A stretch of DNA of 48,623 bases from Actinomycetota bacterium. GTDB lineage: Bacteria; Actinomycetota; Actinomycetes; JBMOMH01. Below the pieces are notes generated by a model. The model made no database searches. It worked only from the letters and a program-made list of their open reading frames with translations, and was not told the origin of the DNA. This document shows, piece by piece, positions 1-48,623 of this stretch; position 1 is the stretch's first letter, and the number at the start of each line of letters is the position of its first letter. Where the stretch lies: the NCBI GenBank assembly GCA_049323135.1, contig JBMOMH010000295.1, positions 1 through 48,623 on the forward strand, read 5' to 3'. The translations under genes and the position numbers were made by a program.

Positions 1-184
1 GGTCCGGGGACCCGAGCGCGGCCCCGGGTGGACCCGCCCCCGCCGACCCGGCGCCGACCGACACCTCCGGCGGCGCCGGCTCCTCCGGCCAGCCCGGCGG
101 CGCCCCGAGGAGCAGCACCCGGTGCCCGGGGCGGGCGCCCAGCTTGCGCCACAGCGGGGTGCCCGAGTAGCCAGCCGCCACCAC
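1..184 (-). CDS. DUF3052-family protein, N-terminal part (gene runs off the left edge)
   Basis: The minus-strand frame is open from GTG at 184/181 to position 1. It reads VVAAGYSGTPLWRKLGARPGHRVLLLGAPPGW..., which matches the N-terminus I associate with DUF3052 proteins. It is divergent from the TetR gene and absent from the supplied ORF track because it is edge-truncated. Confidence 0.45.
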   Translation of the reverse strand, partial: MVAAGYSGTPLWRKLGARPGHRVLLLGAPPGWPEEPAPPEVSVGAGSAGAGPPGAALGSPD

Positions 185-252
185 GCCTCCGTCCCACGCC
201 CGCCGACACCCGCCGGCACCCAGCGGGTTAACGCTCGCTAACACACCCGAGT

Positions 253-930
253 ATGGTGCGACCAGGCACCGTTCCGCGCGCCCCACACGGAGGTGACGTG
301 GCCGACCGTGGGCACCGGCGTGACGCCCTGCTCGAGGCGGCCGCCCGGCTGTTCGCCGAGCGGGGGTACCGCGCGGTCGGTGTCGACGACATCGGTGCCG
401 CGGTCGGCATCTCCGGACCGGCCGTGTACCGGCACTTCCGCAGCAAGGAGGCGATCCTGCTGGCCCTGTGCGTGCAGGCCACCGAAGGCCTGCTGCACAA
501 CGCCCGGCACGTCGTCGACGGCACCGCCGACCCCCGACGCACCCTGGAGCAGCTCGTCGTCACACACGTCCACTTCGCCGTCGCGCAGCGCCGCCTGCTG
601 GGCGTGTGGCTGCGCGAGCAGCGGGAGCTGCCCGCCGCCTCGCTGCGGCGGGTGCGCAGCGTGCAGCGCGCGTACGAACGGCTGTGGCAGGACGCGCTGG
701 GCCGGCTGCGCGACGACCTCGACGCCGGCGAGCGGGCCGTCGCAGTCAGCGCGGTGCTGTCGCTGCTCAACGCCACGCCGTACGCGCGCGACGGCGTCCC
801 ACCCGCCCACCTGGAGGCCCTGCTGCACCGCATGGCCCTGGCCGCGCTGCTCGCCCGCCGCCCGCCCCGGCGTACGCGGCCAACCGGGCGCCCGGACCAG
901 AGCCCCGGGGACGCGCCGTGCCCGTCCTGA
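253..930 (+). CDS. TetR/AcrR-family transcriptional regulator
   Basis: 225-aa ORF. The N-terminal HTH reads RRDALLEAAARLFAERGYRAVGVDDIGAAVGISGPAVYRHFRSKEAIL. Its stop overlaps the start of the next gene. Confidence 0.9.
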   Translation: MVRPGTVPRAPHGGDVADRGHRRDALLEAAARLFAERGYRAVGVDDIGAAVGISGPAVYRHFRSKEAILLALCVQATEGLLHNARHVVDGTADPRRTLEQLVVTHVHFAVAQRRLLGVWLREQRELPAASLRRVRSVQRAYERLWQDALGRLRDDLDAGERAVAVSAVLSLLNATPYARDGVPPAHLEALLHRMALAALLARRPPRRTRPTGRPDQSPGDAPCPS

Positions 931-2513
931 GCCGCCCGGTGGACCGCACCGCCCCGGCGTACGCCGCCAACCGGGCGGCCATGCTCGCCCTGCTCGCCGA
1001 GCTGGACGAGCAGCTGGCCGCCGCGCGGGCCGGAGGCGGGCCGGCGTACGTGGAACGGCACCGCCGGCGCGGCAAGCTGCTGGCCCGGGAGCGCATCGAG
1101 CTGCTGCTCGACCCGGACACGCCGTTCCTGGAGCTGATGCCGTTCGCCGCGTGGGGCAGCGACTTCCCCGTCGGGGCGAGCGTCGTCACCGGCATCGGCG
1201 TCGTCGAAGGCGTCCCGGTGATGGTGGTGGCGCACGACCCGACGGTACGCGGCGGCGCCAGCAACCCGTACACGCTGACGAAGGTGTTCCGCGCCGCGGA
1301 GGTCGCCCGGGAGAACCGGCTGCCGCTGGTCAACCTCGTCGAGTCCGGCGGCGCCGACCTGCCAACCCAGGCGGAGCTGTTCGTCCCCGGCGGGCGGGTG
1401 TTCCGGGACCTCACCGCGCACAGCGCCGCCGGGCTGCCCACCCTCGCGCTGGTGTTCGGCGCCGCCACCGCGGGCGGCGCGTACGTGCCCGGCCTGTCCG
1501 ACTACGTGGTCATGGTGCGGAGGCAGGCCAAGGTGGCTCTCGGCGGCCCGCCGCTGGTGCGGATGGCCACCGGGGAGGAGTCCGACGACGAGACCCTCGG
1601 CGGCGCCGAGCTGCACGCCCGGCACTCCGGGCTGGCCGACTACCTGGCCGCCGACGAGGTCGACGCGATCCGGCTGGGCCGGCAGGTGGTGCGGCGGTGG
1701 AACTGGCGCCCACTAACCCCGGGACCCAGCGCCGCCGTGGAACCACGGCACGACCCCGAGGAGCTGCTCGGCCTCGCCTCGGCGGACCCGAAGACGCCGA
1801 CCGACCCCCGCGACGTGCTGGCCCGGGTCGTCGACGACTCGTGCCTGGACGAGTTCAAGCCCCTCTACGGGGCGGCCCTGCTGACCGGGTGGGCGCGCAT
1901 CCACGGCTACCCGGTGGGCGTGCTGGCCAACGCCCGCGGCGTGCTGGGCAACGAGGAGGCGCAGAAGGCCGCGCAGTTCATCCAGCTGGCCAACCAGGTG
2001 GACACGCCGCTGGTGTTCCTGCAGGACACCACCGGCTACCTGGTCGGCCGCGACTACGAGCGGCGCGGCATCATCAAGCACGGTGCTGCGATGATCAACG
2101 CGGTGACGAACAGCCGGGTGCCGCACCTCACCACGGTCCTGGGGGCGTCGTACGGCGCCGGCAACTACGGCATGTGCGGCCGCGCCTACGGCCCCCGGTT
2201 CCTGTTCTCCTGGCCCGGCTCCCGCACGGCGGTGATGGGCCCGCAGCAGCTGGCCGGGGTGCTGTCCCTGGTGGCCCGGCAGTCCGCCGCCGAGCGGGGC
2301 CAGCCGTACGACGAGGAGGCCGACGCGCGCACCCGGGCTGCGGTCACCGCGCAGATCGAACGCGAGCAGGTGGCCCTGGCCAACAGCGGGCGCGGGTACG
2401 ACGATGGCGTCATCGACCCGCGCGACACCCGGACGGTGCTGGGCTGCTGCCTGGCCGTCGTGCACGGCGCCGAGGTGCGTGGCCAGCGCGGCTACGGCGT
2501 CTTCCGGATGTGA
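918..2513 (+). CDS. Acyl-CoA carboxylase carboxyltransferase (beta) subunit, methylcrotonyl-/geranyl-CoA carboxylase type
   Basis: This is the in-frame tail of track ORF 468..2513. GTG at 918 precedes the conserved N-terminus LSRPVDRTAPAYAANRAAMLALLAEL...RGKLLARERIELLLDPDTPFLEL. The rest shows typical carboxyltransferase sequence (GGAYVPG..., GASYGAGNYGMCGRAY). Confidence 0.9.
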   Translation: MPVLSRPVDRTAPAYAANRAAMLALLAELDEQLAAARAGGGPAYVERHRRRGKLLARERIELLLDPDTPFLELMPFAAWGSDFPVGASVVTGIGVVEGVPVMVVAHDPTVRGGASNPYTLTKVFRAAEVARENRLPLVNLVESGGADLPTQAELFVPGGRVFRDLTAHSAAGLPTLALVFGAATAGGAYVPGLSDYVVMVRRQAKVALGGPPLVRMATGEESDDETLGGAELHARHSGLADYLAADEVDAIRLGRQVVRRWNWRPLTPGPSAAVEPRHDPEELLGLASADPKTPTDPRDVLARVVDDSCLDEFKPLYGAALLTGWARIHGYPVGVLANARGVLGNEEAQKAAQFIQLANQVDTPLVFLQDTTGYLVGRDYERRGIIKHGAAMINAVTNSRVPHLTTVLGASYGAGNYGMCGRAYGPRFLFSWPGSRTAVMGPQQLAGVLSLVARQSAAERGQPYDEEADARTRAAVTAQIEREQVALANSGRGYDDGVIDPRDTRTVLGCCLAVVHGAEVRGQRGYGVFRM

Positions 2514-4567
2514 CCGCGGTGCCTCCCATCGGCCGGCTGTTGGTCGCCAACCGGGGCGAGATCGCCCGAAGGGTGCTGCGCACCTGCCGGGAGATGGGCA
2601 TCGGCACCGTCGCCGTGTACGCCGACCCCGATGCGGCCGCGTGCCACGTCGCCGAGGCCGACGCAGCGGTGCGGCTGCCCGGAGAGCGCGCCGCCGACAC
2701 CTACCTGAACGTCGACGCGCTGCTCGAGGCGGCCCGGCGCACCGGCGCCGACGCGGTGCACCCCGGCTACGGCTTCCTCGCCGAGGACGCCGGCTTCGCC
2801 CGCGCCTGCGCCGACGCGGGGCTGGTCTTCGTCGGCCCCCCGGCGGAGGTGATCGCCGCGATGGGCCGCAAGCTCGCCGCGAAGGACCTCGCCGCCCGCG
2901 CCGGCGTACCGGTGCTGCCCGGACGCCCGGTGACCGGCACCGACCCGGCCGGGTGGCAGGCGGCGGCCGCCGAGGTGGGCTTCCCGCTGCTGGTCAAGGC
3001 CGACGCCGGCGGCGGGGGGCGGGGGATGCGGCGGGTCGGCGCGCCGGCGGAGCTCCCCGACGCGGTGGCGGCCGCGGCCCGGGAGGCGGCCGCCGCGTTC
3101 GGCGACCCGGCGGTGTTCCTCGAACCGCTGCTGCCGGCGGCCCGGCACGTCGAGGTGCAGGTGCTCGGCGACCGGCACGGCGAGGTGGTGGCGCTGTTCG
3201 AGCGGGACTGCTCGGTGCAGCGGCGGCACCAGAAGCTGGTCGAGGAGTGCCCGTCCCCCGCGGTGGACGGGCCGCTGCGCGACCGGCTGGCCGAGGCCGC
3301 GGTGGCGGTGGCCCGGGCGGTGGGGTACGTGGGCGCGGGCACCGTGGAGTTCCTCCTCGACGCCGCCGGGGCCTTCACCTTCCTGGAGATGAACACCCGG
3401 CTGCAGGTGGAGCATCCGGTGACCGAGCTGGTCACCGGGGTCGACCTGGTCCGCGTGCAGATCCTCCTCGCCGAGGGTGCGCCGCTGCCCCCGGAGGTCC
3501 GGGCCGCCCGCCGGCACGGCCACGCGGTGGAGGCCCGGTTGTGCGCCGAGGACCCCACCCGCGGCTTCGCCCCGCAGACCGGGACGCTCACCCGCGTCGA
3601 CCTGCCGGCCGGCCCGGGGCTGCGGGTGGACAGCGGGGTCGACGCCGGCTCGGTGGTGACCCACCACTTCGACCCGCTGCTGGCCAAGGTGCTGGCCTGG
3701 GCGCCGACCCGCGCCGAGGCGGTCCGCCGGCTGGCCGCCGCGCTGGCCGCCGCCCGGCTGCACGGCGTCGGCACCAACCGGGACCTGCTGGTGCGGGTGC
3801 TGCGCCACCCCGAGTTCCTCGCCGGCGCCGCGGACACCGGGTTCCTCGACCGGCACGACCCGGCCGACCTCGGCCGCCCGCTGGCCGGCCCGCAGGCGCA
3901 GGCCTGGCACGCGGTGGCCGCGACGCTGGCCCTGGTCGCCGTCCGCCGCGCCGCGGACCCGGTGTGGGGGAGCCTGCCGGCCGGGTGGCGCAACAACCCG
4001 TCGCAGCCGCAGCGCACCGGCTGGGCCGGCGCCGGCCGCGCCTGGCAGGTCGAGTACGCCGTCGGCCGGGACGGGCTGCGGGTGTGCGTCGACGGCACGC
4101 CGCTGGACGGCTGCGTCGTGCACGCCCAGCGCCCGGACCTGGTCGACCTGACCGTGGCCGGGGTGCGCCGCCGGTGCGCCGTGGCGCTGCACGAGGGGCC
4201 GGCGGAGGCGGGCTGGACGGCGTGGGTGGACAGCCCCCTGGGCGCGTCCTGGTTCACCGAGGTGCCCCGGTTCCCCCCGCCGGCGGCGGCGGCCGGCACC
4301 GGGTCGCTGACCGCCCCGCTGCCCGGCAGCGTCGTACGGGTCGCCGTCACCGCCGGGCAGGAGGTGCCCGCCGGGGCGGTGCTGCTGGTGCTGGAGGCGA
4401 TGAAGATGGAGCACGCGGTCACCAGCCCGTACCCCGGCCGGGTGGCCGCCCTGCACGTGCACGAGGGCGCGCAGGTCGCCGCCGGCGACCCCCTGGTGGC
4501 CGTCGACCCGACCGAGGGCGCCGTACCGACCGAGGGCGCCGTACCGACCGAGGGCGCCGACCACTGA
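2510..4567 (+). CDS. Acyl-CoA carboxylase alpha subunit (biotin carboxylase + biotin carboxyl carrier domain)
   Basis: This is the tail of track ORF 293..4567. GTG at 2510 overlaps the upstream stop (alternative GTG at 2519). It carries LLVANRGEIARRV, an ATP-grasp region, and a C-terminal biotinylation motif EAMKMEH. Confidence 0.9.
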   Translation: MTAVPPIGRLLVANRGEIARRVLRTCREMGIGTVAVYADPDAAACHVAEADAAVRLPGERAADTYLNVDALLEAARRTGADAVHPGYGFLAEDAGFARACADAGLVFVGPPAEVIAAMGRKLAAKDLAARAGVPVLPGRPVTGTDPAGWQAAAAEVGFPLLVKADAGGGGRGMRRVGAPAELPDAVAAAAREAAAAFGDPAVFLEPLLPAARHVEVQVLGDRHGEVVALFERDCSVQRRHQKLVEECPSPAVDGPLRDRLAEAAVAVARAVGYVGAGTVEFLLDAAGAFTFLEMNTRLQVEHPVTELVTGVDLVRVQILLAEGAPLPPEVRAARRHGHAVEARLCAEDPTRGFAPQTGTLTRVDLPAGPGLRVDSGVDAGSVVTHHFDPLLAKVLAWAPTRAEAVRRLAAALAAARLHGVGTNRDLLVRVLRHPEFLAGAADTGFLDRHDPADLGRPLAGPQAQAWHAVAATLALVAVRRAADPVWGSLPAGWRNNPSQPQRTGWAGAGRAWQVEYAVGRDGLRVCVDGTPLDGCVVHAQRPDLVDLTVAGVRRRCAVALHEGPAEAGWTAWVDSPLGASWFTEVPRFPPPAAAAGTGSLTAPLPGSVVRVAVTAGQEVPAGAVLLVLEAMKMEHAVTSPYPGRVAALHVHEGAQVAAGDPLVAVDPTEGAVPTEGAVPTEGADH
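4511..4559 (+). repeat. 18-bp tandem repeat (2.7 copies) encoding PTEGAV x3 at the extreme C-terminus of the carboxylase alpha subunit
   Basis: The unit accgagggcgccgtaccg is repeated head-to-tail at 4511, 4529 and 4547 (the last copy is partial), just before the stop at 4565-4567. Confidence 0.9.
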
Positions 4568-4579
4568 GCAGGAGGAACC

Positions 4580-5350
4580 GTGCAGATCACAGGTGCCGTC
4601 GCGCTGGTGACCGGAGGAGCCAGCGGCCTGGGCCGGGCCACCGCGGCCGAGCTGGCCCGCCGCGGGGCGGCCGTCGTGGTGGCCGACCTGCCCGCCTCCC
4701 CCGGGGAGCGGACCGCGGCCGAGCTGTCCCGGGACGGGGCCCGGGTGGTGTTCGCGCCGGTCGACGTCACCGACGAGGACACCGTCGCCGCCGCCGTCGA
4801 CCGTGCGGCCGGCCTGGGCCCGCTGCGGGTGACCGTGAACTGCGCCGGCGTCGGCACCGCGGGCCGGGTGCTGGGCAAGGCGGGCCCGCTGCCGCTGCGG
4901 GAGTTCGCCCGGGTCGTCGAGGTCAACCTGGTGGGCACGTTCAACGTGCTGCGGCTGGCCGCCGCGGCCATGGCGGCCACCGACCCGGTCGACGGGGAAC
5001 GCGGCGTCATCGTCAACACCGCCTCCATCGCCGCCTTCGACGGGCAGGTCGGGCAGGCGGCGTACGCCGCGAGCAAGGGCGGCGTCGTCGGGCTCACCCT
5101 GCCGGTGGCCCGGGACCTGGCCCCGCGGCTGATCCGGGTGATGACCATCGCCCCGGGCATCTTCGACACCCCGATGCTGGCCGGGCTGCCCGAGGAGGTG
5201 CGGGCCTCGCTCGGCGCGCAGGTGCCACATCCGGCCCGGCTCGGCCAGCCCGCCGAGTACGCCGCCCTGGCCTGCCACATCGTGGAGAACCCCATGCTCA
5301 ACGGCGAGGTCATCCGGCTGGACGGGGCCATCCGGATGACCCCCCGTTAG
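4580..5350 (+). CDS. Short-chain dehydrogenase/reductase (3-hydroxyacyl-CoA dehydrogenase type-2-like)
   Basis: 256 aa. It has the TGGASGLG Rossmann motif and YAASKGGV catalytic motif. An AGGAGG RBS lies 5 nt upstream of the GTG. Confidence 0.9.
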
Positions 5351-5368
5351 GCGGACGAGGAGGACGCC

Positions 5369-6523
5369 GTGGACTTCCACGAGACCGGCGAGCAGCGGGC
5401 GCTGCGCGCCGCGGTCGCCGCGCTGGCCGGGGACTTCGGTCACGCCTACTACCTGGCGAAGTCCCGCGCCGGCACCCCGGGCCACGAGCTGTGGGCGGCG
5501 CTGGGCCGGCACGGGTTCCTCGGGGTGCACCTGCCCGAGGAGTACGGCGGGGGCGGCGGGGGCGTGTACGAACTGCACCTGGTCGCCGAGGAGCTGGCCG
5601 CGGCCGGCTGCCCGGTGCTGCTGACTGCGGTGTCCCCGGCGATCTGCGGCTCGATCCTCGCCGCGCACGGCACGCCCGAGCAGCGGCGCCGCTGGCTGCC
5701 CGGGATCGCCTCGGGCGAGCTGGTCATGGCGTTCGCCGTCACCGAGCCCGACGCCGGGTCCAACACGCACAACCTGGCCACCACGGCGACCCGCCAGGGC
5801 GGCGAGGTCGTGCTGCGGGGAACCAAGCAGTTCATCTCCGGGCTGGACGAGGCGCACGCCGTGCTGGTGGTGGCCCGCACCGGCGCCGACGCGGCCGGCC
5901 GGGCCCGGCTGGGCCTTGTCGTCGTCCCCACCGACGCCGCCGGGCTGGACCGCACCCGCATCCCGATGGAGATCCGTGCCCCGGAGCACCAGTACACACT
6001 GTTCCTGGACGACGTCCGGGTGCCCGCCGACCACCTGGTCGGCGGGGACGGGGACGGGCTGCGGGCGGTGTTCGCCGGGCTGAACCCGGAGCGCATCCTG
6101 GGCGCGGCCATCGGCGGCGGCGTGGGCCGGTACGCCCTGGGCAAGGCCGCCGGCTACGCCCGGGAACGCCGGGTGTGGGGGGTGCCGGTGGGCGCGCACC
6201 AGGGGGTGGCCCACCCGCTGGCGCACGCCTCGATCCAGGTCGAGCTGGCCCGGCTGATGACCCAGCGGGCCGCCTGGCTGCACGACGCGGGGGACCCGGC
6301 GGCCGGGTCCGCGGCGAACATGGCCAAGGACGCCGCGGCCGAGGCCGGCCTGCTGGCCCTGGACCAGGCCATGCAGGCCCACGGCGGCAACGGCCTGGCC
6401 ACCGAGTACGGGCTGGCCACCCTGTGGGGCGCGGTGCGGCTGCTGCGCACCGCGCCGATCAGCCGGGAGATGATCCTCAACCACGTGGCCCAGCACGGCC
6501 TGGGCCTGCCCCGGTCGTACTAG
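5369..6523 (+). CDS. Acyl-CoA dehydrogenase
   Basis: 384 aa with ACAD-like sequence throughout (FAVTEPDAGSN, ...GGNG...EY). An RBS gaggagg lies upstream. Confidence 0.9.
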   Translation: MDFHETGEQRALRAAVAALAGDFGHAYYLAKSRAGTPGHELWAALGRHGFLGVHLPEEYGGGGGGVYELHLVAEELAAAGCPVLLTAVSPAICGSILAAHGTPEQRRRWLPGIASGELVMAFAVTEPDAGSNTHNLATTATRQGGEVVLRGTKQFISGLDEAHAVLVVARTGADAAGRARLGLVVVPTDAAGLDRTRIPMEIRAPEHQYTLFLDDVRVPADHLVGGDGDGLRAVFAGLNPERILGAAIGGGVGRYALGKAAGYARERRVWGVPVGAHQGVAHPLAHASIQVELARLMTQRAAWLHDAGDPAAGSAANMAKDAAAEAGLLALDQAMQAHGGNGLATEYGLATLWGAVRLLRTAPISREMILNHVAQHGLGLPRSY

Positions 6524-8382
6524 TGGCCGCCGGCCCGGGTCCCCTCAAGCCCCGCCGACCGCTCGTCGTCGCCAACTGCTCGGGCTTCTACGGCGACCGG
6601 CTCTCCGCGGCGCGGGAGATGGTCGAGGGCGGGCCGATCGACGTGCTCACCGGCGACTACCTGGCCGAGCTGACCATGTTCCTGCTGTGGAAGGCCCGCC
6701 GGCGCGAGCCGGCCGCCGGCTACGCCACCACGTTCCTGCGCCAGCTGGAGGAGGTGCTGGGGACCTGCCTGGACCGTGGGGTCAAGGTGGTGACCAACGC
6801 GGGCGGCCTGGACCCGGCCGGGCTGGCCAGGGAGGTCCGCCGGCTGGCCGGGCGGCTGGGCCTGCACCCGGTGGTGGCCCACGTCGAAGGCGACGACCTG
6901 CTGGCCCGGCTGCCCGACCTGGCCGGCGCTGGCCTGCCGCTGGCCCACCTGGACACGGGGATGCCGCTGGCCGAGGCCGGGGTCGTCCCGGTCACCGCGC
7001 ACGCCTACCTGGGCGCCTGGGGGATCACCGCGGCGCTGGCCGCGGGCGCCGACGTGGTGGTCTGCGGGCGGGTCACCGACGCGGCCCTGGTGGCGGGCCC
7101 GGCGGCCTGGCACCACGGCTGGCGCCGGGACGACTGGGACGCCCTGGCCGGCGCGGTGGTCGCCGGGCACGTGCTGGAGTGCGGGGCGCAGGCCACCGGT
7201 GGCAACTACGCGTTCCTGCACGAGCTGCCCGACGACCGGCCCCCCGGCTTCCCGCTGGCCGAGGTGGCCGCGGACGGCAGCAGCGTGATCACCAAGCATC
7301 CCGGGACCGGGGGGCTGGTGACGGTGGGCTCGGTGACCGCGCAGCTGTTGTACGAGATCGACGCGCCGGCGTACGTCGGACCCGACGTGGTGGCGCACGT
7401 TGACACGGTCCGGGTCACCCAGGTCGGGCCGGACCGGGTGCGCCTGCACGGGGTCCGCGGCAGCCCGCCCCCACCCACCGCCAAGGTGGCCCTCGGCTAC
7501 CTGGGCGGGTACCGCAACAGCGTCACCTTCGTGTGCACCGGGCTGGACATCGAGGCCAAGGCGGCCCGGGTGGCGCGGATGCTGTTCGACCGGCTGGGCG
7601 GGCGGGACCGGTTCGCCCGCGCCGAGGTGCGGCTGGTCCGCACCGACCGGGTCGACGCGCCGACCGAGGAGCTGGCCAGCGCGTACCTGCACGTCACGGT
7701 GGCCGACCCGGACCCGCAGCGGGTCGGGCGGGCCTTCTCCGCGGCCGCGGTCGAGCTGGCCCTGTCCAGCTACCCGGGCTGCCATACCACCGGGCCGCCG
7801 ACCCGGGAGAGCGCGTACGGCGGGTTCTGGCCGGCGCTGGTGCCGGCGGAGCTGGTCGCGCCGGTGGTGGTGCTCCCGGACGGCCGCCGCGTCGGCGTAC
7901 CCGGGCCGCCGCGGACCGCCCCGCTCCCGCCGCCGGCCCCCGAGCCCCCGCCCGAGCCCCCGCCGGTTCCCGAGCCGCCGGAACCGATGCCGGCCCCAGA
8001 GCCCGAGCCCACGCTGCGCCGGCCGCTGGGCGTGGCCTTGGGCGCCCGGTCGGGGGACAAGGGCGGCAACGCCAACGTGGGGGTGTGGGCGCGGGGGCCG
8101 GTCGGCTACGCCTGGCTGCGCCGCTGGCTCACCGTGGACCGGTTCCGCGCCCTGGTGCCGGAGGCTGCCGACCGGCCGGTGCGCCGGTACGACCTGCCCA
8201 ACCTGTGGGCGTGCAACTTCGTGGTCGTCGGGCTGCTCGGCGAGGGCGCGGCGGCGACCACCCGGCCCGACCCGCAGGCCAAGGCGCTGGGGGAGCTGCT
8301 GCGGTCCCGGTACGCCGACCTGCCCGCCGCGGTGGTCGCGGAGGCTACGGGCGGACCAGGGGCTGGTAGTCCTGGGCGGTGA
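6523..8382 (+). CDS. AtuA-like acyclic-terpene-utilisation family protein (DUF1446), with a Pro/Glu-rich internal linker
   Basis: This is the tail of track ORF 2404..8382. GTG at 6523 overlaps the ACAD stop. The N-terminus VVANCSGFYGDRLSAAREMVEGGPIDVLTGDYLAELTM is typical of DUF1446. Context (TetR, carboxylase subunits, SDR, ACAD) resembles the Pseudomonas atu cluster. Confidence 0.8.
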   Translation: MAAGPGPLKPRRPLVVANCSGFYGDRLSAAREMVEGGPIDVLTGDYLAELTMFLLWKARRREPAAGYATTFLRQLEEVLGTCLDRGVKVVTNAGGLDPAGLAREVRRLAGRLGLHPVVAHVEGDDLLARLPDLAGAGLPLAHLDTGMPLAEAGVVPVTAHAYLGAWGITAALAAGADVVVCGRVTDAALVAGPAAWHHGWRRDDWDALAGAVVAGHVLECGAQATGGNYAFLHELPDDRPPGFPLAEVAADGSSVITKHPGTGGLVTVGSVTAQLLYEIDAPAYVGPDVVAHVDTVRVTQVGPDRVRLHGVRGSPPPPTAKVALGYLGGYRNSVTFVCTGLDIEAKAARVARMLFDRLGGRDRFARAEVRLVRTDRVDAPTEELASAYLHVTVADPDPQRVGRAFSAAAVELALSSYPGCHTTGPPTRESAYGGFWPALVPAELVAPVVVLPDGRRVGVPGPPRTAPLPPPAPEPPPEPPPVPEPPEPMPAPEPEPTLRRPLGVALGARSGDKGGNANVGVWARGPVGYAWLRRWLTVDRFRALVPEAADRPVRRYDLPNLWACNFVVVGLLGEGAAATTRPDPQAKALGELLRSRYADLPAAVVAEATGGPGAGSPGR

Positions 8383-8932
8383 GCGGGTCGGAGGTGAGCA
8401 CCCCGCCGATGAGGGGGGCCTGCAGCACCGCGCCCTTGCGGGTGAGCACGACCCGGGTCACCCCGGGCACGGACGTGGCGGTGAGCACGATCTGGGCGAC
8501 GGCGAGGGTGGTGCGCTGCCCGGAGGGGCCGGGGACGTCCCCGGACAGGTCGATGGTGGCGGTGCCCCCGGAGAGGTCGCTGAGGGTGAGGACCAGGCCG
8601 GGCGGGATGGCGGTGCCCAGGCCCTGGGCCCGCTGGTCGGCGTTCGGGCCGCCGCTGAGCGCGGCGAGGGCGTCGGCGAGCACGGTGGCCGTCGTCCCGG
8701 TGCGGATCCGCGGCCGGGTAGGCGCGACCAGGTTGCCGGGGGTGACGAAGTAGATCAACGGCTGGTTCGCCTCCGGCCCGGTGGCGCGGGTCTGCCGGGG
8801 CGAGGGGCTGGTGGTGGCGCCGGGGCCGGTGCCGGGGGCGGTGATCGGCTGGGGGGCTCCCCCGGTGGGCACGCCGCAGCCGGCGAGGAGCAGCGCGGCG
8901 AGGGCCAGGGTGGCCGCCGTACGCCGGTTCAT
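8345..8932 (-). CDS. Secreted lipoprotein, GerMN-domain-like
   Basis: The internal ATG at 8932 forms an ATGA overlap with the kinase stop. The lipobox signal is MNRRTAATLALAALLLAGCG. The remainder resembles a GerMN/LpqB-type domain. It is the last gene of the two-component operon. Confidence 0.7.
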   Translation of the reverse strand: MNRRTAATLALAALLLAGCGVPTGGAPQPITAPGTGPGATTSPSPRQTRATGPEANQPLIYFVTPGNLVAPTRPRIRTGTTATVLADALAALSGGPNADQRAQGLGTAIPPGLVLTLSDLSGGTATIDLSGDVPGPSGQRTTLAVAQIVLTATSVPGVTRVVLTRKGAVLQAPLIGGVLTSDPLTAQDYQPLVRP

Positions 8933-10302
8933 GGCCCGGCCAGCGGGAGGGAGACGACGAACCGGGCCCCGCCGCCGGGCCGGTCGGTGCACCAGACCGC
9001 CCCGTGGTGGGCGGCCAGGGTCTGCGCGACCAGGGCCAGCCCCAGGCCGGTGCCGGCGGTGGAGCCCCGGCCGCGGGCGACGGTGGCGAACCGTTCGAAG
9101 ATCCGGCTGCGGGCCTCGGCGGGGACGCCGGGGCCGGCGTCGTCGACGTGCACCAGCGCGGTGTCCCCGTCGCGGTGGACGCCGAGGCCGACCACCCCGC
9201 GGCCGTGCCGGTCGGCGTTGTCCAGCAGGTTCACGAACGCCCGCTGCAGGGCGATCTTGTCGGCGAGCACGGGGCAGTCCTCCCCGGGGGCGAGCAGGTC
9301 GGTGGGCCGGCCGGTGTCCCGCAGGGTGTACCAGAGCAGCTCGCGCAGCGACAGCCGTTCGCCGACCCCGTCGCCGACCTGCCAGCCGGCGTCGGCGCGG
9401 GCGAGCTCGATGAGGTCGTCGAGCAGCCGGCGGAAGCGGGACAGCTCGGCGGCGGCCAGGTCGAGGGCGGCCCGGGACCGGGGCGGCAGCGCCTCCCGCT
9501 GCGCGCCGAGCACGTCCATGCTGCCGACCAGGGTGGTCAGCGGGGAGCGCAGCTCGTGGCTGACGTCGCCGGCGAAGCGGGCGTCGCGTTCGATGCGCTG
9601 CTGCAGCGCCTCGACCATGCTGTTGAACGAGCCGACGATGGTGGCCAGGTCGGGGTCGCTGGTGGGGGGCAGCCGGGTGGACAGCTGCCCGGAGGCGATC
9701 TGTACGGCGGTCTCGGCGACCCGGTCCAGCGGCTGGACGACCAGCCGGGCGGCCCGCCAGCCCAGGGCGGCGCCGGCAAGGGTGGCGACGAGGGCGCCCG
9801 CGCCGAGGCCGGCGGCCAGGGCGCGCAGCGTGTTCTCCAGCTCGGCCAGCGAGGTGATCTCGTACAGGGTGGCGCCGACGTCGGGCAGGGGGATGCCGAC
9901 GGCGAGCCGGGGCAGCCCGCCGGAGCGGACCTTCACCTGGGCCGGGCCTTGGGCGACCGCGGTCTGCAGGTCGGCGGGCACGCTCTCGGCGCCGACATCG
10001 AGGGAGGAGGAGAACCAGCGCCCGCCGCGGTGCAGCAGCACCGTGGAGGCGGCGGGCGGGTTGATGGCGGCCAGCACGTCGGTCTCCTTCGCGCCGGCGG
10101 TGCCCAGCTGGGAGCGGGCGAGGTTGGCGTCGACGAAGGCCTGCCGGATGACGGTGTTCTGCCGCTGGTCGATGAGGTAGTTGCGGGCGAAGGCGTACGT
10201 CGACACGGCGAAGGTGGCGGCGACGACGGCGGCACCGACGGCGAAGCCGAGGATGATCCGGGCGCGCAGCCCCCAGGGGGACAGCCCGCGGCGGCGTCTC
10301 AC
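8929..10302 (-). CDS. Sensor histidine kinase (TM-HAMP-HisKA-HATPase_c)
   Basis: 457 aa. It has an N-terminal TM segment, an H-box SHELRSPLT, and N/G boxes (NLLDNADRHG, DDAGPGVP, GTGLGLALV). Confidence 0.9.
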   Translation of the reverse strand: MRRRRGLSPWGLRARIILGFAVGAAVVAATFAVSTYAFARNYLIDQRQNTVIRQAFVDANLARSQLGTAGAKETDVLAAINPPAASTVLLHRGGRWFSSSLDVGAESVPADLQTAVAQGPAQVKVRSGGLPRLAVGIPLPDVGATLYEITSLAELENTLRALAAGLGAGALVATLAGAALGWRAARLVVQPLDRVAETAVQIASGQLSTRLPPTSDPDLATIVGSFNSMVEALQQRIERDARFAGDVSHELRSPLTTLVGSMDVLGAQREALPPRSRAALDLAAAELSRFRRLLDDLIELARADAGWQVGDGVGERLSLRELLWYTLRDTGRPTDLLAPGEDCPVLADKIALQRAFVNLLDNADRHGRGVVGLGVHRDGDTALVHVDDAGPGVPAEARSRIFERFATVARGRGSTAGTGLGLALVAQTLAAHHGAVWCTDRPGGGARFVVSLPLAGP

Positions 10303-10354
10303 CGGACGCCTGCGCGCGCGGTCGTCGGCGTGTGCGCCGGGGTGTCCGCCGGGG

Positions 10355-11071
<717 letters not shown>

Positions 11072-11244
11072 CGTCTCAGGCCCGGGCGGGGTCGCGCAGC
11101 GTCGGGCGCGGCGTACGGCGTGGGACCGGCCGGTGGCGTACCGTCGTCATCAGATCGCAAAGAAGCCGACCGGTTGTTCGCAACATGCGCTGGGCAGTCT
11201 GATGCCCGGCCCAACGAACCCCCGAACCCGTAGGAGGCTCCGCC

Positions 11245-11589
11245 ATGGTCGCTACCGCACCCGTCCTGGACATCACCGAGGTCGTGATCAGTGTCGACGA
11301 CGCGATGTTCGCCGCGATCGACGGGGTGGCGCAGCTGCGGTGGCGGCTGCTGGAGGCGGTGGGCGCGGGGGCGCGCCGGGTGGTCGTGGACCTCTCCGCG
11401 GTGTCCCAGCTGTCCTCGACGGCGGTGGCGGCGCTGCTCGGCGTGCACCGGGTGTGCCGGGCCCGGGGTGGGGCGGTGGTGCTGCGGGGGCCGACGCGGA
11501 GCACGCTGAACCTGCTCTACCGCACCGGCCTGTGGCGGGTCATGCAGGTGGAGGGCGGGCCCCGGCCGGGGCCCGGGCGGAGCTGGTGA
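11245..11589 (+). CDS. STAS-domain protein (anti-sigma-factor antagonist-like)
   Basis: 114 aa with an AGGAGG RBS upstream. It shows the STAS pattern VVVDLSAVSQLSSTAVAALLGVHRVCRARGGAVVLRGP. Confidence 0.8.
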   Translation: MVATAPVLDITEVVISVDDAMFAAIDGVAQLRWRLLEAVGAGARRVVVDLSAVSQLSSTAVAALLGVHRVCRARGGAVVLRGPTRSTLNLLYRTGLWRVMQVEGGPRPGPGRSW

Positions 11590-11599
11590 GGGCCCCGTC

Positions 11600-12190
11600 G
11601 TGTCCGGTCACGCGGCGGCTGGTCCCGTCGCGCCCAGCGGCCTGCGCACGACCCGCCCGGTGGTGGCTCTCGGCTGGTCGGTGCGCTGCGGCGGCGGCCC
11701 CGGGGCCCTGCTCTCCGTGGAGATCCGGCGCAACCGGCTGCGGGTGGCCGTCGGGGAGCTGTGCCTCCCGGAGGGGCCCGGTTGGTACGTCGGGGCCGAC
11801 GGGCTCGGCCCTGGTGGGCTCGGGCCGGGAGAGGCGCTGCCGCGGCGGGAGAGCCTGACCCGGCTCAGCCTCTTCGGCGATGGGCGGGTGCGGGTCACCA
11901 GCCACCTCGCCCCGGCGGTGACCCGGCTGTCGGCCGCCGGGGACCCGGAGCTGCTGCCGGCCGTGCCCGGGCGGGGCCCGGCGCTGGCCGGGGTGGCCGT
12001 GGGGGACGTGCTGGTCGTGCACACGGCGTCGTACCTGGAGGTGGTGGACCCCCAGGCGCTGGCCGGGCTGCGGCGTACGGCGTGCGGGGCGGACGACGCC
12101 GCGACCTTCGCCGCGCTGCTGGCGCTGTCGGCGGCGAGCCGGCCGGTGGCGCGGTGCGCGGCGGTGGCGCTGGTCCGGCGGGTGGGGTAG
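11600..12190 (+). CDS. Hypothetical protein, possibly a degenerate SpoIIE/PP2C-like partner of the STAS protein
   Basis: 196-aa ORF starting 10 nt after the STAS stop. It has only weak motif echoes of SpoIIE-type phosphatases (GDVLVVHTASYLE vs GDxLxLxTDGxxE; TSHLAP vs AGHxP). Coding status rests on position and frame length only. Confidence 0.45.
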   Translation: MSGHAAAGPVAPSGLRTTRPVVALGWSVRCGGGPGALLSVEIRRNRLRVAVGELCLPEGPGWYVGADGLGPGGLGPGEALPRRESLTRLSLFGDGRVRVTSHLAPAVTRLSAAGDPELLPAVPGRGPALAGVAVGDVLVVHTASYLEVVDPQALAGLRRTACGADDAATFAALLALSAASRPVARCAAVALVRRVG

Positions 12191-12218
12191 CGGCCCGGCC
12201 CCTGGCACCATGGGGCCG

Positions 12219-12291
12219 GGGCCGTTAGCTCAACTGGCAGAGCAGCGGACTTTTAATCCGCGGGTTCTGGGTTCGATCCCCAGGCGGCCCA
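12219..12291 (+). tRNA. tRNA-Lys (anticodon UUU)
   Basis: I folded a 73-nt cloverleaf by hand. Acceptor is gggccgt/gcggccc; D arm gctc-aactggca-gagc; anticodon arm gcgga-cTTTTaa-tccgc; variable loop gggtt; T arm ctggg-ttcgatc-cccag; discriminator A. CCA is not encoded. Confidence 0.9.
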
Positions 12292-12440
12292 CTCGCCCGG
12301 CACCTTCATGAGCGGTGTCTTTGCCCCTCGCACGATCCGTGGCCGGCGGTCGGTCTCCGGATGGGCTGGCCCGGCGCTCAGACTGAATCGGCATGACATG
12401 GCTGCTGGTCTGTGGCGCGGGTCTTCGGGACCCTGGAACC

Positions 12441-12794
12441 TCACCACTTCGGCGGATGAACCCTCACCGTCTCTGGCCGTACCTCAATGACGACGTCGGC
12501 CATGCGGTCAAGAACACGCACGATCTCATCGAGGTGGCGCGCCATGACCTGCACGGCATCCGGCTGGGTGCAGCGCAGCCAGACATGCTGCCCGATCGTC
12601 CGATCTCGACGGCGCATGGCGAACCCCATGTCGTGCGAGATCAGGGTGGCGTTCCGCTCGTCAGCGGCAACGCTGATGACGTCATCACCAGCGGTCGGGA
12701 TGCCAACATCAGATGCGGTGAATGCCGCATGTCCAACTTTGCGAAGGAAGAGGGCGAGCTCAGCGTCGACGTCGTTGTCGAGGAAGAAGCGCAC
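12441..12794 (-). CDS. DUF5615-family (PIN-like/Mut7-C-like) putative toxin
   Basis: 117 aa with a GTG start. MRFFLDNDVD...ATLISHD is typical of the DUF5615 proteins that pair with DUF433. GC is visibly lower than in flanking DNA. Confidence 0.7.
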   Translation of the reverse strand: MRFFLDNDVDAELALFLRKVGHAAFTASDVGIPTAGDDVISVAADERNATLISHDMGFAMRRRDRTIGQHVWLRCTQPDAVQVMARHLDEIVRVLDRMADVVIEVRPETVRVHPPKW

Positions 12795-12808
12795 TGGCCG
12801 CAGGGCGG

Positions 12809-13510
12809 CTACGACGCTGTGACCAGAGTCTCCCGCACTGCCTCGATGTCGGCGGGTTCAAGCAGAGGGTAGGCGCGAAGAATGCGCGCGTCATCGTAGC
12901 CCCGCTCCAAGTAGGCAGCGACTGCCTCTACTGGAACTCGGGTTCCGGCGAGCACAGGTTGTGAGCCGTGTACGCGGCGTTTGCGCACGATCCGACCTAC
13001 ATCCCGCCTCGAGCGCTGGCTACGTGCCCGCTGACGCACGGCCGCTCGAATCTCCTCGAGGGGAAGGAACTGTCGTATGACGATCTGGTCGGGAAGGTGC
13101 CCGCCGGCCCACGAGCCGTCCGGACGCTGGAAGTAGATCTCACGGCCGTGCGTCGCAAAGACCACCTCACGGAGAGGGTTTCTGATGCCCTCAGCGCGGA
13201 GGTGCTCTACCGCGGATCGGACGTGCTGCAAGGTGATGTTCTGGCGCAGTAGCTGACCCACTGAGTACAGCTCAACAAGATCGGCAAAGCCGTAGAGGCG
13301 AACGACGTTGCGTGGGCTGATCTCGCGTCGAACGCTTGGGCTAACGAGCCCGGTGCGGTCCCAGTAGTCGACCTGTCGAAGAGTCACGCCGGCGATCTCC
13401 GCCGCCCGCTCGGGTGTCGCCGCGAGAAGATCGTCATCTACCACAGAGCCCACCTCCCCTCTAGACCGGACGGTAGCAGCATCGGCTACCTGGCATCCCG
13501 CCTGTACCAC
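12809..13510 (-). CDS. MerR-type HTH + DUF433 protein (putative antitoxin); start uncertain
   Basis: The N-terminal MerR-like HTH reads AAEIAGVTLRQVDYWDRTGLV. The C-terminal DUF433 signature reads GSQPVLAGTRVPVEAVAAYLERGYDDARILRAYPLLEPADIEAV. It ends 14 nt upstream of the DUF5615 gene. Confidence 0.7.
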   Translation of the reverse strand: MVQAGCQVADAATVRSRGEVGSVVDDDLLAATPERAAEIAGVTLRQVDYWDRTGLVSPSVRREISPRNVVRLYGFADLVELYSVGQLLRQNITLQHVRSAVEHLRAEGIRNPLREVVFATHGREIYFQRPDGSWAGGHLPDQIVIRQFLPLEEIRAAVRQRARSQRSRRDVGRIVRKRRVHGSQPVLAGTRVPVEAVAAYLERGYDDARILRAYPLLEPADIEAVRETLVTAS

Positions 13511-13532
13511 CCCGCAGGTCTTGTAGGCCCAG

Positions 13533-15674
13533 GTGGTGGGAGAGCGGCGGCACTCGCCAGGCGCTGCCAGACGACAAGGGGCAGGACGGCGGAGCGCCCA
13601 CTCGCCGGACCACCCAGACAGGAAACCCCAGGTCAGTGCGCTAGGACGGTGTAGCTGGAGGCATCCGGATCACCCTCATCGTGGCCTCGAATCTGCGGGT
13701 TCTGGGTTCGATCCCGAGACGGCCCACCGCTGGACCTCCGGGCCCCACCTGGTGGCCAACGCGACCGGCACCTTCGGCAGCCCGTCCTGCGGGCCCGCCA
13801 CCCCCTGCGACGACTTCGCCCTCACGGTGCGCACCCCGGCCGGCTACGACGCCACCCACCAGCTCAAGATCAGCCTCCAGTGGCCGAACAGCGCGGCGGA
13901 CTTCGACCTGTACGTGCTGGACGCCGGCGGCGCGACCATCGCCAGCTCGGCCTCCTCCTCGGACCCCGAGACCGTGCTGCTCCCGCCGACGTCGGGCTCG
14001 TACACGGTACGGGTGGTGCCGTACGCCCCCCTCGGGCAGACCGCCACCGGTACGGCGACGCTGCAGGCCAGGCCCACCAACCCGCCGCCGAGCACCGCCA
14101 CCCCGCCGACGTACACCAACTACGCCGCCCCGGCGTACCTGCCCCGGGTGCACGACGCGGGCGAGCCGTCCATTGGCAACAACTTCCGGACCGGCGCGAC
14201 CATGTACCAGGCCTACACCGCCACCTACAAGGTCACCTTCAACGACGCCACCAGTCCGGCGACGGCCAGCTGGAGCGACGCCAGCGCCACGGCGGCCAAC
14301 GGCTGCCCGCAGGGCAGCGTCACCAGCCTCGACCCGATCCTGTTCACCGACCACGTGACCGGCCGCACCTTCGAGTCGCAGCTGGCCGGCAAGACCGCGC
14401 TGACCTGCTACACCGACAGCGACGGGCAGACCTGGACGCCGACGTCCGGCAGCGGCATCAACTCGGGAGTGGACCACCAGACCATCGGCGGCGGCCCGTG
14501 CTCGGCGACCGCGCCCGGGCCGTTGCCGGTCGGCAGCTACCCCAACGCGGTCTACTACTGCTCGCAGGACATCGCCGACGCCAGCTGTGCGGTCAGCCGC
14601 GACGGCGGCCTGACGCACGGGGCCGCGGTGCCGATGTACACGCTGACCCAGTGCGGCGGTTTGCACGGACACGTGAAGGTCGCCCCCGACGGCACGGTGT
14701 ACGTGCCGAACAAGGGCTGCGGCGGGTACCAGGGAGTGGCCGTGTCCACGGACAATGGCACGACCTGGCAGGTGCGCACCAACCCGTACAGCACCCCGGG
14801 CAGCAGTGACCCGTCGGTGGGCATCGGCGCCAACGGCACCGTCTACATGGGATATCAGAACTCCGACGGCACCGCCCGGGTTGCCGTGAGCCACGACAAG
14901 GGCCAGACCTGGCTGTACGACCAGAACGTCGGCGCCGCCCTGGGCATCAAGAACAGCGTGTTCCCGGCGGTCGTCGCCGGTGACGACAACCGTGCCGCGT
15001 TCGCCTTCCTTGGCACCACCACCGGTGGCAACTACCAGGACCAGGCCGCCTTCACCGGCGTCTGGCACCTGTACGTGGCGACCACGTACGACGGCGGCCA
15101 GTCCTGGGTGACCGTGGACGCCACCCCCACCGACCCAGTCCAGAAGGGGTCGATCTGCACGGGTGGGACGACCTGCGGCACCGACCGCAACCTGCTGGAC
15201 TTCATGGACGTCACCATCGACAAGACCGGGCGGGTGCTCGTGGGGTACGCCGACGGGTGCACGGGGGCGTGCGCGACCGGCGGCCCGCAGAACTACGACG
15301 CTCACGCCACCATCGCCCGCCAGGCGTCGGGCCAGACCCTGTTCGGCGCGTTCGACCCGAAGCCCAACCTGCAGGTCGGCGAGGTCCACGAGCGGCAGGA
15401 GGCCGACGGGACGTCGGAGGCCGAGGCCGAGGTGCACAACAACGGTCAGCAGCGCGCGGACGGGGTGCAGGTCCGGTTCGCGCTGCCCGGCGGCCTGTCC
15501 CGGCTCTCCGCCCCGGTGAGCCTGGCCCCCGGCGAGACCCAGCTGGTCCGGGTGACCCTCGGCGTGTTGGCCGCCGGGCGGGCGCTGCTGCGGGTGGTCG
15601 TGGACCCGGCGAACGTCGTCGCCGAGTCCAACGAGGCGGACAACAAGGGGCTGCTGGCGTTCCTCGTGCCGTGA
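13533..15674 (+). CDS. BNR/sialidase-fold (exo-alpha-sialidase-like) protein with a PPC-like N-domain and a CARDB C-domain; apparently 5'-truncated
   Basis: BNR Asp-boxes are present: DSDGQTW, STDNGTTW, SHDKGQTW, TYDGGQSW. The C-terminus is CARDB-like (VDPANVVAESNEADN). The ORF has no signal peptide, and its first ~65 codons read through the tRNA-like repeat. Recognisable homology starts near 13750. Confidence 0.7.
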   Translation: MVGERRHSPGAARRQGAGRRSAHSPDHPDRKPQVSALGRCSWRHPDHPHRGLESAGSGFDPETAHRWTSGPHLVANATGTFGSPSCGPATPCDDFALTVRTPAGYDATHQLKISLQWPNSAADFDLYVLDAGGATIASSASSSDPETVLLPPTSGSYTVRVVPYAPLGQTATGTATLQARPTNPPPSTATPPTYTNYAAPAYLPRVHDAGEPSIGNNFRTGATMYQAYTATYKVTFNDATSPATASWSDASATAANGCPQGSVTSLDPILFTDHVTGRTFESQLAGKTALTCYTDSDGQTWTPTSGSGINSGVDHQTIGGGPCSATAPGPLPVGSYPNAVYYCSQDIADASCAVSRDGGLTHGAAVPMYTLTQCGGLHGHVKVAPDGTVYVPNKGCGGYQGVAVSTDNGTTWQVRTNPYSTPGSSDPSVGIGANGTVYMGYQNSDGTARVAVSHDKGQTWLYDQNVGAALGIKNSVFPAVVAGDDNRAAFAFLGTTTGGNYQDQAAFTGVWHLYVATTYDGGQSWVTVDATPTDPVQKGSICTGGTTCGTDRNLLDFMDVTIDKTGRVLVGYADGCTGACATGGPQNYDAHATIARQASGQTLFGAFDPKPNLQVGEVHERQEADGTSEAEAEVHNNGQQRADGVQVRFALPGGLSRLSAPVSLAPGETQLVRVTLGVLAAGRALLRVVVDPANVVAESNEADNKGLLAFLVP
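13693..13727 (+). repeat. Direct copy of the 3' half of tRNA-Lys (att-like remnant, copy 2)
   Basis: 32 of 35 positions are identical to 12258-12292 (ctgcgggttctgggttcgatcccgagacggcccac). No matching acceptor 5' strand, D arm or anticodon arm lies upstream, so it is not a second tRNA gene. Confidence 0.75.
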
Positions 15675-15754
15675 CCGGGGCCCAGCCGGACACCTGACCG
15701 GAGATCGGGCGCGATCACTACCGCCACCGGCTCCTGCTGGTTCGGGCTCGGCTG

Positions 15755-15781
15755 TCTGGCTTCGACCACCCAGGCGGCCCA
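15755..15781 (+). repeat. Second, more degenerate copy of the tRNA-Lys 3' end (att-like remnant, copy 3)
   Basis: tctggcttcgaccacccaggcggccca compared with tRNA 12266-12291 tctgggttcgatccccaggcggccca. 24 of 26 tRNA positions match with one 1-nt indel. The last 13 nt are identical. Confidence 0.5.
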
Positions 15782-15834
15782 TCGCGTGAGAGGCAGGGTT
15801 CCGGGGCTGGGCTTGTTCGGATGCGTCTGACACA

Positions 15835-16089
15835 ATGCCCCGTGTGCACGTTCGAGTGGTGCGCTCCGGGCGTCGGCACAAGATCGGCAACCGTCGCATC
15901 CTCGAAGCGATGATCAATGCTGGCGTACCAACCGTGATCGGAGACCAGTTGCACTATCTCGGTCCCGACGGGCGTGGGGTACTCCTGGAGATCATCGCGG
16001 TGCCCGACGACCGCCATCCAGGCGGATCTGACGGTCATCCACGCCATGCCCGTCCAGCTTCGACCCGGCCGGAAGTGAACCAGCCATGA
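15835..16089 (+). CDS. Small TA-toxin-like protein (BrnT-like organisation), possibly frameshifted at its C-terminus
   Basis: 84-aa ORF with an ATGA overlap onto the downstream RHH gene. From about 16027 an alternative frame reads DLTVIHAMPVQLRPGRK*, which looks more protein-like than the in-frame tail GGSDGHPRHARPASTRPEVNQP. Confidence 0.4.
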   Translation: MPRVHVRVVRSGRRHKIGNRRILEAMINAGVPTVIGDQLHYLGPDGRGVLLEIIAVPDDRHPGGSDGHPRHARPASTRPEVNQP

Positions 16090-16412
16090 TCGACCCTCGC
16101 AAGTACGTCGTCCCGCGCGATGCCAGCATCGAGGACGTTGACCTTGATGTGGAGGAGGTGCGCCTACGGGATGGCCAGCGACTGACGAACGAACTCGCCG
16201 AGCAGCTGGCCCGGCAGACTCTGGTGGAGGCGCGCCGCCGCAACCTCGTCCCAGGGCGCAAGTCGCTCACGGGGGGCTCCATCCACTCGCCACGGGTGCA
16301 GTTCCGGGTGCCCGAAGGTCTGCGCGAAGCCGCCGAACGTCGCGCCGCAGAGGAGGGCGTGAGCTTGTCCGAGCTGGCCCGGGAGGCCCTGGAACGCTAC
16401 CTGGCTTCGTAG
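16086..16412 (+). CDS. Ribbon-helix-helix (CopG/BrnA-like) antitoxin-type protein
   Basis: 108 aa. The C-terminal RHH reads RVQFRVPEGLREAAERRAAEEGVSLSELAREALERYL. Confidence 0.7.
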   Translation: MIDPRKYVVPRDASIEDVDLDVEEVRLRDGQRLTNELAEQLARQTLVEARRRNLVPGRKSLTGGSIHSPRVQFRVPEGLREAAERRAAEEGVSLSELAREALERYLAS

Positions 16413-16486
16413 TGTCCGGACGTCGACGGACTTGGGGGGGCGCCACTCCCCCGCCTTCGCACCGACCTGGCGACCTTCCCGAGGAC

Positions 16487-16717
16487 TCACGCGGTGACGA
16501 CTTCGGCGAAGGCGAGGAGGACGTTCACGACGTCGCGCCATCTGCCGGTAGCGACCAAGTCAAGCGGCTTTTCGTAGTCCAAGGCGGGGACTGGACTGTG
16601 CAGCCACTGCCGCGCGGCCTCGTCGCTGAAGACGCGGCGGGCGAGATCGAGCACCGTCTTCAGTTCGAGGAGACGTTCCTCGGTCTCCCGGCGCGGCGAG
16701 ACGTCGTGGTGCTGCCA
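16487..16717 (-). pseudogene. Orphan DUF2384 (Xre/MbcA/ParS-type antitoxin C-terminal domain) stub
   Basis: The C-terminal ~75 codons of track ORF 16487..17152 read ETEERLLELKTVLDLARRVFSDEAARQWLHSPVPALDYEKPLDLVATGRWRDVVNVLLAF, a clear DUF2384 pattern. There is no nearby start codon. The upstream part of the ORF is S/R-rich antisense junk, and no RES-type toxin follows. Confidence 0.4.
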
Positions 16718-16744
16718 GCGACTGTCCGATCCGCTCGCTGCGGT

Positions 16745-17327
16745 GTGCCCGGCCCGCGGGGAGCCGTGCTCGCCGTACTGACACGCACCGACTCGCCGCT
16801 GACTGGTCGTACCGTCGCGTCGCTGGTGACCCCACGGGCCAGCCTGCGGACCGTCCAACTGGCCTTGGACGACCTGGTCGCACACGGCCTGGTTAGCCGG
16901 TCGGGCGTATCTGTACGCGCTCAACCGGGACCATCTGGCCGTACCCGCTGTCGTCAGCCTTGTCGGGCTTCGTGAAGAGCTCCTCGATCGGATCCGCTCG
17001 ACGGTTGGCGCCTGGAGGCGGCCGGCAGATGCGATCTGGCTGTACGGGTCGGCTGCCCGCAGGGAGGACACGCGGGACAGCGACCTCGACCTGCTCGTGC
17101 TGCGCCCCGACGAGACGGACGGCGAGGATCCAACGTGGCAGGGGCAGCTCACCAGCCTGGCCGAGCAGGTTCACCGCTGGACCGGCAACCGTTGCGAGGT
17201 CCTGGAGCTGTCCGAGGCCGAACTGGCCCACGCCGTCGCCGACGGCGACCGGTTGAGCCGCGACCTGCTGCGCGACGCGGTGGGTGTGGTCGGACCCGCA
17301 CCTCGTCAGGTGCTGAGCGGGGGGTGA
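16745..17327 (+). pseudogene. Winged-helix + nucleotidyltransferase (pol-beta fold) protein, frameshifted near 16895-16905
   Basis: One frame (2 mod 3) reads VLAVLTRTDSPLTGRTVASLV...LALDDLVAHGLVSRS. The next frame continues GRAYLYALNRDHLAVPAV...IWLYGSAARREDTRDSDLDLLVLRPDE...EVLELSEAEL (GS-x-AR...DxD NTase motif). One coding sequence is split over two frames. Confidence 0.6.
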
Positions 17328-17436
17328 CCCGATCACCGACGCGCCTGCTTGAGGCCGCCGACGCCACGGTCCGCTGACCGGGGCAGCCGACGCGACTCCA
17401 CCCCTACTGTCCGACCGCGCCGCTAGCCTGGCGCCG

Positions 17437-20400
17437 ATGGACACCGACGCAGACGGCCCGGACCGGGCCGAAGGCCGGGGGGAGCCGGGGAAGCCCCCGG
17501 CTCCCGACGTACGCCTGGAGGACCTGACGCCGGGGGCCCGGGTCCGGGGGGTGGTCGTGGACGCCCCGGTGTCGGTGCTGGACGTGCGCTGGCACGGCTC
17601 CAACGCGGTCACGCTGACCTACCGGGACGACCACGGGGACGTGGCCCAGCGTCTGCTCTACCGGGACCACGAGCCGTCCCTTCGGATGGACGGCCAGGCC
17701 CGGGCCTACGCCTTCGACGGGGACGCGGACCTGTTCCGGCTGGCCGCCGAGGCGCACCGGATCCGGGTGGCGGCGCTGTTCGACCCCATGCTGGCCGTGA
17801 CCACCAGCGACCTGGAGCCGTTGCCGCACCAGATCAAGGCCGTGTACGGCGAGCTGCTCCCGCGCACCCCGCTGCGCTTCCTGCTGGCCGACGATCCCGG
17901 CTCCGGCAAGACCATCATGGCCGGGCTGTACATCAAGGAGCTGATCCTCCGCGGTGACCTCGCCCGGTGCCTGGTGGTCGCCCCGGGCAGCCTGGTCGAG
18001 CAGTGGCAGGAGGAGCTGCTGGACAAGTTCGGGCTGCGCTTCGAGCTGCTCACCCGAACCCTGGTGGACGCCACCCTGGGCGAGAACGTCTTCGACCGCC
18101 ACCCGCTGCTCATCGCCCGGATGGACCAGTTGTCCCGCTCGGAGGACCTGCGGGCGCTGCTGGAGCAGACCGACTACGACCTGGTCGTGGTCGACGAGGC
18201 GCACCGGATGTCCGCGCACTACTACGGCGGCGAGCTCAAGGCGACCCGACGCTACGAGCTGGGCCGGCTGCTGGGCCGGGTCACCCGGCACCTGCTGCTG
18301 ATGACGGCAACCCCGCACGCCGGCAAGGAGGAGGACTTCCAGCTGTTCCTGGCGCTGCTGGACGCCGACCGGTTCGAGGGCCGCTACCGGGACGCCGTGC
18401 ACTCCATCGACACCGCCGGGCTGATGCGGCGGATGGTCAAGGAGGAGCTACTCACCTTCGAGGGCAAGCCGTTGTTCCCGGAGCGGCGGGCCGACACGGT
18501 CAAGTACGAGCTCTCGCCGGGCGAGCGGGACCTTTACGAGGCGGTCACCGACTACGTACGCGAGCAGATGAACCGCGCCGACCAGCTCAAGGCGGCGGGA
18601 GAGGGACGCCGCGGCAACGCCGTCGGGTTCGCCCTCACCATCCTGCAGCGCCGCCTCGCCTCCAGTCCCGAGGCGATCCTGGCCAGCCTGGAGCGGCGCC
18701 GCCGCCGGCTGGAGAACCGCCGGGCCGAGGTGGCCGGCCTGGGCGGTCCCGGGTCCAGCCTGGAGCGCCGGCTCGCCGAGCTGCTCGGCCGCGGCGTCGA
18801 CCTCGACGAGGACGATCTGGACGACCTCACCGGTGAGGAGCGGGAGGAGGCCGAGGAGGCCGTCGTGGACTCTGCGTCGGCCGCCCGGACCCTCGCCGAG
18901 CTCGACAAGGAGATCGCCATCCTCGCCGACCTCACCGAGCTCGCCCGCCGCGTGCGCCACGCCGGCACGGATCGGAAGTGGACCGAGCTGCGCCGGCTGC
19001 TGCTCGACGAGGAGCCGATGTACGACGCCGCCGGCAACCGCCGCAAGATCATCATCTTCACGGAGCATCGGGACACCTTGAACTACCTGGTCGATCAGAT
19101 CCGTGGGCTGCTGGGCCGCGACGAGCCGGTGGTCGCGATCCATGGCGGCTTGACCCGGGAGGCGCGGCGGGCCGCGCAGGAGCTGTTCACCCAGGACAAG
19201 GACACCCACGTCCTGGTGGCCACCGACGCCGCGGGGGAGGGGCTGAACCTGCAGCGCGCCCACCTCATGGTCAACTACGACCTGCCGTGGAACCCGAACC
19301 GCATCGAGCAACGTTTCGGGCGTATCCACCGCATCGGGCAGACCGAGGTGTGCCGGCTGTGGAACCTGGTTGCCGCCGACACCCGGGAGGGTGCGGTGTT
19401 CCAGCGGTTGCTCGACAAGGTTGAGGAGCAGCGTCGCGCCTACCAGGGCCAGATCTTCGACGTGCTCGGTGAGGCGTTCGAGGGCCGGCCGCTGCGGGAG
19501 ATCCTGATCGAGGCGATCCGGTACGGCGAACGCCCCGAGGTCCGCGCCAGGCTGGACCAGGTCGTCGACGCCGAGGTCAGCAAGGGTCTGGACAACCTGC
19601 TGGCCGAACGCGCCCTGCACCAGGACGTGCTGGCCGAAGCCGACGTGGTGCAGCTGCGGCTGCGGATGGAGGAGGCCCGGGCCCGCCGGCTGCAGCCGCA
19701 CTACGTGCAGGCCTTCTTCGCCGCCGCGTTCCGGCTGCTCGGCGGGCGGATCAGCCCGCGGGAGGGTGGCCGGTTCGAGGTCACCCACGTCCCCGCCGAG
19801 ATGCGCGACCGCGACCGCCAGATCGGGCTGGGCGCGCCCGTGCTGCGCCGGTACGAACGGGTCTGCTTCGACCGGGCACACGCCCGTCTCCCCGGGCAGC
19901 CGACGGCCGACCTGATCGCCCCCGGGCACCCGCTGCTCGACGCGGCGATCGACCTGGTGGTCGAGCGGTACGGGACCCTGCTGAAGAGCGGCACGATCCT
20001 CGTCGACGCGAACGACCCTGGCGAGGAGCCACGGCTGCTGGTGGCGTTGACCCAGGCCATCACCGACGGGCACACCCCGCCCCGGACCGTGTCCAAGCGG
20101 TTCGACTTCCTCGAGCTCCGCGCGGACGGGACGGCCGGCGGCGCGGGCCCGGCGCCCTACCTGGACTACCGGGCGCCCACCGCCGAGGAGCGGGGGCTGC
20201 TCGACCGGCTGCTCGACGCACCCTGGCTGGCCGGCCGGGTGGAGGACGCCGCGGTTGGCTGGGCGGTCGAGCACGGGATCAGCGCGCACCTGGCCGAGGT
20301 GCAGGAACGGGTCCGTACGGCGGTCGCTCGCACCCGGGCCCAGGTCCGCCAACGGCTCACCCAGGAGATCAACTACTGGGACGCCCGCCACGCCGACCTG

Positions 20401-21015
20401 CTCGACCAGCAGGCCGCCGGCCGCCCCCTGAAGATCAAACCGGAGACCGCGGAGAAGCGGGCCCGTGACCTGGAACGCCGGCTGGAGCGGCGCCTGCGCG
20501 AGCTCGACGCGGACCAGGCGCTGCGCCCGCTGCCGCCGGTCGTCGCCGGCGGGGCCCTGGTCGTGCCCTGGGGGGCGGTGGAACGGCTGCGCGGGGAGCG
20601 GGGCCAGCCGGCCGCGGCGTACGCCAAGGACACCGCCGAGGTCGACCGGCGCGCCGTCGCCGCGGTGCTGGCCGCGGAGCGGGCGCTGGGCCGGCAGCCG
20701 GAGGAGATGCCGCACAACAACCCCGGGTACGACGTGCGCTCCCTGACCCGGGACGGGCACTGGGTGTTCGTCGAGGTGAAGGGCCGCCTGGCCGGGGCGG
20801 CCGACTTCGCGGTCACCCGCAACGAGGTTCTCTACGGCAAGAACGCCGACCGCTACCGGCTGGCCCTGGTGAGCGTCTCACCGGAGGGGCCGGCGTACGA
20901 CGAGCTGCGCTACCTGCTCGACCCGTTCCGGGGGGTCGACTTCGGCGACTTCGCCGCGGACGGGATCCGGGGCGACTGGACCACCATGTGGGCCCGAGGC
21001 GGGCCGCCGCAGTAA
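17437..21015 (+). CDS. SNF2/DEAD-like superfamily-2 helicase with a C-terminal DUF3883 (PD-(D/E)xK-like) domain
   Basis: 1192 aa. Motif I is LADDPGSGKT, motif II VVVDEAHRM, and the helicase C region is VLVATDAAGEGLNLQ...WNPNRIEQRFGRIHRIGQ. The C-terminal DUF3883 signature is NPGYDVRSLTRDGHWVFVEVKGR. There is no SD sequence. A TAGCCT hexamer ends 7 nt before the ATG, so the transcript may be leaderless. Confidence 0.92.
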   Translation: MDTDADGPDRAEGRGEPGKPPAPDVRLEDLTPGARVRGVVVDAPVSVLDVRWHGSNAVTLTYRDDHGDVAQRLLYRDHEPSLRMDGQARAYAFDGDADLFRLAAEAHRIRVAALFDPMLAVTTSDLEPLPHQIKAVYGELLPRTPLRFLLADDPGSGKTIMAGLYIKELILRGDLARCLVVAPGSLVEQWQEELLDKFGLRFELLTRTLVDATLGENVFDRHPLLIARMDQLSRSEDLRALLEQTDYDLVVVDEAHRMSAHYYGGELKATRRYELGRLLGRVTRHLLLMTATPHAGKEEDFQLFLALLDADRFEGRYRDAVHSIDTAGLMRRMVKEELLTFEGKPLFPERRADTVKYELSPGERDLYEAVTDYVREQMNRADQLKAAGEGRRGNAVGFALTILQRRLASSPEAILASLERRRRRLENRRAEVAGLGGPGSSLERRLAELLGRGVDLDEDDLDDLTGEEREEAEEAVVDSASAARTLAELDKEIAILADLTELARRVRHAGTDRKWTELRRLLLDEEPMYDAAGNRRKIIIFTEHRDTLNYLVDQIRGLLGRDEPVVAIHGGLTREARRAAQELFTQDKDTHVLVATDAAGEGLNLQRAHLMVNYDLPWNPNRIEQRFGRIHRIGQTEVCRLWNLVAADTREGAVFQRLLDKVEEQRRAYQGQIFDVLGEAFEGRPLREILIEAIRYGERPEVRARLDQVVDAEVSKGLDNLLAERALHQDVLAEADVVQLRLRMEEARARRLQPHYVQAFFAAAFRLLGGRISPREGGRFEVTHVPAEMRDRDRQIGLGAPVLRRYERVCFDRAHARLPGQPTADLIAPGHPLLDAAIDLVVERYGTLLKSGTILVDANDPGEEPRLLVALTQAITDGHTPPRTVSKRFDFLELRADGTAGGAGPAPYLDYRAPTAEERGLLDRLLDAPWLAGRVEDAAVGWAVEHGISAHLAEVQERVRTAVARTRAQVRQRLTQEINYWDARHADLLDQQAAGRPLKIKPETAEKRARDLERRLERRLRELDADQALRPLPPVVAGGALVVPWGAVERLRGERGQPAAAYAKDTAEVDRRAVAAVLAAERALGRQPEEMPHNNPGYDVRSLTRDGHWVFVEVKGRLAGAADFAVTRNEVLYGKNADRYRLALVSVSPEGPAYDELRYLLDPFRGVDFGDFAADGIRGDWTTMWARGGPPQ

Positions 21016-21096
21016 AGGAGATGAGACCAGCCTCAGTTTCCCGTAAGTTTTGCGCTACCCTCGGGACCGAGCCTACGAGAAACAAGGGGGGAAACT

Positions 21097-22833
21097 ATGG
21101 CGGTCAGCGCGGAGGTCCTCCACGTCCTCGACGCGGTGGCCGCCGGGGGACTGCCGGGCGACCTGGAGAGTGAGACGCTGGACTTCAAGACCCAGGGCCG
21201 GTCGGTTGCCGACACGCTGCGTGATCTTGCGGAGGCCGCCGCGTGCCTGGCGAACAGCGCCGGTGGGTCGATCATCGTCGGGGTGGCCGACGGCAAGCGA
21301 GGACCGACCGCGCTGGTCGGCACGGATCTTGACGGGCTCAAGGTCAAGCGGCGGATCTTCGAGCTCACCGACCCCCGGCTCACGGTCGGCGTCGACGAGC
21401 TGACCCGCACGGGTCGCCGGCTACTGGTGATCACCGTCCCGTCCAGCCCGGACGTCCACGCGGTCGGGGGCCGCTCGACCGAACGCATCGGCACGTCGTG
21501 TGAGCCGATGTCGAACTCGAGGATCGCGAGCGTCGTGGCCGAGCGACGAGGAGACGACTGGTCGGCGGACGACTCCACCGTGCCGATCGGAGAAGCTGAT
21601 CCGGTCGCCCTCGACCTGGCACGCTCGATGCTGGGGCGGTCTAGCGATGCACGGCGCGGCGCGCTCGGCCGCGCCAGTGACCCGGACCTGCTGCGCGGGC
21701 TCGGACTCGTCACGCCCCAACGCACGCTCGTCAACGCCGGGGCGCTGCTGTTCTGCGGGGACGGCGGCACGGCGCAACTCACGTACGTGCACCGCCGGAC
21801 ACCGGCGGGCGCGCTGGTCGTCAACGAGCCGCTGACCGCGCCGCTGCTCCGCGCGCTGGAGCGCGCGTTCGAACTCGTCGACGTCCGCTCCGACCGAACA
21901 TCAGTCAATCTTCCCGGCGGCCAGCAGATTCAGCTCGCGGATCTGCCCCCCGTCGCGGTCCGAGAGGCCCTCGTCAACGCCGTGATGCACCGGGACTACC
22001 GGCGGCCGGAAGCCGTCCATGTCGAGCACACCGCCACCCGGCTCGTCGTCACCTCGCCGGGCCCGTTCGTCACCGGCGTGACCGTGCACAACGTGCTGAC
22101 CACCTCGCCGCGGTCGCGCAACCCGCTGCTCGCCGGCGCCATCCGGATGCTCGGGCTCGCCGAGACGGCCGGCGCAGGAGTCGACCGCATGTACGCCGAG
22201 ATGGCCCGTCTCGGTCACCAGCCGCCGACCTTCACCGCCGACGCTGATCACGTTCGGGTGACCCTTCTCGGTGGGGCACCGAATACCTTCGTTGCCCGTT
22301 TCGTCTCGACCCTTCCCTCTGAGGAGTCGGAGGACGCCGACACGATGCTCACCTTGCTCACGCTGCTAGGGCAACGCACGGTCACGGCGGCGGCCATGGC
22401 ACCCCTCCTACAGAAGCCCGAACCCGAGGCGCAGGCGGTACTCGACCGCCTTTCATCCGAGGCGGTACGGCTGCTGGAGCGCACGCGGGAGTCAGCGCAA
22501 CGGCGACGGCCGGTCTACCGGCTGCGTGAGCACGTGGTGGCCACCCTGGGACCTGCGCTCACGTACCGCCGGCGCACCCTCGACGAGTACGACCGGAAAA
22601 TCATTGGCGTGGTACGCGAAGCGGGGGAGGTCAACGCGCGCATGGTAAGACTCCTTCTCGACCTGGATGCCGCTCCCGCATCGCGGGTGCTCGCTGACCT
22701 GGTGGAGCGCGGCATCCTCGTGAAGACCTCCCAAGCTCAGCGTGGGCCGTCGGTGGCCTATGGACCCGGCCCCGCGTTCCCAAAGCAGCCGCGCGGTCGC
22801 CGTAGAGCAGCCACCAGCGAGGAAGGCGCATGA
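21097..22833 (+). CDS. Schlafen/AlbA_2 DNA-binding domain + HATPase_c_4 (RecG-C-like) + C-terminal wHTH protein (COG2865 type)
   Basis: 578 aa. The N-terminus ESETLDFK...LANSAGGSIIVGV is AlbA_2-like. The central region REALVNAVMHRDY...SPGPF...SRNPLLAGAIRMLGLAETAGAGVDRM is HATPase_c_4-like. The C-terminal wHTH reads ASRVLADLVERGILV. RBS is aagggggg, and there is an ATGA overlap with the methylase gene. Confidence 0.85.
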   Translation: MAVSAEVLHVLDAVAAGGLPGDLESETLDFKTQGRSVADTLRDLAEAAACLANSAGGSIIVGVADGKRGPTALVGTDLDGLKVKRRIFELTDPRLTVGVDELTRTGRRLLVITVPSSPDVHAVGGRSTERIGTSCEPMSNSRIASVVAERRGDDWSADDSTVPIGEADPVALDLARSMLGRSSDARRGALGRASDPDLLRGLGLVTPQRTLVNAGALLFCGDGGTAQLTYVHRRTPAGALVVNEPLTAPLLRALERAFELVDVRSDRTSVNLPGGQQIQLADLPPVAVREALVNAVMHRDYRRPEAVHVEHTATRLVVTSPGPFVTGVTVHNVLTTSPRSRNPLLAGAIRMLGLAETAGAGVDRMYAEMARLGHQPPTFTADADHVRVTLLGGAPNTFVARFVSTLPSEESEDADTMLTLLTLLGQRTVTAAAMAPLLQKPEPEAQAVLDRLSSEAVRLLERTRESAQRRRPVYRLREHVVATLGPALTYRRRTLDEYDRKIIGVVREAGEVNARMVRLLLDLDAAPASRVLADLVERGILVKTSQAQRGPSVAYGPGPAFPKQPRGRRRAATSEEGA

Positions 22834-25622
22834 GCCGGGACAAGCGCAAGCTGATCGAGGTCGCGTTGCCACTGGAGGCGATCAACCGGGAGTCGGCGCG
22901 GGAGAAGTCGATCCGCCACGGGCACCCGTCCACGCTGCACCTATGGTGGGCCCGCCGACCCCTGGCCGCCTGCCGGGCGGTGCTGTTCGCGCAACTGGTC
23001 GACGACCCGTCGGCCCATCCGGAGAAGTTCCCGACCGAGGAGGCCCAGGCCAAGGAGCGCGCCCGCCTGTTCGAGTTGATCGAGCGGCTGGTGGTCTGGG
23101 AGAACGCCGGCGACGAGCGGCTGCTGCGGGCGGCGTACGACGAGATTGCCGCCTGCTTCGACGGCAAGCCGCCGGCGATCCTCGACCCGTTCGCGGGCGG
23201 TGGGTCGATTCCCCTGGAGGCGCAGCGGCTCGGCCTGGAGGCCCACGCCTCCGACCTCAACCCGGTCGCGGTGCTCATCAACAAGGCGCTCATCGAGATC
23301 CCGCCGAAGTGGGCCGGACGGCCACCGGTCTTCCCGGGCGCGGCCGAGTCACGGCTGGGCGACTGGCCCCGGGCGACCGGGCTTGCCGAGGACGTTCGCC
23401 GCTACGGGCAGTGGATGCGCGACGAAGCGGAGAAGCGCATCGGCCACCTCTACCCCAAGGCCACCCTGCCCGACGGATCAGCAGCCACGGTCATCGCCTG
23501 GATCTGGGCGCGCACCGTGACTTGCCCGAACCCCGCCTGCGGGATCGAGATGCCGCTGGTCCGCTCCTGGTGGCTGGGCAAGAAGAAGGGCAAGGAGGCC
23601 TACGTCGTCCCGCGGGTCGCGGACGGGCGGGTCGAGTTCTCGATCGGTCACGACCGCGGGCGCGCACCCACCAGCGACACCGATGGGACGGTGTCCCGCA
23701 CCGGCGCGCTATGCGTCGGGTGCCGTACGGCGGTGCCGCTGGCCTATGTCCGGGCCGAGGGGAAGGCTGGGCGGATCGGCGCCCGACTGATGGCGATCGC
23801 CGTCGAGGGCGACCGGCGGCGGGTGTACCTGGCGCCGACGCCCGAGCACGAGAAGGCCGCCGATGTTCCGGTGCCTGACGACGTGCCTGACAGCGAGCTG
23901 CCGGAGGCTGCCCTCGGCTTTCGCGTGCAGGGTTACGGGATGACTCGGCACGCCGACCTGTTCACCCCACGCCAGCTCACCGCGCTGACCACCTTCAGCG
24001 ACCTCGTCGGCGAGGCGCGGGAGAAGGTGTACGCCGACGCCCTGGCCGCCGGCCTGCCCGACGGCGAGAGCCTGGAAGCCGGCGGTACCGACGCCGCTGC
24101 CTACGCCGACAGCGTGGCGGTCTACTTGGCACTCGCGGCCAGCAGGATAAGTTCCACGAACGCAGCGTTGTGTCGGTGGCGCCCCGATCCTTCCAAGGAG
24201 AGCGTCAACGACACTTTCGCGCGCCAAGCGTTGTCGATGACCTGGGACTTCGCGGAGGGAAGTCCCTTCGTGCCCGGACCACCCGAGTTCGGCTGGAGTG
24301 TCCAGTGGGTGGTTCGCACTCTGGGCAGGCTTCCGAGCGGTCGAGGCCATGTCGCCCAGGTAGACGCTTCGACGAGCGACTACACCGGGGTCCTGGTTTC
24401 CACGGATCCGCCGTACTATGACAATGTCGGCTATGCCGACCTGTCGGACTTCTTCTACGTCTGGCTGCGACGCTCGTTGGGGAATGTGCTGCCCTCGCTG
24501 TTGGGGACAATGCTCACGCCCAAGGCTGAAGAGTTGGTCGCGGATCCGTTCCGCCGGGGCGGGAACGCCGAAGCCGAACGCTACTTCGAGGACGGCTTCA
24601 CCCGAGTATTCGCCCGCATCCGCGACGAGACGCCGGCCGATCTGCCCATCACCGTCTTCTACGCGTTCAAGCAGGCGGAGAACGACACGGAGGGCACGGC
24701 GTCGACCGGGTGGCAGACGCTTCTGGAAGGCATGCTGCAGTCCGGTTGGCAGGTAACGGGAACGTGGCCAATCCGCACCGAACTGGGCAACCGGATGCGC
24801 AGCCTGGACTCGAACGCTCTCGCTTCCTCGGTGGTGCTCGCGCTGCGACCCCGGCGCGAGACATCGGGTGCTACTACTCGACGCGCCTTCTTGGCGGAGT
24901 TGAAGGCCGAGATGCCGGACGCTCTTCGGCACCTCCAGCAGGGCTCGATCGCGCCGGTGGACCTGGCGCAGGCCGCGATCGGGCCGGGGATGGCGGTGTT
25001 CACCCGCTACCGCCAGGTCCTCGAGGCCGACGGTTCGCCGATGACAGTGCGAACGGCGCTTGCGCTGATCAACCAAGTGCTCGACGAGGTGCTCGCCGAG
25101 CAGGAGGGGGACTTCGACGCCGACACTCGGTTCTGCGTGAAGTGGTTCAGCCAGTTCGGCTGGGACGAGCAGCCCTACGACTGGGCCGAGGGACTCTCGC
25201 GGGCCACGAACACCTCGGTCGAGGGTCTGGTCCGCGGCGGGGTGTTCTGGGCGCGAGCCGGCAAGGCCCGCCTGCTCGGGCCGGACGAGCTCGCCGGAGG
25301 TTGGGACCCGCTGACCGACGAGCGGGTGAGCGCGTGGGAGGTCGTCGTACGCGTCGCCCAGGCGCTCGACGCCCGCGGGGGGGAGGAGGCGGCACGGCTC
25401 CTGGCCTCCGCTGGCCAGCGGGTCGACCTCGACACCGCCAAGGAGCTGGCCTACCTGCTGTACCGGACGTGTGAGAAGAAGGGCTGGACCGACAGCGCGT
25501 TGCTGTTCAATGGGCTGGGCACCTCATGGTCCGACTTGTCGTCGTCGGCGAGGGGGGCGGCCGCGGCTGCGCGTCCCGCCCAGGGCGCACTCGACTTCGA
25601 CGCTGCGGGGGATGAGCCGTGA
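22830..25622 (+). CDS. DUF1156-family DNA amino-methyltransferase (N6-A/N4-C type) with an internal Zn-ribbon
   Basis: 930 aa. The DUF1156 N-terminus reads KLIEVALPLEAINRESAREKSIRHGHPSTLHLWWARRPLAACRA. The AdoMet motif is ILDPFAGGGSIPLEA and the catalytic motif is VSTDPPYYDNVGY. The Cys4 ribbon is CPNPAC...CVGC. Confidence 0.92.
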   Translation: MSRDKRKLIEVALPLEAINRESAREKSIRHGHPSTLHLWWARRPLAACRAVLFAQLVDDPSAHPEKFPTEEAQAKERARLFELIERLVVWENAGDERLLRAAYDEIAACFDGKPPAILDPFAGGGSIPLEAQRLGLEAHASDLNPVAVLINKALIEIPPKWAGRPPVFPGAAESRLGDWPRATGLAEDVRRYGQWMRDEAEKRIGHLYPKATLPDGSAATVIAWIWARTVTCPNPACGIEMPLVRSWWLGKKKGKEAYVVPRVADGRVEFSIGHDRGRAPTSDTDGTVSRTGALCVGCRTAVPLAYVRAEGKAGRIGARLMAIAVEGDRRRVYLAPTPEHEKAADVPVPDDVPDSELPEAALGFRVQGYGMTRHADLFTPRQLTALTTFSDLVGEAREKVYADALAAGLPDGESLEAGGTDAAAYADSVAVYLALAASRISSTNAALCRWRPDPSKESVNDTFARQALSMTWDFAEGSPFVPGPPEFGWSVQWVVRTLGRLPSGRGHVAQVDASTSDYTGVLVSTDPPYYDNVGYADLSDFFYVWLRRSLGNVLPSLLGTMLTPKAEELVADPFRRGGNAEAERYFEDGFTRVFARIRDETPADLPITVFYAFKQAENDTEGTASTGWQTLLEGMLQSGWQVTGTWPIRTELGNRMRSLDSNALASSVVLALRPRRETSGATTRRAFLAELKAEMPDALRHLQQGSIAPVDLAQAAIGPGMAVFTRYRQVLEADGSPMTVRTALALINQVLDEVLAEQEGDFDADTRFCVKWFSQFGWDEQPYDWAEGLSRATNTSVEGLVRGGVFWARAGKARLLGPDELAGGWDPLTDERVSAWEVVVRVAQALDARGGEEAARLLASAGQRVDLDTAKELAYLLYRTCEKKGWTDSALLFNGLGTSWSDLSSSARGAAAAARPAQGALDFDAAGDEP

Positions 25623-25933
25623 CCGAGGCAGCAGCCCGTCGTGCGGTGACGCTGGCGGAGGTGCGGCGGCACCGCGAGGAGATTGTCGCCATGGGAGAGC
25701 GACACGGCCTCACCAATATCAGAGTGTTCGGCTCGGTCGCGCGCGGAGAGGCGGATGAACGCAGCGACCTTGACCTGCTCGTTGATCCCGGACCAAACGC
25801 GAGCCTGTTCACACTCACCGCCTTCGCGCTCGACGTGGAGACGGTGCTTCATGTCTTCACCCAGGTCGCCACGCCCAACGGGCTGAAGTCCCGGATCAAG
25901 GAACGTGTGCTGGCAGAGGCCGTGCCGCTGTGA
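25619..25933 (+). CDS. MntA-type minimal nucleotidyltransferase (type VII TA antitoxin family), without a canonical HepT partner
   Basis: 104 aa with a GTGA overlap onto the methylase stop. The pol-beta NTase motif is FGSVARGEADERSDLDLLVD. Confidence 0.85.
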   Translation: MTEAAARRAVTLAEVRRHREEIVAMGERHGLTNIRVFGSVARGEADERSDLDLLVDPGPNASLFTLTAFALDVETVLHVFTQVATPNGLKSRIKERVLAEAVPL

Positions 25934-25985
25934 GAAGTGATCGCGAGCGTCGGCCTCGAAGAAGTCCTGACAGGGGACATGTGAC

Positions 25986-28900
25986 ATGGCGATGAACAAC
26001 CGGGACCGGGTCGGTCGTGGGTTCGAGCTGCTGGCGGCCGGGTTGGAACCGTTCGTCGACGCTCTGATGAGCGCGGCCGCGGGCAGCACCGGTGACTGGG
26101 TCGCGCTGCTTGAGGCGCGGGAAGCGCAACGTCAGGGAGCGGCGAAGAAGTTCAACCGGTCCGACCCGGCCCTGCTGCTGAAGGTGCTGACCGAGGAGTG
26201 GCGGGTCTTCCGAGACCGGCTGTCCCGCACCGAGCAGGCGATGGCCTCGGAGCTGCGCGATGCCCGTAACCGCTGGGCGCACAACGAAGCGTTCAACGCC
26301 GACGACACCTACCGGACCCTCGACACGATGGAGCGGCTGCTCATCGCAGCCGGCGGTGTGGAGCAGGCCGAGGAGGTACGCCGGCTGCGGTTGGACCATC
26401 AGCGGGCCACGTACGAGGCGGAGACCCGCCGGGCCGTGAAGGCGGCCGCGGTCCCCAGCGTCCCGGGGGCGGGGCTGAAGCCGTGGCGGGACGTGATCCG
26501 ACCGCACGATGACGTGGCGAGGGGGCAGTTCAACGCCGCCGAGTTCGCCGCGGATCTGCACAAGGTTGCGCTGGGCGAGGGAGGTGCGGAGTATGACGAC
26601 CCGGTCCTCTTCTTCCGGCGCACCTACCTGACCGAGGGGCTGCGCGACCTGCTCGGCCGGGCCAGACGGCGGCTGTCCGGGGACATGAACGCCAGCCCGA
26701 TCGTCAACCTGCAGACGAACTTCGGCGGTGGCAAGACGCATTCGATGCTGGCGCTGTACCACCTGGCCTCTGGCACCCCGCTGTCTTCGTACCCGCAGGA
26801 GGTGCAGGACACCCTCGCCGGCGTCGACCCCGGCGCGCTGGGCAAGACCCGGCGGGTTGCGCTCGTTGGCACGCAGTTGCAGGCAAGCCAGCCGACGGTG
26901 CACGCCGACGGCACCGAGGTGCGCACCCTGTGGGGGGAGCTGGCCTGGCAGCTGGGTGGGCGGGCGGCGTACGACCTGGTGGCCGCGGCGGACCGCACCG
27001 CCACAAACCCGGGCCAGGCCCTGGGGGCCCTGCTGGCGGCGTACGCGCCCTGCCTGATCCTCATCGACGAGTGGGTGGCCTACGCCCGCCAGCTCTACGG
27101 TCGCGAAGACCTGCCGGCCGGAACGTTCGACACCCAGTTCACCTTCGCCCAGACCCTCACCGAGGTCGCCACGACCATCCCCGGTGCGCTGGTGGTCATC
27201 TCCATCCCGGCGTCCAGCGATGCCTCGGACGGCAGCGGGACCGGCGGCACCGACCTGGAGGTCGGGGGGCCGAACGGGCGCGCCGCGTTGGAGCGGCTGC
27301 AGAACGTGGTACGCCGGGTCGCCGACCAGTGGCGCCCGGCGTCGGCCAACGAGTCGTTCGAGATCGTCCGCCGGCGGCTCTTCGTCGAGCCGGGCGCCGA
27401 GGCGCGGCGGGACATCGCTGCCGTGGCGCGGCGGTTCGTGCAGTTCTACGCCGAGCATCGCGGCCAGTTCCCCCGGGAGTGTGCGGAGGCTGCCTACGAG
27501 GACCGGATCAAGGCTGCCTACCCGATCCACCCAGAGCTGTTCGACCGGCTCTACCAGGACTGGTCGACGCTGGAGCGTTTCCAGCGCACGCGCGGGGTGC
27601 TGCGGCTGATGAGCTCGGTGATCCACGCGCTGTGGGCGTCCGGTGACGCCGGGCCCCTGATCATGCCGGGGTCGGTGCCCCTGGACCTGCCGATGGTGTC
27701 CGGTGAGATAACGCAGTACCTGCCCGACGCGTGGAAGCCGATCATCGATGCCGACATCGATGGGGAGGGGTCGACGCCGGCGCGGGTTGACCTGGCCCGA
27801 CCCAGCTTCGGGCAGCGGGCGCTGACCCGTCGAATCGCCCGAACCATCTTCGTCGGGTCCGCCGCGACGTTGCAGACCGCACACAAGGGCATCGACCGGC
27901 AGAAGGTGTGGCTCGGTGTCGCCGTGCCCGGCGACACCGTGGGCAACTTCGGATCGGCCCTGGAGATGCTCGGTCAGCAGGCGACCTACCTCAACGTCGA
28001 CGGAGCGCGCTACTGGTACGACACCGCGGTCACCGTGAACCGGACCGCGCAGGACATGGCCGACCGGCTGCGTGAACACCCGGAGGAGGTGTGGGCCGAG
28101 GTCGTCCGGCGGCTGCAGGCCGAGCGTTCCGCGCGAGGGGACTTCGCCGCGGTGCACGTCTGCCCGGAGGACACCGGCGGCGTGCCGGACAGCGAGGAGG
28201 CCAAGCTCGTCGTCCTGCACCCGCAGCACCTGCACGGCCGGGGGCAGGACGACTCCCCGGCCCGGGCCTTCGCCCAGCGGTGCCTGGACACCCGCGGCTC
28301 GGCGCAGCGAACCAACCGCAACACCCTCGTGTTCCTCGCCCCCGACAGCGGCCGGTGGGAGGAGCTGGGCGACGCGGTCCGTGACTTCCTCGCCTGGCGG
28401 GATGTGGCGCTGCGCGCCGACGACCTGAACTTGACGCCGCAGCAGAAGGCGCAGGCCGAGCGCCGCCGCGACCAGGCCGACGACACCGTGCGGATGCGCA
28501 TCCTTGCCTCCTACATCTGGGCGCTGGTGCCGGAGCAGCCCGACCCCGCGCGTCCGGTGACCTGGGCCGCGGTAAAGGCCGAGGGGGCGCAGGAGCGGCT
28601 GGCCGACCGGGTGACGGTGAAGATGCGCCAGGGCGGGCTGCTCGCCACGGCGTACGGGGCGCGCAACGTGCGCATGGACCTGGACGGCCCGCTGCGGTCG
28701 GTGTGGGCGAAGGGCCACGTACGCGTCGGCGACCTGTGGTCCTACTACTGCCGCTACCCGTACCTGGGTCGGCTGCGGGATCGTTCGGTGCTCGACGAGG
28801 CACTGCGTAGCGTGCTGGGCGAGCTCACCTGGGAGCTTGAGGGGTTCGCCCTGGCCACCGGCTACGACGAGGCGACCGGCTCGTACGCCGGGCTGGCCAT

Positions 28901-29324
28901 CCCGCACCGGGACGGGTTCGGGCAGGTCACCGACGCGACCCTCGTCGTGCAGCCGGCCGTGGCCCTTGCCCAGGTGGCCTCCGCTCCGCCGCCTACCACG
29001 ACCGGGCCCGTGGCGGCTGCTGGGGGCAGCGCCGGGGGGGTGGCCCCGGCCAGCGGCGATGCCGGTGGGGTCGTGGCGGCCCCGGTGCCACGCAACACCC
29101 GATTCTTCGGGGTGGTGCGGCTCAACCCGGAACGCTACGGCCGGGACTTCTCCCGGGTGGCCCAGGAGGTGCTGGCGCACCTTGCCGGGGCGGGGACCGA
29201 CCTGAACGTCAGCCTCGAGATCTCGGCCGGCAAGCCGGAAGGGTTCGGCGACGACACCGTCCGGATCGTCACCGAGAACGCGCGGACGCTGAAGTTCGAC
29301 CAGCACGGCTTCGAGCGAGCGTAG
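25986..29324 (+). CDS. DUF499-family P-loop ATPase with an N-terminal Swt1-like HEPN domain
   Basis: 1112 aa. The N-terminal ~140 aa are helical and carry an R-x4-H motif, RNRWAH (nt 26265-26282). Walker A is NFGGGKTHS and Walker B is LILIDEW. The long C-terminal region is typical of DUF499 proteins. Confidence 0.9.
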   Translation: MAMNNRDRVGRGFELLAAGLEPFVDALMSAAAGSTGDWVALLEAREAQRQGAAKKFNRSDPALLLKVLTEEWRVFRDRLSRTEQAMASELRDARNRWAHNEAFNADDTYRTLDTMERLLIAAGGVEQAEEVRRLRLDHQRATYEAETRRAVKAAAVPSVPGAGLKPWRDVIRPHDDVARGQFNAAEFAADLHKVALGEGGAEYDDPVLFFRRTYLTEGLRDLLGRARRRLSGDMNASPIVNLQTNFGGGKTHSMLALYHLASGTPLSSYPQEVQDTLAGVDPGALGKTRRVALVGTQLQASQPTVHADGTEVRTLWGELAWQLGGRAAYDLVAAADRTATNPGQALGALLAAYAPCLILIDEWVAYARQLYGREDLPAGTFDTQFTFAQTLTEVATTIPGALVVISIPASSDASDGSGTGGTDLEVGGPNGRAALERLQNVVRRVADQWRPASANESFEIVRRRLFVEPGAEARRDIAAVARRFVQFYAEHRGQFPRECAEAAYEDRIKAAYPIHPELFDRLYQDWSTLERFQRTRGVLRLMSSVIHALWASGDAGPLIMPGSVPLDLPMVSGEITQYLPDAWKPIIDADIDGEGSTPARVDLARPSFGQRALTRRIARTIFVGSAATLQTAHKGIDRQKVWLGVAVPGDTVGNFGSALEMLGQQATYLNVDGARYWYDTAVTVNRTAQDMADRLREHPEEVWAEVVRRLQAERSARGDFAAVHVCPEDTGGVPDSEEAKLVVLHPQHLHGRGQDDSPARAFAQRCLDTRGSAQRTNRNTLVFLAPDSGRWEELGDAVRDFLAWRDVALRADDLNLTPQQKAQAERRRDQADDTVRMRILASYIWALVPEQPDPARPVTWAAVKAEGAQERLADRVTVKMRQGGLLATAYGARNVRMDLDGPLRSVWAKGHVRVGDLWSYYCRYPYLGRLRDRSVLDEALRSVLGELTWELEGFALATGYDEATGSYAGLAIPHRDGFGQVTDATLVVQPAVALAQVASAPPPTTTGPVAAAGGSAGGVAPASGDAGGVVAAPVPRNTRFFGVVRLNPERYGRDFSRVAQEVLAHLAGAGTDLNVSLEISAGKPEGFGDDTVRIVTENARTLKFDQHGFERA

Positions 29325-29560
29325 GTCGCCGGCGGCGCACCGCCTTGGGATGGAATTGGACCGAGCAGGCGGGGTGGGTGCTGGCGGGTGATCCGTTCGA
29401 CGAAGACCCTGTGTACAGCGTCGCCCGTCCCGCTGAGCCGGGCCCGTCCACCAGGGCCTTGGCGAAGTCCTCCAGCAGGTGGTCCCAACGGACCAAGAGC
29501 GGCGGGCTCACCTCGAAGCTGGGTGGAACGGATTGGGCGCTGCACGATCCCAAGCACTGG

Positions 29561-29588
29561 CTTTAGACAGCTCTAGACCCTTTAGACA
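29561..29588 (+). repeat. Three iteron-like ~10-bp direct repeats (CTTTAGACA / CTCTAGACC / CTTTAGACA) in AT-richer non-coding DNA
   Basis: The sequence is ctttagacag ctctagaccc tttagaca. TAGAC cores lie at 29564, 29574 and 29583 (spacing 10 and 9 nt). This is at the right flank of the defence operon. Confidence 0.5.
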
Positions 29589-29777
29589 TCGCTGGCCTTC
29601 CTGCGCGTGCCCGGTCTTCACGGGTAAGTAAGTGTGGGGTGGGCGCGACGCGCCGGGGCTGGTTGAGGCTGCGGTGGGCGTGGTCCCTCAGCATTCAGGG
29701 ACCCAGGATGTCGGGTTCTCGGGAGTTCGGGACGCTCGAGTGGAGCCAGCGCCGAGGATGGCCGACGTACCGTCCCG

Positions 29778-30269
29778 TCACTCACGCTCGGCGAGTGCGG
29801 CGAGCCGGTCAAGGGAGGCGTGCAGCTTGTCTGCCGTGGTCGCCCGGGCGCGGGGTAGCCGCTGCTCGTCGCGCAGCTGGGTCCAGTCGTAGGTGTGCGA
29901 GACGAGGGTCCGTGCCGCGTCGAGGGGCACCAGCTCCCACCGCCACAGGTGGCCCGCCGGTTCCTGGCCCGGCTCCGCCGGCCGCCACGCGATCCGCCGA
30001 CCCTCTTCGAACTCGACGACGTGGTTCTCCCGGACGGCCCCCCTGGTCAGCGTCATGGTGAACACGTCACCAACGGCGCGGACTCGCTGGCCCTCCGGCG
30101 CGACGGCCAGGTTGTCGTTGCCGTCCCATCGAGGCTGTTGCGCCGGGTCGGCGACGAGTTCGAAGATCTTCTCAGCGCTCGCCTCGATCTGGCGCGAGGC
30201 GGTCACCACGCGGGCAGCCTCCTGGTTGGTCATGCCGACATCCAAGCATCCGCCCGAGCCCAGCGTCAC
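29778..30269 (-). CDS. SRPBCC (polyketide cyclase/dehydrase-like, START fold) family protein
   Basis: 163 aa, or 151 aa from the ATG at 30233. It reads [30 protein letters not shown]...[24 protein letters not shown] at 30269 overlaps (GTGA) the stop of the DinB-like remnant upstream. Confidence 0.8.
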
Positions 30270-30629
30270 GTGCCCGTGGCGCCGTCGATGGCCTCGCGCA
30301 GCAGGTCGGCGTGCCCGTTGTGTCGCGCGTACTCCTGGATCATGAGCAGGTAGATCGAGCGAATGTCACGGGTGCGCTCGGGATGCGGGCCGCGGCTCGG
30401 CACGACGTCGTCGAGGCCCCACGTCGGTCATGTGCCGCACCAGCCCCAGCAGGGACAGCGTCGACGGCGGCACCGCCCGTTCCGTCAGCTGCCTCGACGT
30501 GAGGCCGGCACACTTGCCGAGGAGGGTTGCCCGGTGGTAGTCGAGCCATTGCTCGAGGGCCGTGCGCTCCGCCGCGATCCGATGCGGATCCACTCGGTCG
30601 GTGGCGGGAGCCGTCCAGTCGTCGCTCAT
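30266..30629 (-). pseudogene. DinB/DUF664 (mycothiol-transferase-like) gene with an internal deletion and frame change
   Basis: The N-part (track ORF 30366..30647) reads MSDDW...ERTALEQWLDYHRATLLGKCAGLTSRQL...[14 protein letters not shown] second frame reads [51 protein letters not shown]. Roughly 60 central residues of the family appear to be missing. Confidence 0.6.
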
Positions 30630-30662
30630 AGCGTGACATCCCACCACAACCAGGCGGGACGC

Positions 30663-30890
30663 TCAGCCAGCCCGGTCGCGACCTTGTCTCGCCTTGCTCG
30701 CCTGTGGCACGACGGTCACGGTGAAGCTGTCGGCGGGCACCTCGCGAAGCAGCGCGATGGCCTCGCGGGTCATCGCCTCCACCTGGTCCAGCCGGAGAGC
30801 CTGGGTGTGCACGCCGCGGATCTCCGGCACGTCCACGGCCCACCAACTGCCAACCCGGCGGCATACGGCGGTGCAACTCCGCTTGCTCAC
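30663..30890 (-). CDS. HicB-like (UPF0150) antitoxin-type protein
   Basis: GTG at 30890 gives 75 aa: VSKRSCTAVCRRVGSWWAVDVPEIRGVHTQALRLDQVEAMTREAIALLREVPADSFTVTVV. This fits the HicB N-domain pattern. No HicA-like ORF is adjacent. Confidence 0.55.
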   Translation of the reverse strand: MSKRSCTAVCRRVGSWWAVDVPEIRGVHTQALRLDQVEAMTREAIALLREVPADSFTVTVVPQASKARQGRDRAG

Positions 30891-31005
30891 CGTCGCCACC
30901 GTTCCTCCCCCAGCTCGCCGGAGAGATCCCTCGCGCTCGCCTCCGCCGCGTACTTGCTCAGCCTTCAGGCTACGTGCGTTGTACCCGGGCACCCGGCAGG
31001 GGAGG

Positions 31006-32055
31006 ATGCGGGTGATGGAGCTACTGATCGCCGTCAACCCCGACCCGGACTCGCGGCTGCCGTACCTGCTGCGGCTGCCGATCGGCGGCGGTCTGGTGCT
31101 GCGTACCGCCGGCACCTAGCCGCGGACGAGTGCCCTGTACTGCTACCCGGTCGAGGCGGACGAGTGGCCGGCGGACCCGCAGATCGTCGAGCGGGTCGCG
31201 CTGCGTTCCTGTGTCCGGCGCGGCGCGGCCATCGACGTGGTTGCCGAGCGGGCGCGGGAGAACCGCTCCCAGATCGTGTTTACCCAGGCCCGTGGCCGCG
31301 ACGCGGTGTTCTGGCAGTCACCGCGTACGCGCAAGCAGGCCCGGCCGAACGTCCGCACCCCGACCGCTCGCGCCGCAGGGCTGGCGGACCTGCAGATCGT
31401 CGTGGATGCGCACGAACGGTACGGCTACCGCTTCGCCGGCCAGCAGGTGAGCGTCGTACGCCGGGCGCTCCCCGCCGGCGACTACGGGCTGGTCGTCGAC
31501 GGCCGGCTGGTCGCTGCTGTGGAGCGGAAGTCGCTGCCCGACCTGGCGTCGAGCCTGACCAGCGGGAAGCTGCGCTACGCCCTCGGTGAGCTGGCGGCAC
31601 TGCCGCGAGCCGCGGTCGTCGTCGAGGAGCGGTACTCGGCACTGCTCAAGCCGAGCTGGATCCGCCCGTCGCTCGTCCTCGACGGCCTGGCCGAGTTGCA
31701 TGTGCGCTGGCCGACGGTGCCCATCGTGTACGCCGAGACGCGGCCGTTGGCCGAGGAGTGGACCTACCGCTACCTGGCCGCGGCGTACGCGTGGGCCCGG
31801 ACCGAGCTGGACCTCGGCGTCAACCTCCCTGGACCCACCCTCGACCTCGCCCGCCGATCCCCCCGCGCGCGCCGGCCGGCTACCGACCTGGCGGCACAGG
31901 GGGGCGGGTCCGCCGGCCCGCCGGCTGCTGAGGTCCGGGCTTGGGCGCACGCCAGCGGCCTCGCCGTCGCCGACCGGGGCCGGCTGCGCCCGGAGGTCTG
32001 GCAGGCCTGGTACGCCGCCCACCAGGCCGCCGGGTCACCACCCGTCGGGGGCTAG
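31006..32055 (+). pseudogene. ERCC4-type (PD-(D/E)xK) nuclease fused to an Lsr2-like C-terminal DNA-binding domain, interrupted by an in-frame TAG at 31117-31119
   Basis: Track ORFs 30694..31119 and 31237..32055 are in the same frame and are separated only by one TAG. The reading is ...LVLRTAGT*PRTSALYCYP, where TGG/Trp would fit. The ERCC4 motif is GDYGLVVDGRLVAAVERKSLPDLASS. The C-terminus EVRAWAHASGLAVADRGRLRPEVWQAWYAAH matches the Lsr2 RGR DNA-binding domain. Confidence 0.7.
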
Positions 32056-32105
32056 CGACGGGCACCCTGCTTGCATCATCGCAGCTCCAGCAGCACTATG
32101 CAGGC

Positions 32106-32342
32106 ATGACACGATCGATCACCATCCGGGACGTTCCTGACGAGGTGGGGGACGAGCTCGCTTCCCGAGCCGCGCTCACCGGCCGGTCCCTGCAGGAGTA
32201 CCTGCGCGCCCAGCTCGTGGCGCTGGCAGCCACACCCGACCCGGAGGTCGCGGTCGCCCGGATGCGGGCCCGAAAGGCGGCCACGGGTACCACGCTCACC
32301 GCCGAGCAGATTCTTCGGCACCGAGACGCCGACCGCCGGTGA
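32106..32342 (+). CDS. vapB: VapB/FitA-like (Arc/RHH-type) antitoxin
   Basis: 78 aa from the ATG at 32106: MTRSITIRDVPDEVGDELASRAALTGRSLQEYLRAQLVALA. GTGA overlap with the PIN gene. Confidence 0.75.
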   Translation: MTRSITIRDVPDEVGDELASRAALTGRSLQEYLRAQLVALAATPDPEVAVARMRARKAATGTTLTAEQILRHRDADRR

Positions 32343-32740
32343 CAGTCGTCGTCGACGCCTCCGTCGTCGTGGCTGCGCTGGTCGGCGGGGGTGCCCTGGG
32401 CGCCTGGGCGGAGTCGACGCTGGCCGCCGGACCCCTCGCCGCCCCTCACCTGATGACGGCCGAAGTCACCAATATCCTTCGACGTGCCGCGATGTCGAGA
32501 GAGCTGCCGTCCGACACGGCCTCGTTGGCCTTCGGAGAGCTGCTTTCGCTGAGGGTGGCGCTCTTTCCCTATCACCCGTTCGCGGCTCGGGTATGGGAAC
32601 TGCGTGACAACCTGACGGCGTACGACGCCTGGTACGTGGCCCTGGCCGAGTCTTTGGATGAGCCGCTAGCAACCCTGGACGCCAGGTTGGTCCGTGCCCC
32701 GAGTGTTCGCTGCTACTTCCGTATTCCGCCCGAGGGGTAG
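32339..32740 (+). CDS. vapC: PIN-domain ribonuclease toxin VapC
   Basis: 133 aa: VVVDASVVVAAL...LTAYDAWYVALAESLDEPLATLDARL, with conserved acidic PIN residues. Confidence 0.85.
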   Translation: MTVVVDASVVVAALVGGGALGAWAESTLAAGPLAAPHLMTAEVTNILRRAAMSRELPSDTASLAFGELLSLRVALFPYHPFAARVWELRDNLTAYDAWYVALAESLDEPLATLDARLVRAPSVRCYFRIPPEG

Positions 32741-32889
32741 CCGGGTAGGGCGGCTCCCGTTCGCCGTGACGCACGGAGGGGCCACCTGGGCCGGGCCTTG
32801 CCAAGTGAACGAGCGTTTACCGGTGCGCACTGCGCTACCCGCGACGAGCTGACCGACTGGACGCTGTGGGTCGACCAGGTCCTCACCTT

Positions 32890-33276
32890 CTAGCGGCGGC
32901 CCGGCCGAGCAGACCCGCCGCCACCCCCGCTGGACCCCGGGCGGGGCTTGCTCTTGGGCGGCAACGAGCGCGCGAAGCCGACGCCGCGCATCACCCACAG
33001 CTTGAGCTCCGCGTCGGCGAGGTCGCCGACCACCCGGAGCCAGCCGCGCATCTCCCTGCCCTGCATCACCATCGGCGCCACCCGCTCGCCGTCGATCCAC
33101 GCCTCGGCCTCGTCGGGGTCGACGCGCACCAGCAGCCCGCCCTGCCCACTGGCCGCCACGGCCATGTTGCCGTTCACCAGGAACGCCAGCCCGCCGAACA
33201 TCCTCTGCTCGGTGAGACCGTCCGCACCTTCCACCAGGTCGCGGATGCGGTCGGCGAGGTCCTCGGAGTAGGCCAT
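32890..33276 (-). CDS. TfoX/Sxy N-terminal-domain family protein
   Basis: The ATG at 33276 gives 128 aa: MAYSEDLADRIRDLVEGADGLTEQRMFGGLAFLVNGNMAV..., the TfoX_N pattern. Confidence 0.75.
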   Translation of the reverse strand: MAYSEDLADRIRDLVEGADGLTEQRMFGGLAFLVNGNMAVAASGQGGLLVRVDPDEAEAWIDGERVAPMVMQGREMRGWLRVVGDLADAELKLWVMRGVGFARSLPPKSKPRPGSSGGGGGSARPGRR

Positions 33277-33284
33277 GGCCCGCA

Positions 33285-33920
33285 TTATCCCGAGTCGGTC
33301 CGACCGGTCGCCGCACGCACGGCCGCGGCACTCGCGGTGTCGCCCCGGGCTTCGAGTCCCCGGATGACGCCGTCGATGTCCGCCGCCGGTCGGTTCTGGC
33401 TGAGCTTGAACTTCGCCTCGATCCCTGCGATGCGCACCTCCACCCCGACGATGGCGCGAAGCTGTCCGGCGACGTACGCCGCCGGCGCGTCGTCCACCGA
33501 CCACGGTCGAGCGCTGCCGGCCTCGTGTCGGTCGGTGAGTCGGCGTACCAGGTCCTCGAGCCAGACGACGTCGTCGTGTACGACGAGCTCCCCGTAGACG
33601 TGTGCGGTCACGTAGTTCCAGGTGGGCACGACCCTGCCGTGCTCGGCCTTGGACGCGTACCAGGACGGGCTGACGTAGGCGTCCGGGCCCCGGACGATGA
33701 CCATCGCCTTACCGAGCACGGGCTGGCGCCACTGCTCGTTGTTGCGGGCCAGGTGCCCGAGCAGGGCGCCGCGGCTGGACACCTCCGGCGCGTAGACGAA
33801 GGGCAGGAAGGTCGCCAGCAGCCCTCGCGGCGTCGCGGTGACCAGGTCGGCCGCGCCCATCCGGGCCAGCAGGCCCTGCACCGCGCGCTCGTCCGGGGCG
33901 AAGGCCGCGGGCACGTACAT
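33285..33920 (-). CDS. FMN-binding negative transcriptional regulator, PaiB family
   Basis: The ATG at 33920 gives 211 aa: MYVPAAFAPDE...GHLARNNEQW...VPTWNYVTAHVYG...KFKLSQNRPAADIDGV. These are typical PaiB motifs. Confidence 0.85.
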   Translation of the reverse strand: MYVPAAFAPDERAVQGLLARMGAADLVTATPRGLLATFLPFVYAPEVSSRGALLGHLARNNEQWRQPVLGKAMVIVRGPDAYVSPSWYASKAEHGRVVPTWNYVTAHVYGELVVHDDVVWLEDLVRRLTDRHEAGSARPWSVDDAPAAYVAGQLRAIVGVEVRIAGIEAKFKLSQNRPAADIDGVIRGLEARGDTASAAAVRAATGRTDSG

Positions 33921-34072
33921 CAGGACGTCCGCCAGGGGCGCACCCCGGCAGTCTAGGCCGGCAGCCGCCACCCCAGGGCGGGCCGGCGCCCCGGGCGCCC
34001 TTGGACCCGCCGCGTACGCGGCTGCCCTGACCGGGTCGGCGAGCGCATCGGGGCGGCGCTACCGTCTGGTTC

Positions 34073-34461
34073 GTGAGCCTCGTCGCGCTCGGGCCCAGCC
34101 CGTTGCTGGGCTGTGCCATGTGGCAGCCGGTGGCATCCGTCCTGAAGGAGTCGAGACGTCGAGTCGTGGCTATCGACGTCGGAGGTCCAGCCCCCGCCAC
34201 CGCGCAGGACGCCCTCTGGGCTTACAGCGCAGGCTGCCCCTGTCCTACTTCGAGGATGCGGTACCGGTGCCATCGGGGTGGGCGCACCGTCCCTGTGGGT
34301 ACCTGGCGTTCGGGGAGACCTACCAGGTGGAGGTGGAAGCTGCCCGTCGGCTTGGCTGGCCGGTTCGAACCCTCGACGGGAAGCACTTGGAGATGGTCGT
34401 GCACCCGATGGCCGTCGCCAACGCCATACTGTCTCTCCTTGCGGAAGCCGACCACCGATGA
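34073..34461 (+). pseudogene. Alpha/beta-hydrolase-family gene remnant (internal deletion plus frame change near 34220)
   Basis: Frame A reads VSLVALGPSPLLGCAMWQPVASVLKESRRRVVAIDV.... Frame B reads ...LSYFEDAVPVPSGWAHRPCGYLAFGETYQVEVEAARRLGWPVRTLDGKHLEMVVHPMAVANAILSLL*. These look like the N- and C-termini of a ~220-aa actinobacterial hydrolase family whose catalytic middle is absent. Confidence 0.5.
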
Positions 34462-34532
34462 GCCCTTCCACCACGGCCGCACCAACCTGGCCTGCGTGAC
34501 CGCCTTGGCTTGACGGGATGGTCGAGTCAGGG

Positions 34533-34550
34533 GAGCATGCGCGCATGCTC
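34533..34550. promoter_or_regulatory. Perfect 18-bp palindrome gagcatgcgcgcatgctc covering the RBS-to-start region of the VOC gene
   Basis: I checked self-complementarity by hand. It contains the likely start ATG at 34545 and abuts GGGAG at 34531-34535. Confidence 0.35.
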
Positions 34551-34916
34551 GACCACCTGGCCATCCAGTGTGCGAACCTGGCGGCCAGCGCCGCCTTCTA
34601 CGACGCCGTTCTCGCCCCGCTCGGTGGCCGACGCCTCATGGAGTTCCCCGAGACGATCGGCTTCGGCGTGCCCCCCAAGCCCGACTTGTGGCTCGGTGTG
34701 CAACGGACCGGGGAGGGCTTTCGTGAGTCACACATCGCGTTCGCCGCCCCCGACCGTGCCACCGTGCGCGCGTTCTTCGAGGCCGCGACCCGCGCCGGGG
34801 CCGAGGTGCTGCACGAGCCGCGGCTGTGGCCCGAGTACCACCCCACCTACCACGCGGCCTTCGTGCGTGACCCGGACGGCAACAACGTCGAGGCGGTCTG
34901 CCACACCCCGGAGTAG
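34545..34916 (+). CDS. VOC/glyoxalase-bleomycin-resistance family protein
   Basis: It reads MLDHLAIQCANLAASAAFYDAVLAPLG...AFVRDPDGNNVEAVCH. The alternative upstream ATG at 34518 lacks an RBS. Confidence 0.85.
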   Translation: MLDHLAIQCANLAASAAFYDAVLAPLGGRRLMEFPETIGFGVPPKPDLWLGVQRTGEGFRESHIAFAAPDRATVRAFFEAATRAGAEVLHEPRLWPEYHPTYHAAFVRDPDGNNVEAVCHTPE

Positions 34917-34960
34917 CGACGCTCCCCGGGGTCCGGGCTGTCCGGAGCAGCCGGGTCAAT

Positions 34961-36595
34961 TCACAGGGCCGTGTCCCCGCACAGGTGTACCCGCAGGCCC
35001 AGCGCCTCGAGCATGGCCGCCTTCGCCAGCAGCGCCTTGTCCGCCGTGGCCGCGTCGGGGGCGTAGGCCACGTTCAGGTGGTTGGCCTTGTGGCGCGCCA
35101 TGAACTGGTTGCGGCTGACCCCGTGCAGGACGGCGTGCATGATGGGCCACTGCGGCGTGGTGGCGTTGAGCCGCCGCTGGGTCTCCTCCGCCGGCAGCGC
35201 CAGGACGCTGGCCCGACCGAGGTCGGCGTGCAGCGCCCCGTCCATGAGGAAGACGCGGGACCACACGATCTCCCCGGGCTTGGACACCCCGCTGAGCGTC
35301 CCCCCGCCCAGGGGGAAGTACATCGGGGGCTGGCGCATGCTCCACGACCTGTCGTACCCGCCGTTGTGGGAGGCGGGGACCGAGCCGGAGATCTCGAAGA
35401 CCCACACGAACTGGCCGTCGTACTCCTGGCCCCAGCGGACGTCGTGCAACGTGGTCGCGGGGTCCAGCCCCATGGCGGTCCACACCCGGTTGGTCACCAG
35501 GGCGTCCACCGCGGCCCCCTCGTCGACCTCGTTGAAGTGCGGCAGCGGCGCCCCGGCATACAGCTCCCGGCTGCCGTCGCGACTGCGCACCGGGGGGCGC
35601 TGCACGTTGTTGAGCAGACCTTCGGCCAAGTCACTTGCTGGTACGACGTCCTTCAGGCCTTGCTGGTACTGGATGCCGACTGCGTCCAGGCCGAAGTCGT
35701 CGGCCATGCGTAGCGCCGCGACGTACATCTTGAACTGGCTGTGCAGCTGTGCGTCGGTGAGCTCGGTGGCCTCGTCGGCCCCGGTGTGGAAGGTCAGTCC
35801 GGCGCGCTCCAGCCAGGATCGGACCGCGTGCGCCTCGGCGTCCGGCACCCGTGCCATCTCCGCCACGAGGGCGCTCTGGGACAGCCGCTCCTTGTAGATG
35901 CCCAGCGGGTTGAGCAGCTCGTCGTCGAAGATGGCGTTGTACATGCCCATGCAGCCCTCGTCGAAGACGCCGAGGATGGCCTTCTCGGTGACCAGCTGAC
36001 GGGCGAGCGCCTGACCGAGGTCGACCTCCGGCGCGGCAGGCAGCGGGGGCAGCTCCCGCACGTGGCTGGTGTCGTGGGTCAGGCTGCCGGTGTCCAGCCA
36101 CGTCTTGAGCCCCTGGGTGGCCCAGTCGTCGGTGAAGTCCTCGCTCCACAGCAGCGAGTAGGGTCGGCCCGCCTTGGTCAGGCTCCCGGCCAGGTTCAGC
36201 AGCCCCACCAGGCCCGGGTAGGTGCCGCTCCAGTTCGCCACGACGAGCACCGGCCCCCGGTGGCTGCGCAGCCCGGCCAGCACGTGATGGCTGTACTGCC
36301 AGACCGCCTCAACGACGATGAGCGGGGCGTCGGCCGGCAGCTGGCGGAAGACCTCGATCCCGGCCCGCTGGCTGTCGATGAAGCCGTGGCCCTTGGCCCG
36401 ATCCACCGGATGGCCTCGCCGGGAGGTCCAGCCCAGCCGCTGGAGGGCGGCGGCCAGGTCCAGTTCCAGCTTCTCCTGCACCGGCCAGCAGGTCACGTTT
36501 GCCGCGGGGCGCATGTCGCCGCTCGCGACGGCGTACACCACGCCAGGCTCGGCGGCCGGTGGCTGCCCGAGCCGGGGCATCGCGTAGGTGTTCAT
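34961..36595 (-). CDS. L-fucose/L-arabinose isomerase-family sugar isomerase
   Basis: The ATG at 36595 (RBS GGGAG) gives 544 aa. The large isomerase-like sequence includes ILGVFDEGCMGMYNAI and GIQYQQGLKD. The track ORF extends upstream artefactually. Confidence 0.75.
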   Translation of the reverse strand: MNTYAMPRLGQPPAAEPGVVYAVASGDMRPAANVTCWPVQEKLELDLAAALQRLGWTSRRGHPVDRAKGHGFIDSQRAGIEVFRQLPADAPLIVVEAVWQYSHHVLAGLRSHRGPVLVVANWSGTYPGLVGLLNLAGSLTKAGRPYSLLWSEDFTDDWATQGLKTWLDTGSLTHDTSHVRELPPLPAAPEVDLGQALARQLVTEKAILGVFDEGCMGMYNAIFDDELLNPLGIYKERLSQSALVAEMARVPDAEAHAVRSWLERAGLTFHTGADEATELTDAQLHSQFKMYVAALRMADDFGLDAVGIQYQQGLKDVVPASDLAEGLLNNVQRPPVRSRDGSRELYAGAPLPHFNEVDEGAAVDALVTNRVWTAMGLDPATTLHDVRWGQEYDGQFVWVFEISGSVPASHNGGYDRSWSMRQPPMYFPLGGGTLSGVSKPGEIVWSRVFLMDGALHADLGRASVLALPAEETQRRLNATTPQWPIMHAVLHGVSRNQFMARHKANHLNVAYAPDAATADKALLAKAAMLEALGLRVHLCGDTAL

Positions 36596-36626
36596 TGGGG
36601 CTCCCTGGAGTCGACTGGAGGTGGGC

Positions 36627-38105
36627 CTAGCGGTGCTGGCGGTCCGCAAGCGCGTGGACGATGTCGGCGGTGTTCGTGTACAGCTGGCGATACAGGGCGT
36701 AGACGGTGTCGTGGTAGGCGGCCACGTCCGGGCGCGGGGAAACCGACTCCCGCACCGGGTTCCAGGCGTCGATCGAGACGTCCTCGACCAGCTGGGCGGC
36801 GAGCCAGGCGTCGCCGTAGCTCGCGCCGACGGTGATGGACCGCACCTCCTGCTCCCGCCCGGTGATGTCGGAGACCACCTGAACCCACAACCGGCCCTGG
36901 GTCCCACCGCCGACCGCGACGATGCGGCGGACGTCTCCCCCCGCGGCCTCGAGGGTCTCTAGGTTGTGGCGGACCGCGTAGCCGGTGGCCTCCAGCGCCG
37001 CCCGGTACAGGTCGCCCGGACCGTGCGACAGCGTCAGGCCGGCGAGCACGCCGCGGGCCCGCGGGTCCATCAGCGGTGTCCGTTCGCCGGCGAAGTAGGG
37101 CAGCAGGAGCAGGCCGTTGGCGCCGGTGCCGGCCTGTTCGGCGAGCCGCAGCAGCTCGGGGTAGCCGGGGGAGCCGAAGAGCTCCCGCAGCCAGCTGGTG
37201 ACCGAGCCCGACGTGGCCATCCCGCCGGCCAGGTTCCTCGTGCCCGGCAGCGCCCCCACCGTGCCCCACAAGGCGGGGCTGCTGAGGCGGTCCGGGACGG
37301 TGTGGACGAGGAACATCGTCGTGCCGTACATCAGCATCAGGTCGCCCACGCCCTGCGCGCCGACGCTGAGGGCCTCCGCCCAGGCGTCGATGGTCCCGGT
37401 GGTCACCGGTACGCCGGGCGGCAGGCCGGTCGCCGCGGCGGCCGCCGCCGTCACCACACCCGCCGGCTCACCGGACCAGCGCAGGGCGGGCAGCTCGATG
37501 CCGGGCGCGACCAGGTCGGCCCACGGGCGGTACCAGGCCAGGGCAGCCGTGTCGTAGAGCGGGGTGCACTGGCTCGCCGTGTGGTGGTCGAGGACGTAGG
37601 CCCCGGTCAGCTTCCGGGTCAGCCAGGAGTTCGGCCCGTAGAACCGCCGCGCCCGGGCGAAGGTCTGCGGCTCCTCGTCCGAGACCCACGCGATCTTCGG
37701 CCCGGCCGCCTGCGAGGTGAGCGCCGACCCGCACCGGTCCAGGATGTCCGCGGCGCCGAGCTGCGCCTCCAGCCGCTCGATCTGGGTGGTCGACCGAGTG
37801 TCGACGCCGTAGAGGATCGCCGGTCGCAAGGGCCGGTCGTCCTCGTCGGTCAGCAGGACGCAGGGACCCATGCCGCTGACGCCGACCGCGCGGATGTCGA
37901 CCCCTTCGGTCGGGAGCAGCTCGCCGACGAGGGCGACGAACTCGTCCCACCACAGGCCGGCGTCCATCTCGAACTGCCCCGGTGCTGGGCGGTCGACCTG
38001 GTGCTCCCGGGTGGCCATCCGCAGCAGCCGTCCCTCGAGGTCCACGAGGACCGCCTTGCTGCTGGAGGTGCCGATGTCCACACCGACGACTGCGGGACGG
38101 CGCAT
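36627..38105 (-). CDS. FGGY-family carbohydrate kinase (xylulo-/fuculokinase-like)
   Basis: 492 aa: VVGVDIGTSSSKAVLVD..., ...GGGTQG.... Confidence 0.9.
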   Translation of the reverse strand: MRRPAVVGVDIGTSSSKAVLVDLEGRLLRMATREHQVDRPAPGQFEMDAGLWWDEFVALVGELLPTEGVDIRAVGVSGMGPCVLLTDEDDRPLRPAILYGVDTRSTTQIERLEAQLGAADILDRCGSALTSQAAGPKIAWVSDEEPQTFARARRFYGPNSWLTRKLTGAYVLDHHTASQCTPLYDTAALAWYRPWADLVAPGIELPALRWSGEPAGVVTAAAAAATGLPPGVPVTTGTIDAWAEALSVGAQGVGDLMLMYGTTMFLVHTVPDRLSSPALWGTVGALPGTRNLAGGMATSGSVTSWLRELFGSPGYPELLRLAEQAGTGANGLLLLPYFAGERTPLMDPRARGVLAGLTLSHGPGDLYRAALEATGYAVRHNLETLEAAGGDVRRIVAVGGGTQGRLWVQVVSDITGREQEVRSITVGASYGDAWLAAQLVEDVSIDAWNPVRESVSPRPDVAAYHDTVYALYRQLYTNTADIVHALADRQHR

Positions 38106-38118
38106 GCCGGTACGGTGG

Positions 38119-38136
38119 CAGAAATCGATTTCAGGG
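38119..38136. promoter_or_regulatory. LacI-family operator candidate (copy 1), core palindrome GAAATCGATTTC
   Basis: cagaaatcgatttcaggg. On the reverse strand TGAAATCGATTTCT fits the LacI/GalR consensus TGnAAnCGnTTnCA at 13 of 14 positions. It lies between the LacI stop and the kinase start. An identical 18-mer is at 42517-42534. Confidence 0.6.
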
Positions 38137-39135
38137 TCAAGACCCGACCTCCGTGCGGCCGGGCTCGTCGTACCCGGTGGGCACGACCACCGTCTGCGCG
38201 GCGCGCTTGTCCCCGCGGATGCGCGCCAGCAGCAGGTCGGCTGCGATCATCCCGAGCCGGCGCGTCGGCCAGCTCAGCACCGTGACGGGCACGTCCGCCC
38301 AGGTGGGGAACGGGAGCTCGCCGAGGGAGGCGAGCCCCACCTGCGGTGGCCGCTGGCCGACCTCCGCCAGATGCTGCATCGCACCCACCGTCATGAGGTT
38401 GTTGCACACCACGACGGCGTCCGGGGGGCGGGCCAGCCGGAGCAGGCTGGCCATCGCCGCACGCCCCCCCTTGGTGCGGTAGTCGCCGTGCCGGAGGTAG
38501 GTGCTCGGCTTGGCGCCTGGGGTGCGCTCGGTGAAGACGGTGCGCCAGCCGGCGGCCCGCTCGTCGGCGGTCTGGATGCCCCGCGGCCCGGTGATGCAGG
38601 CCACCCGGCGGAAGCCCTGCTCGTAGAGCATCGTGGTGGCGCGGCGCGCGGCGTCCTCGTTGTCGAGCAGTACGGCGTCCACCGGGTAGCCCGGGGCCGA
38701 GCGGTCCACCGCGACGACCGGAGTGCCCCGCCCGAGGACCGCGTCGAGGTTGGTGCTGGCGGATGCCGGCGCGAGGATGATGCCCGCCATGTGCTCGGAC
38801 AGCGCGATGTCCAGGTAGCGCGCCTCCTTCGCCGGCATCTCGTCGGTGTTGCACAGGACCACCGAGTAGCCGGCGGAGATCGCCCGGTCCTCCACCCCCC
38901 GGGACAGCGCGGTGAAGAAGGGGTTCTCGATGTCCGGGATGACCAGCGCGATGATCTCCGAGCTGCGGCGACGCAGGGTGCGGGCCGTGCGGTTGGGCCG
39001 GAAGTTCAGGCTGTCGGCGGCCTCCCGGACGCGAGCGGCGTACGCCGGGGACACCGCCGCGCCGTTGAGCACCCGCGACACGGTCGCGGGGGAGACCCCG
39101 GCCAGTGCGGCAACTTCGTAGATCGTCGCGGCCAT
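38137..39135 (-). CDS. LacI-family transcriptional regulator
   Basis: 332 aa. The N-terminal HTH reads ATIYEVAALAGVSPATVSRVLNG, followed by a periplasmic-binding-fold effector domain. Confidence 0.92.
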   Translation of the reverse strand: MAATIYEVAALAGVSPATVSRVLNGAAVSPAYAARVREAADSLNFRPNRTARTLRRRSSEIIALVIPDIENPFFTALSRGVEDRAISAGYSVVLCNTDEMPAKEARYLDIALSEHMAGIILAPASASTNLDAVLGRGTPVVAVDRSAPGYPVDAVLLDNEDAARRATTMLYEQGFRRVACITGPRGIQTADERAAGWRTVFTERTPGAKPSTYLRHGDYRTKGGRAAMASLLRLARPPDAVVVCNNLMTVGAMQHLAEVGQRPPQVGLASLGELPFPTWADVPVTVLSWPTRRLGMIAADLLLARIRGDKRAAQTVVVPTGYDEPGRTEVGS

Positions 39136-39258
39136 GATGGCTGCAGGCTACCCCGGCCGCGGGCTCCGTCCCCTCTCGACGGAATGTCGCCCCAGAGATC
39201 CGGTCAATCGCGGCCGCAGCTGGGGTTGGCACTCAGGACGCTCCTTCGGCTTGGCACG

Positions 39259-39288
39259 TTGACCGGCCAGACATCTGATGTCTAGGCT
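39259..39288 (+). promoter_or_regulatory. Candidate promoter TTGACC-N18-TAGGCT with a 15-bp palindromic operator (agacatctgatgtct, 39269-39283) in the spacer
   Basis: The hexamers and palindrome are read directly. They lie 30 nt upstream of the fuconate dehydratase GTG (RBS gggagg at 39305-39310), in the divergent LacI/fucD intergenic region. Confidence 0.45.
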
Positions 39289-39318
39289 GCCTTGTCGTCG
39301 TGACGGGAGGGTCGCCGG

Positions 39319-40605
39319 GTGAGCCGGATCACTGCGCTCGAGGTGGTCGACGTCCGGTTCCCGACCTCGCTGTCCCGGGCCGGGTCCGATGCCATGAACC
39401 CCGATCCCGACTACTCGGCCAGCTACCTGCGCCTGCGCACCGACGCGGGCGACGGGCACGAGGGATGCGCCTTCGTGTTCACAATCGGCCGCGGCAACGA
39501 CGTCCAGGTGGCCGCCATCGAGGCGCTCGCCGGCTTCGTCGTCGGCCGGGACCTGGGCGCCCTGCTGGACGACATGGGTGGCGTGTGGCGCCTGCTGGTA
39601 CACGACTCGCAGCTGCGCTGGCTGGGCCCGGAGAAGGGCGTCATGCATATGGCCATCGGCGCGGTGGTCAACGCCCTGTGGGACCTGAAGGCCAAGCGCG
39701 CGGGGAAGCCCCTCTGGCAGCTGCTGTCGTCGATGAGCCCGGAGGAGCTCGTCGACCTGGTCGACTTCCGGTACCTCACCGACGCCCTGACCCGTGCCGA
39801 GGCGTTGGAGATGCTGCGCGCCGCGGAGCCCGGGCGGGCGGGACGCCGGGACCGGCTCACCGCGGAGGGCTACCCGGCGTACACCACGACACCGGGTTGG
39901 CTGGGGTACGACGACGAGCGGCTCCGCCGGCTCTGCCAGGAGGCGGTGGCGGCAGGGTTCACCCAGATCAAGCTGAAGGTCGGGGCCGACCTCGCCGACG
40001 ACGTACGGCGGCTGTCGATCGCCAGGGACGCCGTCGGGCCCACGGTGCGCATCGCCATCGACGCGAACCAGCGCTGGGACGTGCCGGAGGCGATCTCCTG
40101 GGTGAAGAAGCTGGAGCACTACGACCTGGCCTGGATCGAGGAGCCCACCAGCCCGGACGACATCCTCGGGCATGCTGCGATCGCCCGGGCCGTCGCGCCG
40201 GTCCGCGTGGCCACGGGCGAGCATCTGGCCAACCGTGTCGTGGTCAAGCAGTTCCTGCAGGCCGGCGCCGTGCAGGTGCTGCAGCTCGACGCGACACGGG
40301 TCGCCGGGGTCAACGAGAACCTGGCCATCCTCCTGCTCGCGGCGAAGTTCGGCATCCCCGTCTGCCCGCACGCCGGGGGGGTCGGGCTCTGCGAAGCCGT
40401 CCAGCACCTGGCCATGTTCGACTTCGTCGCCGTGTCGGGCTCGCTGGACGGTCGCAGCATCGAGTACGTCGACCACCTCCACGAGCACTTCGTCACGCCG
40501 GTCGTCGTACGCAATGGCCGGTACCACGCGCCCAGCGCACCCGGCGCCGGCACCGAGATGCTCCCCACCTCCGTGCACGAGCACGCCGTGGCGCGCCATG
40601 CCTGA
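39319..40605 (+). CDS. fucD: L-fuconate dehydratase (enolase superfamily, mandelate racemase subgroup)
   Basis: 428 aa. The N-terminus [39 protein letters not shown] closely resembles the characterised Xanthomonas FucD N-terminus as I recall it. Confidence 0.85.
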
Positions 40606-41575
40606 TGTGCTGCCCACACGGGCTCCCGGGTCTCTCGGTTCCCTGGGACTGGGCGCGGCGAACCTCGGCAACCTCTATCGAGAGATGACCGACGACGATG
40701 CGTGGGAGGTCCTCGCGGCGGCGTGGGACAGCGGGATCAGGTACTTCGACACTGCCCCGCACTACGGGCTGGGCCTGTCGGAGCGCCGCCTGGGGTCCTT
40801 CCTCGCCACGAGGCCGCGCTCGGCGTACGTGCTGTCGACGAAGGTCGGCCGCCTGCTCCGACCGAGCCCACAGTCGGCCCACCGGTGCGACTCCGAGCAC
40901 CACTTCGCCGTCCCGGCGTCGCTGTCCCGCGTGTGGGACTTCTCCGCCGACGGCGTCCGCCGCAGTCTGGAGGAGTCCCTCTCCCGGCTCGGACTGGACT
41001 CGGTCGACATCGTGTACCTGCACGATCCCGAGGAAGACGACCTCGTCACGGCGCTGGCGACCGGTGTTCCCGCCGCCGTAAGGCTGCGCGACGAGGGCCT
41101 GGTCCGCGCCGTCGGGATCGGCTCGAAGTCGACCGACGCGGTCCTGGCCGGCGTACGGACGGGGGCGCTCGACCTGGCCATGGTCGCGGGCCGGCTCACC
41201 CTCCTCGAGCAGCCCGCCAGCGCCGAGGTCGTCCCGGAGTGCCGGGAAAGGGGGGTCCGCCTCGTCGCCGCCGCCGTGTTCAACTCCGGAGTGCTCGCCG
41301 CCCCGAACCCGGGGCGGGGGGCCCGCTACGAGTACGCCGAGGCACCGGCGGAGGTCCTGGACCGCGCCCGGCGCATCGAGGCGGTGTGTCGTTCGTACGG
41401 CGTCGAGCTCCCCACCGCCGCCCTGCAGTTCCCGCTGCGCGAGGAGGTCGTGTCCTGCGTGGTGGTCGGCGCCGCGACTCCGGCTCAGGTGCGGGACAAC
41501 GTACGGCGCCTGCAGCAGGATGTGCCCGAGGCCCTCTGGCACGACCTTGCCGCGCAGGGGCTGGTGGCCCGGTGA
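40598..41575 (+). CDS. Aldo/keto reductase (L-fucose / D-threo-aldose 1-dehydrogenase type)
   Basis: The ATG at 40598 overlaps the fucD stop. It reads [12 protein letters not shown]...[21 protein letters not shown], 325 aa. Confidence 0.85.
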
Positions 41576-42450
41576 CCTGGGGCGAGGGTGCACGGGTCGA
41601 TGCGCACCTGCACATCTGGGACCTCGCCCGCAGCGCGTACGGCTGGCTGACCCCCGACCTGGGGGACCTGTACGCCACCTTCACCCCCAATCAGGCCCGC
41701 CAGGAGATGGACGCCTGCGGCATCGGGCGGGCCGTGCTCGTGCAGGCGGAGGACTCCGTCCGTGACACCGAGCTGATGCTGGAGGCGGCGGCGGCGCACC
41801 CGTGGGTCGCCGGCGTCGTGGGCTGGATCCAGCTGGACGACCCGGGCACGGCCGCCGCCCAGCTGGCCCGATGGACGGAGCACCGGGTGTTCCGAGGCGT
41901 CCGCCATCTCCTGCACAACGACCCGCGCGAGGACCTGCTGGCCCGGCCCGTGGTTCGTGCCACACTGCGCCTCGTTGCCGGGCACGGGCTCGCTCTGGAC
42001 GTGCCCGATGCGTGGCCCCGGCACCTCGGCGCGACGGCGGAGCTCGCCGCCGCCCTGCCCAACCTGCGGGTCGTCGTCGACCACCTGGGCAAGCCGCCGT
42101 TCGGCCGGCCCGACTGGCCGGCCTGGCGTGCCGCCCTGGCAGAGGTGGCGAGCCATCCCAACACGGTGGCCAAGGTCTCCGGCCTGCAGGTCCCGGAGGT
42201 CGCCTTCACCGTCAACCAGGTGCGACCGGCCTGGGAGGCGGCCCTGGAGCTGTTCGGCCCGGCGCGGCTGATGTGGGGCAGTGACTGGCCCATGACCGTG
42301 CCCTCCCCGGGCTACGCAGGCGGGTGGCAGGTGATGTCCGGACTCGTCGCCGAGCTGTCCGCCGGGGAGCAGGAGCTGCTCCTCGCGGGCACCGCGACCC
42401 GGGTCTACCGGCTGCCGCCGGCGCCGCCTGTTGCGGTAGCGCCCGGATGA
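41572..42450 (+). CDS. Amidohydrolase_2-family lactonase (L-fucono-1,5-lactonase type)
   Basis: GTGA overlap at 41572. It reads VDAHLHIWD...VVDHLGKPP...MWGSDWP, 292 aa. Confidence 0.85.
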   Translation: MTWGEGARVDAHLHIWDLARSAYGWLTPDLGDLYATFTPNQARQEMDACGIGRAVLVQAEDSVRDTELMLEAAAAHPWVAGVVGWIQLDDPGTAAAQLARWTEHRVFRGVRHLLHNDPREDLLARPVVRATLRLVAGHGLALDVPDAWPRHLGATAELAAALPNLRVVVDHLGKPPFGRPDWPAWRAALAEVASHPNTVAKVSGLQVPEVAFTVNQVRPAWEAALELFGPARLMWGSDWPMTVPSPGYAGGWQVMSGLVAELSAGEQELLLAGTATRVYRLPPAPPVAVAPG

Positions 42451-42516
42451 CCGCCAACCGGTCGGCGGCAATGTCCACTCATCCATTGACGCGGGGGCAC
42501 CGGCTTCCTACACTTC

Positions 42517-42534
42517 CAGAAATCGATTTCAGGG
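42517..42534. promoter_or_regulatory. LacI-family operator candidate (copy 2), identical 18-mer cagaaatcgatttcaggg
   Basis: Identical to 38119-38136. It overlaps the RBS (agggagg) of the mutarotase/ABC transporter operon, 8 nt before the GTG at 42542. Confidence 0.6.
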
Positions 42535-42541
42535 AGGCCCG

Positions 42542-42964
42542 GTGCTGACCGGAATCCACCCGCTCCTGACGGGAGCCCTGCTGGCGCACCTCGACGCCAT
42601 GGGGCACTCCGACGCGGTGGCCCTGGTGGACGCGCACTTCCCGGCGGACCGCCTGGCGCGGCGCCTGCTCTGCTTCCCGGGGCTGGCCGCGCCCCCCGTG
42701 CTCGCCGCCGTGCGCACGGTGCTCCCCGTGGACGACGCCCCTGCCCTCGACCTGATGGTCCCGCCCGACGGCTCCCGACGGGACGTGCACGACGCGCTGC
42801 TGGTTGCCGCGGGGGTGCCCGCCGAGCAGGCCCGCTTCCTCGGCCGCGAGGCCTTCTACGACGTTGCCGCCGCGTCGTACCTCATCGTCCGTACGGGTGA
42901 GACGAGGACGTACGGGAACGCCATCTTGCGCAAGGGCGTGGTCACCGAGGTGGGTAGCGCATGA
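42542..42964 (+). CDS. fucU: RbsD/FucU-family sugar mutarotase
   Basis: 140 aa: LTGIHPLLTGALLAHLDAMGHSDAVALVDAHFP...GETRTYGNAILRKGVV. Confidence 0.8.
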   Translation: MLTGIHPLLTGALLAHLDAMGHSDAVALVDAHFPADRLARRLLCFPGLAAPPVLAAVRTVLPVDDAPALDLMVPPDGSRRDVHDALLVAAGVPAEQARFLGREAFYDVAAASYLIVRTGETRTYGNAILRKGVVTEVGSA

Positions 42965-44571
42965 GTGCTCACGCCGTGGTGACCGACGGCGCCACGCCGC
43001 TGCTGCTGAAGGTGGAGGGCGTCGCCAAACGCTTCCCCGGGGTGACGGCCCTGCAGGACATGCACCTGGAGCTGCGGCGTGGCGAGGTGCTGGCCGTGGT
43101 CGGGGAGAACGGGGCCGGAAAGTCCACCCTGATGAAGCTGCTGTCCGGCATCTACACCCCGGACGAGGGCCAGTTCTTCCTCAACGGCCAGCCGTTGAAG
43201 GTCACCGGGCCCCGGCACGCCCAGGAGCTCGGCATCAGCATCATCCACCAGGAGTTCAACCTGATGCCCGACCTCACGGTCGCGCAGAACATCTTCATCG
43301 GCCGCGAGCCCCGTGGCGGCCTCCTGCTCCGCGAGCGGGCCCTGAACGCCAAGGCCCAGGAGCTCATCGACCGACTGCACCTGCCCCTGCAGCCCCGACA
43401 GGTCGTGGGGACTCTCACCGTCGCCAAGCAACAGATGGTGGAGATCGCCAAGGCCCTGTCCTACGACGCCACGGTCCTCATCATGGACGAGCCGACCGCA
43501 GCCCTGACCGGCGCGGAGGTCAGGGTCCTGCACGACCTCATCCGCCGGTTCGTACAGCCGGACACGGGAGTCATCTACATCTCGCATCGCCTCGACGAGC
43601 TGAAGGCCATCTCGGACCGGATCACGGTGATCCGGGACGGCCGCTACGTGGACACGCTGGACACTCGCCGGGCCACCATGCCGCAGGTGATCTCCCTGAT
43701 GGTCGGCCGGGAGATCACCAACGAGGCCCGGCCAGAGAATGTCCGCTCGGATCGTGAGGTGCTGCTGTCCGTGCGTGGGCTCACGACGAAGAGCCTGCTG
43801 AAGAACGTCACCTTCGACCTGAGGAAGGGGGAGATCCTCGGGTTCGCCGGGCTGATGGGCGCGGGCCGGACGGAGGTCGCCCGGGCCCTGGTGGGGGCGG
43901 ACCGGATCGAGGCCGGGACCATCCACCTGCGCGGCCGGCAGATCAAGGTGAAGAGCCCCGCCGAGGCCGCCCGACACCGCATCGGGTACCTGTCGGAGGA
44001 CCGGAAGCACTTCGGTCTGCTGCTCGAACAGGACGTCAACGCCAACGTCGGTCTGAGCTCCCTGCGCGAACGCTTCCAGACCGCAGGCTTCATCAAGAAC
44101 AAGGCGATGCGGGCGACGACCCGAAGGTATGTGGACGCCCTGCGCATCAGAACCCCCTCGATCACCCAGACGACGCGCAACCTGTCGGGCGGCAACCAGC
44201 AGAAGGTGGTCATCGCCAAGTGGCTGGTGAAGGACTGCGACATCCTCATCTTCGACGAACCGACGCGGGGGATCGACGTCGGCGCGAAGGAGGAGATCTA
44301 CCGGCTGCTCAACGAGCTGGCCCGTGAGGGGAAGTCCATCATCATGATCTCGTCAGAGCTGCCCGAGATCCTGCGCATGTCCCACCGCATCGTCGTGATG
44401 AGCGAAGGCCGGGTCACCGGCCTGCTCACCGCGGCGGAGGCTACCGAGGAGGTGGTCATGCACTACGCGACCCTGCGTCCGGACGAGAACCCCGAGGACG
44501 CTGCAGAGCTGGGCCTGGACCCGGCCATGGGCGAAGCCGGTGTGACGCCGGACGGGGGTGGCCAGCGATGA
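42961..44571 (+). CDS. Sugar ABC transporter ATP-binding protein (duplicated ABC domains, RbsA type)
   Basis: 536 aa. Walker A is GENGAGKST, the signature is LSGGNQQKV, and there are two ABC cassettes. ATGA overlap upstream. Confidence 0.92.
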   Translation: MSAHAVVTDGATPLLLKVEGVAKRFPGVTALQDMHLELRRGEVLAVVGENGAGKSTLMKLLSGIYTPDEGQFFLNGQPLKVTGPRHAQELGISIIHQEFNLMPDLTVAQNIFIGREPRGGLLLRERALNAKAQELIDRLHLPLQPRQVVGTLTVAKQQMVEIAKALSYDATVLIMDEPTAALTGAEVRVLHDLIRRFVQPDTGVIYISHRLDELKAISDRITVIRDGRYVDTLDTRRATMPQVISLMVGREITNEARPENVRSDREVLLSVRGLTTKSLLKNVTFDLRKGEILGFAGLMGAGRTEVARALVGADRIEAGTIHLRGRQIKVKSPAEAARHRIGYLSEDRKHFGLLLEQDVNANVGLSSLRERFQTAGFIKNKAMRATTRRYVDALRIRTPSITQTTRNLSGGNQQKVVIAKWLVKDCDILIFDEPTRGIDVGAKEEIYRLLNELAREGKSIIMISSELPEILRMSHRIVVMSEGRVTGLLTAAEATEEVVMHYATLRPDENPEDAAELGLDPAMGEAGVTPDGGGQR

Positions 44572-45581
44572 CGGTGCCCACGCTCACCGCGCAGCAGCGG
44601 GAGGACCACGAGGCGTCCGCACACGGGGTGACCCGGACCCTGCGGGAGCAGCTGCAGCAGCTCCTAGCGTTCGCCAGCCTCATCGTCATCTTCACCTTCT
44701 TCTCGGTGGCGAGTCCGAACTTCCTCAACTACAGCAACGTCACCGCGATCTTCTTCTCGACGGTGGTGATCGGGACTCTCGCCCTGGGCACCACGTTCGT
44801 CATCATCACCGGCGGCATCGACCTGTCCATCGGCACCGGCATGGCACTCTCGGCCGTCATCTCCGGGGTGCTCATCGTCAACCTCGGGGTCCCGATGCCG
44901 CTCGGCGTCCTGGGCGCGGTGCTGTTCGGTGGGCTCATCGGTTTGGTCAACGGGGTGAACGTGGCCCTGCTCAAGCTGCCGCCATTCATCGCGACGCTCG
45001 CCATGATGCTCGTCGCACAGGGCTTGGCCCTGGTCGTCTCGCACAGCGCGCCGATCTACTTCAACGACTCGCCGAACTACAGCAAGATCTCTACAGGCAG
45101 CCTGATCCCTGGTGCAAACCTGCCCAACGGCGTCCTCATCCTCGCGGTGCTGGCGGTCCTCGCTGGTGTGACCCTCAACCGGACGATCCTGGGCCGGTAC
45201 ACGTACTCCATTGGGAGCAACGAGGAAGCGACCGCGCTGTCCGGCATCAATGTGCGGCGCTGGAAGATCGTCATCTACACGCTGGCCGGGCTGTTCACCG
45301 GCATGGCGGGCGTGCTGATCTCCGCCCGGCTCGGTTCCGCGCAGCCCGCCACCGGTGCCGGCTACGAGTTGCAGGCGATCGCAGCGGTCGTCATCGGAGG
45401 AACCTCCCTGGCTGGCGGCAAGGGATCCATCATCGGCACGGTCATCGGGGCACTCATCATCTCGGTCCTCAACAACGGGCTGCAGATCATGTCGATCCCC
45501 CAGGAGTGGCAGAACGTCATCCTGGGCGCCGTCATCCTCGTCGCCGTCTACGCCGACATGGCGAGAAAACGAGCCGCCTGA
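44568..45581 (+). CDS. Sugar ABC transporter permease (RbsC/BPD_transp_2 type)
   Basis: 337 aa, multi-TM, with GGIDLSIG and GGTSLAGGKGSIIGT motifs. Confidence 0.9.
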   Translation: MTVPTLTAQQREDHEASAHGVTRTLREQLQQLLAFASLIVIFTFFSVASPNFLNYSNVTAIFFSTVVIGTLALGTTFVIITGGIDLSIGTGMALSAVISGVLIVNLGVPMPLGVLGAVLFGGLIGLVNGVNVALLKLPPFIATLAMMLVAQGLALVVSHSAPIYFNDSPNYSKISTGSLIPGANLPNGVLILAVLAVLAGVTLNRTILGRYTYSIGSNEEATALSGINVRRWKIVIYTLAGLFTGMAGVLISARLGSAQPATGAGYELQAIAAVVIGGTSLAGGKGSIIGTVIGALIISVLNNGLQIMSIPQEWQNVILGAVILVAVYADMARKRAA

Positions 45582-45654
45582 CCAGGTGACTCGGATGACC
45601 TTTCAGGAAGGTTCGCACCACCGGCCCACTTTCGTACAGAGGAGTCTGGTCCAG

Positions 45655-46632
45655 ATGCAGCGTAGGCGGTTCATTGCGTTAGCCACGGCCTCGGTCGTGG
45701 TTGTCGCCCTCAGCGCTTGTGGCGGCTCGCCCACGACCGCGAGTGGCAGTGCGACGGGCGGAGGGAAGCCGTACATCGCGATCGTGTCCAAGGGGTTCCA
45801 GCACCAGTTCTGGCAGGCGGTGAAGAAGGGTGCCGAGCAGGAGGCCCAGAAGGAAGGGGCCACCATCACCTTCGACGGTCCGCCGACCGAGCAGGACGTC
45901 GAGGCGCAGCTCACTATGCTGACCAACGCGCTGAACAAGAAGCCCGCTGCGATCGGCTTCGCCGCCCTCGACTCCAAGTCGGCGGCTCCGCTGCTGGCTA
46001 AGGCTCAGGCTGAGAAGATCCCGGTCATCGCCTTCGACTCGGGCGTCGACAGCAACATCCCGCTCACCACAGCTTCTACGGACAACAAGGCAGCCGCGGC
46101 GGAAGCGGCCAAGCACATGGCTGAGGCGCTGGGCGGCAAGGGGAAGGTGGCCCTCGTTGTGCACGACCAGACCAGCCGCTCGGGCATCGACCGGCGGGAC
46201 GGCTTCATCGAGTGGATGAAGGCCAACGCGCCGGGAATCCAGCTCCTGCCCACGCAGTACGGGGCTGGTGACCAGGCCAAGTCCGCCGACATCACCAAGG
46301 CGATCATCGCGGCGAACCCCGACATCAAGGGGATCTACGGGTCGAACGAGGGCTCGGCGATCGGCGTCGTCAAGGGGGTCCAGGAGAGCGGCAAGCAGGG
46401 CATCACCATCATCGGGTTCGACTCCGGCAAGGCGCAGATCGACGCCATCAAGAGCGGGGTCATGCTCGGGGCCATCACCCAGAACCCGATTGGCATCGGC
46501 CAGCAGGTCGTCGCCGCGGCGATGAAGGCCATCAAGGGCGAGAGCCTGCCCAAGGTCATCGACACCGGCTTCTACTGGTACGACAAGACCAACATTGACG
46601 ACCCCAAGATCCAGGCCGTGCTCTACCAGTGA
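45655..46632 (+). CDS. Sugar ABC transporter substrate-binding lipoprotein (Peripla_BP_4 type)
   Basis: The ATG at 45655 gives the signal/lipobox MQRRRFIALATASVVVVALSACGG, followed by an RbsB-like fold. 325 aa. Confidence 0.9.
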   Translation: MQRRRFIALATASVVVVALSACGGSPTTASGSATGGGKPYIAIVSKGFQHQFWQAVKKGAEQEAQKEGATITFDGPPTEQDVEAQLTMLTNALNKKPAAIGFAALDSKSAAPLLAKAQAEKIPVIAFDSGVDSNIPLTTASTDNKAAAAEAAKHMAEALGGKGKVALVVHDQTSRSGIDRRDGFIEWMKANAPGIQLLPTQYGAGDQAKSADITKAIIAANPDIKGIYGSNEGSAIGVVKGVQESGKQGITIIGFDSGKAQIDAIKSGVMLGAITQNPIGIGQQVVAAAMKAIKGESLPKVIDTGFYWYDKTNIDDPKIQAVLYQ

Positions 46633-46689
46633 GCTCGGCGAGCTTGGCGAACGGCAGTGGGTGCCGACCCATCGGTAGGTAGCCCCCCG

Positions 46690-46732
46690 CGTCGCGGAGC
46701 GCCGATGCCTGCGGGCTCGGCGCTCCGCGACG
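46690..46732. terminator. Bidirectional intrinsic-terminator-like hairpin between convergent genes
   Basis: A perfect 16-bp stem, cgtcgcggagcgccga / tcggcgctccgcgacg, with an 11-nt loop. It sits between the SBP stop (46632) and the GntR stop (46754). There is no clear U-tract, which is usual in high-GC actinobacteria. Confidence 0.65.
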
Positions 46733-46753
46733 GCCGTAGCGACTCCGGAGACG

Positions 46754-47428
46754 TCAGTCGAGGGCTCGGCGCAGCCACCGGGTGACGCCGCTGACGTGGA
46801 CCGTCACCTGGGCCCTGACGAGGTCCGGGTCCCGTGACTCCAGGGCGTCCAGGATCGCCCGGTGTTCGGTCAGGGTCTGTTCCACGGCGCCCTCCTCGGT
46901 GAGCCCTCGCCAGATCCGGGCCCGCAAGGTGCTGCTTGAGAGCGTGTCCAGCAGCCGGGTCAGGTAGCCGTTCCCGGACAGCTCGCAGATGTGCCGGTGG
47001 AAGACGATGTCGTGGGCGACCAGCTCGTCCACCGGCGTTCCGCCACCGACGGGTTCCAGCAGGCCACGAAGGCGCTCGATATCGGCGGACGTGACGTGCT
47101 GCACGGCGAGGGCGGCTGCCGCCGGCTCGAGGATCCGGCGTACCTCGAAGAGCTCCAGCACTGAGGCGTCCTGGTGCAGGTCGACGGCGAAGGCCATCGC
47201 CTCGAGCAGGAGGCTGGGGGTCAGGCTGGTGACGTAGGTGCCGTCGCCACGGCGTACGTCGACAACCCGGATCACCGCCAGGGCCTTGATCGCCTCGCGC
47301 AGCGAGCTGCGGGACAAGCCCAGGGCCTCGCTCAGCTCCTTCTCCGCGGGGAGCCGGTCTCCGGGCTTCAGCTGGCCCGAGACGATCATCTGCCTGATCT
47401 TGAGGATCGCCTCATCGGTGATCGTCAT
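46754..47428 (-). CDS. GntR-family (FadR/FCD subfamily) transcriptional regulator
   Basis: 224 aa. The wHTH reads GDRLPAEKELSEALGLSRSSLREAIKAL, followed by a C-terminal FCD-like helical domain. Confidence 0.9.
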   Translation of the reverse strand: MTITDEAILKIRQMIVSGQLKPGDRLPAEKELSEALGLSRSSLREAIKALAVIRVVDVRRGDGTYVTSLTPSLLLEAMAFAVDLHQDASVLELFEVRRILEPAAAALAVQHVTSADIERLRGLLEPVGGGTPVDELVAHDIVFHRHICELSGNGYLTRLLDTLSSSTLRARIWRGLTEEGAVEQTLTEHRAILDALESRDPDLVRAQVTVHVSGVTRWLRRALD

Positions 47429-47767
47429 GCGGGCGGTGCGGTTGCCAGCCGGTCAAACGGCGCCATCACGAGGCCCGGGGGCGGATACGCGCCTAGAGTT
47501 CCTGGCACGGCCGCATCCTACGGGTTGCGAGCAGGGACCGGGTCTGCTCCGGGGTGCAGACCGTCTCCCGCGTTGTGACCAATGGGGCGGGCGCGGTCTA
47601 GAGCAAGGAGTCCTGCCCGCCCGGGGCCGTGTTGCTGGTGTTGGCGACGCGCACGGTGTCGAGTCCGTGCTTGCGACAGCCGCAGCCACGCCCCCGTTCC
47701 TCAAGATCTGAGACGTGCGGGCTCGACTCCGGGGTGTCGCTGCAACGTCTGGCGACCAGGCACCTGC

Positions 47768-48409
47768 TCACAAGAGCTCTGGACGTAGTACGTCCTTGCG
47801 GATAATGCGTGCCAAGTCTCCGTCGTCGCCGTTATATCCCGTGCGCCGGCGTAGTTCCTTACGTACTACATCGACGACCGTGTCGGAAAGCAAGACCGCG
47901 GCAAGCGACCTCGGCGACGTAGCAGCCTTGGCCCTCCACAGCTCGTCGAGGGTGCGGCGCTTGAGGGCGTCCTTGGACAGGTGGAACAGGGCCTCCGTCT
48001 TCTCGGCAAGAGAGAGTTCGCCCAACATGTCGACCTCCACCGCCAGATCAACGACCACCGGCAAGCCTCCCGTCAGGTGGTAGACCTGCCACACCTGTGC
48101 GTTGGTGAGGATCATCCACTCGACGCCCTCGTTGACGGCGTACATCTGCACCTGGCGCAGGTGCTTCGCACTGAGCCTCTGCGTACAGCGCTTGACCTCA
48201 ATGAACGCGACGAGCTGCTTGTCGATGCGAATGCCGTAGTCCGCAAACTCTCCCTTGACCTGGTACTCGGTCGTCAGATCCTCGTACTTGTCGAACCCCA
48301 GGGCTTCGCAGAGAAAGTCGGTGACCAGCAGACGGGTGTCGCCCTCGTTGGCGTCGCGCGCTAGCAGCTCCCCGAGGGGTTTGCTGAACTTTCTGATCCC
48401 CGCTCTCAC
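47768..48409 (-). CDS. HsdR_N-like / PD-(D/E)xK restriction-endonuclease-fold protein (solitary)
   Basis: 213 aa: ANEGDTRLLVTDFLCEALGFD...EFADYGIRIDKQLVAFIEVKR. This is the D...E-x-K core typical of type I R-subunit N-terminal-like domains. GC is visibly lower than the window average. Confidence 0.6.
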   Translation of the reverse strand: MRAGIRKFSKPLGELLARDANEGDTRLLVTDFLCEALGFDKYEDLTTEYQVKGEFADYGIRIDKQLVAFIEVKRCTQRLSAKHLRQVQMYAVNEGVEWMILTNAQVWQVYHLTGGLPVVVDLAVEVDMLGELSLAEKTEALFHLSKDALKRRTLDELWRAKAATSPRSLAAVLLSDTVVDVVRKELRRRTGYNGDDGDLARIIRKDVLRPELL

Positions 48410-48623
48410 GCGGTCCCGGGACAGCTGTTCCCACTTTGGCGCTCGGGAACGCTGCCTAGGCGGGCGAGCCTCACCGGCGGTTTCGATGGCCGCCGAGGCT
48501 CAGACCTCCTCGGGTAGGGATTCTGTAGGGCTGTGACCTGCGGCTTTCGGTTGGGTCGGGGTCTGCGGAAATGTTGAGAGTCGGGTAGGTGTTTCAGGCT
48601 CGGCGTGTCGCTGCATAATCTGT

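Follow-up and report, generated by a model that had tools for sequence, protein, structure and literature searches.

Hma systems were defined in PADLOC (Payne et al. 2021, PMC8565338) and are also named Type-1 BREX-related (BR) systems centred on DUF499 (PMC12839542); the neighbourhood of Ava_2192 is the prototype (Anantharaman et al. 2013, PMC3710099). The helicase is fused to a restriction endonuclease (NOV_C) in 79% of the Type-1 BR taxa, and 1370 of 2446 taxa have a DUF499 ATPase that starts with an N-terminal HEPN domain (PMC12839542); the arrangement of NOV_C helicase and HEPN-DUF499 protein was described as early as 2013 (PMC3710099). That unrelated defence genes lie embedded among the hma genes is a documented norm: in a published survey about 63–66% of the Hma loci carried co-oriented embedded genes, and 96.7% of the embedded genes are co-oriented. 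Experimental work on HmaABC of Halomonas meridiana (Liu et al. 2024, PMC11232893) tested only HmaA, whose nicking and defence activities need D1084, E1104, K1106 and E1121; both nuclease and helicase are required against T4.

The 48.6-kb window, by which we mean the whole stretch of DNA analysed, harbors five co-directional ORFs (Table 1) that a preliminary description had taken for a non-canonical R-M-like system. The ORFs, the overlaps ATGA (22830) and GTGA (25619) and the gaps of 81 and 52 bp were all found as described there, and every domain assignment was recovered by Pfam profile searches. The system, however, is very probably a complete, ordinary Hma (Type-1 DUF499-centred BR) system with two independent modules between its genes. 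From the profile matches, genes 1, 3 and 5 are HmaA, HmaB and HmaC, and the five genes are no new five-gene system. The description had also allowed for the whole set being one already characterised system; this is half right, since the set resolves into catalogued units (Hma, pSlfn and PDC-S09/MntA), not into one new system.

Table 1 Features of the hma locus and their positions in the window.
Feature	Position	Strand	Evidence
hmaA, Swi2/Snf2 helicase + C-terminal NOV_C PD-(D/E)xK nuclease, 1192 aa	17437..21015	+	PADLOC HmaA, Pfam
NOV_C domain of HmaA, aa 1071-1152	20647..20892	+	Pfam PF13020, E=2.5e-15
Prokaryotic Schlafen: SLFN_AlbA_2 nuclease + HATPase_c_4 (HisKinase-like) + probable C-terminal wHTH, 578 aa	21097..22833	+	Pfam
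hmaB, DUF1156 N6-adenine DNA methyltransferase, 930 aa	22830..25622	+	PADLOC HmaB 1113 bits
hmaB variable (target-recognition) region, aa 251-700	23580..24929	+	Identity to L081 in bins of 50 aa
mntA, minimal nucleotidyltransferase, orphan type VII antitoxin, 104 aa	25619..25933	+	Pfam NTP_transf_2/Polbeta
hepT remnant, 55 nt	25930..25984	+	DNA alignment with L081 and L082
hmaC, HEPN_Swt1-fused DUF499 ORC/Cdc6-type AAA+ ATPase, 1112 aa	25986..29324	+	PADLOC HmaC 893 bits
HEPN_Swt1 domain of HmaC with R94-N-R-W-A-H99	26016..26348	+	Pfam, motif search

The PADLOC profiles of HmaA, HmaB and HmaC match over their full length (1472, 1113 and 893 bits; E=0 or 8e-269), and the label Hma, offered previously, is correct; no result points to the MADS-like label offered beside it. 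Competing profiles are far weaker (DrmD 383 bits, BrxHII 295, DUF1156_MTase 92, DUF499 108). The score against the NCBIfam equivalog of DISARM DrmD is far below its cut-off, and a Type-2 BR/MANTIS identity was rejected, the Type-2 equivalogs of NCBIfam giving 136-163 bits against cut-offs of 1000-1200. The locus shares with Hma/Type-1 BR the three core proteins in identical order, the Snf2 helicase whose C-terminus is a REase of the NOV_C type (formerly DUF3883), the DUF1156 N6-MTase, the DUF499 AAA+ ATPase that bears a Swt1-type HEPN domain at its N-terminus and the embedded co-oriented genes. There is no difference in the core; lineage-specific is only the embedded pair of pSlfn and MntA with deleted hepT. 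The two effectors thought to make this version non-canonical, NOV_C on the helicase and HEPN on the ATPase, are together a common form that had been described before. The motifs singled out before (DPPY, Walker A, RNRWAH and the E-x-K of NOV_C) are all intact.

HmaA aligns with residues 25-1165 to positions 2-1148 of the 1176 of the PADLOC profile, has SNF2-rel_dom, ResIII, Helicase_C and NOV_C domains in Pfam and a DEAH motif at 253-256, and is 93.6% identical to its L081 orthologue (dN/dS 0.18). Predicted catalytic residues of NOV_C are E1113-V-K1115, and D1099, assigned by inspection alone, and E1130 are probably further ones. The architecture is that of Halomonas HmaA and the spacing from the lysine of E-x-K to the downstream glutamate is identical (15, as between K1106 and E1121), whereas the D-to-E spacing is 14 residues compared to 20 in Halomonas, if D1099 is the right aspartate. 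Halomonas HmaABC, too, has insertions between the hma genes, but these are Septu and an AAA_21 pair in place of Schlafen and MntA (PMC11232893).

HmaB residues 5-913 align with positions 8-959 of the 967 of the PADLOC profile. Pfam recovers DUF1156 (E=9e-33), while the D12 MTase match is slightly under threshold; motif I (DPFAGGG) is at 119-125 and motif IV (DPPY) at 526-529. Identity to L081 is 86-94% in residues 1-250 and 90-94% in residues 701-900, but only 24-70% per 50-aa bin in between, where dS rises to 1.35 compared to 0.43-0.49 in the ends. Residues 251-450 are nearer to L082/L090 (64-90%) than to L081 (25-56%). Split accordingly, dN/dS is 0.14 for the conserved ends and 0.35 for the variable part, with 0.31 overall.

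In HmaC, the PADLOC match covers residues 164-1110 and Pfam finds HEPN_Swt1 at 11-121 (E=1.3e-32) followed by DUF499. Walker A (G247-G-G-K-T251) and a putative Walker B (D361-E362) are invariant in 17 homologues, and identity to L081 is about 90-91.1%. HEPN_Swt1 is present in 120 of the 120 best HmaC homologues. N95, A98 and H99 of its motif are invariant in the homologue alignment, and the position two residues after the histidine is E101, not the tyrosine of the RX4HXY AMPylation motif, the residue that MntA polyadenylylates in HepT (PMC7641770).

The 52-bp stretch before gene 5, previously taken as a plain gap, is what a deletion left of a sixth gene, hepT. The 55-nt remnant keeps only the first 22 and the last 32 nt of this toxin gene, brought together by a clean, frameshifting deletion of 281 bp (blastn break L081 9685|9968, window 25951|25953), so that one frame reads VRSDRER... 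and another ...EEVLTGDM*; the intact L081 HepT reads VRSDRERLLDM...RNRIIHGY...VEEILTEDM*. The closest relatives L081, L082, L006, L088, L090 and L091 have kept hepT between mntA and hmaC, and orthologous 104-aa mntA genes directly precede hepT in L081, L082 and L083. In these relatives the MNT gene overlaps by GTGA with the next gene, which encodes a HepT of 111-112 aa with RX4HXY. The MNT of the window, previously listed as an embedded antitoxin-type nucleotidyltransferase, is on this comparison no built-in regulator but MntA, the remaining antitoxin of an embedded MntA/HepT pair. Like MntA of the type VII pair SO_3166/SO_3165 of Shewanella (PMC7641770) it is a 104-aa minimal nucleotidyltransferase with GSX10DXD (residues 38-52, intact), but here the pair sits inside a defence operon and hepT is deleted; therefore, the antitoxin alone is left. 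PDB 1wot is matched with E=6.5e-17 and the PADLOC profile PDC-S09 over the entire length (102 bits). The PDC-S09 models belong to the PADLOC library of phage-defence candidates, which were derived from genes that lie inside defence systems (Payne et al. 2024, bioRxiv 10.1101/2024.01.29.577857); by the comparative data, however, the MNT is half a TA pair and not a stand-alone system.

MntA may have retained a function because its motif is intact and its dN/dS against L081 is 0.21, no higher than in the neighbouring genes. It could have been kept to AMPylate the HEPN_Swt1 domain of HmaC or another genomic HEPN toxin, as a safety catch or anti-addiction antitoxin; the preserved translational coupling to hmaB and the position directly upstream of a gene for a HEPN-bearing protein would fit. 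The dN/dS is only weakly informative on selection after the deletion because most of the divergence between window and L081 is probably older than the deletion. The HEPN motif of HmaC, RNRWAH-N-E, lacks the acceptor tyrosine, an upstream MNT is absent from 79 of the 80 HEPN-HmaC loci and no further hepT was found within the window. We consider such a role very unlikely, and, going by the position survey and the missing tyrosine, the MNT is not the partner of HEPN-HmaC.

Between hmaA and hmaB lies the gene of a prokaryotic Schlafen in which Ex4(E/D)xK is intact (ESETLDFK at 24-31, with E24...D29-F-K31); a relative in the PDB, 3lmm, aligns over residues 41-450 (E=9.5e-46). It shares SLFN_AlbA_2, HATPase_c_4 and a C-terminal HTH-like region with the HisKinase-HTH class of pSlfn (PMC13056530) and lies inside a BR locus like the Schlafen-HisKinase-wHTH proteins for which at least 1017 taxa show a link to BREX/BR loci (PMC12839542). 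Homologues lie between hmaA and hmaB in L081, L088-L092, L100 and L113, and have hmaB directly downstream in L112 and L114; others (L098, L101, L107, L110) are solo. The solo homologues are 56-58% identical and adjoin integrase, transposase or housekeeping genes, and embedded and solo forms are interleaved in the tree. The Schlafen gene, thought before to provide a sensor or regulator, is by these two lines of evidence an autonomous embedded module. It appears unlikely that the protein serves mainly to regulate transcription of the operon by binding DNA, as regulators at other defence islands do, and not as a nuclease effector: there is a C-terminal winged-helix match below threshold (HTH_27, around aa 501-547, E=0.003; also MarR_2 and HTH_24) and two HisKinase-type Schlafens were among five proteins that gave no protection in an E. 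coli phage panel (PMC13056530), but Ex4(E/D)xK is strictly conserved in 27 of 27 homologues, embedded and solo, the genes beside the solo homologues are unrelated and many natural Hma loci work without a Schlafen gene.

A single integrated, non-canonical R-M-like system of all five genes, with the Schlafen as sensor or regulator and the MNT controlling the HEPN effector, would explain the tight coupling by overlaps and short gaps. The order HmaA-Slfn-HmaB-MNT(-HepT)-HmaC is indeed found in two lineages, window/L081 (L081 having hepT and the same flanking genes as the window) and L006/L088/L090/L091. Moreover, Schlafen and HmaC co-diverge widely (59-73% alongside 60-70% identity), and this parallel divergence is also compatible with functional integration. 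However, close relatives whose HmaC is 75-77% identical (L084 and the P0004 locus) have HmaABC alone; L082 and L083 read HmaA-HmaB-MNT-HepT-HmaC, L082 thus being without Schlafen; and in L112 about 120 bp separate hmaB from HEPN-hmaC, and neither MNT nor hepT is matched. In 52 of 71 measurable loci the two genes are less than 160 bp apart with no gene between, and an MNT directly precedes HEPN-HmaC in 1 of the 80 loci of the neighbourhood survey that had been suggested. HepT, the true partner, is found in every relative with MNT. Other Hma loci embed GmrSD-like, YhcG nuclease, MazF or DUF4062-HATPase_c_4 genes. Considering the solo Schlafens and the embedding norm as well, integration is improbable, and an Hma core with two embedded modules is preferred.

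It could be argued that the entire locus is a decaying, non-functional relic and the loss of hepT one symptom, the more so as relatives show decay of embedded genes (L006 has a truncated Schlafen gene) and only a NOV_C-only fragment was called at the expected hmaA position of L086. The three core genes and the Schlafen gene are, however, full length compared to profiles or orthologues and their motifs are intact; four of the five genes have dN/dS values of 0.16-0.21, those of HmaA, Slfn and HmaC being 0.16-0.18, and the hmaC start with its upstream AGGGGA is preserved across the deletion. Decay of the whole locus is thus highly improbable.

Gene content, motif integrity, deletion and comparative distribution are observed; from here on, we infer biochemical roles. 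The best available mechanistic model is MANTIS (Gao_RL, Type-2 BR; bioRxiv 10.64898/2026.09.23.753747), which has a homologous DUF499 ATPase and DUF1156 MTase and works by ATPase-loaded hemimethylation, MTase-directed specificity and a helicase-nuclease effector. The MANTIS helicase carries a PLD nuclease, and the system includes the small co-regulator MtsB (DUF3780 according to the BR survey, DUF3870 according to the MANTIS preprint), whereas the window has NOV_C, the HEPN fusion and no MtsB-like gene. HmaB would mark host DNA as N6-adenine MTase, its central variable region determining the site. Loading or activation of HmaB and assembly of the recognition complex most likely fall to HmaC, by analogy to MtsA, the DUF499 ATPase of MANTIS for which this role was shown. 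HmaA would be the DNA effector, with Snf2 motor and NOV_C nickase as in Halomonas, and HEPN_Swt1 of HmaC, as proposed in the literature, a second, RNA-directed back-up effector. The R-M-like character claimed for the locus is the published reading of Hma, but the R-M-like division of labour in Type-1 is still a proposal because overexpressed Halomonas HmaB gave no detectable phage modification and HmaA alone was sufficient against T4. The first module, the Schlafen–HisKinase–HTH protein, is presumably a phage-activated tRNase; RorSlfn5, the demonstrated tRNase, bears an Ig-like partner domain instead, and a phage-defence phenotype was demonstrated for 0 members of the HisKinase-HTH architecture. 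The second module would be the MntA/HepT pair formerly between hmaB and hmaC, from which the deletion took HepT including RX4HXY and left an intact, translationally coupled orphan MntA and the scar.

The operon was said to sit in a tRNA-linked region among TA modules. TA genes do surround it, but the tRNA link is only loosely true: the 3′ end of tRNA-Lys occurs a second time at 13689-13727, and since this copy ends at 13727 the att-bounded piece is 12293-13727 and the operon lies outside.

The operon belongs to a known defence family and is well preserved; it has two passengers, both of known kinds, and one of them is half-deleted. Five ORFs lie on the + strand exactly where the preliminary description placed them, with the same ATGA and GTGA overlaps and the same gaps of 81 and 52 bp, and every domain it named in these genes was confirmed by Pfam. 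Judged by profile matches in PADLOC-DB, genes 1, 3 and 5 are the core of the defence system Hma: they match HmaA (PDLC00659, 1472 bits), HmaB (PDLC00660, 1113 bits) and HmaC (PDLC00662, 893 bits), each near full length. The locus thus has one homologue each of hmaA, hmaB and hmaC, the gene content that PADLOC asks of Hma. As to layout, PADLOC expects hma genes that share one strand, are not pseudogenes and have no more than three embedded genes between adjacent ones; here all are complete ORFs on the + strand, with one gene between hmaA and hmaB, and one gene plus a 55-nt remnant between hmaB and hmaC. A promoter and terminator scan of 16900-29900 returned no sites; such a scan is uninformative at about 70% G+C.

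Features of the operon and its flanks
Feature	Position	Strand	Remark
tRNA-Lys(UUU)	12219-12292		
DUF5615/PIN_10-like gene	12441-12794	-	inside remnant island
CARDB/BNR ORF	13533-15674		713 aa as called
Repeat of tRNA-Lys 3' 38 nt	13689-13727		2 mismatches in 30
RHH protein	16086-16412		TA-like flank
Xre/MbcA/ParS-C antitoxin	16487-17152	-	no recognisable toxin partner found
hmaA	17437-21015	+	1192 aa ORF
Embedded Schlafen gene	21097-22833	+	578 aa ORF
hmaB	22830-25622	+	930 aa ORF
mntA (MNT)	25619-25933	+	104 aa ORF
hmaC	25986-29324	+	1112 aa ORF
ERCC4-Lsr2 fusion	31237-32055		downstream of operon
PIN protein	32339-32740		TA-like flank

Hma was defined in 2021, with 1,638 loci in 26 phyla (PMC8565338), and a neighbourhood of HEPN-DUF499, SNF2-DUF3883 and methylase genes was first described in 2013 (PMC3710099). 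A comparative study of 2026 renamed the system "Type-1 DUF499-centred BREX-related (BR) system" and recorded it in 2446 taxa, with a HEPN-fused ATPase in 1370 of them and a helicase-REase fusion in 79% (PMC12839542). The three core proteins have the architecture described for this type. HmaA is a Swi2/Snf2 helicase (SNF2-rel_dom, ResIII and Helicase_C in Pfam; DEAH at 253-256) with the C-terminal PD-(D/E)xK REase expected to be active, NOV_C at residues 1071-1152 with E1113-V-K1115; NOV_C is the DUF3883 of the preliminary description. HmaB is an N6-adenine MTase with the N-terminal DUF1156 helical domain (residues 12-82, E=9e-33), motif I DPFAGGG at 119-125 and motif IV DPPY at 526-529, and its D12-MTase match is slightly under the Pfam threshold. 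HmaC has a DUF499 ATPase of the ORC/Cdc6-type AAA+ class and the optional N-terminal HEPN domain (HEPN_Swt1, RNRWAH at 94-99); its Walker A GGGKT (247-251) and putative Walker B D361-E362 are invariant in the homologue alignment. The HmaC profile match begins at residue 164 and so leaves the HEPN domain outside, but HEPN_Swt1 and DUF499 occur together in 120 of the 120 best HmaC homologues. A sequence search of the PDB gave no matches for HmaB and HmaC.

The preliminary description called the operon non-canonical for its two effectors, its Schlafen protein and its nucleotidyltransferase. Two of these three features are the described norm in the published Hma/BR surveys, which include HEPN- and REase-fused forms and BR-linked Schlafens; at least 1017 taxa have Schlafen-minimal proteins with His-kinase and wHTH domains in close linkage with BREX/BR loci (PMC12839542). 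The system type, the double-effector form and the embedding of defence genes have all been published before, and are of little importance as a discovery.

Membership of related systems was rejected on profile scores and absent partner genes. For BREX type 3 and DISARM, the NCBIfam model DISARM_DrmD gave 368 bits against a cut-off of 610, the HmaA profile scored about four-fold above DrmD and BrxHII in PADLOC, and PglZ, a BrxC-type (DUF6079) ATPase and DrmA/DrmB/DrmC were not found in the operon by Pfam. For the sister system Type-2 BR/MANTIS (Gao_RL), no PLD (HKD) nuclease was found on gene 1 at E<=0.01 (Pfam); the PADLOC PLD_Helicase match has its best stretch in helicase residues 487-665 only, and NCBIfam phospholipD_antiphage, with a cut-off of 1100 bits, reached 163. 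An MtsB-type co-regulator (DUF3780/DUF3870) is also missing, since Pfam gave no DUF3780-type match in the five genes and assigned other families to all of them; the sole small gene of the operon is the MNT. In PADLOC, DrmD, BrxHII, DpdE, ZorD and the Type-2 models (DUF1156_MTase, DUF499, PLD_Helicase) scored several-fold lower than the Hma profiles, and in NCBIfam the equivalogs of DISARM DrmD and of the "anti-phage-associated" DUF1156, DUF499 and PLD proteins lay far under their cut-offs. Every PADLOC match of HmaB and HmaC was to an Hma, a DUF1156/DUF499 or a generic MTase_II model. The family assignments of the operon proteins are unambiguous.

Gene 4 (NTP_transf_2/Polbeta in Pfam) is probably the survivor of a deleted type VII toxin-antitoxin pair, a leftover MntA antitoxin. 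It has the motif GSX10DXD that defines MNT antitoxins (PMC7641770) as G38-S39-x10-D50-L-D52, and it matches PDB 1wot and the PADLOC candidate PDC-S09. The adjacent HepT toxin with RX4HXY that completes such a pair is lacking in the window, where a 281-bp deletion has cut hepT to 55 nt. In the closest relative, the metagenome contig L081 (HmaC 90% identical, the same flanking genes, DNA identity 90-91% for the greater part of the operon and as high as 98% in its flanks), the order is HmaA-Slfn(578 aa)-HmaB-MNT(104 aa)-HepT(111 aa, PF01934)-HmaC. L082 and L083 (HmaC 76% identical) have HmaA-HmaB-MNT-HepT-HmaC, and hepT is intact in all three and in the comparison contigs L006, L088, L090 and L091. 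DNA alignment identified two pieces of hepT in the window: its first 22 nt, GTGAGAAGTGATCGCGAGCGTC, which overlap the stop codon of mntA, and its last 32 nt, which run to the TGA that lies one base ahead of the hmaC ATG. Loss of the 281 bp between them shifts the reading frame and removes RNRIIHGY (RX4HXY), the catalytic and AMPylation site. A second hepT was not found elsewhere in the 48.6-kb window; PADLOC has no model that matches HepT.

Could the MNT instead serve the HEPN domain of HmaC? MntA neutralises HepT by polyadenylylation of the Tyr in RX4HXY (PMC7641770), and the HEPN domain of HmaC reads RNRWAH-N-E, has an unconserved H+2 position and lacks the acceptor Tyr. Among 80 genomic loci from many phyla that encode HEPN-HmaC relatives, an MNT lies upstream of hmaC in only one, L006, and there together with HepT; the hmaB-hmaC spacing is less than 160 bp in 52 of the 71 loci with a measurable junction. 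A conserved partnership of MNT and HEPN-HmaC was therefore rejected. On the other hand, the pSlfn and MntA(/HepT) genes are co-inherited with Hma across some 30-40% protein divergence, which could reflect functional wiring instead of mere co-transfer. That the passengers are wired to Hma, with RNase modules that fire when Hma is blocked and a co-opted MntA, is in our opinion very improbable; if it were true, the orphan MntA would be kept for another target, for example HEPN_Swt1 of HmaC via a non-canonical acceptor residue. We prefer to regard MntA as a leftover antitoxin. Its dN/dS is 0.21, against 0.16-0.18 for its neighbours, without excess of non-synonymous change; relaxed selection on the orphan gene was not detected, in a comparison of low power with only 15 non-synonymous differences. 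The deletion of hepT may be recent. The locus is a clear natural example of an embedded TA pair that decays toxin-first to an orphan antitoxin, and is useful for annotation: such an MNT should be taken neither for a regulator dedicated to the HEPN protein next to it nor, as PDC-S09, for a single-gene defence candidate.

The second passenger is a prokaryotic Schlafen (pSlfn). SLFN_AlbA_2 covers residues 24-139 (Pfam) and has the nuclease motif Ex4(E/D)xK as ESETLDFK (24-31), which is conserved in 27 of 27 Schlafen homologues examined; it is followed by the HisKinase-like ATPase domain HATPase_c_4 (306-390, E=4e-18). Around residues 495-547, the C terminus has sub-threshold winged-helix matches to HTH_27 (E=0.003; 18 bits, cut-off 22), MarR_2 and HTH_24. 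The protein resembles PDB 3lmm over residues 41-450. The pSlfn-HisKinase-HTH architecture is the second commonest among pSlfns (19.2%); EcoSlfn7 and RorSlfn5, the latter by Mn-dependent tRNA cleavage, gave defence in E. coli, and the HisKinase-type pSlfns tested to date did not (PMC13056530).

A metagenome scan revealed how the gene is distributed. L088-L092, L100 and L113 have an orthologue with 59% identity or more between hmaA and hmaB, and in L112 and L114 hmaB directly follows the orthologue at the contig end; the complete six-gene arrangement is seen in L088, L090 and L091. Homologues with 56-58% identity stand alone, adjoining integrase, transposase or housekeeping genes, and a neighbour-joining tree does not separate solo Schlafens from embedded ones but interleaves them. 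The Schlafen gene is an embedded yet autonomous module. In L006, from a Frankiaceae MAG, only the C-terminal third of the Schlafen (residues 348-569) is matched, in a 323-aa ORF at 2956-3927; its near-identical sister contigs L088, L090 and L091 have kept the full-length gene. In 50-aa bins, HmaB identity between L006 and L090 is 74-100%, and in most bins 97-100%. As L006 and its sister contigs illustrate, the decay of embedded passengers is independent of the core Hma genes.

Embedded genes were reported in 62.7% of 1,485 Hma systems in 2024 by the group that defined Hma, and "guilt by embedding" was used to discover new defences (bioRxiv 10.1101/2024.01.29.577857); a survey in a study of the Halomonas system found insertions in 66.5% of hma loci (PMC11232893). 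In our sample of HEPN-Hma loci, insertions were present at 16 of 55 hmaA/hmaB and 19 of 71 hmaB/hmaC junctions. The inserted genes encode GmrSD-like proteins (seven loci), YhcG/DUF1016 nucleases (four loci), a DUF4062-HATPase_c_4 protein, MazF, 1400-aa Sacsin-like proteins and several unknowns. Close relatives with 75-77% HmaC identity are plain HmaABC. In L086 (5805-15211), two DUF1156 methyltransferase genes flank HEPN-hmaC, and a 150-aa NOV_C-only fragment was called at the place expected for hmaA, which suggests that this locus has been rearranged or is in decay.

The HmaB protein is mosaic: identity to L081 is 86-94% at the ends but only 24-70% in the centre (aa 251-700, window 23580-24929), and dS is 1.35 in the centre and 0.43-0.49 at the ends. 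Residues 251-450 are nearer to the more distant L082 and L090 than to L081, while HmaA and HmaC of window and L081 are 91-94% identical; this comparison indicates an exchange of the putative target-recognition region by recombination. Such an exchange would fit with MTase-directed specificity. In MANTIS, the DUF1156 MTase is loaded and activated by the DUF499 ATPase together with a small co-regulator; it hemimethylates asymmetric sites of 6 bp and sets the specificity of modification as well as of restriction, and the effector is a helicase-nuclease (bioRxiv 10.64898/2026.09.23.753747). The window and L081 would be a convenient natural pair for asking whether HmaB alone sets methylation and restriction specificity in Type-1 systems, as the MTase does in MANTIS.

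Gene content, intact motifs, low dN/dS of the core, the hepT deletion and the modular distribution of the add-ons are established for the locus. In the most likely mechanism, with an R-M-like logic that is still putative for Type-1 systems, HmaB would methylate host DNA at a site that its variable centre determines, HmaC would be an ATP-dependent loader and scaffold, HmaA would translocate along unmodified DNA and nick or cleave it, and the HEPN domain of HmaC and the Schlafen protein may be an RNA-directed back-up. Halomonas HmaA alone guards E. coli against T4 and requires the nickase residues of NOV_C; phage modification was undetectable upon overexpression of Halomonas HmaB (PMC11232893). 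As an actinobacterial Hma with all motifs intact, the locus is useful test material for the putative methylation by Type-1 systems.

The tRNA-Lys gene, the only hit of an Rfam scan of the window, and the repeat of its 3' end bound a 1.4-kb remnant island, and the operon lies outside, downstream of it. A single tRNA-bounded island was rejected, as the repeat is upstream of the operon; an integrase was not found among the ORFs scanned (about 12.4-45.6 kb). The repeat falls within the called CARDB/BNR ORF, whose true start may therefore be further downstream. The RHH, Xre/MbcA/ParS-C, ERCC4-Lsr2 and PIN genes flank the operon in L081 as well, and the region is therefore common to related strains; the TA-like genes among them matched no defence system in PADLOC. 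The 3' edge of the operon is a second variable spot: directly 3' of hmaC, L081 has three extra genes (13368-15725; 267, 183 and 142 aa), the middle one with a weak match to PDC-M32A, and in their place the window has some 420 bp of unrelated sequence (29337-29760). An ARAGORN "tRNA-???" at 5341-5434 (94 nt, four-base anticodon) is probably a false positive, as Rfam finds nothing there. G+C content is unusually high in the first 12 kb of the window, at 73-80% as compared to 65-76% downstream.
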